From positions 2,976,001 to 3,040,000 of the forward strand of contig OY821641.1 of assembly GCA_963555995.3 (NCBI GenBank): a stretch of 64,000 bases of DNA, given 5' to 3'. This DNA is from Vicinamibacteria bacterium. GTDB taxonomy: Bacteria > Acidobacteriota > Vicinamibacteria > Marinacidobacterales > Marinacidobacteraceae. The translations under genes were made by a program, and so were the position numbers. This document shows, piece by piece, positions 1-64,000 of this stretch. How positions within the stretch are numbered: the first letter of the stretch is position 1; every line of letters starts with the position of its first letter. Under the pieces are notes generated by a model. It worked only from the letters and a program-made list of their open reading frames with translations, searched no databases and had not been told where the DNA came from.

Positions 1-785
1 AACTCGGCGGACGACCAGAGCACCAGGTCTTCCGCGAGCCGGGAGAGATGCACCCCCAGGATGGCCCCCGCGGCGAGGAACTCCATCGCGTAGTCGCGGG
101 TTCCCACCGCGTCCACGCTGTTTTCGAGGACTTCCGCGAGGCCGAGCTCGTCGGCGATGGCCTGGCGATCCACCGGGTAGGGGTTCCCGGCAAGCGCGCC
201 CGCGCCCATCGGTGAGGCGGAGGCCCGCCGGCCGGCGGCCTCGAGACGCTCGCGGTCGCGCGTCAGGGCCCAGAAGTGGGACAGCAGGAGGTGTCCGAAG
301 ACCACCGGCTGGGCGCGCTGGAGATGGGTGTATCCCGGGACCAGGGTGTCCGCCGACTCCTCGGCCCGGACGAGCAGGGCCGTCCGCAGCCGGTCGAGTC
401 CCACAACCAGCGACGACGTCGCGCTCGTCAGGTAGAGCCGGAACTCCGTCTGGGAGAGATCGTTCCGGCTCCGCCCGGTCGGGAGTTTCCGCGCCAGTTC
501 GCCGATCTCGTCGCCGAGCAGCCGCTCGACCGCGGTGTGGATGTCCTCGTCGTCGAGGGGCGGCGGCGGATCGGCGCCGAGCGCCGCGGCCACCCGGTCG
601 AGTCCCGCCAGCATCCGCTCGAGTTCGCCGGCATCCAGCAACCCCGCCCCGGCCAGCGCACGGGCGTAGGCCTGGTTGACGCGGATCTCCTCCGCGTGCA
701 GCCGGCGGTCGAAGTGGACGGACTTCCCCAGCCGGTCGAGCGCGCCGGCCGGCGGCGCGGCGAACCGGCCGCCCCAGAGCTTCAT
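1..785 (-). CDS. argH: Argininosuccinate lyase (3' part runs off the window edge)
   Basis: Not in the ORF track. Manual translation from ATG at 785 gives MKLWGGRF, then DEDIHTAVE, TGRSRND, PGYTHLQ, GAGALAG, HLSRLAEDL. ATGA overlap with the argG stop. Confidence 0.95.
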   Translation of the reverse strand, partial: MKLWGGRFAAPPAGALDRLGKSVHFDRRLHAEEIRVNQAYARALAGAGLLDAGELERMLAGLDRVAAALGADPPPPLDDEDIHTAVERLLGDEIGELARKLPTGRSRNDLSQTEFRLYLTSATSSLVVGLDRLRTALLVRAEESADTLVPGYTHLQRAQPVVFGHLLLSHFWALTRDRERLEAAGRRASASPMGAGALAGNPYPVDRQAIADELGLAEVLENSVDAVGTRDYAMEFLAAGAILGVHLSRLAEDLVLWSSAE

Positions 786-1996
786 GATTCCTCGTTCGGC
801 GCGTCCGCGCCGGACAGACGCCGGATGCGCTCGGGAAGGCCGAAGAGGCGGATGAACCCCTCGGCGTCCGACTGCCGGTACACCTCGTCGGCGCCGAAGG
901 TCGCGAAGTCTTCCCGGTAGAGGCTCTTCGGGCTCTTGCGTCCCACCGCCTGGGCGACGCCCCGGTGGAGGCGCACCCGGACCGTCCCCGTCGTGTTCCG
1001 GTGCGCCTCGGCGAAGAAGGCGTCGAGGGCCTCCCGGAGCGCCGAGAACCACTTGCCGTCGTACACCAGCTCGGCGTAGCGAAGCGCGACGGAAGCGGCG
1101 AAATGGTCGGTCGCCCGGTCGAGGGTGAGGCTCTGGAGGGCGGCCTTCGCTTCGTGGAGGATCGTGCCGCCCGGGGTCTCGTACACCCCGCGCGACTTCA
1201 TCCCGACCAGCCGGTTCTCGACGATGTCCACCCGGCCGACCCCGTGCCGCGCCCCCGCCTCGTTCAGCCGGGTGAGCAGGGCGGCCGGGGCGAGGCGCTC
1301 GCCGTCCACCGCCACCGGGATTCCGCTCGCGAAACCGACGTCCACCGCCTCCGGGTCCGGCTCCGTGCGGTCCGGATTCCGGGTGATGCGGTAGAGGCTC
1401 GCCGGCGGGGCGTTCCAGGGATCCTCCAGGTCCTCGCCCTCGTGGCTCAGGTGCAGGAGGTTCTGGTCGCGGCTGTAGAGGTCGCCCGCCTTCTGTTCGA
1501 CGGGCACGCCGTGCTGCGCCGCGTAGGCGAGGGCGTCCTCCCGCGACCGGATATCCCAGAGGCGCCAGGGGGCGATCACCTCGAGATCCGGGGCGAGCGC
1601 GTGGAAGGCAAGCTCGAAGCGGACCTGGTCGTTCCCCTTCCCGGTGCAGCCGTGGGCCACCGCGTCGGCGCCTTCCCGCCGGGCGACGTCCACTTGGTAC
1701 TTGGCGATCGTCGGCCGGGCGAGCGAGGTGCCGAGCAGGTAGCGGCCCTCGTACACGGCGCCGGCCCGCACCGCCGGAAAGACGTAGTTGCCCACGAACT
1801 CGTCGCGGAGGTCCTCGACGAACACCGCGGCGGCCCCGGAGGCGATCGCCTTCTCCGACGCGGCCTCGAGGTCCTCGTTCTGGCCCACGTCGGCGATGAC
1901 CGCGAGGACCTCGGCGTCGTAGTTCTCCCGGAGCCAGGGGATGGCGCAGGAGGTGTCAAGGCCGCCGGAATAGGCGAGGGCGATACGTTTTGGCAT
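782..1996 (-). CDS. argG: Argininosuccinate synthase
   Basis: Motifs LAYSGGLDTS, HGCTGKGNDQVRF, ENRLVGMKSRGVYETPGG. Start moved to MPKRIAL at 1996. Confidence 0.97.
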   Translation of the reverse strand: MPKRIALAYSGGLDTSCAIPWLRENYDAEVLAVIADVGQNEDLEAASEKAIASGAAAVFVEDLRDEFVGNYVFPAVRAGAVYEGRYLLGTSLARPTIAKYQVDVARREGADAVAHGCTGKGNDQVRFELAFHALAPDLEVIAPWRLWDIRSREDALAYAAQHGVPVEQKAGDLYSRDQNLLHLSHEGEDLEDPWNAPPASLYRITRNPDRTEPDPEAVDVGFASGIPVAVDGERLAPAALLTRLNEAGARHGVGRVDIVENRLVGMKSRGVYETPGGTILHEAKAALQSLTLDRATDHFAASVALRYAELVYDGKWFSALREALDAFFAEAHRNTTGTVRVRLHRGVAQAVGRKSPKSLYREDFATFGADEVYRQSDAEGFIRLFGLPERIRRLSGADAPNEES

Positions 1997-2109
1997 GGCG
2001 ATACGGGTCCGAATCCGGCGCGCGGAATGGGGGAAGCGGCAACGGGCTGCGTGAATCCGGAGCAGCGCGAAGGGCGGGAAACGAGCCGGGGCGCGGAGAA
2101 TACTGTCTC

Positions 2110-3048
2110 GTGACCTTCTGGCGGCGCAGGAAACCGAGATGGCCATCGGGGGAGTCCCGCTCCGATCCGTTCGGGGAGTCGCGGTTCCGCGAGGTCCCGG
2201 AGCCGGAGGCGCCGCCGGACGAGGAGTGGACCGGCCCCGACCCGGAGTCCGGGACCTACGAACCCTGGGAGAGCGACGATTTCACGCAACCGGAGGGCTC
2301 GGACGCCGGGGAGTACGACCCGGAACTGGAGGAGGAGGAAGAGGACCGGCCCGGCGTCATCCGGGGCGTCTTCTTCGGCCGGCCGGCGCGGGGAGCACCG
2401 GATACCGAGGCCGCACAGCCGCACGTCGTCTCGACCATCCTCTCGAAGAAGCCCGGGAAGGACGCCGCCCGGGCGGTCGCCGGGACGCTCGGGATCCTCG
2501 CGGTGGTGAGCGCGCTCTACTGGTGGGGGCCGCCGGGCTTCGCGGCGGCGCTCCCCGCGAGCGGCGAGACGGTGTTCGAACGGGGGGAAACCTGGCGCCT
2601 CCTGACCGCGATCGCGGCGCACGCCGACGCCATCCATCTGCTCTCGAACGCCGTCTTCCTCACCTGGCTGATCTACCTCTCCTACGGGGCGTTCGGCCCC
2701 AGCCTCTATCCGTGGAGCGCCGTGCCGCTCTCGGCGGTCGCGCTCGCGGTGACGCTCGAGGGGTATCCGCCGAACATCCGGGTGGTCGGGGCGTCCGGGA
2801 TGCTCTATCTGCTCGCCGGCGCCTGGCTGACGCTCTATGTGCTGGTGGAGCGCCGGCTCTCGGTGGCCAAGCGGATCGTGCGGGTGGTCGGGTTCTTTCT
2901 CGTCGTCCTCGTCCCGACCTCGATCCGTCCCGAAGTGAGTTACCGGGCGCACGGGATCGGATTGTTCTTCGGCATCTGTCTCGGCCTTGCCTACTTCCTG
3001 GCCCGCCGGGACACCATCCGGGCGGGGGAGCGGTGGGAGTGGGATTAG
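2110..3048 (+). CDS. Rhomboid family intramembrane serine protease with acidic N-terminal extension
   Basis: WRLLT, HLLSN, GASG and AHGIG rhomboid motifs plus several TM segments. Start uncertain (ORF open from 1990; GTG at 2110 chosen). Confidence 0.85.
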   Translation: MTFWRRRKPRWPSGESRSDPFGESRFREVPEPEAPPDEEWTGPDPESGTYEPWESDDFTQPEGSDAGEYDPELEEEEEDRPGVIRGVFFGRPARGAPDTEAAQPHVVSTILSKKPGKDAARAVAGTLGILAVVSALYWWGPPGFAAALPASGETVFERGETWRLLTAIAAHADAIHLLSNAVFLTWLIYLSYGAFGPSLYPWSAVPLSAVALAVTLEGYPPNIRVVGASGMLYLLAGAWLTLYVLVERRLSVAKRIVRVVGFFLVVLVPTSIRPEVSYRAHGIGLFFGICLGLAYFLARRDTIRAGERWEWD

Positions 3049-3107
3049 CTGGAGCCCGCCGCACGGATGCGCGAGGTTGCGACGTGCGCGGCGCGGAGCG
3101 CCGCGGT

Positions 3108-3130
3108 GCCGGTCTGGAGACCGGCGTTCC
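3108..3130. repeat. REP-like palindrome (GCCGGTCTGGAGACCGGCGTTCC)
   Basis: Intergenic hairpin. Near-identical copies at about 29031-29053 and 57099-57121; looser ones at about 8133-8155, 8239-8260, 28864-28890 and 51713-51747. Confidence 0.6.
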
Positions 3131-3157
3131 AAGCCGGCGCGCCATTGCGCCGGGCTG

Positions 3158-3838
3158 TCAATCCTCCGGGCGGGAGCGCGGGGTGACGGCGGCGGCGCGT
3201 TCGGAGACCTTGGTGTAGAGCCGGGCCAGGTTGCCGCGCAGGATCGGGTCGTCGCGGAAGGCTTCGGCCTTCTGCACCAGGGGCAGCAGGGAATCGGGCT
3301 CCGGGTCCGGTGAGCGGTCGAGGATTTCCCGCAGTTCGTCGAGTTCGATCGCGGGACGGCGGACGCCGCTCGCCTTCCAGCGCCGGGCGATGCCGGTGAT
3401 TACGGACTGCCGGTCCGCGCCGCGGAACAGCAGGAGCCGGAACGGGTCGGCCGCGAAGTGCTCGGCGATCAGGAGGAGGGCGCGCGCCAGCGTCTCGGAA
3501 GGGCAGTCATACGGACCCAGGACCAGGCGGCTGGGCGGAGGCACGAGCCGCACTCCCTGGCGGGCGAGGACCGACTTGGCCGATCGGGGCAGGTAGCCCG
3601 CGAAGAGGGCGGCGGGATAGAGCGCCTGCTCGGCGAAGACCTCGAAGAAGGCCCGCCACCGCCGCCGGTCCAGGACCGGCGTTTCCAGCAGGACCTCGGT
3701 CGGCCGGAATCCACGCCCCTCCACGAGCACCTGCACGGTGCCGGGAACGACGTTCACCTGGCCCCGGGCACGCCCCTCGGCGCCGTTCCGCGAGGCCCGG
3801 AGGAAGTCCGCCGCCCACCACGGCAGTCCGTCGCTCAT
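3158..3838 (-). CDS. SWIM-family-like partner of SNF2 helicase, zinc ligands degenerate
   Basis: Starts MSDGLPWW with ATGA overlap on the helicase stop. EHFAADPFRLLLFRG resembles the ERFDEDPF..F.LRG motif of helicase-associated SWIM proteins. Confidence 0.7.
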   Translation of the reverse strand: MSDGLPWWAADFLRASRNGAEGRARGQVNVVPGTVQVLVEGRGFRPTEVLLETPVLDRRRWRAFFEVFAEQALYPAALFAGYLPRSAKSVLARQGVRLVPPPSRLVLGPYDCPSETLARALLLIAEHFAADPFRLLLFRGADRQSVITGIARRWKASGVRRPAIELDELREILDRSPDPEPDSLLPLVQKAEAFRDDPILRGNLARLYTKVSERAAAVTPRSRPED

Positions 3839-6800
3839 TCGGCAACCGCCTCCGGGGCGAGCACCAGCACGTTCTGGAGCGCCTCGGCGGACAGCGAGGT
3901 CAACCAGCCCTCTCCCGTCCCGATCACCGACTCGGCGAGCGCGGACTTCCGCTCGAGGAGGTCGGCGATGCGCTCCTCCAGCGTGCCGGTGCACAGGAAC
4001 TTGTGGACCAGCACCCGCTTGCTCTGGCCGATCCGGAACGCCCGGTCGGTGGCCTGGTTCTCGACCGCGGGGTTCCACCAGCGGTCGTAGTGCACCACGT
4101 GGCTCGCCCGGGTGAGATTGAGGCCGTAGCCGCCGGTCTTGAGCGACACCACGAGCACCGGCGGCGGGTCCGCCGCTTCCTGGAAGCGGGTCACGATGGC
4201 GTCCCGCTCCCGGAGCGAGACCGACCCGTGAAGCACCGGAATCTCGGCATCCAGCACGTTCGAAAGATACGGAGCCAGCAACTTCGCCATCTCCGCGAAC
4301 TGCGTGAAGACCAGCGCCCGCTCCCCCTGCTGGACAACCTCGGTCAGGATCTCGACGAGGCGCGTCAGCTTCCCGGACCGCCCCGACAGCAGCCCGCCCG
4401 CAGCCAGGAAGTTCTCGGGGTGGTTGCAGATCTGCTTGAGGCGGGTCAGGGTGCGCAGGATCTCGCCGCGCCGGGCGAAGCCGGTGTTGCGTTCGATCCG
4501 CTCGAGGCACTGGTCCACGGCCGCCTGGTAGAGCGAGGCCTGCTCGACGGTGAGGTTGCAATAGACGCGGGTCTGGTGTTTCTCCGGCAGGTCGCGGATG
4601 ACCTTGGGGTCGGTCTTGAGCCGGCGCAAGATGAAGGGACGGACGAGCCGGCGGAGCTCCTCGGTCGCCTCCGGGTCCTGCGCGCCTTCGACGGCGGCGG
4701 TGAAGGTCCGCCGGAAGGTGCGTTCCGGACCCAGGAAACCCGGGTTCAGGATCTCCATGATGGACCAGAGATCGGTGAGGCGGTTCTCGAGCGGCGTCCC
4801 GGTGAGCGCGAAGCGGATGGGCGCCCGGAGCCGGCGGACCGCCCGCGTCTGCTTGGCCCCCGGGTTCTTCAGGTTCTGCGCCTCATCCACGATGAGGCCG
4901 CCCCACTCCACGTCGCGCAACTGGTCGAAGTCGCGGTGGGTGATCCCGAAGGAACACACCACGAGGTCGCTCTCGTCGAGCGCCCGCGACAGTTCGGCGC
5001 CGCGCGACCGTCCCGCGCCCTGGCGGACGTGAAGGCGCAGCGAGGGGGCGAAGCGCTCGGTTTCCTTCCTCCAGTTGGCGACGATGGAGTTGGGGCACAC
5101 GAGGAGCCACGGCCGCGTCAGGCGGCCTGCCTCCTGCTCCCCGAGCAGGAAGGTGAGGGCCTGACAGGTCTTGCCGAGCCCCATGTCGTCCGCGAGACAG
5201 CCGCCAAGGCCGTGGTCCGCCAGCAGGCGCAGCCAGCCGTAGCCGACCCGCTGGTAGGGCCGGAGTTCCGTCTTCAGGCCGGACGGCGGATCGAGCGGTC
5301 CCAGCTCCTCCGCGGCCGCTTCGAGGGCGTTGAACAGCGATCCGATCCAGGCCTCGCCCTCGATCTGCGACAGCACCGGCGCCGCTTCCTCCGGCTCGAA
5401 GAGGTCGGGCGCCGGCGAAGCGAGCCGCAGCCGCTCGCGAAGCGCGTCCCGCAGCACCGGAGACCGGTCCGCGTGCGCCCGGCGGCGCGCCGCCTCGGTG
5501 AAGAGCCGGTTCACGGCGTCCTGGTCCAGCTCCACCCAGGCGTCGCTCGCCCGCACCAGCCGCCGTTTTCCGCGGGTCAGCCGCCGGAACTCGTCCAGCG
5601 TCCAGGTGTGGTCGTCAATGGCCACCTCCCAGGCGTAGTTCACCAGCGCGTCGAGGCCGACGCCCCCACCGGGAGCCGACCCGCCCAGTTCCGCCGCCCG
5701 CACGGTGCGCGGGACCGGACCGGAGGAACCGGTGTCCGGCCGGACGGTGAGCCGCAGGGTCGGTTTCCGCCCGCGCCGTCCGGCGAGGGTGGGCGGGATG
5801 CGGACCTCGAACCCCCGGCGCGCCAGCGCTTCCTGCCCCTCGTGGAGGAACTCGTACGCCTCGGCGGCCGATACCGGGACGTCCTCGGGACCCGCGCACT
5901 CGAGGCCGCGTTCGAGCAACGGGCAGGCGCGCGCCGCCCGGCCCAGGTTCTCGAGGAGCGGGATCGCCGGGTCGGCGATGCCGAAGCGGCGGAGGTTGGC
6001 CGCCGCGTCGCGGGCGTTCCAGACCTCGCCGAGCGGCGCGAGGACCTCCCCGGCGGAAGCCGCAGCGCCCACCTCCGCCGCGGCGCCACCGGGGTCCGGA
6101 GGAATCACGAGCCCGAAGCGGATCCGCCAGCGGAGCGCGTCGGGGTCCGCCGCGGCGGGCTTCGTCTCGGACTCCTCGGCCGGGGGTTCGAGCAGGAAGA
6201 CCAGCCGCGCGCTGCCGACCGCTCCCGCATCCGGGTCCGCCGTCCCGCCGCCGAGCGCGTCGTCCACGCGCCAGAGCGCCTCGGCGCCCTCGCCGTCCAG
6301 CCCGCCGGAGGCGCCCGAGAAAAGGTCATCGAGGACCCGCTCGAGGACTTCCCGCCGGTCGCCGGGGGCGCCCGCCGCCCCCGGCGACCAGCCGAGGCGC
6401 CGCCCCGCGTCGCGAATGACGCTGTCGCCGAGCGCCACCAGATAGCCGCTGATGGCCGTCTCGGCGTCCAGTCCGCCGAGGGCCGCCGGCGGCGCCGCGA
6501 GCCGCAGCGCGTCGAGTTCCCGCTGCTGGGAGCCGAGGTCCGCCCGCCAGAGCGCGGCGCCGTCACTCCCGTTCTGGTGAACCGTGGGACGGAAGCGGCC
6601 GCGGGACAGCAGCCCCAGCAGGAAGCGGCTGGCCAGCGACCAGAAGCGAAGCGACGCCGACCGGAAATCGGGATCGCCCTCGCGCGGCGCGCAGGCCGCG
6701 AGCGTTGCCGCCGCTTCGAGCGGCGCCAGCGTCAGTCCGGGACCACCGGAATCCGGCGAACCGGACTCGAGGGCGGCCGGCTCGACCCGGGCCGGCCAAC

Positions 6801-6966
6801 GGTCTCCCACCCGCCGGCCGAGCCACGCCGAGAGCTCGCCGGGCGGCACGCCGGGCGCCCAGAAGTGGAGATGCCCGGTGGTCGCCAGCGTGGCTTCGAG
6901 ACGGAAGGAAGGGGCCGGGCGGGACAGAATCGGCCAGTGTACGACAGCCTGTGGCCCGCACTTCAA
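3835..6966 (-). CDS. SNF2/SWI2-family helicase
   Basis: LADDMGLGKT, DEAQ, LTGTP and QATDRAFRIGQ motifs. Start codon uncertain. Confidence 0.95.
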   Translation of the reverse strand: MKCGPQAVVHWPILSRPAPSFRLEATLATTGHLHFWAPGVPPGELSAWLGRRVGDRWPARVEPAALESGSPDSGGPGLTLAPLEAAATLAACAPREGDPDFRSASLRFWSLASRFLLGLLSRGRFRPTVHQNGSDGAALWRADLGSQQRELDALRLAAPPAALGGLDAETAISGYLVALGDSVIRDAGRRLGWSPGAAGAPGDRREVLERVLDDLFSGASGGLDGEGAEALWRVDDALGGGTADPDAGAVGSARLVFLLEPPAEESETKPAAADPDALRWRIRFGLVIPPDPGGAAAEVGAAASAGEVLAPLGEVWNARDAAANLRRFGIADPAIPLLENLGRAARACPLLERGLECAGPEDVPVSAAEAYEFLHEGQEALARRGFEVRIPPTLAGRRGRKPTLRLTVRPDTGSSGPVPRTVRAAELGGSAPGGGVGLDALVNYAWEVAIDDHTWTLDEFRRLTRGKRRLVRASDAWVELDQDAVNRLFTEAARRRAHADRSPVLRDALRERLRLASPAPDLFEPEEAAPVLSQIEGEAWIGSLFNALEAAAEELGPLDPPSGLKTELRPYQRVGYGWLRLLADHGLGGCLADDMGLGKTCQALTFLLGEQEAGRLTRPWLLVCPNSIVANWRKETERFAPSLRLHVRQGAGRSRGAELSRALDESDLVVCSFGITHRDFDQLRDVEWGGLIVDEAQNLKNPGAKQTRAVRRLRAPIRFALTGTPLENRLTDLWSIMEILNPGFLGPERTFRRTFTAAVEGAQDPEATEELRRLVRPFILRRLKTDPKVIRDLPEKHQTRVYCNLTVEQASLYQAAVDQCLERIERNTGFARRGEILRTLTRLKQICNHPENFLAAGGLLSGRSGKLTRLVEILTEVVQQGERALVFTQFAEMAKLLAPYLSNVLDAEIPVLHGSVSLRERDAIVTRFQEAADPPPVLVVSLKTGGYGLNLTRASHVVHYDRWWNPAVENQATDRAFRIGQSKRVLVHKFLCTGTLEERIADLLERKSALAESVIGTGEGWLTSLSAEALQNVLVLAPEAVAE

Positions 6967-7005
6967 GCAGAAACTTAACTGTTGTGGATTTGCTGCTGAG
7001 AGCGG

Positions 7006-7917
7006 CTATTCCCGCGCTTCGAACGCGACCGTCGCGACCAGCGGGCAGTGGTCCGAGAGCCGGTCGCGCGCCGCCTCCGGCGCCCCGTAGAGCACCTCGG
7101 TGAATGCCCGGAAGCCGGCTTCCCGGCCCGGCGGCGGGAAGGCGACGATGTGGTCCACATGGTGATCGAAGCGGCCGTCCCAGCACGCGGGCGAGCGGCC
7201 CGGGGGCGGGAGAACGAGCGCCTCGCCGGGCATGCCGGCCGCCGCCTCGTCGCCCGGGCGGGACAGGAACCGGTTCCAGTCGCCCGCCACCACGGTGGGG
7301 ATTTGCTCCTCGATGCGTTCGAAGAGCCAGCCCCCCAGGACGGCGAACTGCATCCGCAGGAAGCCGCACTGCCGTTTGCCGGAACGGAGCGGTTCGCCGG
7401 GGCAGCCGGACTGGAAGTGGACGGTGAGCATCCGCACCCGCTCGTCGCCCCGGGTGAGCGTGAGGTCCACCCCGTGCCGGTCGCGGCCCTGCGGGGACCA
7501 CTCGATGACGTCCGGGTGCCGTTCGGCGCGCCAGCCCGCCGAGCGGCGCACCACGACGGCGGTGCGCTGGGACCATTCCGGATCGGTCGCGCGCGTCGAG
7601 AGGAAGAGGTCCCAGTCGTCCGCCGGGAAGATCCGGCGGACCGCGGCCGCGTTCTCGACCTCCTGAAGCCCGACCACTTCGACATCGAGGGCGACAAGCC
7701 GCGCCACGACGCCCCGGAGCCGCTCGAAATCGGCCTTCTGCCGCAGGAACCGGCCGCCGCGCCGGTTGCCCCGAAGCACCCCGTCCCGGACCCCGTCTCC
7801 GAACCAGGCGATGTTCCAGGTCGCGACGGTGATCTCGGTGGGCAGTTGCCCCGCGGCGACTCCGGACCCGAGCAGGACCAGGACGAGGACCGCCGCCGGG
7901 CAACACGAGCGCTTCAC
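7006..7917 (-). CDS. Secreted endonuclease/exonuclease/phosphatase family protein
   Basis: Signal-like N-terminus; ATWNI, LQEV, GDWN, VDHI and SDH motifs. GTG start at 7917 inferred. Confidence 0.85.
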   Translation of the reverse strand: MKRSCCPAAVLVLVLLGSGVAAGQLPTEITVATWNIAWFGDGVRDGVLRGNRRGGRFLRQKADFERLRGVVARLVALDVEVVGLQEVENAAAVRRIFPADDWDLFLSTRATDPEWSQRTAVVVRRSAGWRAERHPDVIEWSPQGRDRHGVDLTLTRGDERVRMLTVHFQSGCPGEPLRSGKRQCGFLRMQFAVLGGWLFERIEEQIPTVVAGDWNRFLSRPGDEAAAGMPGEALVLPPPGRSPACWDGRFDHHVDHIVAFPPPGREAGFRAFTEVLYGAPEAARDRLSDHCPLVATVAFEARE

Positions 7918-8170
7918 CGCCCGCACCTTACAAGGACACAAGCCGCACGCCGGCTCGGAGCGCCGGCCTCTGGCCGGCATCGCTCCCCGCAGGGGAGCGT
8001 GACACGCAACCCCACCGACCCGGATGGCGTGATCCCAACCGAGAACGGCGCAACGCCGCCCCAAAACAGCCGAACGTAGCCCCATTCACGGGGAGGAGCG
8101 CCCTCAGCGCGGGTTTCGCGCTCCCGCGCGATGCCAGCCGGAGGCTGGCGCTCCGAGCCCGAGCCATTTC

Positions 8171-8214
8171 CGCCGTTTTCATGACCGGCGGGGTGTGCAG
8201 GACGACCGATCATG
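8171..8214. repeat. Dispersed intergenic hairpin repeat (TTTTCATGACCGG...CCGATCATG)
   Basis: Related copies at 51668-51710 (reverse) and 52505-52549. Confidence 0.5.
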
Positions 8215-8283
8215 AAGGTTTCGCGCTCCGCTCGGCAGCCGGCCGGAAGGCTGGCGCTCCGACGCGGACCGGCGGAACGCGGG

Positions 8284-9453
8284 TTAGCTGGTAGGCGGGG
8301 CGTGGGCGACCCGGGGAGGGCGGTGCGCCTTCAGTCCGAAGGGACTGAGGTCCCGTCGCTGCGGCCGTTCCAGGGCGAGGTCCGCCACGATGCGGCCGAC
8401 CACGCCGCAGAACTTGAAGCCGTGGCCCGAGAACCCGGCGGCGACGAACACGTTCTCGTGGTCCGGGTGGCGGTCGAGGATGAAGTGCCCGTCCGGGCTG
8501 TTGGTGAACAGGCACGCCGTCATGCGGCGCGTGGGACCGTTCGCCCGCGGGAAGAACGCCTCGATCCCCTCGCGCAGGACGGCCTCGTCCTCCGGGCGGC
8601 ACTCCCGGTCCATGGCGTCCGGGTCGGGAACCTCCTGCCGGAGGTGGTGGAATCTGCCGATCTTGAACCCCTCGCCGCCGTTGTCGGGAAAGCCGTAGAA
8701 GTTGCCGACCGCCGACTCCAGCACGAACACCGGGAACCGCTCCGGGGCGAACGCCGGCGGGTCGAGCGGGTCCGTCCACAGCATGACCTGCCGCACCGGC
8801 CGGCACATCAGCCGCAGCGCGGGCAGCAGCTCGCCCGCCCACGCGCCGGCGGTGATCACGAGCTTCCGGGCCTCGTAGCGAGCGTCTTCGGTCTCGACCC
8901 GCACGCCCCCCGGAACCGGGTCCCAGCCGCGCACCCGGACGCCGGTGGCGATGTCGGCGCCGAGGGAGCGCGCCGCCGCCGCGTGGACCCGGATCGCCGT
9001 TTCGCAGAGCAGGTACCCGGCATCCCGCTGGTGGATCGCGCGCATCCCCGCCGGGAGCTCACAGCCCGGGAACCGGCGGTTCACCTCCCGGCCGTCGAGT
9101 TCCTCGAACGACAGACCGTGTTCGATGCAGGACGCCAGAGACCCCTGGACGATTCCCCCCGACGGCGGCCCGACATCGAGGCCGCCGGTCACCCGGAGGA
9201 TGGACTCCCCGGAGACCTCCTCCAGTTCCCGCCAGAGGCGATAGGCCTCGCGCAGCAGCGGGACGTAGTGGGAACCCTCGGAATAGGCGAGCCGGATGAT
9301 CCGGGTCAGGCCGTGGGAGGAGCCGAACGAATGCGGGATGTCGAACCGCTCGACCCCGAGCACCCGCGCGCCGCTCTTCGCCAGGTGGTAGACGGCGGCG
9401 CTCCCCATCCCGCCGACGCCGATGACGATGGCGTCGTAGAGGGGCGAACTCAC
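8284..9453 (-). CDS. solA: N-methyl-L-tryptophan oxidase / monomeric sarcosine oxidase-like flavoprotein
   Basis: IVIGVGGMG FAD motif, GSSHGLTRIIRLAY, CLFTNSPDGHF, GFSGHGFKF. Confidence 0.85.
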   Translation of the reverse strand: MSSPLYDAIVIGVGGMGSAAVYHLAKSGARVLGVERFDIPHSFGSSHGLTRIIRLAYSEGSHYVPLLREAYRLWRELEEVSGESILRVTGGLDVGPPSGGIVQGSLASCIEHGLSFEELDGREVNRRFPGCELPAGMRAIHQRDAGYLLCETAIRVHAAAARSLGADIATGVRVRGWDPVPGGVRVETEDARYEARKLVITAGAWAGELLPALRLMCRPVRQVMLWTDPLDPPAFAPERFPVFVLESAVGNFYGFPDNGGEGFKIGRFHHLRQEVPDPDAMDRECRPEDEAVLREGIEAFFPRANGPTRRMTACLFTNSPDGHFILDRHPDHENVFVAAGFSGHGFKFCGVVGRIVADLALERPQRRDLSPFGLKAHRPPRVAHAPPTS

Positions 9454-9553
9454 GAGGCAACCGTTCCTGGGCGTCACCCGGCCAGCAACCCGCCAGGGGC
9501 GCCAGCCGGGGACAGATGGTTCAGGTTACCTGTGTTGTCGCGCGATGACCCCC

Positions 9554-10987
9554 CTACGGCCCCGGTCCGGTCACTCGCCGGAGGCGTACGACCGCGCCCG
9601 CGCCGGCGAGGACCAGCAGTCCGCCGAGCGCCGCGAGCGGAATCAAGGCCCGCGCCGTGACCTCCCGCATCCGCTCGTCCACGAAGCGGAACGACGGCAG
9701 CGCGGGCAGGACCTCCGCGGTCATCTGTTCGCCCGCGAGGATGGCGGGCACGAAGAAGGTCCGCCAGCGTTCCGCGAACTCGCGGACCTGGGACTGGAAG
9801 CGGGCGAAGCGCGCGTCTCCGGTGCCGGCCGCATCCAGCAGCGCCTCCTGCGTCAGGAGCGCGGGGGACAGGAACCGGTAGCGGCGCACCAGCGCCTGCT
9901 GCGCGGCCAGGCGCTCGTCGTGCACGCTGGTCACCTCTTCCAGCCGGCGATTCACCGCATCGGTGGCGGCCCACGCGAGCGCCGCGCGGTTCGCCTCGTC
10001 CGCCGCCACCCCGCCGGCCAGTTCGGGATGATCTTCCAGGTAGCGCGCCAGCAGTTCGCTCCGCTGGCTCACCGCCTCGTTCGAGGCCTCGCGCTGGGCG
10101 GTGATCATCTCCACCCGGGACGGCAGCGGATGCAGCAGCCCGGCCGTGATGTTCACGGCGGCGGGAAGGACCACCACCAGCAGCAGCCAGGCGCCCACCA
10201 GCACGGTGGCGTTCCAGGGCGACGACCGGCCGAGGCCGTTCACCCAGGCGGCCAGGGTGAACCAGAAGAGCGCGTAGGCGGCGACCGCCGCGCACCAGAG
10301 CGCGACCCGGCCCGGAGACTCGAACCCCCCGCTGACGAGGACCCCGAGCAGCGACACCCCGAGCGCCAGCCCCATCACCAGAATCGCCCGGAAGGCCAGC
10401 TTGGCGCTCACCACCCCGCGGACCGAGACCGGCTGGGAGAGGGTCAGCGCCAGCGTTCCCTGCTCGCGTTCCCCGGAGAGGACGTTGAAGCTGAGCGCGA
10501 GGATCAGCAGCGGCAGCAGGTACACCACCACGAAGGCCAGATCGAAGCGCCCCACCAGCAGGTTCAGCGGGTTCTCGATCTCGCCGTTCTGCAGGAACGA
10601 GGACTCGTTGGTCTGGATGCTGACGTCGTAGTAGTAGGGCAACAAGTCGGTCTGTCCCACCGCGAGCGCGGTCAGCGGACCGGGGTCCAGCACCGCCGTG
10701 TGGGCGCCGGAAGCTCCCCCGAGGACGCTGGGGGACCGGGGGTCCCGGAACGGCGAGGACGGCCGCCCGCCGTCGGCGATCCGTTGCAGCTCCGCCTCGA
10801 GGGTCCGCACCCGTTCGACGTTGCCTTCCCGGGCGGCGGCGACAGTCTCTTCCTGGAAGGCGACCCACGCCATGCCGTTCGCGAGCGCGTAGGCGAACAG
10901 GAGGGCGAACACCCCCAGCACCAGACCGAGCGCGCGGTCGGCGCGGAGCAGGCGCCACTCGTTCCGCAGAACGGTGCGCAGGGTCAT
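9554..10987 (-). CDS. ABC-2 permease, DUF3526-type
   Basis: Multi-TM protein with LAVGQTDL, ENP..L..GRFDLAF and SGEREQGTL motifs. Start MTLRTVLRNE. Confidence 0.85.
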   Translation of the reverse strand: MTLRTVLRNEWRLLRADRALGLVLGVFALLFAYALANGMAWVAFQEETVAAAREGNVERVRTLEAELQRIADGGRPSSPFRDPRSPSVLGGASGAHTAVLDPGPLTALAVGQTDLLPYYYDVSIQTNESSFLQNGEIENPLNLLVGRFDLAFVVVYLLPLLILALSFNVLSGEREQGTLALTLSQPVSVRGVVSAKLAFRAILVMGLALGVSLLGVLVSGGFESPGRVALWCAAVAAYALFWFTLAAWVNGLGRSSPWNATVLVGAWLLLVVVLPAAVNITAGLLHPLPSRVEMITAQREASNEAVSQRSELLARYLEDHPELAGGVAADEANRAALAWAATDAVNRRLEEVTSVHDERLAAQQALVRRYRFLSPALLTQEALLDAAGTGDARFARFQSQVREFAERWRTFFVPAILAGEQMTAEVLPALPSFRFVDERMREVTARALIPLAALGGLLVLAGAGAVVRLRRVTGPGP

Positions 10988-10989
10988 GG

Positions 10990-12399
10990 CTAGGCGACCT
11001 CCGCGCGCCGCACCAGCGACCCGGCGAACAGGAACGCGCCCACCAGCCACAGCCCGAGCATGGCGAGGGACAGCGTCCGGTTGCGGAGCACCCATCCGAG
11101 CGAGGGCGCGTCATAGTCGAAAGGCGGCACCTCCGCCCAGGTGTCCGCGGTGGCGATGTAGGTCTCCCCGGTGCGGGAGTTCTCCGCCAGGTCGCCGTTC
11201 ATCCGGCGCATCAGGTCGCGCCGGTACTGCTCCGCCGCGGTGGCGAAGTGCCGGTGTTGTTCGACGTCGGTTCCGGCGAGCCCCATGGAGAGGGTGCGTA
11301 CCGCGAGGAGCGGCGCGGCGACCGAGAGGGCCTCGTGCACCACCCCCTGCCGCTCGAACCGGTTCCAGAGGGCGCCGTAGTTGCGGTCGAAGATCCGGTT
11401 CGCGAACTCCTCGCTCTCCTGGAGGTACACGCCGATGACGTTCACGGGAAGGTCGTCCACGGTCTCCACGCCGTGCTCCGCGAGCAGGCGGGCGGTCGTC
11501 TCGTCACGGTCGGGCCGCTCGATCCCCGGGACGCCGGAATAGATCTCCCGCTCCATGGTGCGGGCGAACTCGACGGCCGAAGGCGTGGGGTGCAGCCACT
11601 TCGAGAGGTCCACCGCGACGCGCGGCGCCACCAGCCCGTTCAGCACCCAGATGCCGAGCAGCGCCACGAGCGCCGTCCGCGCCGACCGGACCCACGCCGA
11701 GACGGCGAGGGACAGGGCGACGAAGACCCCGAAGTAGGCCAGGTAGCCGGCGGCGAGCACCGCGCCCCGCGCGAACGGGGTGGCGGCCGGGCCGGGGCTG
11801 CCGACGGTGATCGCGGCGCTTCCCACGATGGCCGCCGGGATCAGGAGCAGCGCGAGCGCGCCCGCCACCCCGAGGGCCTTGCCGAGGGCCAGGTCCCGCC
11901 GGGAGATCCCGGTGGCCAGGAGCTGCCGGAGGGTGCCCTGCTCGCGTTCCCCCGCGAGCGCGCCGAAGGCGAGCAGGATGATGAGCAGCGGCACCAGGTA
12001 CTGGAGGACCTGCGCCGCGGTGAGGGCGCCGAGCCGCTGGCCGGCGGTGGCGTCCTGCGCCGGTCGCATGAGGAAGTCGTTCTGGCGGTGGGCCTCCAGC
12101 CAGACCGAGGTGCCGGTGTAGGGGTCCACGCCCTGGTCGAGGAACGACAGGGGAAGCCGCGGCTTGAAGGCGTAGATGCCGTAGTGCGCCGCCGAGTGGG
12201 GGTTCTTCTCCCCCTGGGACTCCCAGTGGTCGCGGGCCGTCTCGCGGGCGGCGGCGTGGGCGGCCTCGGCCCGCCGGGTCTCGACCAGGCCGCTGCCCAG
12301 CGAAACGAGCAGCAGCACGCCCACGATGGCCGCGCACCAGCGGAAGCGGCCGTCCCGGAGCAGGTCGGTGAACTCTTTTCTGACGATGTGCCGGATCAT
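10990..12399 (-). CDS. ABC-2 permease, DUF3526-type
   Basis: KNPHSAAHYG, WLEAH, GEREQGTL and LAGTD motifs. Confidence 0.85.
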   Translation of the reverse strand: MIRHIVRKEFTDLLRDGRFRWCAAIVGVLLLVSLGSGLVETRRAEAAHAAARETARDHWESQGEKNPHSAAHYGIYAFKPRLPLSFLDQGVDPYTGTSVWLEAHRQNDFLMRPAQDATAGQRLGALTAAQVLQYLVPLLIILLAFGALAGEREQGTLRQLLATGISRRDLALGKALGVAGALALLLIPAAIVGSAAITVGSPGPAATPFARGAVLAAGYLAYFGVFVALSLAVSAWVRSARTALVALLGIWVLNGLVAPRVAVDLSKWLHPTPSAVEFARTMEREIYSGVPGIERPDRDETTARLLAEHGVETVDDLPVNVIGVYLQESEEFANRIFDRNYGALWNRFERQGVVHEALSVAAPLLAVRTLSMGLAGTDVEQHRHFATAAEQYRRDLMRRMNGDLAENSRTGETYIATADTWAEVPPFDYDAPSLGWVLRNRTLSLAMLGLWLVGAFLFAGSLVRRAEVA

Positions 12400-12409
12400 G
12401 ACGTCCCTC

Positions 12410-13198
12410 CTACTCCTGCATGTGGTCGAGGTAGATGCGCTCGAGGTCGGCGTGGCCGATCTCGTCGGTGCTCAGCTCGGTGACCAGCCGGCCGTGCCGC
12501 ATGATCCCGATCCGGGTCCCCGACTCCTTCGCGCGAAACAGGTCGTGGGTGGCCATCAGCACGGCCACCCCCCGGCCCCGCAGGGTCTCGATCAGCTCCG
12601 AGAACTCCCGGGACGCCTTGGGATCGAGCCCGGAGGTGGGCTCGTCGAGCAGCAACGCCTCGGCATCCTTCGCCACCGCGATGGCGATGCCAACCTTCTG
12701 CCGCATGCCCTTCGAGTACTCGGCGACCCGGCGCCCGACGGCCGGGCGGGGCAGTCCCACGTCCACCAGGATCTCGGTCAGGCGCTCCGTCGAGAGCGTC
12801 TCCCTGCCGCCGAGCGCCGCGAAGTACTGCAGGTTCTCGAGGCCGCTGAGGTTGCGGTAGAGCATGACCTGCTCGGGGACGTAGGCGAGGCGCCGCCGCG
12901 CGTCGAGCGCGTTCTGCGCCACGTCGAACCCCGAGACCCGGACGCGGCCGGCGCTCGGTTCGATGAACCCGAGGAACAGGTGGATGGTGGTGGTCTTGCC
13001 GGCCCCGTTCGGGCCCAGCAGACAGTAGACCTCGCCCGGCTGAATGGACAGGTCGAGACCGGCTACAGCCTCGAGGTCCCCGTAGCGCTTCACGAGGGAG
13101 CGGGCCTCGAGGACGGGGTCCTCGAACTCGGCCTCGCGGAGGGGAATGGGTGGGGCCTCGCCGGTGGCGGGGGTCTCCAGGACGGCTTGGGTGGACAT
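12410..13198 (-). CDS. ABC transporter ATP-binding protein
   Basis: GPNGAGKTT, YSKGMRQ, LLDEPTSGLD. GGAG RBS before ATG 13198. Confidence 0.93.
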   Translation of the reverse strand: MSTQAVLETPATGEAPPIPLREAEFEDPVLEARSLVKRYGDLEAVAGLDLSIQPGEVYCLLGPNGAGKTTTIHLFLGFIEPSAGRVRVSGFDVAQNALDARRRLAYVPEQVMLYRNLSGLENLQYFAALGGRETLSTERLTEILVDVGLPRPAVGRRVAEYSKGMRQKVGIAIAVAKDAEALLLDEPTSGLDPKASREFSELIETLRGRGVAVLMATHDLFRAKESGTRIGIMRHGRLVTELSTDEIGHADLERIYLDHMQE

Positions 13199-13303
13199 CG
13201 GACTCTCCTCCCGGATGAGGGAACGCCGGCGCCCCGGAGCGGGCGCGGGCGCCACAACAGGACGAAGCAGCCGGCCCGCGGGCCGGCTACGGCTGCTGCG
13301 GAG

Positions 13304-13573
13304 TCAGGCGGGAGGCGCCCGGGAGCCGCCCCCCGTGGGCGTGATCCCGTGGGCGTGCAGAACGGCCACCGGGACCACGGCCGTGAGCACGGCCGGGTCC
13401 GGATTCGCCGGGAGGCCGGCCGCGGCGAAGGGCGCTTCGTGGGCGTGGCAGAGCACACAATGCTCGCCGAGCCCATCGGCCTCTTCGTGCAGATGCGGGC
13501 CGGCGCCGAAGGCCAGCAACGCGAGCATCCCGAGGGCGGCCCACGGAAGCACCCGGCGCAATTTCGGCCTCAT
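13304..13573 (-). CDS. His-rich CxxCH / RAPP leader peptide (DUF2946/CruR-like), copy 1
   Basis: Basic N-terminus, hydrophobic segment, HLHEE..HCVLCH, C-terminal RAPPA-stop. Sits just upstream of an ABC operon and is conserved in two other copies. Confidence 0.8.
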   Translation of the reverse strand: MRPKLRRVLPWAALGMLALLAFGAGPHLHEEADGLGEHCVLCHAHEAPFAAAGLPANPDPAVLTAVVPVAVLHAHGITPTGGGSRAPPA

Positions 13574-13580
13574 GCTGCGC

Positions 13581-13609
13581 ATTCTTGGCCGTTCGGGCGG
13601 AAGCGTCAA
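13581..13609 (-). promoter_or_regulatory. Putative sigma70 promoter for leader ORF 1 (probably leaderless mRNA)
   Basis: TTGACG-17 nt-AAGAAT, then 7 nt to the ATG. Same boxes and spacing at 25671-25699. Confidence 0.55.
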
Positions 13610-13811
13610 GTTTCTTCCGGTTCAGGAGTCGCCAGGAGTTCCGAGCCGCCGCTCCAGTTACGGCCGTGATGCCGCCGGCGGCTGGGAACGCCGACCTCCG
13701 GTCGGCATCACGCTGCGCAACGGCGCAGTGTCGACCTGCACGGATCGTTGTTTCGCTCGGTGCAACCGGGCAACCACGGCGGTCGGCCGTGGGAGGGCTT
13801 GTCGCGACACG

Positions 13812-15245
13812 TCACGCTTCCCGGAATCGAGTCTGAAGCCTCGCGAGATTCCTTCGCGCCAGGGCCGCCGCCAGCAGCCCCAGGCCGAACAGGTAGCCGA
13901 CCGGGAAAAGGACGCTCCGGCCTACCGCGCCGAGATCGCTCTCCCGGAAGGCATAGGCCGGGACCGCGTCGACCTCGGCGACCGTCAGCCGTTCACCGGC
14001 GAGAACCTTGGCTTCCACGTGCCGGGCAATGGCCCGCTTGTAGTCCCTGACCTCTCCCTCGAAGCGGACCTGCCGCGCGAGATCCGTACCGGAGATCTCG
14101 TTGATGGACCGCATGGCGAGGGCCGCCGGGGCGGCGTACTGCACGAGGCTCAGGAACGACTGCCGCCGGTCCTGGACCGCCTCGAACTCGGCCAGCACCG
14201 GTTCCACGGCGCGGTCCACGGTCTCGTTCACCAGATAGGAGACCCGGATGTACTCGGGGATCGTGTAGTTCTCGACGGTGAGTTCCGGGTGATCCAGCAG
14301 CATGCCCTGCATGACGTCCGCCCGTGACCGATAGGCCTCGTTCGAGACCTCGCGGGCGGTTGACAGGAACGCCAGTTGCGACGGGGCCGGATGGATGAGC
14401 TGGGCGGCCGCGGCCAGCACCGCGGGTCCCACCAGCCCGTTCAGGACCCAGAACCCGATCATCATCATCGCGGTGGTCTCACTCTTCCGGTTGAGACTGA
14501 CGAACCAGTAGATCGCTCCGGTCCAGAACGCGAAATAGCCGGACGCCGCCAGGAACCAGAACCCGAAGCGCCCCAGCCGCTCGCCGCCGGGGACACCGCC
14601 CGCCCCGATGAAGAGCCCGGCGAGCAGGGCGGCGACGAGAATTGCGAACACCGCGCCCAGGCGAACGAGCAGCTTCGACCGGACCACGGCGCGCACCGAG
14701 ACCGGGTGCGACAGAAGCAGGCCGAGCCGGCCACTGTCCCGGTCGCGGGACAACGCTCCGAACGTCAGTGCGATCATCAGGAGGGGCATGACGAAGAGCA
14801 CCGCGAAGGCGAGGTCCAGCTTGCCGGCGCGAATCTCGTTCGGGCTCTGAAACTGGTAGTTCCCGAACAGCCGGTCCACGCTGCGCCAGAGCGACACCCT
14901 GGAGGTGAAGGGATGCACGTCGGTCACCCCGTGCGAAAAATCGGCCAGGGGTCCCGGCGCGGCGACGGCCGGTCGGGCGACGTCCATGGCCAAACCCGCG
15001 AACCGGTCGTCTTCGGGCGCCACGTCCCCCGACTCGACCGCGACGACCCGTGCGCGCCAGTCCGCCGCCCGCTCGAGGTGCTCGGTCTCGAAGGCCGTCG
15101 CCGCCTCTTCGAGCGCCTCGCGGTACTCGGCGCCCCGGAGCGACGCCCAGAGGCAGATCAGGGCGAAGAGCCCCAGGAGCACGAGCTGGATGCGGTCGTG
15201 GAGGAGCGCCATGCGTTCGTGCTTCAGGACCGCCCGCGTGGTCAT
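13812..15245 (-). CDS. ABC-2 permease, DUF3526-type (second operon)
   Basis: Distant paralog of 9554-10987 (GKLDLAF, SRDRDSGRL). Start MTTRAVLKHE overlaps the upstream stop. Confidence 0.85.
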   Translation of the reverse strand: MTTRAVLKHERMALLHDRIQLVLLGLFALICLWASLRGAEYREALEEAATAFETEHLERAADWRARVVAVESGDVAPEDDRFAGLAMDVARPAVAAPGPLADFSHGVTDVHPFTSRVSLWRSVDRLFGNYQFQSPNEIRAGKLDLAFAVLFVMPLLMIALTFGALSRDRDSGRLGLLLSHPVSVRAVVRSKLLVRLGAVFAILVAALLAGLFIGAGGVPGGERLGRFGFWFLAASGYFAFWTGAIYWFVSLNRKSETTAMMMIGFWVLNGLVGPAVLAAAAQLIHPAPSQLAFLSTAREVSNEAYRSRADVMQGMLLDHPELTVENYTIPEYIRVSYLVNETVDRAVEPVLAEFEAVQDRRQSFLSLVQYAAPAALAMRSINEISGTDLARQVRFEGEVRDYKRAIARHVEAKVLAGERLTVAEVDAVPAYAFRESDLGAVGRSVLFPVGYLFGLGLLAAALARRNLARLQTRFREA

Positions 15246-16675
15246 GCCGCCATCTCCCCGAGGAAGCCTCGGCGCACTCCCGCGGCCGCCATCGCGATCG
15301 CGATCGCGAGCCAGAGCACGAGGATGATCACGTCGGGCCACACCCCGCGGACGGCCTCGCCGATGCCGGGCGCGGCGTACTCGAAATCGGGGTTCTGCCG
15401 CCAGAAATCGTTGCCGGAGACGTAGGCGTAGCCGTCCGCGCCGCCGTGGTCGATCATTTCCTGGTTCAGCAGGAGCACGAACTCACGCCGGAACGCCTCG
15501 GCTTCGTCCGCGAAATGCCGGTAGGCGTGGATGCCGGTTCCCGCGAGCGCCATCGAGACGTTCTGCGCGGCGATCGTCGGCGAGACGAGGGCAAAACCAC
15601 GCGCGATGGCGCGCTGGCTTTCATAGCTGCCCCAGAGCTCGGCGTACATCGTGTCGAACACCCCGTTGGCGAACTCCTCGCTCGCCTGGAGGAGGTACCC
15701 GTCATAGTTGATGGGGAGCGCCTCGACCGTCTCCACCCCGTATTCGGCGAGCGCGGCGTCCATCACCCGCTGCCGGCGCTGGACCGCTCCCTCGCTGGCG
15801 TCCCAGAACGGGTCGGCGCCTTCCCGGTCGAGGCGGGCCGCGAATTCGGGCGCCGATGGGGCGGGGGCGAGGGCGCCTGCCACCTCCGGCCCGATTCTGG
15901 GCCCGAGGACGGTCGCGACGATCCAGACGCCCATTAGTCCGGCGAGCGCCGTCCGGGACCGCGAAGCAAGTGCGGAAACGCCCAGGGCGAGGAAGACGAA
16001 GATCGCGAGGTAGACGAGATAGAGGGCGGCGAGCCCCGCCGTGCGCCACCCGGTGTCCGGCAGCCGCTCGATGCCTTCGGCGCCCATCACGATTGCGGAT
16101 CCGACCAACACGCCGCAGACCAGCAAGCCGGTCAGGCTGAAAGCGGAGACGGCCTTCCCGAGGAGGAGCGAGACCGGGCGCACCCCCGCGGCCAGGAGCT
16201 GCCGCAGCGTCCCGGACTCGCGTTCGGCGGCGACGGCGCCATAGAGAAGGATGAAGATCAGCAGGGGGCCGAAGACCTGGATCACCCATGCCGGGTTCAA
16301 CTGGGCGATCCGCTGGATCTCGACGGCGTCCTCGACGGGCCTGAGCGCGGCGGGATCGCGGTAGTGCGCTTCGAGCCAGATGGCGTTCCCCACGTAGTCG
16401 GTCAAACCCGGGTCGAACACCGCCAGGTTGAAGGTCGGCTGGAACGCGTAGCGCGAGAAGTGGGCCGCGGTATGCGGGTTCTTCAGTCCCTGCGTGTCCC
16501 AGATCTCCCGGTCCATCGCAACCGCGGACGCGCGTTCGCGCTCCATCGAGGAGACGGCGCTCCAGCCGGTCACGGTGGCGGCCAGGCCGAGCAACGCCAC
16601 GATGCCGAACACGGTGACGACCCGGCCGTCCCGCCAGTACTGCACGAACTCCTTCCGGGCGATCGCGCGGATCAT
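15242..16675 (-). CDS. ABC-2 permease, DUF3526-type (second operon)
   Basis: KNPHTAAHF, WLEAH and AERESGTL motifs; paralog of 10990-12399. Confidence 0.85.
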   Translation of the reverse strand: MIRAIARKEFVQYWRDGRVVTVFGIVALLGLAATVTGWSAVSSMERERASAVAMDREIWDTQGLKNPHTAAHFSRYAFQPTFNLAVFDPGLTDYVGNAIWLEAHYRDPAALRPVEDAVEIQRIAQLNPAWVIQVFGPLLIFILLYGAVAAERESGTLRQLLAAGVRPVSLLLGKAVSAFSLTGLLVCGVLVGSAIVMGAEGIERLPDTGWRTAGLAALYLVYLAIFVFLALGVSALASRSRTALAGLMGVWIVATVLGPRIGPEVAGALAPAPSAPEFAARLDREGADPFWDASEGAVQRRQRVMDAALAEYGVETVEALPINYDGYLLQASEEFANGVFDTMYAELWGSYESQRAIARGFALVSPTIAAQNVSMALAGTGIHAYRHFADEAEAFRREFVLLLNQEMIDHGGADGYAYVSGNDFWRQNPDFEYAAPGIGEAVRGVWPDVIILVLWLAIAIAMAAAGVRRGFLGEMAA

Positions 16676-17406
16676 GCCGGGCCTCCGCCGGCGCCGGCCG
16701 CGCCGCCCCGCATGGATTCCAGGTAGATCTTCTCCAGTTCCGCGCCCGTGACGGACCCGGGATCCAGGCGCTCGACGAGTTCCCCGGACTTCATGATGCC
16801 GATGGTCGTGCCGAGTTCCATGGCGCGGAAGATGTCGTGCGTCGCCAGCAGGATGGCGGCGCCGTCGCGCCGGAGGTCGGCGAGGACCTCGGTGAACTCG
16901 TTCGCCGCCGCGGGATCGAGCCCCGAGAGCGGCTCGTCGAGGAGGAAGGCGCTCGCCCGCCGGGCCAGGGCCGCGGCGATCGCGACCTTCTGGCGCATCC
17001 CCTTGGAGTACCCCGAAACGCGCCGGCGCGCCTCGAGCGCATCGAGCCCGGCGCGTTCGAGGAACCGGAGGAGTTCAGCGGTGCGGTAGTCCCGGTGTCC
17101 GGAGAGTTCGGCGAGGAACTCCAGGTTCTCCAGCCCGGTCAGGGACGGGTAGAGCGCCACCTGCTCCGGGATGTACGCGAGATGCCGCTTGGAGCCGACC
17201 GGATCGCGCTGGACGTCGTGTCCGTTGACCAGCGCCGATCCGGAAGTCGGTTCGATGAAGGCGAGGAAGAGGTTGATGGTGGTGGTCTTGCCGGCGCCGT
17301 TGGCGCCGAGGAGACACAGCGACTCCCCGGCGCCGATCCGGACGTTCAGGGCGTTCAGCGCCCTCACGTCGCCGAAGGACTTCGTGAGTTCCCGGGCTTC
17401 GAGCAT
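16672..17406 (-). CDS. ABC transporter ATP-binding protein
   Basis: GANGAGKTT, YSKGMRQ, LLDEPLSGLD. Confidence 0.93.
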   Translation of the reverse strand: MLEARELTKSFGDVRALNALNVRIGAGESLCLLGANGAGKTTTINLFLAFIEPTSGSALVNGHDVQRDPVGSKRHLAYIPEQVALYPSLTGLENLEFLAELSGHRDYRTAELLRFLERAGLDALEARRRVSGYSKGMRQKVAIAAALARRASAFLLDEPLSGLDPAAANEFTEVLADLRRDGAAILLATHDIFRAMELGTTIGIMKSGELVERLDPGSVTGAELEKIYLESMRGGAAGAGGGPA

Positions 17407-17437
17407 GGTGCTTCCTCCTCCTCCGGTCAGCAGGTCG

Positions 17438-19837
17438 CTAGGGGCCGAACCGATACCTGAACGAGACCAGCGCGTGCCGGGTCGGAAGGGGCATCATCGT
17501 CCGGAAGCCGCCGAGCTGGAAGTCCAGCGAATCCGTCAGGTTCTTGATTGCGAGGTCCACGACCCAGTCGCGGCGCTCGTACCCGAAGTTCAGGTCGAAG
17601 CGCGCCGTGGCCGGCACTTCCCAGTCCGGGTTCGGGAGCGCGGCCATGCGGGCGCCCGTCGCGTACGCCCCGCCGCCGAAGGACAGTCCCCGAAGGGAAC
17701 CGTCGCGGAAGCGGTAGTTCAGGAAGACGCTCCCCGAGTGGGGCGCGACACCGGCGAGACGGCCACCGAGATAGGCCTCGCGGACGTCCTCGCTCACGTC
17801 CGAAGTCATGCCGGTGTAGGTCGCGATGACGTTCAGGCTCGGCGTGACGGCTCCGGCGACTTCCATCTCGACGCCGCGGCTGTGCTGCTCGCCCACCTGG
17901 ATGCTGAAGGTGAACGTCGGGTCGTCCGGATCCGGGACGACGATGTTCTGCTTCCTGAGGTCGAACCAGGCGACCGTCGCCAGGACGCGGCCGTTCCCGA
18001 ACTCCTGCCTCCATCCCACTTCCCACTGGCGCCCGCGGGTGGGCTTCAGGGGTTCCCCGCTCGCCTGCCGCGGCGAACTTCCGGAGTGCCCGGTCAAGTT
18101 CGGGAGGAACGACGTCGCGAAGCTTCCGTAGACGTTCCCGGCCGGGAGGATCTCGTAGGTGACCCCGGCGCGCGGGCTGAAGTCCTGGTCGTCCTGGTCG
18201 TCAAGGAGCATTCCGTTCGCAATGTCGTACTGCCGGGACGTGAAGGAACTGAACCTTCCGCCGAGAAGAACCTTCAGCCTTGATGTGAATGAGAGCTGAT
18301 CGAGCAGGTAGATTCCGGTCTGGCTTCCCTCCGTGTCGTCGTTGAAGCCGTACAGCGGAAACCCCGGGACCGCTCCGTACTCCGGTGCGATCCGATCAAT
18401 GGGGTCCAGCGAAATGATGTCGAACTGATAGAAGAACCGGTAACGGGAGAACTCCACGCCGGTCACCAGTTCATGTTCCACGCCGCCGGTCGCGAAGCGT
18501 CCGTACAGCTCGTTCTGGAAGCCGTCGTTCTCCGCGGTTTCGTCGGTGACGAAGTTGTCGCGGTTGATGGTGCGGCCATCGGGATCCAGGGGGAAGAACG
18601 AGAAGCCGGCGGCGTTGACCTCCTGGGTGGCCTGCATGCGCGAAAAGCCGGTCCGGAAGCTCCAGTCGGGTGAGAAGTCGTGCGTGAGATTGAGCAGAAC
18701 GATGCGCTGCTCGTTCACCGACCGCGCCCACCGCTCGCCGTAGCTCTTCGTGGCCGGCTCGTCGAGAAAGACTTCCGCGATCGGGAAGCCCCGATCGAAG
18801 TTGTGGTCGAAGCGCGCCCATTCGGCCTCGAACGTGACGGTCGTCCCCGGCCGGAGAATCCAGGTGAGCGCGGGAGCGACAAAGGAGTTCTCGTGCTCGA
18901 TCAGTTCCCGATAGCTGTTCGCGCGGTCGTAGGCGGCGTTCACCCGGAAGAGCAGCGTGCGCGAGGCGTTCAGCGGGCCGGTGAGGTCCACGGTGGGCCG
19001 CAACTGTCCGAAGCTGCCTCCCGTGAAGCCGAACTCGTAGCGGTGCTCCGGGAGCGGCTTCTTGGTGATCGTGTTGACGAGGCCGCCGACCTCGCCGGCG
19101 CCGTAGAGCAGCGACGACGGACCCTTGAGAAACTCGACCCGTTCCACGTTCGCGACATCGGTCTTCGACAGGAACGGGAACTGCTGGAAGCCGTTTCTCA
19201 GGTTGACGCCGCTGAACCCGCCCGAGAAACCCCGGAACGCGTAGTGGTTGTTCTGCGTGCCCCCGTACGAGGTGAGGGCGGTGACGCCGGCGGCGTTGTG
19301 GGCGGTGTCGCTCAGGTGGACCACGACCCGGTCCTCGATCACGTCCCGCGGAACCACGGAAATGGACTGGGGCACCTCGATACGGGAAAGATCGAGCTTC
19401 GTCCCCGTGGTGGCGGTCCCGGCGACGTATCCCTCGGCCTGCGCGGTGACGCTCACCGACTCCGCCAGCCCGGTGAGCTCGAGCTCGAAGTCGAGTTCTT
19501 CGGCGCCCGAATCCACGAGGACTGTCCGGGCGGCGAGATCGAACCCGGATGCCTGGACTTCGACGAGGTACTCGCCGGGAGCGAGCGGCAGGGTGTAGGA
19601 GCCGTCGCCAGCGGAGCGGGTCTCGGCCACGAGCTCGCCCTCGCGACGGATGGTGATGCGGGCGCCCCGGATGGCCCCGCCGGTCGAGTCAACGACGGTG
19701 CCGGCCAGCGAGGAAGAGGAGGAGGATTGCGCCTCGGAATCGGTCGCGGCGCTGTCCTCGCGCGCCTCGACGGGCGCGGTGGCGAAGGCGGCCAGCAGGC
19801 CGGCCGCCAGGAAAGAAAGGAATCTGGATCGGTACAT
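17438..19837 (-). CDS. TonB-dependent receptor with N-terminal carboxypeptidase-regulatory-like domain
   Basis: Signal peptide, GTVVDSTGGAI, plug motifs PQSISVV and ERVEFLKGPSSLLYG, beta-barrel ending FRYRF. Confidence 0.93.
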   Translation of the reverse strand: MYRSRFLSFLAAGLLAAFATAPVEAREDSAATDSEAQSSSSSSLAGTVVDSTGGAIRGARITIRREGELVAETRSAGDGSYTLPLAPGEYLVEVQASGFDLAARTVLVDSGAEELDFELELTGLAESVSVTAQAEGYVAGTATTGTKLDLSRIEVPQSISVVPRDVIEDRVVVHLSDTAHNAAGVTALTSYGGTQNNHYAFRGFSGGFSGVNLRNGFQQFPFLSKTDVANVERVEFLKGPSSLLYGAGEVGGLVNTITKKPLPEHRYEFGFTGGSFGQLRPTVDLTGPLNASRTLLFRVNAAYDRANSYRELIEHENSFVAPALTWILRPGTTVTFEAEWARFDHNFDRGFPIAEVFLDEPATKSYGERWARSVNEQRIVLLNLTHDFSPDWSFRTGFSRMQATQEVNAAGFSFFPLDPDGRTINRDNFVTDETAENDGFQNELYGRFATGGVEHELVTGVEFSRYRFFYQFDIISLDPIDRIAPEYGAVPGFPLYGFNDDTEGSQTGIYLLDQLSFTSRLKVLLGGRFSSFTSRQYDIANGMLLDDQDDQDFSPRAGVTYEILPAGNVYGSFATSFLPNLTGHSGSSPRQASGEPLKPTRGRQWEVGWRQEFGNGRVLATVAWFDLRKQNIVVPDPDDPTFTFSIQVGEQHSRGVEMEVAGAVTPSLNVIATYTGMTSDVSEDVREAYLGGRLAGVAPHSGSVFLNYRFRDGSLRGLSFGGGAYATGARMAALPNPDWEVPATARFDLNFGYERRDWVVDLAIKNLTDSLDFQLGGFRTMMPLPTRHALVSFRYRFGP

Positions 19838-20043
19838 CTGTGTTCTCCCGATATCTCGCCCTCGGAAAGACAGTTCCGGCGGCGGCCGTGCGGGACGCGG
19901 CGGACCGTTCGTTCCTGAGGGCTTCCCGAACGGCGTCGGGGAACGCGGTAGCCGCGAGGGGACGCGCGCGGTCGGATGACCGCGGCGGCGTGCCGGCCCT
20001 GCGCCCGCCGGGAACAGCGGACGTGCACGGCCGGCTGGCGGAA

Positions 20044-20331
20044 CTACGCGGGAGGAGCGCGGGCGGGACGGCGCCGGAGGCGCAGGGACACGGCCCGGCG
20101 GGGCGCACGCGCCGGCTCAACGCGGGCGGGCGCCCGGGAAGAGCCGAATTCCGCCGGCCCCGCGAGATCGGCGGTCTGGCGCCCCGCGTGGCAGACGGCG
20201 CACTCGTGGTCGTCCGCGTGCTCTTCGTGCCAGGCGCCCGCGGGAGCGCCGACCAGCAGCGCCAGCGGGATGGCGATCGCCGCCAGCCAGCCGGCGCGCA
20301 GCCACCCGGGGCTGCCTCGTCCGCTACCCAT
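20044..20331 (-). CDS. His-rich CxxCH / RAPP leader peptide (DUF2946/CruR-like), copy 2
   Basis: Hydrophobic segment, WHEEHADDHECAVCH, C-terminal RAPPA-stop. Directly upstream of the TonB receptor. Confidence 0.8.
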   Translation of the reverse strand: MGSGRGSPGWLRAGWLAAIAIPLALLVGAPAGAWHEEHADDHECAVCHAGRQTADLAGPAEFGSSRAPARVEPARAPRRAVSLRLRRRPARAPPA

Positions 20332-20372
20332 GATCGGCTCCAGCTACTACGTCTCGCGAACGGCGGATGCCG

Positions 20373-21611
20373 CTAGTGGAGACCCACGCCCGGATGGTCC
20401 GCCACCCACGTTTCCGGCATGAGGTAACGCCACTCCCCGTCGCGCAGCTCCGGGTGCAGCATCTTGATGATGTCCGCCAGCCGCCAGTCCGGGCGGATGG
20501 CCCCCATCTCCCACAGCTCCCACGCATCCGCGGTGGGATGGCGCTTGCCCTGTTCGTGGAAGACGCAGTCGTCCCGATAGGCCTTGAAGCGCGAGAGCAC
20601 GGCCTCGTCGTCGAAGACCGAGGACAGCGGATCGCGGATCATCCAGCAATCGGCGTCCGTTCCGTCCCGCAGGAGCCGTTCCGTTGAGAGCAGGGAAAAG
20701 GTGTCCAGCTCGGGATCGTCGTCGGCGCCGAGCACGAGTTCCGCGTTGGCGTCGCGAATGAGGGCCGCAATTCCGTTCCGCTGCGTAACCGCCCAGCGAT
20801 TGCCCGAACTCCGGTACCAGGCCCAGAGGACCGACCGGCGGGGCTGCTCCCCGGCGAGAGACTTCAGGCGGTCCACCTCGCGCGCGACCATCTGCACGAA
20901 CGCGTCGGCTTCCGCCTCCTTCCCGGTCAGCAGACCCATCAACCGGATCCAGGCGACGCCGCCCATGTAGTGGGGCTCCGTGTCAACGAAGGTCGGCACG
21001 ACCGGAATGCCGAGCGACTCGACGCGCTCCATGTGCTGGGTGTGGGTGAGGTCGGCCATCTGCGCGACGAGCACGTCCGGTTCGGCCGCCACCAGGGCAT
21101 CGAGCGTCGGCGGCCGGTGCCAGGAATAGCCGATCTGGTGGATCTCACCCGACCGGGTCCGGCGGCGCAGGTCGTCGTCGTAGCTGTTGTGGCCGCCGAC
21201 CGCGACGATCCGGTCCTCGACGCCAAGTGCCCGCAGCATGGCCTCGTGGGGTTCATCGTTGACGGCGATCCGCTGGACGGGCGTCCGGATCAAGGTGGCG
21301 TCCGCCAGGTCTCCCGTCAGGGCGGGCGGCTCCGTCCCCTTCGGGACCAGCACGAGACGGGCGCGTTGCGCCGGCCCCCCCGCCGATCCGCCCCAGGCGA
21401 CGACCGACGCTTCGATGTCAACGATGTGGTAGCCATCGCGTTCGACGACGCTGAAGATCCGGGAGCCGGGCGTTTCGAGCGCCTCGGCTTCCACGGTCTC
21501 CGGGGCGTCGGGCGGGTCCGGCGCGCCCGGCCCGCACGCGACCAGGCAGGCCAGCAGGACAACGGCCGTCGGTATTCGCGACCAACTTCGTTGGAACTCG
21601 CATAAGTCCAT
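20373..21611 (-). CDS. ABC substrate-binding lipoprotein (BtuF/FecB class)
   Basis: LVAC lipobox, TPVQRIAV, RPDWRLADI. Close paralog of 23442-24710. Confidence 0.8.
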   Translation of the reverse strand: MDLCEFQRSWSRIPTAVVLLACLVACGPGAPDPPDAPETVEAEALETPGSRIFSVVERDGYHIVDIEASVVAWGGSAGGPAQRARLVLVPKGTEPPALTGDLADATLIRTPVQRIAVNDEPHEAMLRALGVEDRIVAVGGHNSYDDDLRRRTRSGEIHQIGYSWHRPPTLDALVAAEPDVLVAQMADLTHTQHMERVESLGIPVVPTFVDTEPHYMGGVAWIRLMGLLTGKEAEADAFVQMVAREVDRLKSLAGEQPRRSVLWAWYRSSGNRWAVTQRNGIAALIRDANAELVLGADDDPELDTFSLLSTERLLRDGTDADCWMIRDPLSSVFDDEAVLSRFKAYRDDCVFHEQGKRHPTADAWELWEMGAIRPDWRLADIIKMLHPELRDGEWRYLMPETWVADHPGVGLH

Positions 21612-21653
21612 GATATAAGGTTCCTTATGGGCTAGGCGACGAGGGACGCAACA

Positions 21654-22433
21654 CTAGGCGGAGCCGGACGGTCCGATCTCGAACCGCCCCTGCGAGGGCG
21701 AATACCGGATGCCGTCGGTGTCGAAGGCGCGGCCGACCGCGCCGCTCCGGCTGAGCGCGTCCGGCGCGCCGACCGAAAACCCACCCGCGCCGTCGAGCAG
21801 CCAGACGCCGTCGGCAAGCTGCAGCGACAGGTCGAGGTCGTGGCTCGACAGCAGAATGACCTGCCCCTTCTCCTTCGCCTGGGAACGCAGGAGGGCCATG
21901 ATCTCGACCCGGCTGGGAAGATCCAGAAAGGCCGTGATCTCGTCGAGGATCATGAGACGCGGGGTCTGCGCGAGCGCCCGCGCAACCATGACGCGCTGCC
22001 GCTCTCCGTCGCTGAGACTGTTGAAGTAGCGCCGCCGGAACGGCTCGATGCCCATGACCGCAACCGCGTCGGCGATGGCGGCCCGGTCGCCGTCGTCCAA
22101 CCGGCCCTCCCAGCCCGTGAAGGGCTGCCGGGCGAGCGCGACGACGTCCTCGACGCGCAGACCGGGATTGAACGCCCGCTCGGTCAGCATCACCGCGATC
22201 CGGCGGGCGCGCGTCCCCGGACGCATGGACGCGACGTCCTCGCCGCCGAGCAGGGCGAACCCGCCGAGCGACGGTTGCAGCCCCGCGATCGTGCGCATGA
22301 GGGTGGATTTCCCGGACCCGTTGCGGCCCAGGATGCAGATGAAGTCGCCGGCATCGGCCGACACCTCGATGTCGGACAGGAGCGGGGCGCCCTCGCTGCG
22401 ATACCCGACGGCGAGGGACTTGAGGTCCAGCAT
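21654..22433 (-). CDS. Iron-chelate/cobalamin-type ABC ATP-binding protein
   Basis: Start MLDLKSLAVG; GRNGSGKST, LSDGERQR, LDEITAFLD. Confidence 0.9.
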   Translation of the reverse strand: MLDLKSLAVGYRSEGAPLLSDIEVSADAGDFICILGRNGSGKSTLMRTIAGLQPSLGGFALLGGEDVASMRPGTRARRIAVMLTERAFNPGLRVEDVVALARQPFTGWEGRLDDGDRAAIADAVAVMGIEPFRRRYFNSLSDGERQRVMVARALAQTPRLMILDEITAFLDLPSRVEIMALLRSQAKEKGQVILLSSHDLDLSLQLADGVWLLDGAGGFSVGAPDALSRSGAVGRAFDTDGIRYSPSQGRFEIGPSGSA

Positions 22434-23464
22434 CACCGCCACTGCCTCACGGCCGGTGAAAAGATCAGGATGAGGATCACCACGGGGGCGCCGAGGATCG
22501 CGAGGATGTTGTTCAGGTGCAGGAAGTGCTGCTCCCAGGGCGCGTGCACGATGGCGTCGCCGGCCACGGCCAGCAGGGCGCCGCCGAGCGCGGCGAGGGG
22601 GAGGAGCGGAAGGATCCGCGCCGTGCCCGCGAGCGCCCGGGCGAAGTGGGGCGCAATGAGGCCGACGAAGCTGACCGGGCCGCAGAAGGCAACGACGGGC
22701 GCCACCAGCAGGACCGTCGCCGCCAGCACGGCGTGTCTCAGGGAGGTCACCTTGACCCCAAGACTGCGGGCATAGGTCTCGCCCAGCAGCAGCGAACTGA
22801 GGGGCTTGGCCGTCGCCACGGCCGCTGCGGCGCCGATGACGATCGGCGCCAGGAGCCACGGCAGCGACGCCGGGGCGATCGCCGCGAAGCTCGCATCCTG
22901 CCAGCCGCCATAGACCCGGCCGCCGGCGCGGGCGGCGAAATGGAGGAGGACGCTCGTCAGACCCTGCGAGGTGAACCCGAGCATGAGGCCGATCACGAGC
23001 AGCGTGATGGCGCCCACCCGGCGGCCGAGCGCCAGCATGAAGACCGCCGCCACCGCGACCCCCGCCGCGGCGGCGAGCGTGATGCTCGGGCCTTCGAAGA
23101 TGGTGAGGAAGGACACCGCCGCGGGACCGGCGAAGGCCGCCGCGGTCACGGTGAGCGCAACTCCGAACTGGCCGCCGGCGAGCAGGCCGAGGGACCACGC
23201 GTCGGCGACCGGGTTCCGGAAGAGGGCCTGCATCAGCACCCCCGCCATGCCGAGCGCGCCGCCGGCGATGATCGCGGCGGCCACCCGGGGCAGGCGGATC
23301 TCGAGGACGATCTGGCGGGCCAGGTCGCTCGACTGCATCCCCGTCAGGGCGCCGAGCGTGTCGGCCAGGGGGAGTGCGATCTGGCCGTAGGTCAGCGTCA
23401 GCAGCGAGACCGCGGCGAGCGCGGCGATCAGGGCCGCGCTGCTAGTTCTGACCCGCATCGTCAT
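22433..23464 (-). CDS. FecCD/BtuC-family permease
   Basis: IRLPR, QALFRNPVAD, GETYARSLG and FVGLIAPH motifs. Confidence 0.92.
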   Translation of the reverse strand: MTMRVRTSSAALIAALAAVSLLTLTYGQIALPLADTLGALTGMQSSDLARQIVLEIRLPRVAAAIIAGGALGMAGVLMQALFRNPVADAWSLGLLAGGQFGVALTVTAAAFAGPAAVSFLTIFEGPSITLAAAAGVAVAAVFMLALGRRVGAITLLVIGLMLGFTSQGLTSVLLHFAARAGGRVYGGWQDASFAAIAPASLPWLLAPIVIGAAAAVATAKPLSSLLLGETYARSLGVKVTSLRHAVLAATVLLVAPVVAFCGPVSFVGLIAPHFARALAGTARILPLLPLAALGGALLAVAGDAIVHAPWEQHFLHLNNILAILGAPVVILILIFSPAVRQWR

Positions 23465-24710
23465 AGCTCGCCTTCCAGGTTTCCGGCGCCAGATAGCGGA
23501 ACTCGCCGTCGCGCAGTTCGGGGTGCAGCATCTTCGCGATGTCGCCCAGGAGCCAGTCCGGCCGGATGGTCCCCATCTCCCACATCTCCCACGCGTCGGC
23601 GGCGGGGTTGCGCTTGCCCGGCGCCCAGTACACGCACCCGTCCTGATAGGCCTTGAAGCGGGAAAGCACGGCCCGATCGTCGAACACCGCGGCCAGGGGT
23701 TCCCGGATCATCCAGCAATCGGCGGCCGTCGCATCCCTGAGGAGCCGTTCCGTCGAGAGTTCGGAAAAGGTGTCCAGCTCGGGATCGTCCTCGGCGCCGA
23801 GCACGAGCTCCGCGTTGGCGTCGCGGATGAGGGCCGCGTCGGCGTTTCGTTGTGTCACCGCCCAGCGGTTGCCCGCGCTCCGGTACCAGGACCAGAGCAC
23901 CGACCGGCGCGGCTGCTCCGCGGCGAGCGCCTTCAACAGGTCCACCTCGCGCGCCACCATCTCGACGAATGCCTCGGCTTCGGCCTCCTTCCCGGTCAGG
24001 AGGCCCATCAGCAGCACCCACGCCACCCGGCCCAGGTAATGCGGCTCCGCGTTGATGAAGGTCGGCACGACCGGAATGCCGAGCGCCTCGACGCGCTCGA
24101 TGTGCTGGGTGTGCGTGAGGTCGGCCATGCGCTTGATCAGCACGTCCGGCCGCGCCGCCACCAGCGCGTCGAGCGTCGGCGGCATGTGCCAGCCGTAGCC
24201 GATCTGCTGGATCTCGCCGGACCGGGCCTTCTCGCGCAACTCGTCGTCGTAACTTCGGTGCCCGCCGACCGCGACGATCCGGTCCTTGACCCCGAGGGCG
24301 CGGAGCATGGCCTCGTGGGGCTGGTCGTTGACGGCGATCCGCTGGACGGGCGTACGGATCAGCGTGGCCCCCGCGAGATCTCCCGTCAGGGGCGGCGGCT
24401 CCTGACTCCGCGGGACCAGCACGAGGCGGGAGCGTTGCGCCGGCCCGCCCGCTGATCCGCCCCAGGCGACGAGCGACGCCTCGATGTCCACGACGCGGTA
24501 GCCGTCCCGTTCGACGGCGCGGAAAGTCTCCGTCCAGGGCACCTCGAGCGCCTCGCCTTCCAGAGGTCCCGGATCGTCGGGCACGCCGGACCCGCACGCG
24601 GCCAGGCCGAGGAGCAGAACGAGGACCGCCGGACGAGACGGCGTCCGGCAGCGCCGCATCGCCAGGAACCAGCGCGCGGAACTGCCCCGCGGCGTCGCCT
24701 CGGGCTCCAT
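23442..24710 (-). CDS. ABC substrate-binding lipoprotein (BtuF/FecB class)
   Basis: LAAC lipobox; paralog of 20373-21611. The start could be the downstream ATG (MRRCRT). Confidence 0.8.
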   Translation of the reverse strand: MEPEATPRGSSARWFLAMRRCRTPSRPAVLVLLLGLAACGSGVPDDPGPLEGEALEVPWTETFRAVERDGYRVVDIEASLVAWGGSAGGPAQRSRLVLVPRSQEPPPLTGDLAGATLIRTPVQRIAVNDQPHEAMLRALGVKDRIVAVGGHRSYDDELREKARSGEIQQIGYGWHMPPTLDALVAARPDVLIKRMADLTHTQHIERVEALGIPVVPTFINAEPHYLGRVAWVLLMGLLTGKEAEAEAFVEMVAREVDLLKALAAEQPRRSVLWSWYRSAGNRWAVTQRNADAALIRDANAELVLGAEDDPELDTFSELSTERLLRDATAADCWMIREPLAAVFDDRAVLSRFKAYQDGCVYWAPGKRNPAADAWEMWEMGTIRPDWLLGDIAKMLHPELRDGEFRYLAPETWKASYDDAGQN

Positions 24711-24716
24711 CGTGGT

Positions 24717-25196
24717 TTACGGGCTCCTGAGGAAGCGGCTCCGTCCTTGCTGCCGGGGACCGGATGGTGGGAGTGGCTGGTCCGCAGTCTCCTCGTCGTC
24801 GCATGCCGGGCACGCGCCGGCCTGGCAGATGCGGGCGCTCCACACCAGAGCGCCGGCGAGGGTCAGGCTGCCGGTCGCCGACGTCACGGTCTCCGGCAGG
24901 GGCTCGAACCAACCGGCGAGGGAAGCTCCCCAGAGCACGGCCCCACCCAGGAACGTGAGGACCGGCGCCGCGTTCCTGCGGGCCGGTCCCATGAGGAGCA
25001 TCACCGCACCAAGAAGGACGGTCCCCGCCCAGAGGGCTCGCTCGGCGCCTTCGGAGAGCGCCAGCGCCGGCGCCGCTACGGCCAGGAACGGGGTGAGCGC
25101 GCAGTGCGCGGCGCACCAGGTCGCGGCGCACGCCGCCAGTCGCGATCCCGAAACCAGGACCGTGCTCGACGGGATGGTGGCGAGCGAGACCTTCAT
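24717..25196 (-). CDS. MerC-like membrane protein
   Basis: CAATWCAAHC..TP motif, four TM segments, Cys-rich tail CQAGACPAC. Confidence 0.7.
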   Translation of the reverse strand: MKVSLATIPSSTVLVSGSRLAACAATWCAAHCALTPFLAVAAPALALSEGAERALWAGTVLLGAVMLLMGPARRNAAPVLTFLGGAVLWGASLAGWFEPLPETVTSATGSLTLAGALVWSARICQAGACPACDDEETADQPLPPSGPRQQGRSRFLRSP

Positions 25197-25285
25197 GGTG
25201 ACGGATCCTCGGACCCGGCCTCGCGGATGGGAACGGATGGAGCCCCGCTGGTGGCGGGACTCTCCAGGACTGCCTGGATCGGCAT
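25193..25285 (-). CDS. 30-aa relay ORF, homologous to the N-terminus of the ABC ATPase at 12410-13198
   Basis: Manual translation MPIQAVLESPATSGAPSVPIREAGSEDPSP* versus MSTQAVLETPATGEAPPIPLREAEFEDP. GGAG RBS retained. Its TGA overlaps the MerC-like ATG (ATGA). Confidence 0.55.
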   Translation of the reverse strand: MPIQAVLESPATSGAPSVPIREAGSEDPSP

Positions 25286-25393
25286 GGGGACTCTCTCCTC
25301 CCGGATGAGGAAACGCCGGCGCACCGAAGCGGGCGCGGGCGCGACGACAGGATGCAGCAGCCGGCTCAGCGGCCGGCTACGGATGCGCGAGAG

Positions 25394-25663
25394 TCAGGCG
25401 GGGGGCGCCCGGGAGCCGCCCCCCGTGGGCGTCATCCCGTGAACGTGCACAGCAGTAACCGGAAGGTCGGCGGAGCGGACGGCCGGATCCGGGTTCGCCG
25501 GGAGGCCGGACGCGATGGCGGGCTCGTCCTGGGCGTGACAGAGGACGCAATGCTCCCCGTGCCCCTCGACCTCGTCGTGCGGATGAGGGACGACGCCGAG
25601 GGCCAGCAGCGCGAGCGCCGCGAGGGCGGCCCACGGAAGGACCCTGCGCACGTTCGGTCTCAT
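25394..25663 (-). CDS. His-rich CxxCH / RAPP leader peptide (DUF2946/CruR-like), copy 3
   Basis: MRPNVRRVLPW...HPHDEVEGHGEHCVLCH...GGGSRAPPA*; close paralog of 13304-13573. Confidence 0.8.
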   Translation of the reverse strand: MRPNVRRVLPWAALAALALLALGVVPHPHDEVEGHGEHCVLCHAQDEPAIASGLPANPDPAVRSADLPVTAVHVHGMTPTGGGSRAPPA

Positions 25664-25670
25664 CGCGCGG

Positions 25671-25699
25671 ATTCTTGGCGGTTCCGGCGGAAGCGTCAA
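25671..25699 (-). promoter_or_regulatory. Putative sigma70 promoter for leader ORF 3 (probably leaderless mRNA)
   Basis: TTGACG-17 nt-AAGAAT-7 nt-ATG. Homology with copy 1 ends just upstream of the -35 box. Confidence 0.55.
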
Positions 25700-25807
25700 G
25701 TGGGGTCGGGGGTCGGCGTGCGTCGCGCCGTCCTTCGTGGGCGTCCGGGCGGACGAGCGCGCGGCTCGCCGGTCGACCGATCTCCGGCGGTTGCGTAGGC
25801 TGATTTC

Positions 25808-26035
25808 GTGACGCATCTGGACCGGATCACCATCGAGCCCGGAAAACGCGGCGGGAAGCCCTGCATCCGGGGTCTCCGCATGACGGTCGCAGACGTGCTC
25901 GCCTACCTCGCGTCCGGCATGTCGGAGGAGGATCTGCTCCGGGACTTCCCCGACCTGACCCGCGAAGACATCCGGGCCGGCCTCGCATTCGCGGCGGATC
26001 GCGAACGGCGACTCGTCGCGGTCGTCGGAAGGTGA
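25808..26035 (+). CDS. DUF433 family antitoxin
   Basis: RITIEPGKRGGKPCIRGLR...DFPDLTREDI signature. Confidence 0.9.
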   Translation: MTHLDRITIEPGKRGGKPCIRGLRMTVADVLAYLASGMSEEDLLRDFPDLTREDIRAGLAFAADRERRLVAVVGR

Positions 26036-26388
26036 GGCTGCTCCTTGATCAGAATCTCTCGCACCGGCCTTGCGACCACCTGAGCGACATCTGGACTGAC
26101 GTCGTTCACGTTCGGACCGTCGGCCTGTCGGCCGCGGACGACGCCGTCATCTGGGACCACGCCCGGCGGCATGGTTTCACCATCGTGTCGAAGGACAGCG
26201 AATTCAACGGGCTTTCCTCGCTGTTCGGCGCGCCGCCCAAGGTCATCTGGCTGACGCTCGGCAACTGTTCGACCGCGGAAACCGAGCGGTGCCTCAGGGA
26301 CCGCCGCGAGGAAATCGAGATGTTCGTTTCCGAGCCCGACACGGCGCTGCTCCTGATCGGACCGGGCCGTGGCGCCGGCGGGTCGTAG
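26032..26388 (+). CDS. DUF5615 PIN-like toxin
   Basis: LLLDQNLS, D..IW, IVSKDSEF and PPKVIWL..GN motifs; GTGA overlap with the antitoxin. Confidence 0.88.
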   Translation: MRLLLDQNLSHRPCDHLSDIWTDVVHVRTVGLSAADDAVIWDHARRHGFTIVSKDSEFNGLSSLFGAPPKVIWLTLGNCSTAETERCLRDRREEIEMFVSEPDTALLLIGPGRGAGGS

Positions 26389-26452
26389 CGAGGCTCGCGA
26401 AGCCGGACCCGAGCGTCGGAGAGCTCAGACATCGGCCGTAAGCCGCGCCGGC

Positions 26453-27883
26453 TCATCTCGGAACGCGCGTCGCCCTGAGGGTCCCGAGCGCCAGTTCCAC
26501 CCCGTCAGCCTCCCACGAAAACCGTAATTCGCGTCCATCCTGCACGTCGAAGAACGTCGCGTCGCCCGACGGCCACAGCACCGACCGCTCGCCCCGCCAG
26601 GTCAGCGCCAGCCCCCGCTCCTCCAGCTCGACCTCGATTTCGCTCTCGGCGACGGCGTACGTCCCCACGTAGCGCTCCCGGACGTCCGCCGGCAGCTCGA
26701 CCGGCACCCTCTCCGCGGGCCGGGGTCCGGACCACCCGTACGCGTCCGCCACCGTCATGGCGATCTCGTTCGCCAGGAGGGAGCCCGCGTCCGAGTTCGT
26801 CATCACGAAGACGCCGTCGTCCCCGGCGATGGCCGCCGCGAAGGTGGAACGGAAGCCCTGGTTCGAGCCCCCGTGCCGGAAACGCTCGCCGTCCTCGGAG
26901 ATCCCGGGGCCCAGACCCCAGTCGTCCTGGTCCGGCGTCAGCATCTCCCGGGCGAGCACTCCGTCAAGCACCTGCGTCGAATCGCCCCGCCACGCCCGCT
27001 GCACTTCGCGGGCATAGAGGGCGAGTTCGCTGGGGGTCGTCCACAGCCCGGCCGCCGCCTGCTCCGGGTAGGTGTGCCAGCCGCCCGGAACGGGGGTCCC
27101 GTCGCGGCGGTAGCCGGTCGCGATGTCGTCGTGCCGGTCCGGTGGAATCGGTTGCTCGTACGTCGAGCGGACCATGCCGACCGGATCCAGCACGCGGCGG
27201 CGCATGACCTCGGGGAACGGGGCACCGTGGACGTCCGCGACCAGTTGCTGCATCACGGTGTAACCGCCGCCGGAGTACTGCCAGCGCTCACCCGGCGGCA
27301 GCACGACGCGCACGGGACCGGTGTTGCCCTGGCCATCGAGCACCCCGGCGGTATCCGGGACCGCTTCGGCCGGTCCATAGCCCGGGAATCCCGAGACGCT
27401 GAGTCCCGCACGGTGGGTCAGGAGGCCCCGGAGCGTCACGGGAGCCTCGGTGGTGAACGCGTTCGCCGGCACGCGCCAACCCGTGAGGTAGCGGTTGACG
27501 TCGCCGTCCAGCGCGACGCGGCCCTCCTGCACGAGCTGCAGCGCCGCGAGCGCGGCCACCGGCTTGGAGATGGACGCGGCCTGGAAGAGGGTGCTCGTGG
27601 TGACCTGCCGTCCCGCTTCGAGGTTGGCGAAACCGTAGCCGCGCGCCCACGCGAGCTCGCCGTCGAGGAGCACGGCGACGCTGACCCCCGGCACGCCCAG
27701 CGCTTCCATGCGGTCGGCGAGGGACGTGCGGGGCGTGGGCTCGCCGCGGATGACGAAGGTCGGGAGCAGCGCCGACTCGACCTCGGCGGGGGGTGCGCCA
27801 GGGGCAGGTGCGCCGGGCGGGGGCTGGCCGCAGGCGGCCAGCAAGGCGAGGGCGAGGATGAGGAACGGCCGGTGGATCTTCAT
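26453..27883 (-). CDS. Serine hydrolase, beta-lactamase class C-like lipoprotein
   Basis: LAAC lipobox; SISK (SxxK), LLTH, YSG and HGG motifs. Confidence 0.9.
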   Translation of the reverse strand: MKIHRPFLILALALLAACGQPPPGAPAPGAPPAEVESALLPTFVIRGEPTPRTSLADRMEALGVPGVSVAVLLDGELAWARGYGFANLEAGRQVTTSTLFQAASISKPVAALAALQLVQEGRVALDGDVNRYLTGWRVPANAFTTEAPVTLRGLLTHRAGLSVSGFPGYGPAEAVPDTAGVLDGQGNTGPVRVVLPPGERWQYSGGGYTVMQQLVADVHGAPFPEVMRRRVLDPVGMVRSTYEQPIPPDRHDDIATGYRRDGTPVPGGWHTYPEQAAAGLWTTPSELALYAREVQRAWRGDSTQVLDGVLAREMLTPDQDDWGLGPGISEDGERFRHGGSNQGFRSTFAAAIAGDDGVFVMTNSDAGSLLANEIAMTVADAYGWSGPRPAERVPVELPADVRERYVGTYAVAESEIEVELEERGLALTWRGERSVLWPSGDATFFDVQDGRELRFSWEADGVELALGTLRATRVPR

Positions 27884-28184
27884 GGCGGGAACCAGGGCGC
27901 CACGCGAACACCCTTGAGCCTGAAGCCAGCGCCTCCGCTTTGTCAATTCCTCCATCCGATCATCAAAGTGACACGGTCGGCCCCCGGCCAGGAACGGCAT
28001 CTCTCCGGGGCGATGTTACGCGCGCCGCACGAACGTCCGGAGCACCGACACCACTCCCTCCGGATAAACGTCGACGAGCCTACGGCGCTTCTCGAGGCCG
28101 ATGACCTGGAGCGCTACGAAAGGGCGAGATAGCCGGCGCTACTCCGGTGGAATCGCACGACACGCACGCTGGATGTTCCGGCGG

Positions 28185-28277
28185 CGGAGAGGGTGGGATT
28201 CGAACCCACGTGCCCGGCTCTTCACCGGACAAAGCGCTTTCGAGGCGCCCCCGTTACGGCCACTTCGGTACCTCTCC
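28185..28277 (-). tRNA. tRNA-Ser(CGA)
   Basis: GGAGAGG...CCTCTCC-G acceptor stem, anticodon arm GGCGC-CTCGAAA-GCGCT, long variable arm, GGTTCGAATCC T-loop. CCA not encoded. Confidence 0.95.
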
Positions 28278-28324
28278 GGGCCTGGTTGGAACATGCGCTG
28301 GGAGCCGGCGGCGGCGGTCGCCCG

Positions 28325-28792
28325 CTACCTCCGTTCGCGGAAGAACTTCTGCAGCAGCTCGCGTCCCTCGCCGGCCAGGACTCCCGAGACCACCGTGAGG
28401 TGGTGCGGTAACCCGAGACCGTCCAGCGCGAGCTTCGATTCTACTCCACCGAATTTGGGTTCCGGCGGGCCGTACACCAGACGCCGGATGCGGGCGTGGG
28501 CGATGGCCCCGGCGCACATGAGGCAGGGTTCGACGGTGGCGTAGAGGTCGCAACCGGTGAGCCGGTAGTTCCCGAGCCGGTCTGCGGCGGCGCGGAGGGC
28601 GAGGACCTCGGCGTGGGCGGTGGGGTCGCCGGTCTCGAGGACGCGGTTCCGGGCGGCGGCGAGGATCTGGCCGTCCTTTGCCACGACCGCGCCGACGGGG
28701 ACTTCACCGGCGCGGGCCGCGGCCTCCGCTTCGGCCAGGGCGGCGCGCATGAGGGTGAGGTCGGCCGGGGCCGGCTTCCCGTCGTCGGTCAC
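28325..28792 (-). CDS. tadA: tRNA adenosine(34) deaminase
   Basis: GEVPVGAV, HAE, EPCLMCAGAI, FFRERR. This is the real 3' part of the long antisense ORF 28325-32791. Confidence 0.93.
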   Translation of the reverse strand: MTDDGKPAPADLTLMRAALAEAEAAARAGEVPVGAVVAKDGQILAAARNRVLETGDPTAHAEVLALRAAADRLGNYRLTGCDLYATVEPCLMCAGAIAHARIRRLVYGPPEPKFGGVESKLALDGLGLPHHLTVVSGVLAGEGRELLQKFFRERR

Positions 28793-29080
28793 GCTGGCAT
28801 CGTAGTGGTCGGAGCGATCACGCAGGTCGGCGGTGCGCGGTCCGCGGGCCTGCGGCCCGCTGTGCCGGCTGAAGCCGGCGTGCCAAGCCGCACGCGTCGT
28901 GAGGACAGGTAGCGTTGTGACGTGCGCGGCGCGGAGCGCCGCGCGTGCCGGCTGAAGCCGGCGTGCCAACCCGTCGGCGCGCTCCTGCGCCAGCGGCCCT
29001 TCGCGATTCCGCCCGCCTGCGGCGGGCTGTGCCGGTCTGAAGACCGGCGCTCCCGAGGCCGTTCCTGTACTCTCGGAGAC

Positions 29081-30415
29081 TTGGCTGAGGGACTGCGGCG
29101 GGAGTTGCGTCTGGGTGACGCGCTCTTCGTCAACATCGGGACGATCCTCGCTTCGGCAGCCTTCGTGGTCCCGGCGTACGTGATCGTCGCCACCGGGTCG
29201 GCGGGCGGGGCGGCGCTGATCTGGGTGGGGGCGGGCGCGATCTCGCTCTGCGGGGCCTTCGCCATCGCCGAGCTGGCGGCGCTCTACCCGCACGCCGGCG
29301 GCGAGTACGTCTATCTGGAGCGCGCCTACCACCCGCTGGTGGGGTTCCTCTACGGCTGGAGCCTCTTCGCGGTCATCCAGACCGCCTCCATCGCCGCCGT
29401 CGCGGTCATCTTCGTCGAGTACGCGGCCGCGTTCGTGCCGCTCGGCCCGGTCGCCGCCAAGGCGGCGGTGGTGATCCTGATCCTGGGCCTCTCGCTCTGG
29501 AACTGCCGGAGCGTGCGCTCCTCCGCCCGGACCCAGAACCTGACCACCATCGCCAAGCTGGTGATGGCGGGGGCCATCGTGGTGCTCTGCTTCGCGCTCG
29601 GGGACCAGTCGGCGGGAACCATCGCCGCGTCCCGGCTCCCGGTCGAGGGTTCGGCGGCGGCGCGCTGGGGCGCCGCGATGGTGGCGGCGCTCTGGGCCTA
29701 CGACGGCTGGATCAGCATCACCTTCGTGGGCGGCGAGGTGAAGAGCCCCCAGCGCTTCCTGCCGCGCGCCATCTCGGTGAGCCTGCTGATCCTGATCGGC
29801 ATCTACCTGCTGCTCCACTTCGCCTACCTGAAGGCGCTGCCCCTCGGCAGCTTCGCCGGCACCGAGACGGTCGCCGCCGACGCCGCCGGGCGGGCCGGGG
29901 GTCCGCTCGGCAGCCAGCTCGTCTCGCTCGCGGTGATGGTGTCCTGCTTCGCCGCCACCAACGGCTTCATCTTCACGAGCGCCCGGGTGTACTACGCGAT
30001 GGCGCGGGACGGCGCGTTCCTCCGCTCCTTCGCCCAACTCAACAAGGGCGCCGTCCCCACGAACGCGACGATCGCCCAGGGGCTCTGGGCCGCCGGCATC
30101 GCGCTCACGGGCAGCTACGACCAGCTCTTCACCTACGTCGTGGTGGTGTCCTGGCTCTTCTACGGCCTCGGGAGCGCCGCCGTCTTCGTGCTGCGCTGGA
30201 AGCAGCCGGATCTGGAACGGCCCTACCGCGCCTTCGGCTACCCGCTGCTTCCCGCGATCTTCACGATCTTCTCCGCCGTGTTGCTGGTGAACACCCTGAT
30301 CACCGACCCGCGCGACGCGCTGATCGGCCTCGGCATCACCGCGGCGGGCATTCCCCTGTACCTTTATTTCCGCAGAGCGAACGCGGCGCGCCCGACGGCG
30401 GGCGACGCCGCATAG
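29081..30415 (+). CDS. APC-family amino acid permease
   Basis: AELAALYPHAGGEYVYL, WAYDGW, GEVKSPQR and RPYR motifs. TTG start after GGAG. Confidence 0.9.
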   Translation: MAEGLRRELRLGDALFVNIGTILASAAFVVPAYVIVATGSAGGAALIWVGAGAISLCGAFAIAELAALYPHAGGEYVYLERAYHPLVGFLYGWSLFAVIQTASIAAVAVIFVEYAAAFVPLGPVAAKAAVVILILGLSLWNCRSVRSSARTQNLTTIAKLVMAGAIVVLCFALGDQSAGTIAASRLPVEGSAAARWGAAMVAALWAYDGWISITFVGGEVKSPQRFLPRAISVSLLILIGIYLLLHFAYLKALPLGSFAGTETVAADAAGRAGGPLGSQLVSLAVMVSCFAATNGFIFTSARVYYAMARDGAFLRSFAQLNKGAVPTNATIAQGLWAAGIALTGSYDQLFTYVVVVSWLFYGLGSAAVFVLRWKQPDLERPYRAFGYPLLPAIFTIFSAVLLVNTLITDPRDALIGLGITAAGIPLYLYFRRANAARPTAGDAA

Positions 30416-30442
30416 CCCCGGCCCCCCACGGAGGACAACCCC

Positions 30443-33400
30443 ATGCGTCTTCAGATCAGCCTTCTCCTGAGCTTCGCCCTCGGCCTCCCCGCCGCGGCGC
30501 TCGCCCAGCCGGCGCCCGACGAACTCGGCGGACTCAAGTTCCGGCATATCGGACCGGTCGGGAACCGCACCCTCGCGGTCGTCGGCGTCCCGGGCGACCG
30601 GAACGTCTATTACGCCGGGGCCGCCACCGGCGGGATCTGGAAGACGGAGGACGCCGGCCTGAAATGGCGGCCGGTCTTCGACGACCAGGACGTCCACGCC
30701 ATCGGGGCGCTCGCGGTCGCCGAGTCCGACCCGAACATCGTCTGGGCCGGAACCGGCGAGACCTTCATCCGGGCGAACGTCTCCATCGGCATCGGGGTCT
30801 TCAAGTCCACCGACGCCGGCGAGACCTGGCAGCACATGGGCCTCGACGCGACGGCGCGCATCGGCCGCATCATCATCCACCCCACGAACCCGGACATCGT
30901 CTATGCGGCGTCCCTCGGCCACGCCTACGCGCCACAGCCGGAACGCGGGGTCTATCGCACCATGGACGGTGGGGAAACCTGGGAAAAGGTGCTCTTCGTG
31001 GACGAGGAGACCGGGGCCTCCGACATGGTCATGGACCCGAACAATCCCCGCATCCTGTTCGCCGGGATGTGGCAGCTCGCGCTCCGGACCTGGGGCCGGA
31101 TGAGCGGCGGGCCGGGCAGCGGGCTCTGGATGACCCGCGACGGCGGCGACACCTGGACCGAGCTCGAGGGCAACGGCCTGCCGATGTCCGACGTCGGGAA
31201 GATCGCGCTCTGCATGAGCAAGTCGGACTCCCGCCGGGTGTACGCGCTCATCGAGACCAGCGACGGCGTGCCCTACTTCGGCGTGGACTCGGCGGACTGG
31301 AGCACCGGCGAGGTCGAGAGCGGCGAACTCTGGGCGTCGAGCGACGGCGGGAAGACCTGGACGATCCAGACGCACAACCGCAACCTCTCCGGACGAAACG
31401 CCTACTACGCCCGCTGCGCGGCGGCGCCCGACGACCGCGACGAGGCCTATTTCCTGACCGCGTCGTTCGCTTCGACGCTGGATGCCGGGGTGACGCACCG
31501 GGTGCACGGCTTCAACGACGCCCCCGGCTGGGACCACCACGACATGTGGATTGACCACACGGACGCCGACCGGATGGCCGTCGCGCACGACGGCGGCGTC
31601 TCGATCTCGGAGAACCGGGGCAAGTCCTGGTTCAAGATCCAGCTCCCGCTCGCCCAGATGTACCACGTGACCGTGGACGACGCGATCCCCTACAACGTGC
31701 TCGGCAACCGGCAGGACGGACCCTCGACGCGGGGACCGAGCCGGGCGTTCACCGGCGGGTTCTTCAGTGCCGGCATTCCCCGCGGGATGTGGCACGGGGT
31801 CGGCGGCGGCGAGAGCGGCTTCGCCACCCCGGACCCGGTGGACCCGAACATCGTCTGGTCGAGCGCGTCCGGCTTCGGCGCGGCCGGCGGGATCGTGGTC
31901 CGCTACAACGAGACCAACCGCCAGTTCCGCCAGGTCGAGGTCTGGCCCGAGAGCACCGTGGGCTGGCCGGCGGAGACGCTCCGCTACCGGTTCCAGTGGG
32001 TGTTCCCGCTGACGATCTCGCCGCACGACCGGAACACGGTCTACGTCGGCAGCCAGCACGTCCACCGGACCACGAACGGCGGCCAGAGCTGGGAGGAGAT
32101 CAGCCCCGACCTGACCTCCAACAACAAGGACCGGCAGACGGTCTCCGGAGGACTGACCCCGGACAACATCGGCGTCGAGTACTGCTGCGTGGTGTACGCG
32201 GTGGACGAGAGCCCGGTCGAGGCGGGGGTGATCTACGCCGGCACCAACGACGGCCTGATGCACGTGACCCGCGACGGCGGGGCGAACTGGACCGACGTCA
32301 CCGCCAACATCCCCGGCATGCCCGAGGAAGGGGTGGTCCGGAACGTGGACGCCTCGAAGTGGGAGGCCGGGAAGGCGTACATGACCGTCGAGGCGCACCA
32401 GGTGGGCAACTTCGCGCCCTACGTGTACAAGACCGAGGACTTCGGCGCGTCGTGGGAGCGGATCGTGAACGGGGTCAAGGACAGCCCGCTCAGCTACACC
32501 CGGAACGTCCGCGAGGACCCGGCGCGGCCCGGGCTGCTCTACCTCGGCACCGAGAACTTCCTCTACGTGAGCTTCGACGACGGCGCCAACTGGCAGCGGC
32601 TCGCGAACGGACTGCCGCCGAGCCCCATGTACTGGATCACCGTGCAGGAGCGGTTCAAGGACCTCGTGGTCGGCACCTACGGGCGCGGGTTCTGGATCAT
32701 GGACGACATCTCGCCGCTCCAGCAGTGGACCGACGAGGTGGAGGCCGCGAGCGTGCACCTCTTCGAGCCGCGGTCGGTGTACCGGTTCCACCCGATCACG
32801 GCGCCCTTCTCCCAGTTCGACGACTGGTCGGCCGGGGAGAACCCGCCCTACGGCGCCCCGATCAGCTATTGGCTCGACGACGAGACCGAAGGCGTCAAGG
32901 TGGTCGTCACGAACGCCGCCGGCGAGACGGTCCGCACGATGGACGGCAGCGGAGACGCCGGACTCAACCGGGTCTGGTGGAACCTCCGCGAGGACCAGTC
33001 CACGGAGATGCGGCTGCGCACGCCTCCCACCGGCGCGGACTGGGTCGAGCTGGACGAGGACCGGTCACGGTCGGCGCCGGGAGGCGCCCGCGTCGCGGTC
33101 CTCGCCCCGCCGGGCACCTACCAGGTCGAATTGCAGGTCGGCGACGAGACGCGCGAGGCGAGCCTCGAGGTCCTGAAGGACCCGCACAGCGAGGGCACGC
33201 TGGAGGACATCGCCGCCCAGACGGCGCTGGTCCGCGAGCTCCGCGACGACATGGAAACGGTGGCCGGCATGGTCAACGAGATCGAGTGGCTGCGGCGGCA
33301 ACTGCTCGACGTGAAGTCGCTGGCGGAAGAGACGAACCAGGTCGAGGCGATCGCCTCGGCGGTGGACGGGCTCGAGGGCTCACTGATCGCGGTCGAGGAA

Positions 33401-33688
33401 CGGCTCATCCCGATGGCCGTCACCGGCACCGGACAGGACCAGATCCGCTGGCCCAACATGCTCGCGGGCCGCATCGGCTACCTCGCGGGCGCGGTCCAGA
33501 GCGCGGACTTCCCGCCGACCGACCAGATGCGCGAGGTGCACGGCATCCTGCGGGAGCGGCTCGCGGTCCAGCAGGCGGAACTCCAGCGGATCCTCGATAG
33601 CGAACTGCCCGAGGCGAACCGGATGCTCGAGGGCGAGGGCGTCCCGGGCGTGGTCCGGGTCCCGCCGGGGGACACGGGGAACCGATAA
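30443..33688 (+). CDS. Secreted VPS10/BNR (Asp-box) beta-propeller protein, putative glycosyl hydrolase, copy 1
   Basis: Signal peptide, FRHIGP, many S/T-x-D-x-G-x-T-W Asp boxes, GTYGRGFWIMDD. Confidence 0.88.
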   Translation: MRLQISLLLSFALGLPAAALAQPAPDELGGLKFRHIGPVGNRTLAVVGVPGDRNVYYAGAATGGIWKTEDAGLKWRPVFDDQDVHAIGALAVAESDPNIVWAGTGETFIRANVSIGIGVFKSTDAGETWQHMGLDATARIGRIIIHPTNPDIVYAASLGHAYAPQPERGVYRTMDGGETWEKVLFVDEETGASDMVMDPNNPRILFAGMWQLALRTWGRMSGGPGSGLWMTRDGGDTWTELEGNGLPMSDVGKIALCMSKSDSRRVYALIETSDGVPYFGVDSADWSTGEVESGELWASSDGGKTWTIQTHNRNLSGRNAYYARCAAAPDDRDEAYFLTASFASTLDAGVTHRVHGFNDAPGWDHHDMWIDHTDADRMAVAHDGGVSISENRGKSWFKIQLPLAQMYHVTVDDAIPYNVLGNRQDGPSTRGPSRAFTGGFFSAGIPRGMWHGVGGGESGFATPDPVDPNIVWSSASGFGAAGGIVVRYNETNRQFRQVEVWPESTVGWPAETLRYRFQWVFPLTISPHDRNTVYVGSQHVHRTTNGGQSWEEISPDLTSNNKDRQTVSGGLTPDNIGVEYCCVVYAVDESPVEAGVIYAGTNDGLMHVTRDGGANWTDVTANIPGMPEEGVVRNVDASKWEAGKAYMTVEAHQVGNFAPYVYKTEDFGASWERIVNGVKDSPLSYTRNVREDPARPGLLYLGTENFLYVSFDDGANWQRLANGLPPSPMYWITVQERFKDLVVGTYGRGFWIMDDISPLQQWTDEVEAASVHLFEPRSVYRFHPITAPFSQFDDWSAGENPPYGAPISYWLDDETEGVKVVVTNAAGETVRTMDGSGDAGLNRVWWNLREDQSTEMRLRTPPTGADWVELDEDRSRSAPGGARVAVLAPPGTYQVELQVGDETREASLEVLKDPHSEGTLEDIAAQTALVRELRDDMETVAGMVNEIEWLRRQLLDVKSLAEETNQVEAIASAVDGLEGSLIAVEERLIPMAVTGTGQDQIRWPNMLAGRIGYLAGAVQSADFPPTDQMREVHGILRERLAVQQAELQRILDSELPEANRMLEGEGVPGVVRVPPGDTGNR

Positions 33689-33859
33689 CCGCCGGTGGAA
33701 CACATCACGCGGCCCGGTTGCGGTGAACATGCGGTTCCGGCGAGATGCTGACGGCGTCTAGCCGGAGCTGCATTCTCACGGCGACTGGGTCCGTCGGGCG
33801 CCCCGGGGGCTCGGCGTTCACGTGATCTTCACCACCGGCTGCCGGCGGAGGACGCCGGA

Positions 33860-36298
33860 TTGACGGGGAGTGCGGGCCGGCCGCGCCTCGTGGGACTGGT
33901 GGGAACGATCAAGGGACGGGCGTTCCCCATGGACCGCCCATCCCTGACGCTCGGTCGCGACCCGGAGTGCGAGATCGTCCTCGAGCACGCCTTCCTCTCC
34001 CGGCGACACGCAGCCTTCGAACGGGACAGCGCGGGCCGCGTCGTGGTCCGTGACCTCGGGTCCACCCAGGGGACCTGGGTTCATGGGTCGCGCATCGAAG
34101 AGAGTCCCCTGCGCCACGGCGACGTCGTCGGTTTCGGCCCCGAGGGGATCGTCAGGTTCCGGTTCGAGGTCGCGGCGGCTCGTCCGCGCCCGCCGTCCGA
34201 CCGCCCGTCCCAACCGTCCGTCCTGACGATCGGCCGGGCGCCCGACAACGACGTCGTGCTCGACGCTCCCGGCGTTTCGCGGCGCCACGCCCGCATTGAC
34301 TACGCGACCGGGGAGCCGCGTCTTTCGGACGCCGGGAGCCTGAACGGCACCTTCGTGAACGGCGAGCCCGTCCGGGGAGCCACTCCGCTGGCCCCGACGG
34401 ACCTCGTCTTCCTCGGCGGGTGCCTGCTCCGGGTGGACGGCCGCGAGGTATCGAGCCGCGATCTCGGCGGCAGCCGCCTGACCGCTTCCGGCCTGACGAA
34501 GTCCTACGGCGAAAAGACGGTGCTCCACGACGTGTCCTTCGCCATTCTTCCGAGGGAGTTCGTCGGCCTGATGGGACCTTCCGGCTGCGGCAAGTCCACG
34601 CTGATGGACGCCCTCAACGGGCTTCGTCCGGCCACCCGCGGCGCGGTGTTCATTGACGAGCTCGACCTCTACGGGAACTTCGACGCGGTGCGGCGTTCCA
34701 TGGGCTACGTGCCCCAGCAGGACATCCTCCACGACGCGTTGACCGTCGAGCGGACGCTCCACTACGTCGCGCGGCTCCGCCTGCCCGAACACACCTCCCG
34801 GAGGGACGCCCAGGAGACCATTGACGAGGTGATCCAGGCGGTGGGACTGGCGGAACATCGCGAGACCACCTTCAAGCAGCTCTCGGGAGGCCAGCGCAAG
34901 CGGCTCAGCCTGGCGATGGAACTCCTGACCAAACCGAAGTTCCTGTTCCTTGACGAACCGACGTCACCGCTCGATCCGGAGACCTCCGAGAACCTGATGG
35001 TGCTGTTCCGGCAACTGGCCGACGAGGGCCGCATCCTCGTGATGGTCACGCACAAGTTCGAGAAGTTCGAGCTGATGCACCAGATCCTCCTGCTGACCCG
35101 GGGCGGACATCTCGCATACTTCGGCCCGCCGAAGGACGCGCTCCGGTACTTCGACTGCGAGAAACCGAGCGGGCTCTACCGCCAGGTCGGCGCGCGGGAA
35201 CCGGCCGAGGTGAGTCAGGCGTTCCGGGCGTCGGGCGACTTCCGCAACCACGTCACGGCCCGCGTCCATGCGGGAGCGGCGGTCGGCGCGACGGGCGACC
35301 GCGGGACCGCGGCGGCCGCCCCGGCGCGTTCCTCCGGGTTCCGGCAGTGGCGAATCCTCACCGAGCGCTACCTCGAGACCAAGCTCAAGGACAAGCGCAA
35401 CACGCTGCTGCTGATCGGCCAGGCACCGGTCATCGCGTTCGTCCTGTCGCTGATCGCGAGCGGCACGGTCAGCGACGCGAAGACCCTCTTCATCGCCGCG
35501 ATCATCGCCGTCTGGTTCGGAGGGAACAGCGCGATCCGCGAGATCGTCGCGGAGCAGCCGATCTACCGGCGGGAACGGCTGGTCAACCTGAAGATCCCGG
35601 CGTACTTGGGCTCGAAGTTCGCGGTCCTGGGAGGCATCACGGTCGTGCAGTGCCTGCTCTTCGTCGGAACGCTCGTCGGCTTCGAAAGGCTGGCGTCGGA
35701 GGATGCGGTCGCCGTGGCCGCCACCCTCTGCCTGACCGCGTTCGGGGGCGTCGGCCTGGGCCTGCTCTGCTCCGCGGCGGTCAATTCGTCGGAGAAGGCC
35801 ATGAGCGTGCTGCCGCTCATCCTCATTCCCCAACTGCTCCTCAGCGGCTTCATGAAACCGCTCGACGATTTCTACGTGAACCCCCTCGACCAGACCCCGG
35901 CGACGGAGGAGCAGTACCTCGAATACAAGCGGCTGACGTCGCCGGAGGCGTCCGCCGAGCCGCCGCCCCCCGGGGTCCCGCCGGGCGCCGCCGGCGAGCC
36001 GGTCACGATGATGGAAGGGCTCGGCAACGTGAGACTCGCGAGCGTCATGATTCTCGCCCGGTGGTCGGTGGACGCGCTGGTGCATTCCGTGAGCGCCGCG
36101 AACCCGGAGACGCGCGACCGGCTGGCGAGCCGGTTCTACGTCGCCGCGTACGAGGAGGTCTGGGACGGCGGGTCGGCGGCCGCGGTCGAGGAGGCGTTCC
36201 GGCGTCACCTGTACCTGAACTGGTTCGTGCTGCTCCTGACCACCGGGGCGTATCTCTGGCTGGCGGGCAGGGCGCTGCGGTCCAGGGACAGCCTCTGA
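33860..36298 (+). CDS. FHA-FHA-ABC ATPase-ABC2 permease fusion (Rv1747-like architecture)
   Basis: Two FHA domains (GR..SRRHA..DLGSTQGT; GR..SRRHA..SLNGT), GPSGCGKST, LSGGQRKR, C-terminal TM domain. Confidence 0.9.
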   Translation: MTGSAGRPRLVGLVGTIKGRAFPMDRPSLTLGRDPECEIVLEHAFLSRRHAAFERDSAGRVVVRDLGSTQGTWVHGSRIEESPLRHGDVVGFGPEGIVRFRFEVAAARPRPPSDRPSQPSVLTIGRAPDNDVVLDAPGVSRRHARIDYATGEPRLSDAGSLNGTFVNGEPVRGATPLAPTDLVFLGGCLLRVDGREVSSRDLGGSRLTASGLTKSYGEKTVLHDVSFAILPREFVGLMGPSGCGKSTLMDALNGLRPATRGAVFIDELDLYGNFDAVRRSMGYVPQQDILHDALTVERTLHYVARLRLPEHTSRRDAQETIDEVIQAVGLAEHRETTFKQLSGGQRKRLSLAMELLTKPKFLFLDEPTSPLDPETSENLMVLFRQLADEGRILVMVTHKFEKFELMHQILLLTRGGHLAYFGPPKDALRYFDCEKPSGLYRQVGAREPAEVSQAFRASGDFRNHVTARVHAGAAVGATGDRGTAAAAPARSSGFRQWRILTERYLETKLKDKRNTLLLIGQAPVIAFVLSLIASGTVSDAKTLFIAAIIAVWFGGNSAIREIVAEQPIYRRERLVNLKIPAYLGSKFAVLGGITVVQCLLFVGTLVGFERLASEDAVAVAATLCLTAFGGVGLGLLCSAAVNSSEKAMSVLPLILIPQLLLSGFMKPLDDFYVNPLDQTPATEEQYLEYKRLTSPEASAEPPPPGVPPGAAGEPVTMMEGLGNVRLASVMILARWSVDALVHSVSAANPETRDRLASRFYVAAYEEVWDGGSAAAVEEAFRRHLYLNWFVLLLTTGAYLWLAGRALRSRDSL

Positions 36299-36385
36299 CG
36301 GACGTGGGACTCCAGTCCACGCGATCGTCGCCACGACGACCGGCGGCGGTGGCGGGGTGCTGATAGTTTTTCCTGGAGGCTGACG

Positions 36386-38818
36386 ATGGTCTGCAGGAAT
36401 TGCGGTCGGCGAGTGGGAGGTGGCGCAGGGCCCTGCGTGTGGTGCGGAGCCGAGAGCGGCGCCGGCGGCCCACCGGACGGCAAACACGACGCCCGCATCG
36501 GCACCACCCTGGAGGGCAAGTACCGGCTCGACGCCCGGATCGGCGCCGGCGGCATGGGCGCCGTCTATCGCGCGACGAGGGTCACGATCGGAGATCGGGT
36601 CGCCGTGAAGATCCTGCACGCGGACCGGCTCCGGGACCCCGAGGCCCCGGAGAGGTTCCGGCGTGAGGCGCGGGCGGCAGCCAGGCTCAAACATGAGAAC
36701 GTCGTGACGATCCACGACTTGGGCGTGACAAACGACGGCACGCCCTACCTGGTGATGGAGCTCGTCGAAGGCGACTCCCTGCGGCATCTGATCGAGCGGG
36801 ATGGCCCGCTCCCGCCGTCGCTCGCGGCGGAGATCCTCGCGCAGGTCTGCTCCGCACTCGACGAGGCGCACGCTCAGGGGATCGTGCACCGGGACATCAA
36901 GCCCGACAACATCCTCGTGACGCGGCGACCGGCGGGGCTGCATGTGGAGGTGCTCGACTTCGGCATCGCACGGGTGGGCTACATGGCGCCGGCGGGGGAC
37001 CTGACGCAAGTGGGCCGGGTCCTCGGCACGCCGCACTACATGTCGCCGGAACAGTGTCTCGGAGAGGAACTCGACGGGAGGTCGGACCTCTACAGCATGG
37101 GTGTCGTTCTCTACGAGATGCTGTCGGGGACCGTGCCGTTCGATGCGACGACGGCGATGGGCATCGTGGTGCAGCACGTGAACGACGCGCCGCCCCCGCT
37201 GCATGAGCGGAAGCCGGACGTTCCGCCGGCGGTCGAGGCGGTCGTGGACGGGGCGCTCCGGAAACGGCGCGAGGACCGGCCGGCGAGCGCCGGTGCGCTG
37301 GCGACGCAACTGACGCGCGCCGTAGCGGACGCAGCCGGGACGCGGCCGCCGGCATCCGCCGGCGCGGGTACTCGACGGCCGACCGGCGGTCCGGCGCCCA
37401 CGGTGCAGATGGGGGCGGCGGGAACCGGGGGCCCCGGGGGAACCGGCGCGGCCGGCGGTGGCCGCCGGCGGCGGAGGGTCGGATTCTGGACGGGAGTGGC
37501 CGCCGCGGCGGCGGTGGCGACGACGGTGCTCGTGCTCGACGAGGGGTGGTTGCCGTGGCGCAGGGACACGGGACAGCCGAAACCCGCAACGGCCGGCGCC
37601 GATGCGTCTCCGGTCAAGCCGGAGGTTCCGGCGAGCGCGCCGGAAGCAAGCGTTGCGGCGGACGCGGCCGCACCCCGGATGGAGGAAGGAACTGCATCGC
37701 GGACGCCGGAGCCGGAACGACCGCCGGGCCGGGCGCCGGCCAGCGCCGTTCCTCCCGCCGCCCCGGCCCCGGCGCCCGCCGCCGCGAATCCGCCGGCCCG
37801 CAGGCCGGCGTCGGCGTCGGCGCGCGTGGGCAGCCTGACGATTCGGGCGCTGCCGGGGAGCGCCGTGCAACTGGACGGCGTGGACACCGGAACGACGGAC
37901 GACTCGGGCATCCTCGGCGTGACCGGGATTCCGGCCGGCCGGCACCTGCTGATGGCGCGGAAGGAGGGCTACGCCGACGCGCAGGCCATCGTGAGCGTGG
38001 TCGCGGACCAGTCGGACGTGGTGGAACTGTCGCTGGTCGCGTTGCCGGGGGCGCTCACGGTCACCGCCAACACGCCGGACGTGACGGTGCAGATCGAGGG
38101 CGTCGGTGAATACCGCCTGCCGGTGACGGGACTGGAGGTCCCCGCCGGACTGCAGCGGGTGGCGGCGAGCAAGCCGGGGTTCCTGCCCGTGGAGGACGCC
38201 GTCGAAGTCCGGAGCGGGAAGGCGGCGACGCTGGAACTCGTGCTGGAACGCGTTCCCCCGGAGGTGGCCCTGCAGGAGGCCCAGGGTCTCTTCAACGTGC
38301 GGCAGTATCGGGACGCGGCCCGCGCCGCCGAGGCGGTCGTGACCGAATACGGCGATTCCGGCGAGGCGTATCTCCTGCTCGGAAAGTCAATGCACGAACT
38401 GGGAAGATTCGACGACAGCGCGAACTTCCTGGGACGGGCCATCGAGCTCGGTCAGGCGGTCGAACTGCCCGCAAAGCACCGCCATGGCGGGTTGGGGCTT
38501 CGAGACGGTTTCTGCGAAGGCGTGATCGCCGTGAGCCGGAGCGTGGTCACCTTCCGGTCAGCGGCGGGACTCGACCACAGCTTCGTCACCACCCCGGACC
38601 GGATCCGCGCGGTAAGCCTCCGGGATGACCGGATCGCCATGAGGATCGCGGTCCTCGAAGCCAACCGGGAGCGGGAGCGCAACTTCGACTTCATCCATCC
38701 GGACACGGTGCAACGGGCGGCGGACGACCGGGGGTTGCTGACCGAGCTCTCCTGCCGGCGCTGCGATGCGTCGTTGACGGTGCTCCTCGCGCTGCTGCAA
38801 GAGGCCCGCGGGTTCTGA
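36386..38818 (+). CDS. Hanks-type Ser/Thr kinase: Zn ribbon, kinase, TM, Pro linker, two PEGA, TPR-like, C-terminal CxxC domain
   Basis: GAGGMGAVY, VAVK, HRDIKPDN, DFG, GTPHYMSPE; PEGA-like GRH...RKEGY. Confidence 0.93.
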   Translation: MVCRNCGRRVGGGAGPCVWCGAESGAGGPPDGKHDARIGTTLEGKYRLDARIGAGGMGAVYRATRVTIGDRVAVKILHADRLRDPEAPERFRREARAAARLKHENVVTIHDLGVTNDGTPYLVMELVEGDSLRHLIERDGPLPPSLAAEILAQVCSALDEAHAQGIVHRDIKPDNILVTRRPAGLHVEVLDFGIARVGYMAPAGDLTQVGRVLGTPHYMSPEQCLGEELDGRSDLYSMGVVLYEMLSGTVPFDATTAMGIVVQHVNDAPPPLHERKPDVPPAVEAVVDGALRKRREDRPASAGALATQLTRAVADAAGTRPPASAGAGTRRPTGGPAPTVQMGAAGTGGPGGTGAAGGGRRRRRVGFWTGVAAAAAVATTVLVLDEGWLPWRRDTGQPKPATAGADASPVKPEVPASAPEASVAADAAAPRMEEGTASRTPEPERPPGRAPASAVPPAAPAPAPAAANPPARRPASASARVGSLTIRALPGSAVQLDGVDTGTTDDSGILGVTGIPAGRHLLMARKEGYADAQAIVSVVADQSDVVELSLVALPGALTVTANTPDVTVQIEGVGEYRLPVTGLEVPAGLQRVAASKPGFLPVEDAVEVRSGKAATLELVLERVPPEVALQEAQGLFNVRQYRDAARAAEAVVTEYGDSGEAYLLLGKSMHELGRFDDSANFLGRAIELGQAVELPAKHRHGGLGLRDGFCEGVIAVSRSVVTFRSAAGLDHSFVTTPDRIRAVSLRDDRIAMRIAVLEANRERERNFDFIHPDTVQRAADDRGLLTELSCRRCDASLTVLLALLQEARGF

Positions 38819-38881
38819 CGAGCACGGACGCCGGCGTCGCGGACGGCGTGGTGGACGACGCTCCGTCCTGAGTGACCCTAG

Positions 38882-39060
38882 CAGCCTGTGGATAAAGTGA
38901 CGTGAGCACCGAGAAGGCCGAGGCGCCCGGCTGACAAGGCGCGTGAGGGAGGAATACCGAGTGTATTCCGACCGAAACGCAACGCAGAGCGCCTCGTAGA
39001 GGCGCGGTTCAGGCGGGATGCTTCGGCGTCCGAATGCCGCGTGACTTTGTCCACAGGCTG
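38882..39060. mobile_element. 179-bp MITE copy 1 (IS5-like, CTAG flanks)
   Basis: Terminal inverted repeats CAGCCTGTGG...CCACAGGCTG with CTAG on both sides. Confidence 0.85.
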
Positions 39061-39083
39061 CTAGCCCTCGGGCTGACTCGCTG

Positions 39084-39659
39084 CTACCAGGAGCCGAACG
39101 ACGGGCCGAGACCGCCGAAAAACCCGGACAAGCCCAGAACGATCGCGGGCACCACCGCCGCGATCAGCACGATCAGCACCGCCTTGTCCGTCGTGCAACC
39201 GGACATGTCCTTGATGGCGAATACGTGCAGAACCAAACAGTAAATGCCCCCGACGAAGCCGCCCAGCAACGGCACGATCCCGAAGACCAGGGGTGCGGCA
39301 GCGAACATCTGTGCCCGAACCCAATCCGGGTAGGACGGCAGGCCGTAGGCATCCGCTTCACCGAGGGCTCGCCCTGTCAGGAACCTGCAGACGCACGCGT
39401 GAAAGACCACCGACACCAGCCCAACCAACGGATATCTCACACGGAACGTTGCGACCAGGGTGCCGAGGCTGCCTGCCAGCGCGAACCCGATCAGAAACAC
39501 GAGCAAACTCTGCCGGGTCTCGGGAAAGTCCGCGATCGCGCGGAAGCTCCCAGGCTTGAGAGACATGACTGCCGTGACCCGCTCCAGCAATTTGCTACCG
39601 GGAGGAGCCGCCGGGATCTCTGTCGTGGGAGGATCCGGAAAGGGATTGCCAGTCGTCAT
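39084..39659 (-). CDS. YIP1-like membrane protein
   Basis: 191 aa with about five TM segments and a P..F..I N-terminal pattern. Family call is by resemblance only. Confidence 0.6.
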   Translation of the reverse strand: MTTGNPFPDPPTTEIPAAPPGSKLLERVTAVMSLKPGSFRAIADFPETRQSLLVFLIGFALAGSLGTLVATFRVRYPLVGLVSVVFHACVCRFLTGRALGEADAYGLPSYPDWVRAQMFAAAPLVFGIVPLLGGFVGGIYCLVLHVFAIKDMSGCTTDKAVLIVLIAAVVPAIVLGLSGFFGGLGPSFGSW

Positions 39660-39757
39660 CAGTGACTACGGTAATGTTTGCCAGGCTCTCTTGCAAACAG
39701 TTTTGCTGTCCTCTGCCATACGGCGGATTTGAAAGAGCCATCGCTCCCTCACACTAG

Positions 39758-39936
39758 CAGCCTGTGGTGAAACCCCCGTGAGCGCCGAGAGCGGCGAGGC
39801 GCCTCGCTGACAAGGCGCGTGAGGGAGGAATACCGGGTGTATTCCGACCGAAACGCAACGCAGAGCGCCTCGCAGAGGCGTGGTTCAGCGAGGATGCGTC
39901 GCCGCTCGAACGCCGCGAGGGTTTTGCCACAGGCTG
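39758..39936. mobile_element. 179-bp MITE copy 2 (CTAG flanks)
   Basis: Same TIRs, same length and same internal GGAATAC/GTATTCC hairpin as copy 1. Confidence 0.85.
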
Positions 39937-40074
39937 CTAGGATCTGCCCCCCGCTCCGAAGAACTGCCACCCGTCACTCGGGTTCACCACTGCGGCCGCT
40001 GAGGCATGCATCGCGCGTGCTTTCGCTGTCTCCGTCCCGTGGGAGGACCAACCCGCGGTCTCCGAGGGATTTAA

Positions 40075-40253
40075 CAGCCTGTGGTGAAACCCCCGTGAGC
40101 GCCGAGAGCGGTGAAGCGCCCCGCTGACAAGGCGCGTGAGGGAGGAATACCGAGTGTATTCCGACCGAAACGCAACGCCGAGCGCCGCACAGCGGCGCGG
40201 TTCAGCGGGGATGCATCAATGCTTGAACGCCACGGGGGTTTTGCCACAGGCTG
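40075..40253. mobile_element. 179-bp MITE copy 3 (TTAA flanks)
   Basis: Same TIRs and length; TTAA on both sides. Confidence 0.85.
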
Positions 40254-43199
40254 TTAACTCCTCGGCTGGAACGCAGCGGAATAGCAGGTTGTCTCCGTAC
40301 CGCGCGCGCTGACGATCACTGCATGCTCCGTTGGCTCTCGCTGGCCCAACTGCACGCTTACTTCCGGAAGCGGCGCTTCGCCAACTGCGATGATCTCGTC
40401 CCCGTGCAACAGTGCTATGGGCCCGATCGAAGCTCCCGCCCCCATCTCACTTCCACACCGACTCACCGGGCGCACGGAAACGAGGCCAGGGTGCACCACG
40501 TTCGTGTCTTCGGACCCAATCGTCCAAGCGTGAGCCTCTCCGCCAGCCAGGCAACGACAGCGCTCCTGCTCGTTCTGCAGGCGTCCGGCTGGAGTGACCC
40601 AATATGCTGCCACCTGCGCGAACGTGTCGCCCAGGATGTCCCCCCCTCCCCCAAGAGAGACGAGGTACTCACCAATCTGGGTGCCCACTGAAAGTCTCGC
40701 AATCATCCACGACCGGTACTCTCCGCTTCCTTCGACCTCCGGTGGGACTCGGCTCACTTGCTCCACGAAGAACTCTCCGCCAATGCGTTGGCTATCAGGG
40801 CCGGTCAAGCTCAGGATGAGCCGCTCGCGCGATCGAGCCGTCACCATGAGCGTGCCCTTCGCCATCCGGGAGGGCCGTTGTCCGGGCCTCCCGAAAGTCT
40901 CGTCGTCATCTCGGAGGATTCGCAGCGTGTGGCCATCCTGAATCATCCGCTCCATAGCGTCACCGGGGACTAGCTCCTCCGCCACCGTGTCCAGACGGAT
41001 CATGTACGGGATGTCGCCACTACGATCTGTCAAGTTGTGCTCTTGGGAGACCCTAACGATGTGGGTGGAATCGCGTTCAAGCCGTCGTTTCAGGAAATAC
41101 GCCCCGTCACCACTGTAGATCAGGTTCGCCAGGTGTGGCGGTTGTCCGCTTGAGAACACGAAGATCGATGGCACGAAACCGTCCACTTCCGAGATGAGGG
41201 TCATTCCTATCTCGCTATCCTGTGCACTTTTGAATTCCCAGAGCTGGCCTTCGATCGGAAGCTGGTTCGCCCTGTCGACCCCGCGGTCGAGAGACAAGGC
41301 GTTCGTGGACCTCAAATGGATGCCGTAGTTGCAGTCAGCACCAGCCTCTTGGCACTCCGGGTCCGCCCCGTTGAGACAGACGTCGTGATCGTTAGCAGTT
41401 ACCTGCACGAGGTGTTCTCCAATCCAATCCGACGGCCACACGAGTTCCACCGATCTCTCACCCGACGGACCGACGGCTGCGGCAAGCACATTGCCATCCG
41501 GTGACATCAATCGAATGCACGGAGTGAACTGACTCGCCGAAGCGACCAGCACTACGCCCACAGACAGGTGGTCGCTCTCGGACGCGTCGATGCTCCAGTA
41601 CTTCTTCTGCGCTAGCGAAGCCCTATGCAGGGTATTCGGGCGGAGAACCTCGGGGCGTCCTATTTCAGCCTCGATCCCATACGATCCCGGGGTCCCGGCG
41701 GTGATAAGAATCAGGGGCGCCCGGGTTTCCGTTTCATTGCCCTCCTGCTGCTGGCGGAGGTATGCGGCTTGGGTCAACGCGGGAGCGCCCGGATATGACG
41801 GCAGGTCATCGCCGTCCGGCGTATAGAGAGTGACTTGTGGATTGAAGCCCTCTCCTTCTGGAGTTATGTCGACATTGATGACCGGGCTGAGGGCGAGCTG
41901 GTCTTGATCGACCGGATTCAACTCCCATGCGTGCACCGTCTGCTGGTCATACTGGACGTTTCTCCTAGTCGTGAATTTCCCGGACGCAGAATCGAGATCC
42001 AAAGATGCCTGACGCAGTGCCTCGGCCGTGATGGCGGTGTCGCCGCTGCCACCACCTCGCGCTTGAACGACTGCCAAATACGTGGCGTCCGACGGAAGCG
42101 GCCGAGCGACCCTGGCCGCTGTTGAGTGGGTATCGCCACCGATGTCGTCGTCACTTGCCAGCCATGCACTGCTCGCAGCCGGACCTAGGCGGAAGAGCCC
42201 CAAGAAGGGGTCGAAGTCGTCCGACGCGGCAGTGACGCTCACTACGTCTGACTCTTGGCCGGCAAATGTCCAGGCGACCAGAGGTATGCGAGAGTCGCCA
42301 TGCCACCAAGGCGGTTCCAGATGCGGGACTTCCTCCAAAGCGGCGTGGGAAGGAATGCCGTGGGTCAAGGTTTGAACATCGAAGACATAAGCCGTGAGTT
42401 CATAAGCACCAGCCGACGCACTGAAGTCCTTCCCCGAGACATGGATGGCATAGGAGCCGGGTGTGAGCGCGGGCAGCACCATCCACGGATTCTTGCCCGG
42501 TCCGGCATCGGCGTCCTGAGCCAATGCACTCTCTCCCGACGTCAGGACCAAGTCTGGGTCGAAATCATCAGAATGCGCGGCCAGACTGATGAACTGGCCC
42601 TCCCGCATCTCGTCTTCCCCCACGTCCAGGACCCAGTTGGCCGTCCCTGATTCTTCCGGAGTGCAGTCGCTTTCCGAGGAATCGCAAGACTCGAGAACTC
42701 CCAGAACGGGGGCATTGAGTTGAAGGGCGAGGCTCCCAAGTGGCCGCATTCTTAGCGCTGTCCGTTCCACGACCGGTTTGCCCTCACAGTCGGTTGGATG
42801 CCAAGCCAGCCGATATGTATCGTCCCGCGGAAGCCAATGCACGAGTCGGTGGTGCAGTCCGGGTTTGGTTATCGCGTGTCTCTCTTCGTCATCAAAGGAA
42901 AGCTGGCATTCCTCCCGATCAGTGGCCGCACTGATGATCACTGCATCCCCCGCTCGCCCCTCGAAAGTGAAGAGCCCTGACTGCTCTTCGGTGACCGCCT
43001 CACCGCGAGAGACCCAGCCAGAAACCAGTTCCCACGTACCGTGCAGGTCGGTCAGAGTGATCAGGACCGGAATGGGGACCAAGTAAGGGGCAAACCGGCG
43101 CAGGCCGCGTCCACCCTTTGTCAGCTTGCCGGCGAAGCGTTTCCAACTGATCATCGAGAAGCGCCTCGAGGAGCCGCCTTCCTTACTGGAACTGACCAT
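40254..43199 (-). CDS. Large membrane-anchored protein with repeated PPC-like beta-sandwich domains
   Basis: N-terminal hydrophobic segment; repeated S.DFDP.L.L...DDD.G...LP..G.Y patterns. Visibly lower GC than the flanks. Confidence 0.65.
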   Translation of the reverse strand: MVSSSKEGGSSRRFSMISWKRFAGKLTKGGRGLRRFAPYLVPIPVLITLTDLHGTWELVSGWVSRGEAVTEEQSGLFTFEGRAGDAVIISAATDREECQLSFDDEERHAITKPGLHHRLVHWLPRDDTYRLAWHPTDCEGKPVVERTALRMRPLGSLALQLNAPVLGVLESCDSSESDCTPEESGTANWVLDVGEDEMREGQFISLAAHSDDFDPDLVLTSGESALAQDADAGPGKNPWMVLPALTPGSYAIHVSGKDFSASAGAYELTAYVFDVQTLTHGIPSHAALEEVPHLEPPWWHGDSRIPLVAWTFAGQESDVVSVTAASDDFDPFLGLFRLGPAASSAWLASDDDIGGDTHSTAARVARPLPSDATYLAVVQARGGGSGDTAITAEALRQASLDLDSASGKFTTRRNVQYDQQTVHAWELNPVDQDQLALSPVINVDITPEGEGFNPQVTLYTPDGDDLPSYPGAPALTQAAYLRQQQEGNETETRAPLILITAGTPGSYGIEAEIGRPEVLRPNTLHRASLAQKKYWSIDASESDHLSVGVVLVASASQFTPCIRLMSPDGNVLAAAVGPSGERSVELVWPSDWIGEHLVQVTANDHDVCLNGADPECQEAGADCNYGIHLRSTNALSLDRGVDRANQLPIEGQLWEFKSAQDSEIGMTLISEVDGFVPSIFVFSSGQPPHLANLIYSGDGAYFLKRRLERDSTHIVRVSQEHNLTDRSGDIPYMIRLDTVAEELVPGDAMERMIQDGHTLRILRDDDETFGRPGQRPSRMAKGTLMVTARSRERLILSLTGPDSQRIGGEFFVEQVSRVPPEVEGSGEYRSWMIARLSVGTQIGEYLVSLGGGGDILGDTFAQVAAYWVTPAGRLQNEQERCRCLAGGEAHAWTIGSEDTNVVHPGLVSVRPVSRCGSEMGAGASIGPIALLHGDEIIAVGEAPLPEVSVQLGQREPTEHAVIVSARGTETTCYSAAFQPRS

Positions 43200-43559
43200 C
43201 GCGTGCCCGCTCGTCGCAGATTCTTGATAGGACGGCCTGTAGTGGACTCATCTGAAATCTGTTGCCGTCGGATTCGGCCTAGTACAGGAGAGGAAACCGA
43301 AACAGAAAGTGAAGTTTCTGGGCACCTTTCCGGTCCCAGAGGTCGCATGAGCCAGAGCGGCAACCCGTACGGTTCGTAGCATGTTACCCCCTCGCTCGGA
43401 GCACAACATCACATTGCAGGCGTCGCTGAATCCGTCGGACGGTCCAGTTCTTCCAGCTCGACCAGAGCCACCGGCATGAGTTAGCCGGAAGTTTCGGGCC
43501 TGTTTTGGTAAGGCCCGTATTTTGATAGACATGCTGGATTCTTCGCTGTCGGTTAGTGG

Positions 43560-44540
43560 CTACAAGCTGTCCAACCAGCCGACTGTGGTCCCCGTCTCCT
43601 CGGGTGGCAGGTCGCTGCCGCAATTTGCGCATCCGCCCCTCCTGTTCCAATGCCTCCCCGTCGCCGTCGCGCCGCAACTCTGGCACTTCACTATGTGCCT
43701 GCCAGAACTCCCCGAGGTGAAGCTGTCCAACCAGCCGACTGTGGTCCCCGTCTCCTCGGGTGGCAGGTCGCTGCCGCAATTTGCGCATCCGCCCCTCCTG
43801 TTCCAATGCCTCCCCGTCGCCGTCGCGCCGCAACTCTGACACTTCACTATGTGCCTGCCGGAACTCCCCGAGGTGAAGCTGTCCAACCAGCCGACTGTGG
43901 TCCCCGTCGCCTCGGGTAGCAGGTCGCTGCCGCAATTTGCGCATCCGCCCCTCCTGTTCCAATGCCTCGACGTCGCCGTCGCGCCGCAACTCTGGCACTT
44001 CATTATGTGCCTGCCGGCACCGCGCCAGAGGTAGATCAAACGAGGGAGCACTACGAAACCCACCACGAAGAACAGGAAGAATTCTCCGCTACTAGAGCTG
44101 AAAACACCGCCATACTCAGCGATGGCCATGATCAACCAGGAGTTGACCCAGAACAACACCCAAGCGACCCACAGATGACTCACGATGATGTGCCGGTTGG
44201 CACGCTCCGACGAAAGATACCGAACATAGTACCAACGAGAAAAGACTGTAAATCCCCCCGCGACGAGCAGGGCATCCACCCAAATTGCCAAGCTGAAAAG
44301 ACCGCGCTCGATGACGCTCAACAGGCAAAAGCTGATGACGAACCCGACCCACAGGACCCACAGCTTGCTCTTGAAGCCGAGCTTCGAGAACTTGGACCAA
44401 GCCTCGGACCCGTCGGCCTTGATCTCCGCCGAGGTCTCCCCTGCGTGTTTGGCGATCTTGGACCTCACCTCGGCCCAGCGCTGCGACGACGCCGTCGGAT
44501 TTCGCCTCTTGGCTTTACGAGGAACTTCCGATTCATTCAT
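43560..44540 (-). CDS. Four-TM membrane protein with three tandem C-terminal Zn-ribbon repeats
   Basis: Hydrophobic core followed by 3x CQSC-x14-CANC. Paralog at 56369-56905. Confidence 0.75.
   Translation of the reverse strand: MNESEVPRKAKRRNPTASSQRWAEVRSKIAKHAGETSAEIKADGSEAWSKFSKLGFKSKLWVLWVGFVISFCLLSVIERGLFSLAIWVDALLVAGGFTVFSRWYYVRYLSSERANRHIIVSHLWVAWVLFWVNSWLIMAIAEYGGVFSSSSGEFFLFFVVGFVVLPRLIYLWRGAGRHIMKCQSCGATATSRHWNRRGGCANCGSDLLPEATGTTVGWLDSFTSGSSGRHIVKCQSCGATATGRHWNRRGGCANCGSDLPPEETGTTVGWLDSFTSGSSGRHIVKCQSCGATATGRHWNRRGGCANCGSDLPPEETGTTVGWLDSL
43564..44017. repeat. 156-bp near-perfect tandem repeat, about 2.9 copies
   Basis: AAGCTGTCCAACCAGCC recurs at 43564, 43720 and 43876. Confidence 0.95.
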
Positions 44541-44763
44541 TGTGTGCTTCCTTCAATCGCAAGCAAGGTAAATGACAGGACGGTACCGCCGCATTTCCGG
44601 CGCCGGCCCGAAGCATTCCGCCCGAGGTCGGCGTCAGCGCGCTCGTGTACCGCCTGTACCGTCCTTCCGAATGTGGGGCGGCCCTCCAGCCGGCGGTGGA
44701 ACCCGCGCGACCGCGGAAACGCCCGCCGGGAGAACCGGGTCGCGTGTGACCTGCCACAGCCAG

Positions 44764-46770
44764 TCAGAACCCGCGGGCCTTTTGCAGCAGCGCGACGAGC
44801 ACCGTCAACGACGCGTCGCAGCGCCGGCAGTAGAGCTCGGTCAACAACCCCGATTCGTCCGCCGACCGCTGCACCGTGTCCGGATGGATGAAATCGAAGT
44901 TGCGCTCCCGCTCCCGATTGCCTTCGAGGACCGCGATCTTCATTGCGATCCGATCATCCCGGAGGCGGACTTCCCTGATCCGGTCCGGGGTAGTGACGAA
45001 GCTGTGGTCGAGTCCCTGCGCAGACCGGTAGGTGACCACGCTTCGGCTCACGGCGATCACGCCCTCACAGAAACCGGCTCGAAGCCCCAAACCGCCATGC
45101 CGGTGCTTCGCGGGCAGCTCGACCGCCTGGCCGAGCTCGATGGCCCGTCCCAGGAAATTTGCGCTGTCGTCGAGTCTTCCCAGCTCGTGCACCGACTTTC
45201 CGAGCAGGAGATACGCCTCGCCGGAATCGCCATATTCGGTCACGACCACGCCGGCGGCGCGGGCCGCGTCCCGATACTGCCGCACGTCGAAGAGACCTTG
45301 CGCCTCCCGCAGGGCCACCTCCACGGGAACGCGTTCCAGCGCGAGTTCCAGCGTCGCCGGTTCTCCGGCACGGACTTCGACGGCGTCCTCGACGGACAGG
45401 AACCCCGGCTTGCTCGCCGCCACCCGTCGCAATCCGGCGGGGACCTCCAGTCCGGTCACCGGCAGGCGGTATTCGCCGACGCCCTCGATCCGCACCGTCA
45501 CGTCCGGGACGTTGGCGGTGACCGTGAGCGCCCCGCGCAACGCGACCAGCGACAGTTCCACCACTTCCGACTGGCCCGCGACCACGCTCACGGTGGCCTG
45601 AGCGTCGGCGTAGCCCTCCTTCCGCGCCACCAGCAGGTGCCGGCCGGCCTGGATCCCCGGCAGGCCGAGGATGCCGGAGTCGTCCGTAGTTCCGGCGTCC
45701 ACGCCGTCCAGTTGCACGGCGCTCCCCGGCAGCGCCCGAATCGTCAAGCTGCCCTCACGGGCCGACGCCGGCGCCGGCTTGCGGGCAGGCGGATTCGATA
45801 CGGCGGGCGCCGTGGCCAGTGGGGCGGGTTCGGGAGCGGTCGGTCCGCGCACCGTCTGGGTCGGCGCGGGAGGGGCAGGATCAGGCGCGGGAGGGGCAGG
45901 ATCAGGCGCGGGAGGGGCAGGATCAGGCGCGGGAGGGGCAGGATCAGGCGCTGGAGCGTCGGGAGCAGGAGCCGCGGCGGAATCGGGAGCCACCGAGACG
46001 CTCAGTGCATAGTCGCCGGTTGCGGTCCCCTCAAAGCCATCTACGGCAAGGAAGTAGGTGCCGGCGGACACTCGCTGCGAAATCCTGAAGTTGCCGCCCG
46101 AACCGCCGTCATTGTCTGTGGCTTCCACTCCGTTCCCGCGAAGTACACCCACGGTGTCCGTACTTCCGGAGGTCTCGAGCGTCACGGTGGACATGTCGGG
46201 AACCTCGACGATGAAACAGTCCCGCTCGTTCGGCCGATCCAGTCGACCGGCTGTGGAGGAACCGGCCTGCACGAGGGTCTCGCTTCCCTGCCCGCACGGG
46301 TGATCGTTGGCCATCTGCGGGCCCAAAGCCTGGTCGCCGGAAAAACAGCTCCGCACGATCCAGACCCCGAGCAACACCGTCGCCGCGAGGGCGCTCCTGC
46401 CGCGCCACCTGCGAGGCCGCGTACCGCCGGCGTCCGGCGCCCACCGCTCGCGCTCTTCACGAGCCCGCCGCTCCTCCTCCGCCCTGGCCGCGCCACGTTC
46501 TTCCTGACGGCACTTCTCGATCAGCGCATCGAACTTGCTGCGGCTCTCCTCCGTGCGGAAGTACTTCCTGAGCTTGCCGGCAAGGGTCTTCCGGTCGTCA
46601 GCCCGAGCCTTCCTGCTCTTCTTGTAAACATCGCCGCACCGGTTCCAGAGGTCGTCCTTCGGGCAACCCCTCGTGGCGCCGAGAAACGAATAGTGATCCT
46701 CCTCGCCGAGAGCACGAAGTTCCCGGTAGATCCGCTCCACCTGGAGTCTCGTGTTCTCACCGCCGGACAT
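44764..46770 (-). CDS. HPD-less J-like domain, TM, PPC, Pro linker, two PEGA, TPR-like protein (left copy)
   Basis: N-terminal DHYSFLG...FRTEESRSKFD; PPC-like DT.GVL...DNDGG..NFRI; C-terminal third near-identical to the kinase C-terminus. Confidence 0.75.
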   Translation of the reverse strand: MSGGENTRLQVERIYRELRALGEEDHYSFLGATRGCPKDDLWNRCGDVYKKSRKARADDRKTLAGKLRKYFRTEESRSKFDALIEKCRQEERGAARAEEERRAREERERWAPDAGGTRPRRWRGRSALAATVLLGVWIVRSCFSGDQALGPQMANDHPCGQGSETLVQAGSSTAGRLDRPNERDCFIVEVPDMSTVTLETSGSTDTVGVLRGNGVEATDNDGGSGGNFRISQRVSAGTYFLAVDGFEGTATGDYALSVSVAPDSAAAPAPDAPAPDPAPPAPDPAPPAPDPAPPAPDPAPPAPTQTVRGPTAPEPAPLATAPAVSNPPARKPAPASAREGSLTIRALPGSAVQLDGVDAGTTDDSGILGLPGIQAGRHLLVARKEGYADAQATVSVVAGQSEVVELSLVALRGALTVTANVPDVTVRIEGVGEYRLPVTGLEVPAGLRRVAASKPGFLSVEDAVEVRAGEPATLELALERVPVEVALREAQGLFDVRQYRDAARAAGVVVTEYGDSGEAYLLLGKSVHELGRLDDSANFLGRAIELGQAVELPAKHRHGGLGLRAGFCEGVIAVSRSVVTYRSAQGLDHSFVTTPDRIREVRLRDDRIAMKIAVLEGNRERERNFDFIHPDTVQRSADESGLLTELYCRRCDASLTVLVALLQKARGF
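45863..45946. repeat. 21-bp VNTR, four copies (encodes APDPAPP)
   Basis: GGCGCGGGAGGGGCAGGATCA repeated four times exactly. Confidence 0.95.
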
Positions 46771-46805
46771 GGCTTCCTCAGATTTGCGGGAACTTCCTTC
46801 CCCCG

Positions 46806-46932
46806 TCAGCCGCGGCTGGTTCACGGCATGGCTCGGTCAGATCGTCCAACTCGTTTCGGCCTTCTTCGGTGACGAGGCGCTGCCGGCTCGTCCCCGCAAA
46901 GTTCATCCGGGCGTCGTCCTTCTGCTTCATCC
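46806..46932 (-). pseudogene. 3' remnant of the vWA/J-like gene
   Basis: MKQKDDARMNFAG..RQRLVTE matches the end of the ORF ending at 54174 in inverted orientation, with a 1-bp indel. Confidence 0.8.
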
Positions 46933-46987
46933 TCTCCAGTTCGCTTCCAGATCGCTGTCGTGTCACCAGGGGTTCGCGCCGACCGGC

Positions 46988-48622
46988 TCAGGACGTCACC
47001 TTGATCGTGACGTTCCTCCTCCTCTTCCGCTCCATGTCCTCGGCTGTCAGGAGCGCGTCGCTCCTCAGGACCGCGGTGGCGGTCTGATGGGTCGTGAGGT
47101 CCTCGCCGTACACCGTCAGCAGCCCGTCCTCACTCAGGGTGAACCGGACCACGATCTGGGAGCCCCTTGGCAACGGTCTGGTGAAGGCGACGTGAGTGGT
47201 TCCGATCACCCAGGACGGATCGAAATCGAACGGCTCGTCGCGCGTCCGCTCGAGGTTCTCGATGCAGGCCACACTCACGCCCGTTTGCCCGTCCTTCACC
47301 GTGCGATTCCTCATCTCGCGCTCCGCCGGAACCGGTTCATCCATCAGGATGAGGTTCAGGCACCGCTTCCTCCCAACATCCTCATAGTAGAGATCGGTGC
47401 CGTAACTCTTGGAGGTGACGTTGCGGATCGTCTTCCGACTGAGGTCCCGGACCGTCGGCAGCGAAAGGCCAAGGTCCGCGGCCACGGTCCTTTCGGCCTG
47501 CTCACGGGGAAAACCTCGCTCAATCAAGGCCTCGATCGAGTCGCCCATCTCGCACTTCAGCCCCATCAGCGCCGCCCCCTTGGCGACGACTTCATCGGGA
47601 TCGAAGGAGAGCGCCCGGAACTCGGGGAACCGCCGCTCCAGCGCCTCCCGCACCTGCGGCATGTGCGTCGAGCCGCCGACCAGGAGCATCTTGTCAATCT
47701 GCTGATGACCCTTTTCGCGAGCGATCTTCAGCAATTCCTCGGTGAGCATGAGGGTGTTCTCCAGCAGGCCGTAGGTCAGGTCCCGGAACGCCTCGCGGGT
47801 GACTTCGACCGTTTCGCGGGTCCCCTCGTGGTAGAGAACGGTACGGACCTTCTCCCTGCTGCTCAGGCCGATCTTCACCCCTTCGGCCGCCTCCATCAGG
47901 TACTCCCAGGTCTCCTTGTCATCCTTCACTGCCTGCTTCGACACCCTCGCGACCGTGGCCAACCGTTCCGCGAAGGACTCGGCGAGGGCCTCGTCCCAGT
48001 TCCTGCCGCCCAGTTTGTGATCTCCACCGGTGCACACGACCGCGATGGAGCCCGCCTTGATGTCGAGCACGGTGATGTCGAAGGTGCCGCCGCCGAGGTC
48101 ATAGACCAGGATCGTCTCGTCGCCGCCCGTCTCCAGCAGTCCATACGCCACCGCCGCCGCCGTCGGTTCGGGAACGACGTAGCGGACGATGAGCCCCGCC
48201 AACTCTCCCGCCTGCTTCGTTGCCTCCTTCTGCGCCACGCCGAAGTACGCCGGACAGGTGATGACCGCCTCGGTGATTGCCTCGCCGGTGATGGTTTCGG
48301 CGTCCCGCACCAACCGCTGGAGGATGTGCGCGGAAACGTCGGTGGGCGTGACCTCCCGCCCCTGCATGATCCTCTTCCACTCGGGATCCCCCATGTGGCG
48401 CTTCACCGCGGAGACGACGAGTTCGGGGCTGAGCGGAGCCTCGGCCCTGGCCGACTTGCCGACGGCCACGTTGTCCTCCGACTCGAAATAGACGACCGAG
48501 GGCGTGGTCCGGTCGTTTTCGGAATTCGGGATCACGACCGGCCGGCCGTTCTCCTCCACCCGCGCGATGCACGAGAAAGTCGTCCCGAGGTCAATCCCGA
48601 AGACCCGTCGCGCCCCACTCAT
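46988..48622 (-). CDS. Atypical Hsp70 family protein B (no alpha-helical lid)
   Basis: [34 protein letters not shown]; 544 aa. Confidence 0.93.
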   Translation of the reverse strand: MSGARRVFGIDLGTTFSCIARVEENGRPVVIPNSENDRTTPSVVYFESEDNVAVGKSARAEAPLSPELVVSAVKRHMGDPEWKRIMQGREVTPTDVSAHILQRLVRDAETITGEAITEAVITCPAYFGVAQKEATKQAGELAGLIVRYVVPEPTAAAVAYGLLETGGDETILVYDLGGGTFDITVLDIKAGSIAVVCTGGDHKLGGRNWDEALAESFAERLATVARVSKQAVKDDKETWEYLMEAAEGVKIGLSSREKVRTVLYHEGTRETVEVTREAFRDLTYGLLENTLMLTEELLKIAREKGHQQIDKMLLVGGSTHMPQVREALERRFPEFRALSFDPDEVVAKGAALMGLKCEMGDSIEALIERGFPREQAERTVAADLGLSLPTVRDLSRKTIRNVTSKSYGTDLYYEDVGRKRCLNLILMDEPVPAEREMRNRTVKDGQTGVSVACIENLERTRDEPFDFDPSWVIGTTHVAFTRPLPRGSQIVVRFTLSEDGLLTVYGEDLTTHQTATAVLRSDALLTAEDMERKRRRNVTIKVTS

Positions 48623-48715
48623 TCGTTGCTACCGGGCGCCTCGGCGCCGGATCTTGTCCCATCGGCGTCCGACAACCACCGGGCGAAAACTCGCTCCCAG
48701 TCAGCGCCGAACTGC

Positions 48716-50344
48716 TCAGTTCGACACCGTGATGCCAGCATGGCGTCGCGTCTCCTCCCGCAACTCCTCTTCCGTCTTGATCGCGTCGCTCTTGAGCTTC
48801 GTCTCCGCTTCCTGCTGGGTGGTCAGATCCTTGCCGTACATGGTCAGCAGTCCGTCCTCGCTCAGGTGGAAGCGGACGATCAACGGGGAATTGCTCGGCA
48901 GCTCCCTTGCGAAGGTGATGTGGGCTTCTCCGACCACGTCGTTTTCGGGATCGAAGTCCACGGTACCACGCTCGCGCTCAACGTTCTCGACGCACCGAAG
49001 GCGGACTCCGTTTCCTGCGTGGGCGGTGGAATACTTCTTCTCCGTCTCCATCGGAACCTGATCGTCCACCAGGATGAGGTTGTCGCACATGGTTTTTCCG
49101 CCCCCCACGTTGACAACCACGCCGAAGCTCTTGGAGGTGACGTTCTTGATCTCGGTTTCCGTCACGCGCCGGGTGACCGCCAGCGAGACGCCGCTCTCGC
49201 GAGACACCTGCTCTACGGCCTGATCGTGGCGGAAACCACGCTTGATCAAGTCGTCAATGGACTCGCCCAGCGCGAACTTCAGACCCATGAGCGCCGCTCC
49301 CTTGGCGACGACCTCGTCGGGATCGAAGGACTGGATTTCGAAATCGGGAAACCGCCGCTGCAGAGCCGCCTTCACCTGCGGCATGTGCGTGGAGCCGCCG
49401 ACCAGGAGCACCTTGTCAATCCGCGAATGGCCCTTTTCCCGAGCGACTTCCAGCAACTCCTCGGTGAGCATCAGGGTGTTTTCCAGCAAACCCTCGGTCA
49501 ACTCGACGAACGTGTCACGGGTGAGTTCCACCTTCGCGCGGGTCGTGTCGTGGTACAGGATCGTTCGGACCTTCTCCTTGCTGCTCAGGCCGACTTTCGC
49601 GATCTCCGCTTCCAGCAGCACCTTCTCCCGGGTCTCCGGGTTCTCCTTCACCTCGTCCTTCGACACGCCCGCGGCATTGGCCAACTGCTTGAAGAACCAC
49701 TCCGCGAGAGCCTCGTCCCAGTTCTTGCCGCCGAGGTAATGGTCCCCGCCGGTGCAGACGACCGAGATGTCCTTCTCCTTGACGTCGAGCACCGTGATGT
49801 CGAAGGTGCCTCCGCCAAGGTCGTAAACGAGGATGGTCTGGTCATCGGAAGCTTCCAGCATGCCGAACGCCACCGCGGCCGCGGTGGGCTCCGGAATGAC
49901 GTAGCGCACGTTGAGGCCCGCAATCGTTCCCGCCTGCTTCGTCGCCTCCTTCTGGGCCACGCCGAAGTAGGCCGGGCAGGTGACCACCACATCCTCGACT
50001 TTGTCGGTCGTGATGGTGCGCGCGTCCTGAACCAGGCGTTTGAGGATGTGGGACGAGACGACGGTCGGGTCCACCTCCTCGCCGTGCATGACCCTTTTCC
50101 ACTCGGGATCGCCCATGTGGCGCTTCACCGTGGCGACTACGAGATCCGGACTCAGCGGGGCCTCCGCCTTGGCCGACTTGCCGACGGCCACGTTGTCCGC
50201 GGACTCGAAATAGACGACGGACGGGGTGGTGCGATCGTTTTCGGAGTTCGGGACCACCACCGGCTTGCCGTGTTCGTCCACGTGGGCGACGCACGAATAC
50301 GTGGTTCCGAGGTCAATCCCGTAAACCCTCTTGGGCGCACTCAT
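48716..50344 (-). CDS. Atypical Hsp70 family protein A (no alpha-helical lid)
   Basis: Same motifs as protein B. AAGGAG RBS before MSAPKRV at 50344. Confidence 0.93.
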   Translation of the reverse strand: MSAPKRVYGIDLGTTYSCVAHVDEHGKPVVVPNSENDRTTPSVVYFESADNVAVGKSAKAEAPLSPDLVVATVKRHMGDPEWKRVMHGEEVDPTVVSSHILKRLVQDARTITTDKVEDVVVTCPAYFGVAQKEATKQAGTIAGLNVRYVIPEPTAAAVAFGMLEASDDQTILVYDLGGGTFDITVLDVKEKDISVVCTGGDHYLGGKNWDEALAEWFFKQLANAAGVSKDEVKENPETREKVLLEAEIAKVGLSSKEKVRTILYHDTTRAKVELTRDTFVELTEGLLENTLMLTEELLEVAREKGHSRIDKVLLVGGSTHMPQVKAALQRRFPDFEIQSFDPDEVVAKGAALMGLKFALGESIDDLIKRGFRHDQAVEQVSRESGVSLAVTRRVTETEIKNVTSKSFGVVVNVGGGKTMCDNLILVDDQVPMETEKKYSTAHAGNGVRLRCVENVERERGTVDFDPENDVVGEAHITFARELPSNSPLIVRFHLSEDGLLTMYGKDLTTQQEAETKLKSDAIKTEEELREETRRHAGITVSN

Positions 50345-50444
50345 GTTCGTTTCTCCTTTGGGTCCCCATCGGTTGAGGGGTTCGGATGCTGGGTTCTCGT
50401 CGCGATCCGCGTCCCACACTCTTGCGTCGTTTCCGGAAGGTTCC

Positions 50445-51308
50445 TCACTTCGGCCTCTCGAATCGGTACACGGCGACCTTGGCCGTCTCCATGACTTGCC
50501 CGTTCCACACGAAGCCGAGCTGGAGGCACTCGTGGACGGTCCGGTCCTGATCCTTCTCGTGCGTCGGCCTCACGCTCACGATCGTCTGCATGCGGGCATC
50601 GAACGGTTCGCCGGGCTCCGGACGATGGGGATCGAGACCGAAGTTCTCTAGCAGAACCTCCATGTCCTCCTGGAAGTTCGCCAGGAGATCGAGCGCCCGC
50701 TCGGGGGTGAGTTCCTCAGGCTTCCTGCTCCAGGCGGCGGCCTGCTTCCCCATGTCGCGCTGAAGACTCAGCACGGCGCGGACCAACGGTCGAACGGCCT
50801 TCCCGAGGAGGTCGCGCTTGAACTCCTCGTTTTCCTTGTGGAGGGTGTCAATCGTCTGCTGTTTGGTCGCGTCGTAACGCAGCTTGGCCTCGAACTCGTT
50901 GAGGATCCTGCCGAGCAGCGCTTCCATCGAGACGAGACGCTCATTGAGTCGCTCTTGGGCAGCGTCGCCATTCGTCGCCTCGCTCCCGTCGGACGTGGCC
51001 GACCCGGCGGCCGGGACGGAGCGCTGCGCGCGAGCGCCGCCCGTATCGGGGGCGGTTGGCGGACATGTGCTCTCGGCAGGCTTTTCGGGTTGGTCAGGGC
51101 CGGCTCCGGTTGCCGGGCCGCCGCCATCCCCGGCGGCGTCGCCGGCCCCCGCTGGAACAGGCGTCTCGCCCGGGGCATCGAGCTCGGCGGCGGAGTTCTC
51201 AGGCGCAGAATGAGGCAACGTTTCGATTGCCGGCGGTTGTTCTGCTCCGGCGGAGGCCGGACCCATGGCCGGGGTATCGTTCCGTCGCCGGTTCAACCAA
51301 CCCATCAC
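50445..51308 (-). CDS. grpE: GrpE-like nucleotide exchange factor with disordered N-terminus
   Basis: Coiled coil, then PGEPFD...V.E..Q.GF..NGQV...AKVAV; adjacent to the Hsp70 genes. Confidence 0.85.
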   Translation of the reverse strand: MMGWLNRRRNDTPAMGPASAGAEQPPAIETLPHSAPENSAAELDAPGETPVPAGAGDAAGDGGGPATGAGPDQPEKPAESTCPPTAPDTGGARAQRSVPAAGSATSDGSEATNGDAAQERLNERLVSMEALLGRILNEFEAKLRYDATKQQTIDTLHKENEEFKRDLLGKAVRPLVRAVLSLQRDMGKQAAAWSRKPEELTPERALDLLANFQEDMEVLLENFGLDPHRPEPGEPFDARMQTIVSVRPTHEKDQDRTVHECLQLGFVWNGQVMETAKVAVYRFERPK

Positions 51309-51376
51309 CAGGGGATCCTCACGCCGGCCGAGGGGCTCGGCCGGTGGACGCCAACAGCGAACTCAACTCGACCGGT

Positions 51377-51523
51377 GTCGAGTCGGTACTTGCCCTCCAG
51401 GGTAGTGCCGACACGGTGGTCGTATTCGTCATCCGGCGGACCCTCGGCGCCTCGCTCGGCTCCCCACCAGACGCAAGGCCCCGTGCCGCCATTCATCCGC
51501 CTACCGCAGTCTCTACAGATCAT
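51377..51523 (-). pseudogene. 5' remnant of a Ser/Thr kinase paralog
   Basis: MICRDCGRR..GPCVWWGAE..GTTLEGKYRLD matches the first 49 aa of 36386-38818. The frame continues to a TGA overlapping the grpE ATG. Confidence 0.8.
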
Positions 51524-51610
51524 TGCCAACTGTTGGGCTGGCAACATTATCATTATTTTTCTCTCGATTGCCACCGGCGGTCCCGCGCACTCCGGCGGGC
51601 TCGCCAGCGG

Positions 51611-51647
51611 CTAACTGGCTGTGGCCAAACCCAGGTGAGCGCCGAGA
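51611..51647. mobile_element. Degenerate left end of the 179-bp MITE family
   Basis: CTAA-CTGGCTGTGGCCAAACCCAGGTGAGCGCCGAGA resembles CTAG-CAGCCTGTGGTGAAACCCCCGTGAGCGCCGAGA. Confidence 0.5.
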
Positions 51648-51838
51648 CCCCCACCGGGAGAAATGCCCATGATCGGGACTTTCCGCACAACCCGCCGGGC
51701 ATGAAAATGGCTGGAGCGCCGATCTTCAGATCTGAAGACCGGCGCTTCAGGCTGGGACTGCCATCAGGACGGCCAGCGGCTTGCCAAGACACGCTGCGGT
51801 TCTAACTGTCCACCTTCGCCATGATCCTGTTCCGGGGG

Positions 51839-52227
51839 CTGCAGGAGGCGCTGCGCAACACCCGGCTGGCCGTGGCCGGCGCAGAACCGATCCGGCTCCG
51901 CCTGCTGAAGATCGGAGTTCTGGTCCGGATATCGGTGCGGCGCGTCCGCCTCGCCATGTCCTCCGCCTGCCCCGACCAGGACTGTTCCGCCTCGCCTGCG
52001 AACGCCTGAACCGCACCTCAGGCCCGCCACACGGCCGCCCCCCCGAGAGGCGGCGCCCTGTGCCCAAAGGTGCTCGTCACCCCGGATGAGCGAGCCCAGC
52101 CCCCCCAGCGGATACCGCATCCGACCCGACGCCTACCTCCGCACTCGTGCCAAACGGTGCCGCCCGCTCCCCACGCCTCCCGAAACCTCCAATTCCGCCG
52201 TCCCGCCAGCAGTATGAGAAGTCCGGG
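51839..52227 (+). mobile_element. IS1380-family remnant (transposase C-terminus and right end)
   Basis: LRNTRLAVA...IRLRLLKIG..VRISVRRV...MSSACP resembles IS1380 transposase C-termini. ATGAGAAGTCCGGG is a plausible terminal repeat. Confidence 0.65.
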
Positions 52228-52289
52228 TTAGAGAGCCCTCCCACGAGCGGCCGGACAGTTCGGGGCGCGGTTCTTCGGCGACCGCTGGG

Positions 52290-52490
52290 TGTCAATGGGC
52301 TCCGAAAATGTCCCACTTTTGGGTTTCTGGCGGGCCGGGAGTTGAGTAACGGGGCTGATGGGGGGAGTTTTGACCGGTCGGCAGCCGCGGACGGAGTGAA
52401 CGTAGGGGGCCGAGCGAACGGAGCTCCGCGGCTGCCGACCGAGTCTCACCTTGATTGTCGCTGGCGTCTCACCCTGATTGACGCGCCACA
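52290..52490. mobile_element. Non-autonomous TG...CA element built from IS-like ends
   Basis: Starts TGTCAATGGGCTCCGAAAATGTCCCACTTTTGG (IS21-like). Ends with tandem GTCTCACC(T/C)TGATTG repeats before CCACA. No TSD seen. Confidence 0.35.
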
Positions 52491-52699
52491 GGTTCCAAGC
52501 TGTCCGCCACTTTTGGTGACCAGCGGGGTGCGCAGGAGGACCGATCATGGGGGTTTCTCCCGGTGGGGGTTCCAAGCCGACGGGGAGTTCAGCCGGAAGA
52601 CCCGGAACCTCGCGGCGTTCAAGGTGGAGCGGGCCTGGGCGTCGGTGCCGGCGCCAGCCCGCTGCCGGGACGTCACGCAGCAGTGGCTCCCCGACGCTA

Positions 52700-52785
52700 T
52701 CCCGACCGGACCTGACTGAGCAGCGACAACAGCGAATCCCCCGTCAGCGAGTCCACCTCGTCCAGCAGCAGCACCAGCGGACGCG
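52700..52785 (-). pseudogene. Fragment of an AAA/P-loop ATPase (Walker B region)
   Basis: [28 protein letters not shown]. Confidence 0.5.
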
Positions 52786-52952
52786 GACGGCTGCGGCGGT
52801 GGCCTATGGACTGCTGGAGACGGGCGGCGACGAGACGATCCTGGTCTATGACCTCGGCGGCGGCACGTTCGACATCACCGTGCTCGACATCAAGGCGGGC
52901 TCCATCGCGGTCGTGTGCACCGGTGGGGATCACAATCTGGGCGGCAGGAACT
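52786..52952 (+). pseudogene. Internal fragment of Hsp70 B
   Basis: [29 protein letters not shown]...GGRN, near-identical to about 47999-48165 in inverted orientation. Confidence 0.9.
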
Positions 52953-54174
52953 CACCTCCTCGGACCGCGTGGCCATTGTGGACTTCGACCACGTGGCGAG
53001 GGTTCACTTGCCGCTCACCTCGCTTGCCGACGAACGGGCGCGGTCCCGGGTCGAATCCGCAATTGACGAGGTGGACAGTGACGGCGGCACCGATCTCGGG
53101 GCAGGGCTCGCCGCCAGCTTCGCCGAGTTGCAGCGGGCGTCCGCCAGCGAGGGGCGCGATCGGCATGTGATCTTCCTCACCGACGGTGTAGGGCAATACT
53201 CACCAGAGGTGCTCGAAGCCGGAATCGCTGCGAAAGCAACCGTTCATACGGTGGGTCTCGGCGATGGAGTGGATGCGGCTCTGCTCACGGCGATCGCCAC
53301 CGCTACCGGAGCGTCGTACTACGCGGTGAGCGATGCCTCCGATCTGGTGGACGTCTTCGAGAGCGTCTTCGACCAGCAGTTGGCCATGAACGCGGTCGCG
53401 GCGGGCGGCGAGCGGGGAGAACTCCTGACGTCGGGCTGGCTGCTGCTGGTGGTGCGCACCCTGAGTTGGGGGGTCATGGGTCTGCTCATCGGCATGGGGC
53501 AGGGGTTGGCGTACAACACCCGGGAGGACTTCCGGGCCTGCGCCTTTGGAGGGCTCGCCGGCGGGCTGGCCGGTGGCGCGCTGTTCAACCCGGTCAGCCA
53601 ACTTGCCGTTCTGGGCTCGGGCCTCTCGGCACGAGCGGTCGCGGACGTGATCGTGGGCGCGACCATCGGTGGCTCGATGAGGATTGCGCAGACCACGCTG
53701 GCCGAGTCCGACAACCCGAAGACCACGATGCTCACGATTCTGCCGGAGCCCCCTCGGGATGCCGGATTGAGGGCTGACGGATCCGGAAACACGAGGCTCG
53801 AAGACCGGGGCGCGAGCCATCTGGGGCTACGGGATTTCCTCCGTCACGGATTCGGGAAGAGCCGAGGGAGTTCGGCCGCGCCCGGAGCAGCCGTGTCCGG
53901 CGCCGGGACCACCGGACGAAAGGTGGAGGAAATCTTCCGGGGGCTGACGGCCCTGGGCGAGCGGGATCACTATTCCTTCCTCGGCGCGGATCGGAGTTGG
54001 ACGCTGGCGCAGCTCCAGAAGACGTGCCGCGAGATCCATTTGGCGCGGATGAAGCAGAAGGACGACGCCCGGATGAAACTTGCCGGGAAGATCAGGCAGC
54101 GTCTTGTCACCGAAAAAGACCGCAAGGAATTGGACGAACTGATCGAGAAGTACCATGAAACCAGTCGCGACTGA
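52946..54174 (+). pseudogene. N-terminally truncated vWA - multi-TM - HPD-less J-like protein
   Basis: [19 protein letters not shown] and VHTVGLG vWA motifs without the DxSxS strand; Gly-rich TM helices; C-terminal DHYSFLG domain. Confidence 0.75.
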
Positions 54175-54209
54175 CGGGGGAAGGGAGTTCCCGCAAATCT
54201 GAGGAAGCC

Positions 54210-56158
54210 ATGTCCGGCGGCGAGAACACGAGACTCCAGGTAGAGCGGATCTACCGGGAACTTCGTGCGCTGGGCGAGGAGGATCACTATTCGTTTCTCG
54301 GCGCCGCGAGGGGTTGCCCGAAGGACGACCTCTGGAACCGGTGCGGGGAGGTTTACAAAGAGAGCAGGAAGGCTCGGGCTGACGACCGGAAGACCCTTGC
54401 CGGCAAGCTCCGGAAGTACTTCCGCACCGAGGAGAGCCGCAGCAAGTTCGATGCGCTGATCGAGAAGTGCCGTCAGGAAGAACACGCCGCGGCGGCACGT
54501 GGAGCAGCGGACGCCCGACGGGCCAGGGCGGAGGAGGAGCGGCGGGCTTGGGATGCCGGCGGTACGCGGCTTGGCAGGTGGCGCCGCCGGAGCGCCCTCG
54601 CGACGACGGTGTTGCTCGGGGTCTGGGTCGTGCGGAGCTGCCTTTCCGGCGACCAGGCTTCGGGCCCGCAGATGGCCAACGATCACCCGTGCGGTCAGGC
54701 GGGCGGGACCCTCGTGCAGGCCGGCTCCTCCACACCCGGTCGCCTGGACCAGCCCAACGAGCAGGACTGTTTCGTCGTCGAGGTTCCCGGCGGGTCCACC
54801 TTGACGCTCGAGACCTCCGGAACTACGGACACCATGGGTGTACTTCGCGGAAACGGAGTGGAAGCCAGAGACGATGACGGCGGTTCGGACGCCAACTTCA
54901 GGATTTCGGAGCGCGTGTCCGCTGGCACGGATTTCCTTGCCGTGGTCGGCTACGACGGAACAGCAACGGGCGACTACGCGCTGAGCGTCCAGGTGGCTCC
55001 CGATTCCGCCGCGGCTCCTGCTCCCGTCGCTCCCGCGCCTGATTCTGCCCGTCCCGCGCCGACCCCGACGGTGCGCCGACCGACCGCTCCCGAACCCGCC
55101 CCAGCGTCCCCGGCGCCCACCGTCTCGAATCCGCCCGCCAGCAGGCCGGCGCCGGCGTCGGCCCGTGAGGGCAGCTTGACGATTCGGGCGCTGCCGGGGA
55201 GCGCCGTGCAACTGGACGGCGTGGACGCCGGAACGACGGACGACTCGGGCATCCTCGGCCTGCCGGGGCTCCAGGCCGGCCGGCACCTGCTGGTGGTCCG
55301 GAAGGAGGGCTACGCCGACGCCCAGGCCACCGTAAGCGTGGTCGCGGGCCAGTCGGAGGTGGTGGAACTGTCGCCGGTCGCGTTGTCGGGGGCGCTCACG
55401 GTCACCGCCAATGTCCCGGACGTGACGGTGCAGATCGAGGGCGTCGGCGAGTACAGCCTGCCGGTGACGGGACTGGAGGTCCTGGCCGGACTGCGGCGGG
55501 TGGCGGCGAGCAGACCGGGATTCCTCCCCGTCGAGGACGCCGTCGAAGTCCGTGGCGGAGAAGCGGCGACACTGGAACTCGTGCTGGAACGCGTCCCCGT
55601 GGAGGTGGCCCTGCGGGAGGCCCAGAGTCTCTTCAACGTGCGGCAGTATCGGGACGCGGCCCGCGCCGCCGAGGCGGTCGTGACCGAAAACGGCGATGCC
55701 GGAGAGGCGTATCTCCTGCTCGGGAAATCGGTGTACGAGTTGGGAAGACTCGAGGACAGCGCGAACTTTCTGGGACGGGCCATCGAGCTCGGCCAGGCAG
55801 TCGAGCTGCCCGCGAAGCACCGGCATGGCGGTTTGGGGCTTCGAGCCGGTTTCTGTGAGGGCGTGATCGCCGTGAGCCGGAGCGTGGTCACCTACCGGTC
55901 AGCACAGGGACTGGACCACAGCTTCGTCACCACCCCGGACCGGATCCGTGCGGTCACCTTCCGGGATGACCGGATCGCCATGAGGATCGCGGTCCTCGAA
56001 GGCAATCGGGAGCGGGAGCGCAACTTCGACTTCATCCATCCGGACGCCGTGCAGCGGTCGGCGGACGAACGGGGTTGAGGACCGAGCTCTACTGCCGGCG
56101 CTGCGATGCGTCGTTGACGGTGCTCCTCGCGCTGCTGCAAAGCGCCCGCGGGTTCTGA
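54210..56158 (+). CDS. HPD-less J-like, TM, PPC, two PEGA, TPR-like protein (right copy, frameshift near 56070)
   Basis: Paralog of 44764-46770. A missing base causes a stop at 56078; the last ~26 aa (ELYCRRC...RGF*) continue in another frame to 56158. Confidence 0.75.
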
Positions 56159-56368
56159 CGGGCTGTGACAACATCCACGCAACACGGTTCTCCCAGTGGC
56201 GGCTTCGGCGCTCGCGCGGGTTTCACCACCGGCTGTACAACCATCCCTCATGCGGACGGACAGTTCGGGTCGCGGGCCGTGTTGACCGCTGGGCCGCGTC
56301 GGGCGGCAGGTCGCTCGTGGCTGATGCAGCTCGGCTTCCGTGATTTGTTCTGACCAGGAAGGAGTGCC

Positions 56369-56905
56369 TTGACCGAGGAGAATCGGAACCTGACAGCGGC
56401 GGCGCAGCGCTGGGCCGAGCTGAGGTCCCGGATCGCCACCTACAGAAGAGAGCCCTTGGCGGTCGTCAAGGCCGATGCGGCCGCGGCCGTTTCCGAGGCT
56501 TGGTCCAGGTTCCTGAAGCTTGGCTTCATGAGCAAGCTGTGGGTCGTGTGGGTGGCATTCGTCGTCAGCTACTGCCTGTTGTTGGTGGTCGGGCGCGGTG
56601 TTTTCGACCTTGGCAATTGGGTGGAGTCCCTGTTCCTCGTGGGCGGGTTGGCCATCTTCCCTCGTTGGTACTCTGTCCGGCACCTTTCCTCGAGAGGTGC
56701 CGGCCTGCACATCCTGAGTAGGCTGTGGGTCGTGTGGGTGGTGTTCGTCGTCAACAACGGCCTGTTCTTCGTGATCTTGGGAGATGGTGTTTTCGCCTTG
56801 ACAAGTTGGGTGTTTTTCCTGGGCTTCGTGGGGGCTCTGGTGGTCCTCCCTCGTTTGTTCTACTTTTGGCTCTTTCCGTGGAAGCTCTTGACTCGAAAAT
56901 CGTGA
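56369..56905 (+). CDS. Four-TM membrane protein, paralog of 43560-44540 without Zn ribbons
   Basis: Shares QRWAE.RS.IA, EAWS.F.KLGF.SKLWV and VLPRL. An out-of-frame IVKRRSCGA relic follows. Confidence 0.7.
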   Translation: MTEENRNLTAAAQRWAELRSRIATYRREPLAVVKADAAAAVSEAWSRFLKLGFMSKLWVVWVAFVVSYCLLLVVGRGVFDLGNWVESLFLVGGLAIFPRWYSVRHLSSRGAGLHILSRLWVVWVVFVVNNGLFFVILGDGVFALTSWVFFLGFVGALVVLPRLFYFWLFPWKLLTRKS

Positions 56906-57256
56906 AGCGCCGGAGTTGCGGCGCGATGAAGCCCTTCCGCCTCGCTCCGCTCGGCGGTGCCGGCCCCCACCGGGAGGACTGGCCGGAGGTCGGCGTTCCA
57001 AGCCGGGGGTGTCACCTCCGCCCTTGAGGTCCGCGCCGGGACGGGCATCATCTTGGCTGCGTCGGGTTGGGACGTGCGCAGCGCGGAGCGCTGCGCGTGC
57101 AGGTCTGGAGACCGGCGTTCCAAGCCGTACGTGCCACAGGGCGGGTCTGGCTCTTCACGGCCGCGGGGATTCCCGGGTACCTTTGTGTCTTGAGACATGA
57201 CGCGGAACGTGCCTCCGCGGTATCCCCGGTTCCCATCCCTCCGGAGGACGACTCCC

Positions 57257-60200
57257 ATGCGTAACGCGCTGCGCCGTCACGGCGCCCTCTTGCTGAGCCT
57301 CGCCCTCGGGCTCCCCGCGGCCGCGCTCGCCCAGCCGGCGCCCGACGAACTCGGGGGGCTGCGGTTCCGCCACATCGGGCCGGTCGGGAACCGCACCCTC
57401 GCGGTGGCCGGCATCCCGGGCAACCCGGACATCTACTACGCCGGGGCCGCCACCGGGGGGATCTGGAAGACCGAGGACGGGGGCATCAAGTGGCGCCCGG
57501 TGTTCGACGATCAGGACGTCCACGCCATCGGGGCGCTGGCGGTCTCGGAATCGGACCCGAACATCGTCTGGGCGGGCACCGGCGAGACCTTCATCCGGGC
57601 GAACGTGTCCATCGGCATCGGGGTCTTCAAGTCCACCGACGCCGGGGAGACCTGGGAACACAGGGGCCTCGACGCGACCGCGAGGATCGGCCGGATCGTC
57701 ATCCATCCCACGAACCCGGACATCGTCTATGCGGCGTCGCTCGGCCACGCCTACACCCCGCAGCCGGAGCGCGGCATCTACCGGACCACGGACGGGGGCG
57801 AGACCTGGGAACACGTCCTGTTCGTGGACGAGCACACCGGGGCCTCGGACCTCATCATGGACCCGAACAACCCCCGGATCCTCTACGCCGGGATGTGGCA
57901 CCTCGAGCTCAAGACCTGGACCCGGGTGAGCGGCGGGCCCGGCAGCGGGCTCTTCGTGACCCGGGACGGCGGCGACACCTGGACGCGGCTCGAAGGCAAC
58001 GGCCTTCCGGAGCTCGATGTGGGGAAGGTCGCACTCTGCATGAGCAAGGCGGACTCCCGGCGGGTGTACGCGTTGATCGAGACCGCGGACGGGGTCTCCC
58101 TCGCCGGCGAGGAAGCGGAGAGCGGCGAACTGTGGATGACGAGCGACGGCGCGCATACCTGGACGCTCCAGACCCACAACCGCAACCTCTCCGGGCGGAA
58201 CGCCTACTACGCCCGCTGCGCCGCCGCGCCGGACGACCCGGACGAGACCTATTTCCTCACCGCTTCCTACGCCCGGTCGCTGGACGCCGGCAGGTCCCAC
58301 GAGCTCATGCGTTTCGACGACGCGCCCGGCTGGGACCACCACGACATGTGGATTGACCCCACGGACGGCGACCGGCAGGCGGTGGCGCACGACGGCGGGG
58401 TCTCCATCTCGCTGAACCGCGGCATGTCCTGGTACAAGATCCAGTTGCCGATCGCCCAGATGTACCACGTGACCGTGGACAACGACATTCCCTACAACGT
58501 GCTCGGCAACCGGCAGGACGGCCCCTCCACGCGCGGCCCGAGCCGGGCCTGGGTCAGCGGGTTCATCGGCGGCGGCCTCTCGCGGGGCATGTGGCACGGG
58601 GTCGGCGGGGGCGAGAGCGGCTTCGCGACCCCCGATCCGGAGGACCCGAACATCGTCTGGTCCACGGCTTCGGGCGCCGGCGCCGCCGGCGGGATCGTGA
58701 CCCGCTACGACGAGCGCGCCCGGCAGTTCCGCCAGCTCGAGGTCTGGCCGGAGAGCACCCGCGGCCGGCCCGCCGAGGACCTGCGCTACCGCTTCCAGTG
58801 GGTCTTCCCGCTGCTGATCTCGCCGCACGACCGGAACACGGTCTATGTGGGCAGCCAGCACGTCCACCGGACCACCAACGGGGGCCAGAGCTGGGACGAG
58901 GTCAGCCCCGACCTGACCACCAACGACAAGTCCCGCCAGACCATCTCGGGCGGCCTCACCCCGGACAACATCGGGGTCGAGTACTGCTGCGTGATCTACG
59001 CGATTGACGAGAGCCCGGTCACCGAGGGCGTCCTCTGGGCGGGGACCAACGACGGCCTGATCCAGCTCACGCGGGACGGCGGCGCGACCTGGACCGACGT
59101 GACCGCGAACGTCCCCGACATGCCGGTGGACGGGGTGGTCCGCAACATTGACGCCTCCAAATGGGACGCCGGCAAGGCGTACATGACCGTCGAGGCCCAC
59201 CAGGTCGGGAACTTCGAGCCCCACGTGTACCGGACCGACGACTTCGGGGCGTCGTGGACGAAGATCGTGAACGGCGTGGCCGACAGCCCGCTCAGCTACA
59301 CCCGGAACGTGCGGGAAGACCCGGTGCGGCCCGGCCTCCTCTACCTCGGGACCGAGAACTTCCTCTACGTGAGCTTCGACGACGGCGACAACTGGCAGCG
59401 GCTCGCGAACGGCCTGCCCCCGAGCCCGATGTACTGGATCGCCGTGCAGGAGCACTTCGGCGACCTCGTGGTGGGCACCTACGGCCGCGGTTTCTGGATC
59501 ATGGACGACATCTCGCCGCTCCAGCAGTGGACGGAGGAGGTGGCGGACAGCAGCGTCCACCTGTTCCAGCCCCGCGGGGCCTACCGCTTCCACCCCATCA
59601 CCCCGCCGTTCGCCCACTTCGACGACTGGTCGGAGGGGGAGAACCCGCCCTACGGCGCCCCGATCAGTTTCTGGCTCGCCGAGGCGGCCGAGGACCTCTC
59701 CATCGAGATCCGGAACGCGGTGGGCGAGACCATCCGCACTCTGGACGGAAAGGGCGAGAAGGGCCTGAACCGGATCTGGTGGGACCTCCGCGAGGAGGCC
59801 TCGACGCAGGCGGTGCTGCGGACGAAGCCCCTTTTCGCCGACTGGGTCACTCTCGACGAAGAGCGGACCCGCGCGGGGACGATCGGGCGCATCTCGATCC
59901 TCGCCCCGCCGGGCGACTACACCGTGGCGCTACGGGTCGGCGACACCGAGCGGACCGCGCCCCTCGAGGTGCGGAAGGACCCGAAGAGCGAGGGCGCGCT
60001 CGAGGACATCGCCGCCCAGACCGCGCTGCTCCGCCTGCTGCGGGCCGACCTCGAAACCGTGGTCGGGACGGTGAACGAGATCGAGTGGCTGCGGCGTCAG
60101 GTGCTCGACCGGAAGACGCTGGCCGAAGAGACCGGGCGGGTCGAGGCCATCGCCTCGGCGGTGGACGGGCTCGACGGCTCGCTGCTCGCCGTGGAGGAGC

Positions 60201-60487
60201 AGTTGATCCAGTTGCTCATCACCGGCACCGGCCAGGACCACCTCCGCTGGCCGACGCAGCTTGCCGGGCGGATCCTCTACCTTGCGGGCGTGGTGGCGAC
60301 GAGCGACTTCCGACCGACCGACCAGATGCAGGAGGTTTACGACCAGCTCCACGAGCAGGTGGAAGCCCGCGCCCGAGAGTTCGCCGGGATCGTGGGGTCC
60401 GAGCTGACCGGCGTCAACAGCGCCCTCGACGCCGCCGGGATGCCCGGGGTGGTCCGGGTGGAAGGAAAGGAGTCCGGTTCGCGCTGA
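57257..60487 (+). CDS. Secreted VPS10/BNR beta-propeller protein, copy 2
   Basis: Close paralog of 30443-33688. GGAGG RBS before MRNALRR. Confidence 0.88.
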   Translation: MRNALRRHGALLLSLALGLPAAALAQPAPDELGGLRFRHIGPVGNRTLAVAGIPGNPDIYYAGAATGGIWKTEDGGIKWRPVFDDQDVHAIGALAVSESDPNIVWAGTGETFIRANVSIGIGVFKSTDAGETWEHRGLDATARIGRIVIHPTNPDIVYAASLGHAYTPQPERGIYRTTDGGETWEHVLFVDEHTGASDLIMDPNNPRILYAGMWHLELKTWTRVSGGPGSGLFVTRDGGDTWTRLEGNGLPELDVGKVALCMSKADSRRVYALIETADGVSLAGEEAESGELWMTSDGAHTWTLQTHNRNLSGRNAYYARCAAAPDDPDETYFLTASYARSLDAGRSHELMRFDDAPGWDHHDMWIDPTDGDRQAVAHDGGVSISLNRGMSWYKIQLPIAQMYHVTVDNDIPYNVLGNRQDGPSTRGPSRAWVSGFIGGGLSRGMWHGVGGGESGFATPDPEDPNIVWSTASGAGAAGGIVTRYDERARQFRQLEVWPESTRGRPAEDLRYRFQWVFPLLISPHDRNTVYVGSQHVHRTTNGGQSWDEVSPDLTTNDKSRQTISGGLTPDNIGVEYCCVIYAIDESPVTEGVLWAGTNDGLIQLTRDGGATWTDVTANVPDMPVDGVVRNIDASKWDAGKAYMTVEAHQVGNFEPHVYRTDDFGASWTKIVNGVADSPLSYTRNVREDPVRPGLLYLGTENFLYVSFDDGDNWQRLANGLPPSPMYWIAVQEHFGDLVVGTYGRGFWIMDDISPLQQWTEEVADSSVHLFQPRGAYRFHPITPPFAHFDDWSEGENPPYGAPISFWLAEAAEDLSIEIRNAVGETIRTLDGKGEKGLNRIWWDLREEASTQAVLRTKPLFADWVTLDEERTRAGTIGRISILAPPGDYTVALRVGDTERTAPLEVRKDPKSEGALEDIAAQTALLRLLRADLETVVGTVNEIEWLRRQVLDRKTLAEETGRVEAIASAVDGLDGSLLAVEEQLIQLLITGTGQDHLRWPTQLAGRILYLAGVVATSDFRPTDQMQEVYDQLHEQVEARAREFAGIVGSELTGVNSALDAAGMPGVVRVEGKESGSR

Positions 60488-60602
60488 TTCGCGGAGCGGT
60501 CCCTCGGCCTCGGGCGCGGCGCCCACCCACAGGTAGGTCGCCGCGCCGTGCTCGCTGAACGGGGAAGTCGAGCCGCGCCGCGTCCGGAACCTCCGAATTC
60601 CG

Positions 60603-60647
60603 GCAGGACGGTTGCGGGAAAAGGGGGTTTTTCCGCAACTGTCCTGC
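60603..60647. repeat. 20-bp-arm inverted repeat (terminator-like or collapsed IS ends)
   Basis: GCAGGACGGTTGCGGGAAAA-GGGGG-TTTTTCCGCAACTGTCCTGC. Confidence 0.6.
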
Positions 60648-60737
60648 GGAGAACCCGGACTTCGGGGCGGGGTTCCGCCGCGACCGCGGAGGCGCGCTAA
60701 GGTCCCGCCCCGCTCAGCAATCCAGGAGGGACGTGGC

Positions 60738-61841
60738 ATGGCGCAGTTCGAGGTTCCGGTGGTCCGGGTGGACCGCATCGAAGACCATCCCGGCGCGGAC
60801 GCGCTGGAGATCGCGGTGGTGCGCGGCTACCGCTGCGTCACGAAGATCGGGGCGCACCGGGCGGGCGATCTGGTCGCCTACATCCCCGAGGACGCCATCG
60901 TCCCCGAGGCGCTGATCCGGGAGATGCGGCTCTGGGACGAGGCAAAGGGCCGGGGGATGCTCGCCGGGAAGAAGGGCGACCGGGTGAAGGCGATCCGCCT
61001 CCGGGGCGTCGTCAGCCAAGGCCTCCTCTACCCCGTCGAAGGCCGCGACGAGGGCGAGAACCTCGCCGAGGCGCTCGACATCGTCAAGTACGAGCCGCCA
61101 ATTCCGGTGCACATGCAGGGCGAGGTCTGCAACCTGCGCGGGCGGACGATCCACTACGACATCGAGAGCGTCCAGAAGTTCCCCGGCCTGCTGCAGGACG
61201 GCGAGGAGGTCGTCTTCACCGAGAAGCTCCACGGCACCTGGACCTGCTTCGGGTTCTGGCCCGGACTGGACCACCCGGAGCTCCTCGAGGGCGCGACCAT
61301 CATCACCTCGAAGGGGATGAGCGACACCGGACTCGCCTTCAAGTGGAACGACGCGAACAAGAGCAACCTTTACGTCATGAGCTTCACCGCCGCGATGCTC
61401 GAGGACGGCCGCTGGGACCGGGTACGGGCCGCCGCCGAGCGGACCGGCGAGCCGATCTTCATCCTCGGGGAGACCTTCGGGAAGAAGGTGCAGGACCTCG
61501 ACTACGGCCAGCAGGGCCGCGCCTTCCGCGCGTTCGACGTCTATGTCGGCGAGCCCCGCAAGGGCCGCTACCTCGACTACGACGAGCTGCTCGCGCGGGT
61601 CAAGGGCGAGTGGGGCCTCGACCTGACGCCGCGGCTCTACCGGGGGCCGTTCTCGATGGAGGCGGCGGAACAGCACCGGGACGGGAAGACCACCTTCCGG
61701 GGCGGCCACGTCCGCGAGGGCATCGTCATCGCGCCGGTGAAGGAGCGCGAGTGCCCGGACCTACCGGGGAACCGGGTGAAGCTGAAGTACGTCTCCCCGA
61801 AGTACCTGCTCCGCCGCGGCAACGTCACGGACTTCCAGTAG
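60738..61841 (+). CDS. ATP-dependent RNA ligase, DRB0094/Rnl5 family
   Basis: N-terminal HPGADALE OB-like module, LRGVVSQGL, EKLHGT motif I, GE.FG, FDV, REGIVI, KYVS..YL. Confidence 0.88.
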   Translation: MAQFEVPVVRVDRIEDHPGADALEIAVVRGYRCVTKIGAHRAGDLVAYIPEDAIVPEALIREMRLWDEAKGRGMLAGKKGDRVKAIRLRGVVSQGLLYPVEGRDEGENLAEALDIVKYEPPIPVHMQGEVCNLRGRTIHYDIESVQKFPGLLQDGEEVVFTEKLHGTWTCFGFWPGLDHPELLEGATIITSKGMSDTGLAFKWNDANKSNLYVMSFTAAMLEDGRWDRVRAAAERTGEPIFILGETFGKKVQDLDYGQQGRAFRAFDVYVGEPRKGRYLDYDELLARVKGEWGLDLTPRLYRGPFSMEAAEQHRDGKTTFRGGHVREGIVIAPVKERECPDLPGNRVKLKYVSPKYLLRRGNVTDFQ

Positions 61842-61886
61842 GGACGCGCCCACGGCGCGCTGGCGGACGCCTTCTGCTGCCCGGCG

Positions 61887-63536
61887 TCAGGGCTCCACGC
61901 CGAAGGCCCGGCAGATCGCGTCCAGCTTTTCCGCGACTTCCGGATGAATCTCCTCCGGAAGCATCCGGTCGGCAATCTCGTGGTAGGCGGTGTAGGGAAC
62001 ATCCCCGAGTCCGGCTGCGGTGAGCAGCGGCGGGATGAGATGCCGCCGGGCCTTGGTCGCCTTGAGGAACTCGTGGTCACCGAGGGGGTCGGCGACCATC
62101 GCGGGCGGGAACTGCGCGTGGAGGAAGGAGCGCATGGCGTCCACCCGTGCGGCTGCATCCGCCGCCGGGGAGCGGGCTTCGATGAACCGGGCGAGGGCGT
62201 CCGGATGGAACAAATAGCTCTCGATCTCGTAGCGCCGCCAGCGGAGGCGCTGCAGGCCCCCGCCGGTGATGGCGGTGTCCGGGACGTCCGGATGCGCGTC
62301 TCCATCCAGCAGTTCGAGCCCCGGCAGGTCTTCACGCACAAGACGCATCGCCTCGTAGTGGTCGCGTGACCGGATTCCGGACGCGCCTCGCCCGGGATCG
62401 AACACGACCGGCTTCCACAGGATCTCGGTGAGCAGCAGCCGGTGCGCACGGTGCCCCAGGCGCGCGGCCCACGCTCTCAGGATGTTGATGTCCGTGAAGT
62501 TCTCCACATAGAGCACGCCTTTCGCTTCCGAGGCCGCGACGATGTCCGCGTTGCCCAGCACGCGGAGTGAGGAGATCAGGCGGTTCCGCTCCTCCGTGTC
62601 CGCGACCATCCGTGGAGTGCCTACGGTCAGACACAGTTCCCGCGGTTCGACGGCGGAAACCACGACTTCTGAATGGGTGGCGACGATCAGTTGCGAATCC
62701 TGCCGGGCGGCCAACGTCCGCAGTTCGCGATAGATGGCGTCCTGCAGGATCACATGAAGGTGCGCGTCGGGCTCGTCCACGAGCAGGACCGCACCTTTCC
62801 GGGTGTGGAGCAGGGCAAGCAACATGAGCACTTGTTGAAACCCGCTGCCCGCGCTGGTCAGGTCCAGTTCCCGTTTGCCTCCCGTTTCGCGGTAACCGGC
62901 CCGGATGTCCGGGCCGGAGGCGTCCGGCGCGTTCAGTTCGTATCCGAAGAGCCGGGAAACCACTTCCATGAGCCCGGCCCAGGCAGCGTCGTCGGCGTAC
63001 GCCTCGACGAGCAGATTGCGCAGGACCTCGCCCGGCCGGCCCCGGCCGAGGAGCTGGGTGATCTTCGGAGCCTGGAAGACGGGTTCCTCAACGGCGAGCC
63101 CGGTCATCGGAGGAATGAACACGACCGGCAGCACGATCTCCCGGAGCAACCGGGGGTCGGCGTCCCAACGGGGCCGTACGTATGCCTGCTCGGAGCTGTT
63201 GAACTTGACTTCAACCGCGACGGTCCAACCACTTCCATGCTCGATTTCGATCTCTATGTCCCTTCCCGGGCGACGATTGGTCCACAGGAGGTCGAAGTTG
63301 CGCAGCGGCACCGCAGTGAACGCCTGCCGAGCGATCGGAGCGCGCTGGTAGCCACGGCGGGGGTTGAAGTTACGGAGTTCCCTCCAGCGGTCGAGGACCA
63401 GCGCCCAAGCGGAGACGGCCTGCAGCAGCGTGGTTTTCCCCGTGTTGTTCGGCCCCGCCAGCACCACATGCCCCGGCAGGCGGAACTCGGTGTCGTCGAA
63501 CCGCTTGAACCCGCGGATCCGGACCCGGCGGATCAT
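61887..63536 (-). CDS. ABC-type AAA ATPase with C-terminal TOPRIM-like domain (OLD-like)
   Basis: GPNNTGKT, GSGFQQ, VDEPDAHLH, ATHS; then YVENFTD, LLDGD, EIESY. Confidence 0.8.
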   Translation of the reverse strand: MIRRVRIRGFKRFDDTEFRLPGHVVLAGPNNTGKTTLLQAVSAWALVLDRWRELRNFNPRRGYQRAPIARQAFTAVPLRNFDLLWTNRRPGRDIEIEIEHGSGWTVAVEVKFNSSEQAYVRPRWDADPRLLREIVLPVVFIPPMTGLAVEEPVFQAPKITQLLGRGRPGEVLRNLLVEAYADDAAWAGLMEVVSRLFGYELNAPDASGPDIRAGYRETGGKRELDLTSAGSGFQQVLMLLALLHTRKGAVLLVDEPDAHLHVILQDAIYRELRTLAARQDSQLIVATHSEVVVSAVEPRELCLTVGTPRMVADTEERNRLISSLRVLGNADIVAASEAKGVLYVENFTDINILRAWAARLGHRAHRLLLTEILWKPVVFDPGRGASGIRSRDHYEAMRLVREDLPGLELLDGDAHPDVPDTAITGGGLQRLRWRRYEIESYLFHPDALARFIEARSPAADAAARVDAMRSFLHAQFPPAMVADPLGDHEFLKATKARRHLIPPLLTAAGLGDVPYTAYHEIADRMLPEEIHPEVAEKLDAICRAFGVEP

Positions 63537-64000
63537 CTTGCCCCTGGGAGTCGAGCGTGAGGGCGGACGGCGACGGGCACGGCGGGCAGTTCCCGTACCC
63601 TACCGAATCGGGGCGGAGCGAATTGGCACGGAGCCGTTGAGCCCGCCATCCATTGGATGGCGCGCACTGGCCCGGAACGCCAAACTCCAGGGTACGATCC
63701 AAACCAGCCGGGATGCGAACGCCGGGTCCCTTGCGTCCAATCGTGCCGATCAACGATTTCGCCGTCCGCCAAGCAGCGTTCGCCTGGCTTGCCGAGCAGA
63801 AGGCGATCCACGGACCGGTTCTCCCGACCACGCTGCTGATTACAGGGTTCGAGGTCGAGGGGCAAAGGGTTTCCATCATGAACCGGCCAAGAGGCATTTT
63901 TCGGCCGCGACAGTGCGAGCTTCCACTCTCGGTCAAAACCTCTTTGACCAGCCCGTACGCAGACTGCTGGACCCCGGACGGCTCTCTCCTTTATTCCTAC
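63533..64000 (-). CDS. Possible 3' end of an unknown gene entering from the right edge
   Basis: Frame is open from the window edge to a TGA overlapping the ATPase ATG. No recognisable motif. Confidence 0.2.
   Translation of the reverse strand, partial: VGIKERAVRGPAVCVRAGQRGFDREWKLALSRPKNASWPVHDGNPLPLDLEPCNQQRGRENRSVDRLLLGKPGERCLADGEIVDRHDWTQGTRRSHPGWFGSYPGVWRSGPVRAIQWMAGSTAPCQFAPPRFGRVRELPAVPVAVRPHARLPGAR

What the first reader, a model, noticed from the sequence alone, without database searches (positions are those of the whole stretch)
43560..56905. Candidate new system: GrpE, two atypical Hsp70s and membrane proteins with HPD-less J-like domains, linked to vWA and a Ser/Thr kinase
Seen: combining both arms gives the order kinase(remnant) - grpE - hsp70A - hsp70B - vWA/TM/J-like - J-like/TM/PPC/PEGA/TPR - 4TM/Zn-ribbon. 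Two different proteins carry a related ~70-aa domain (DHYSFLGATRGCPKDDL...LRKYFRTEESRSKFD and DHYSFLGADRSWTLAQL...IRQRLVTEKDRKELD). Established: J-domains start DYYxxLG, end LSDxxKRxxYD, and need HPD to stimulate DnaK. Both domains here follow the start and end pattern but have no HPD. Inference: a private, membrane-tethered Hsp70 machine with two Hsp70s, two J-like partners and its own exchange factor. It could couple an extracytoplasmic PPC/PEGA sensor to cytoplasmic Hsp70 activity (signalling, conflict or dedicated assembly) rather than general folding. I know of no characterised operon like this.
Basis: partly seen in the sequence, partly recalled or inferred. Interest (0 to 1): 0.9.

Follow-up and report, generated by a model that had tools for sequence, protein, structure and literature searches.

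The report
Membrane pseudo-J receptors with private Hsp70s
This accessory gene cluster encodes two lidless Hsp70 chaperones, a GrpE-like factor and predicted membrane proteins whose J-type domain lacks the HPD trigger, while the Hsp70s lack the residues that HPD normally touches; it is likely a GTPase-less, receptor-like offshoot of a conflict system so far only predicted by computer, and here it lies in a partly broken duplication.

Summary
Observation confirmed, with corrections. The minus arm holds an intact grpE, two lidless Hsp70s and a J-like/TM/PPC/PEGA/TPR gene. The plus arm is a broken inverted duplicate, and the vWA gene is broken in both arms (intact in relative P0002). The domains are J homologues: a family profile hits J-domains in the top 43 of 55 PDB rows. 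They lack HPD and about 6 loop residues. All 68 aligned Hsp70s keep the catalytic residues; none keeps R167 or Q378, DnaK's HPD contacts. The J-like domain occurs in 35 of 80 Hsp70-anchored loci, and Hsp70/GrpE/J genes flank 9 of 21 vWA-anchored loci. The parent is the Hsp70-GrpE-DnaJ theme of GAP1-N2 GTPase systems (Kaur 2020, computational). This genome gave no GAP1 or DO-GTPase match. J proteins in GTPase loci are soluble (0 of 9 with TM); in GTPase-less loci 23 of 28 have a TM and varied outer domains. Best reading (0.5, inferred): receptors recruit the private Hsp70s through an HPD-independent interface. Binding is untested. The kinase link is a shared ectodomain only. The scan found this module before on other DNA (8 notes). 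New variant of a known kind; interest 0.55.

The parts
36386..38818 (+). Intact Ser/Thr kinase-TM-PEGA-PEGA-TPR-tail (outside the finding); shares its outer module with the J-like genes
   Evidence: Pfam; 91% nt to 44763-45828; dN/dS 0.35
43560..44540 (-). 4TM protein with three tandem 52-aa zinc-ribbon repeats; not shown to be a conserved part
   Evidence: no relative in 80 loci
44764..46770 (-). Intact J-like / charged helix / predicted TM / PPC / PEGA x2 / TPR / tail protein, 668 aa (ATG 46770 has a GAGG upstream; frame is open from 46824)
   Evidence: same layout in P0096, related layouts in P0099 and P0120
46495..46758 (-). HPD-less J-like domain (five helices; helix II-III loop cut to a short turn)
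   Evidence: AF2 pLDDT 91
46336..46392 (-). Predicted single TM helix; weak hydropathy (1.62), 5 K/R before, 0 after
   Evidence: homologous stretch in P0099 scores 1.79
46814..46942 (-). Remnant (about 40 codons) of the J-like tail of the vWA gene, left by a deletion
   Evidence: 66-nt contigs with 0 differences over the junction in 3 runs of one study
46988..48622 (-). Hsp70-2, 544 aa, lidless, helical insert before the linker
48716..50344 (-). Hsp70-1, 542 aa (ATG 50344; frame open from 50419), 64% identical to Hsp70-2
   Evidence: dN/dS 0.40 between the pair
50445..51308 (-). GrpE-like protein with a low-complexity N-terminus
   Evidence: PF01025 E 2e-12
51305..51574 (-). Kinase 5' remnant (homology 51374-51523)
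   Evidence: 77% nt to 36386-36535
51647..52570 (.). IS1380-family debris between inverted repeats
   Evidence: NF033539 E 4e-4, below cut-off; inverted repeat I19
52786..52952 (+). Internal fragment of Hsp70-2
   Evidence: 97% nt to 47998-48164
52915..54174 (+). 5'-truncated TM-vWA-TM-J-like gene; lacks the first 164 residues of P0002, with the N-terminal TM helices and the DSSDS motif
53905..54165 (+). HPD-less J-like domain at the C-terminus of the vWA protein
54210..56078 (+). Second J-like/TM/PPC/PEGA/TPR copy, frameshifted near 56075, losing the last ~27 residues
   Evidence: J-domain dN/dS to the left copy 0.14
56369..56905 (+). Short copy of the 4TM gene without intact zinc ribbons
   Evidence: dN/dS 0.78 to the left copy

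Best explanation
The locus encodes two lidless Hsp70s, a GrpE-like factor and predicted membrane proteins whose HPD-less J-type domain likely recruits these Hsp70s to the membrane through a remodelled interface, so that it would act as a receptor-coupled chaperone switch. Shown: the genes, J homology, loss of HPD, loss of DnaK's HPD contacts R167 and Q378 with the catalytic residues kept, conserved linkage across phyla, and descent from the Hsp70-GrpE-DnaJ theme of GAP1-N2 systems without GAP1 or GTPase. Predicted: J-like domain inside, PPC/PEGA/vWA outside. Inferred: an envelope or foreign ligand binds the variable outer domain and clusters the J-like domains; these dock the ATP-state Hsp70; hydrolysis drives binding or remodelling of a dedicated client; the GrpE-like protein resets the cycle. 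The client and the stimulus are unknown; a conflict or stress response is the likeliest output by descent. In this genome only the minus arm (grpE, two Hsp70s, one receptor) is intact.
For: J homology. Two-sided loss of the contact: 0 of 68 Hsp70s have R at 167 or Q at 378, 68 of 68 keep D8, K70, P143, E171, D194, T199, D201; D35 bonds R167 and Q378 in DnaJ-DnaK (PMC8215388 passages), and DnaK R167A is suppressed by DnaJ D35N (PMC13012618 passages). Linkage: J-like domain in 35 of 80, GrpE in 51-57 of 80 Hsp70-anchored loci; 9 of 21 vWA-anchored loci, 5 of the 7 longer than 10 kb. Receptor layout: 23 of 28 J proteins in GTPase-less loci have a TM, 0 of 9 in GTPase/GAP1 loci; outer domains vary (Lcl_C, PEGA/pentapeptide, PG_binding, TonB_C, DUF4013, Sel1); the same PEGA-TPR-tail module sits behind a kinase domain at 36386-38818. 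Purifying selection: dN/dS 0.14 for the J-like domain copies (9 synonymous, 5 non-synonymous changes), 0.29 for the Hsp70 NBDs.
Against: HPD is essential in every system tested, and pseudo-J proteins may not work with Hsp70 at all (PMC13254874 passages). The window's domains lack the N-terminal HP[T/S] J-like domain that 35 of 80 loci carry and have lost ~6 loop residues. The TM is weak (1.62; missed at threshold 1.7). Structural matches to J-domains are middling: Foldseek best E 0.37, VIA Z 6.3, with CRISPR Csm subunits at Z 5.8-5.9. 43 of 80 Hsp70 loci show neither J-like domain within the fetched flank. The locus is full of broken copies and IS debris. The TM/GTPase split leans on related Desulfobacterales and on cut flanks. 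No PADLOC match for the module's proteins.
Confidence: 0.5

Rival explanations
1. The J-like domain is a J-to-J adaptor (as Pam16 to Pam18) that joins the receptors to one another; the Hsp70s are engaged by another partner or work without J stimulation.
For: The family's long form carries two J-like domains in tandem, and the window has only the second. Several loci hold two or more proteins with the domain (window, L023, L028). Pam16 precedent. The HPD loop is cut away here.
Against: L024, L028 and the window keep Hsp70 beside genes with only the second domain, so no other J partner is at hand; the Hsp70 contact site has changed in step.
Confidence: 0.2
2. A private folding or assembly chaperone for its own large surface and membrane proteins, like HscC with DjlB/DjlC, with no signalling role.
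For: Membrane-anchored J partners with a dedicated Hsp70 exist in E. coli; large PPC/PEGA proteins lie in the locus; SBD-beta and the ATP-state domain docking are kept.
Against: Outer domains swap freely between relatives and are shared with a receptor kinase; the lid, which matters for holding folding intermediates, is gone; descent is from a predicted conflict system.
Confidence: 0.15
3. In this genome the locus is a decaying relic of a horizontally gained island and no longer works.
For: vWA gene broken in both arms, IS debris, kinase and Hsp70 fragments, frameshifts; found in 1 of 55 genomes of the order; lower GC than the genome (61-66% over 40001-52000 vs 70%).
Against: Four genes of the minus arm are intact and under purifying selection where testable; both Hsp70 paralogues have orthologues in related assemblies (P0107/P0108, P0114/P0109).
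Confidence: 0.15

Closest known systems
HSP70/GrpE theme of GAP1-N2-type DO-GTPase systems (Kaur, Burroughs, Iyer, Aravind, eLife 2020, PMC7159879; sections 27 and 29 read, plus passages)
   Same: Same Hsp70 subfamily, GrpE and J-like domain family: loci such as L062, L075, L089, L131 carry GrpE, Hsp70, J-like/DZR/FNIII, DO-GTPase2 and GAP1-N2; the window's Hsp70s nest in a 19-row clade (SH-aLRT 99, quick tree) with Hsp70s of such loci. The paper also notes multi-TM proteins with extracellular vWA in its tubulin theme.
   Different: No GAP1-N2 or DO-GTPase2 match in this genome (93% complete) and no FNIII. The J-like domain is single, HPD-less, and fused to TM plus outer domains. Both Hsp70s are the 540-aa type, not the 690-aa Hsp70-vWA type. 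The sections read do not mention loss of HPD or a GTPase-less membrane form. The parent is itself untested.
E. coli HscC with DjlB/DjlC (PMC8215388, PMC13254874; passages)
   Same: Specialised Hsp70 with its own membrane-linked J partners, apart from DnaK.
   Different: DjlB/C keep HPE; HscC has no GrpE and a shortened rather than absent lid. Here a GrpE-like gene is linked and the HPD loop is gone.
Canonical DnaK-DnaJ-GrpE
   Same: Three component types; catalytic residues and ATP-state domain arrangement (TM 0.82 to 4b9q).
   Different: No HPD, R167Y, N170P, Q378M, linker DVLLLD changed, ~35-residue helical insert, no lid. The genome keeps its own canonical set.
Pseudo-J (type IV) proteins such as Pam16/Tim16 and DnaJB13 (PMC13254874; passages)
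   Same: J-fold with HPD replaced; role called enigmatic in that review.
   Different: Bacterial, encoded beside a dedicated Hsp70 whose contact residues have also changed; no linked canonical J protein.

Membership tests
GAP1-N2 DO-GTPase system, Hsp70 theme | GAP1 with GAP1-N2 domain | tested here: not met
   PF20013: 0 matches in G000, 93% complete
GAP1-N2 DO-GTPase system, Hsp70 theme | DO-GTPase gene | tested here: not met
   PF19993: 0 matches in G000
GAP1-N2 DO-GTPase system, Hsp70 theme | FNIII-repeat protein fused to a DnaJ domain or TPR | tested here: not met
   J-like domain present, but fused to TM/PPC/PEGA/TPR or vWA/TM; no fn3 hit
GAP1-N2 DO-GTPase system, Hsp70 theme | Linked HSP70 and GrpE of the same subfamily | tested here: met
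J-domain protein (functional) | J-domain homology and helical fold | tested here: met
   family profile vs PDB; hhalign to three DnaJ domains prob 92%; structure searches rank J-domains first but only at middling scores; window sequences alone do not hit PF00226
J-domain protein (functional) | HPD motif in the helix II-III loop | tested here: not met
   0 of 50 rows of the domain alignment have HPD; loop shortened in the window
J-domain protein (functional) | Stimulates the ATPase of a partner Hsp70 | not testable with these tools
   needs a bench assay
DnaK (equivalog) | NCBIfam cut-off, DVLLLD linker, helical lid | tested here: not met
   328 and 314 bits vs 648; linker changed, lid absent
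Hsp70 superfamily ATPase | NBD with D8, K70, E171, D194, T199 and an SBD-beta sandwich | tested here: met
HscC-DjlB/C | HPE J partners, no dedicated GrpE | tested here: not met
   no HPE; linked GrpE-like gene. No HscC sequence was placed in the tree.

The most novel reading that the evidence does not exclude
A class of bacterial transmembrane receptors whose cytoplasmic output is an HPD-less J domain in place of a kinase: ligand binding at swappable outer domains (PPC, PEGA, vWA, PG-binding, TonB_C, Lcl_C) fires a co-evolved, lidless Hsp70 pair that no longer uses the universal HPD-R167 contact, making Hsp70 a signal transducer in a defence or symbiosis response.
Probability: 0.3. Interest if true: 0.82.

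Novelty: new variant of a known kind. Interest (0 to 1): 0.55.

Why it matters
HPD is held essential for every J-Hsp70 pair tested, and the role of pseudo-J proteins is an open question (PMC13254874). Here nature supplies a matched set: a J homologue without HPD beside an Hsp70 without R167 and Q378 and with its own GrpE-like factor. Four soluble pieces allow a direct test of HPD-independent activation. A positive result would also give the first experimental handle on the Hsp70 arm of the GAP1-N2 systems and show Hsp70 used as a receptor output.

Tried and rejected
Cluster names for the close relatives could not be looked up. Scans of genome contigs with P0002 and of metagenome contigs with the 4-row J alignment found no relative, so no intact locus of the closest lineage was read; co-location of P0002/P0096/P0114 and of P0093/P0099/P0108/P0109 rests only on equal contig lengths. 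Idea that the cassette jumped into a kinase copy and gained PEGA/TPR by accident: weakened, since P0096 and the distant P0120 have the same J-like-TM-PEGA-tail layout and a G004 protein carries the tail without kinase or J; not excluded for the 5' remnant. Conserved role of kinase, 4TM/Zn-ribbon and the 981-aa PPC gene: not supported (Atlas best 0.77). Atlas hits for the J-like domain were under 0.9, leads only. PADLOC: no match for module proteins. Whether the frameshift near 56075 is real stays open: an extra base shows in contigs of two runs, but they may come from the paralogous copies. The gene start that follows Hsp70-2 in other strains was not found in G000. The two other phylum hits at E about 1e-9 look like ordinary DnaJ-size frames and were not read. 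The tree is the quick one; the careful search did not finish. PMC6369304 is not held. Supplements of PMC7159879 (Figure 1-source data) were not read and may list GTPase-less loci.
Full report
Naming: Hsp70-1 is the upstream gene (50344-48716, minus), Hsp70-2 the downstream one (48622-46988). Residue numbers of DnaK come from an E. coli DnaK fetched.

1. What is in the sequence. The region is an inverted duplication: 54041-56264 matches 46938-44658 at 86.5%, and 56384-56870 matches 44504-44024 at 73%. The minus arm reads kinase 5' remnant, grpE, Hsp70-1, Hsp70-2, a 40-codon remnant of the vWA gene's J-like tail, an intact J-like/TM/PPC/PEGA/TPR gene, and a 4TM/Zn-ribbon gene. The plus arm reads IS1380 debris (below cut-off), a 167-nt piece of Hsp70-2 (97%), a vWA gene lacking its first 164 residues against P0002, a frameshifted second J/PPC gene and a short 4TM gene. 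Contigs of public runs cover the IS-to-Hsp70-fragment junction with 0 differences and the left deletion junction with 66-nt pieces in 3 runs of one study (30 letters on one side, just under the tool's bridging rule; these runs may be the source sample). In all 4 runs laid, other contigs leave the window at 46939-46941: there Hsp70-2 is followed by a different gene start, and the J tail is preceded by intact vWA-gene sequence. So the merged order is broadly right but probably misses at least one gene.

2. The J-like domain. The window sequences do not hit Pfam DnaJ (0 of 4 rows). A 4-row profile over 1.84 billion representatives gave 9 proteins; the distant ones carry the domain as the second of two J-like domains ahead of FNIII or zinc-ribbon parts, or at the N-terminus ahead of a TM. 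A 38-row alignment hits J-domain chains in the first 43 of 55 PDB rows, aligns to three DnaJ domains with 92% probability and finds the genome's own DnaJ at E 4e-4; 3 of 38 members hit PF00226 weakly. AlphaFold2 gives five helices at pLDDT 91. Structure searches put J-domains first but weakly (Foldseek E 0.37; VIA Z 6.3, unrelated bundles at 5.8-5.9). No row of 50 has HPD, and the window's copies lack about 6 more loop residues. The first J-like domain of the long form often has HPT or HPS (17 of 41 rows; 1 has HPD) and is absent from the window.

3. The Hsp70s. They score far below DnaK cut-offs. They keep the NBD, SBD-beta and helix A, carry a helical insert before the linker and have no lid; the model matches ATP-state DnaK (TM 0.82). 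In 68 aligned members (11 close proteins and 57 from loci, chosen by likeness to the query and so not independent) D8, K70, P143, E171, D194, T199 and D201 are invariant, R167 is kept in 0 and Q378 in 0; L391 is I or V in 67 and P419 is kept in 67. The window has Y167, P170, M378. DnaJ D35 bonds R167 and Q378 (PMC8215388, passages), and R167A is suppressed by D35N (PMC13012618, passages). The loss on both sides fits a remodelled private interface, but also fits no interface at all. The genome has a canonical dnaK with R167/Q378 and a grpE-dnaJ pair elsewhere.

4. Neighbourhoods. A scan with the Hsp70 alignment kept the best 80 of 599 confirmed stretches from part of the collection, across Acidobacteriota, Planctomycetota, Thermodesulfobacteriota, Chloroflexota, Bacillota, Bacteroidota, Pseudomonadota and actinomycetes. 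GrpE lies in 57 of 80 by phmmer (51 after removing overlapping frames), the window-type J-like domain in 35 (profile iterated on these loci), either J-like domain in 37, a GAP1-N2 cluster in 10 and a DO-GTPase2 cluster in 19 (family names from one representative each). An independent scan with the TM-vWA-TM family gave 21 loci; 9 have Hsp70, GrpE or J-like genes beside it, among them 5 of the 7 longer than 10 kb; the gene is also beside grpE in 3 of the 80. In the 11 more distant family members read, and in the family consensus, the vWA protein ends otherwise, often in an HTH-like tail; the J-like tail was seen only here and in P0002. J proteins in loci with GTPase or GAP1 have no TM (0 of 9, one cut at the locus edge); 23 of 28 in the other loci have one, with outer parts such as Lcl_C, PEGA/pentapeptide, DUF4013, PG_binding and TonB_C. 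L024, L028, P0099 and P0120 share the window's reduced form, with only the second J-like domain. Kin inflate these counts. The module is sporadic: 1 of 55 genomes of the order and no clear case in 400 sampled from the phylum (one search includes unpublished G036 as a negative row).

5. The kinase. The intact kinase shares the PEGA-PEGA-TPR-tail module at 91% nt and dN/dS 0.35. The module also occurs on a protein of G004 with neither kinase nor J. Kinases appear in 8 of 80 loci only. The link is therefore a swapped outer module: the J-like domain stands where the kinase domain stands. This is the main hint for a receptor role.

6. How it likely works. See Best explanation: recruitment of the private Hsp70s to the membrane by HPD-less J-like domains of receptors with variable outer domains (0.5); J-to-J adaptor (0.2); private folding chaperone (0.15); relic (0.15).

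7. Known systems. The parent is the HSP70/GrpE theme of the GAP1-N2 systems (PMC7159879, sections 27 and 29 read; passages). The window fails membership: no GAP1-N2, DO-GTPase2 or FNIII. Eight full-text searches (open-licence library only, listings seen) showed no paper on a GTPase-less, membrane-bound, HPD-less form or any experiment on this theme; PMC13580251 and PMC13254874 were seen as passages. The paper's source-data files were not read. The scan's own notes describe the same kind of module in other genomes (8 shown); two gave leads that I tested.

8. Verdict. Real, accessory, partly decayed here; a new variant of a computationally known kind, with a clear test of HPD-independent Hsp70 control. 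Interest 0.55.

Noticed in passing
window 38879-39063, 39755-39939, 40072-40256: A ~185-nt MITE-like repeat with terminal inverted repeats; 77 near-full copies in the genome, some in tandem.
   Followed up: partly
P0093: An Hsp70 with the vWA domain of the TM-vWA family (58% to P0002) inserted inside its substrate-binding domain.
   Followed up: partly
L115:3752-5842, L131:5400-7499: The ~690-aa second Hsp70 of GAP1-N2 loci ends in a vWA domain (2 of 2 tested), whereas Kaur 2020 describes the second Hsp70 as lacking the peptide-binding domain.
   Followed up: partly
L119:1498-3591, L121:10798-13179: TM-vWA-TM genes are followed by CHAT-AAA/NACHT genes, a conflict-type neighbour.
   Followed up: no
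window 60612-64000: RNA ligase (PF09414 + PHA02142), an AAA_21 ATPase with weak AriA/GajA-like PADLOC hits, and a further frame running off the end; possibly a defence island edge.
   Followed up: no
window 33860-36298: FHA-FHA-ABC transporter directly upstream of the intact kinase, a usual kinase-substrate pairing (recalled).
   Followed up: no
window 40254-43199: 981-aa protein with weak PPC repeats, 61% GC, between repeat elements; no relative in the 80 loci.
   Followed up: partly
Hsp70 alignment A5: An invariant Cys and Gly (TCPAYFG, 68 of 68) beside the proline switch, and a conserved C-terminal short strand in place of the lid.
   Followed up: no
L033, L041, L044, L045, L048 and other planctomycete loci: The same Hsp70 pair lies with FHA and vWA genes and no detected J-like gene.
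   Followed up: no
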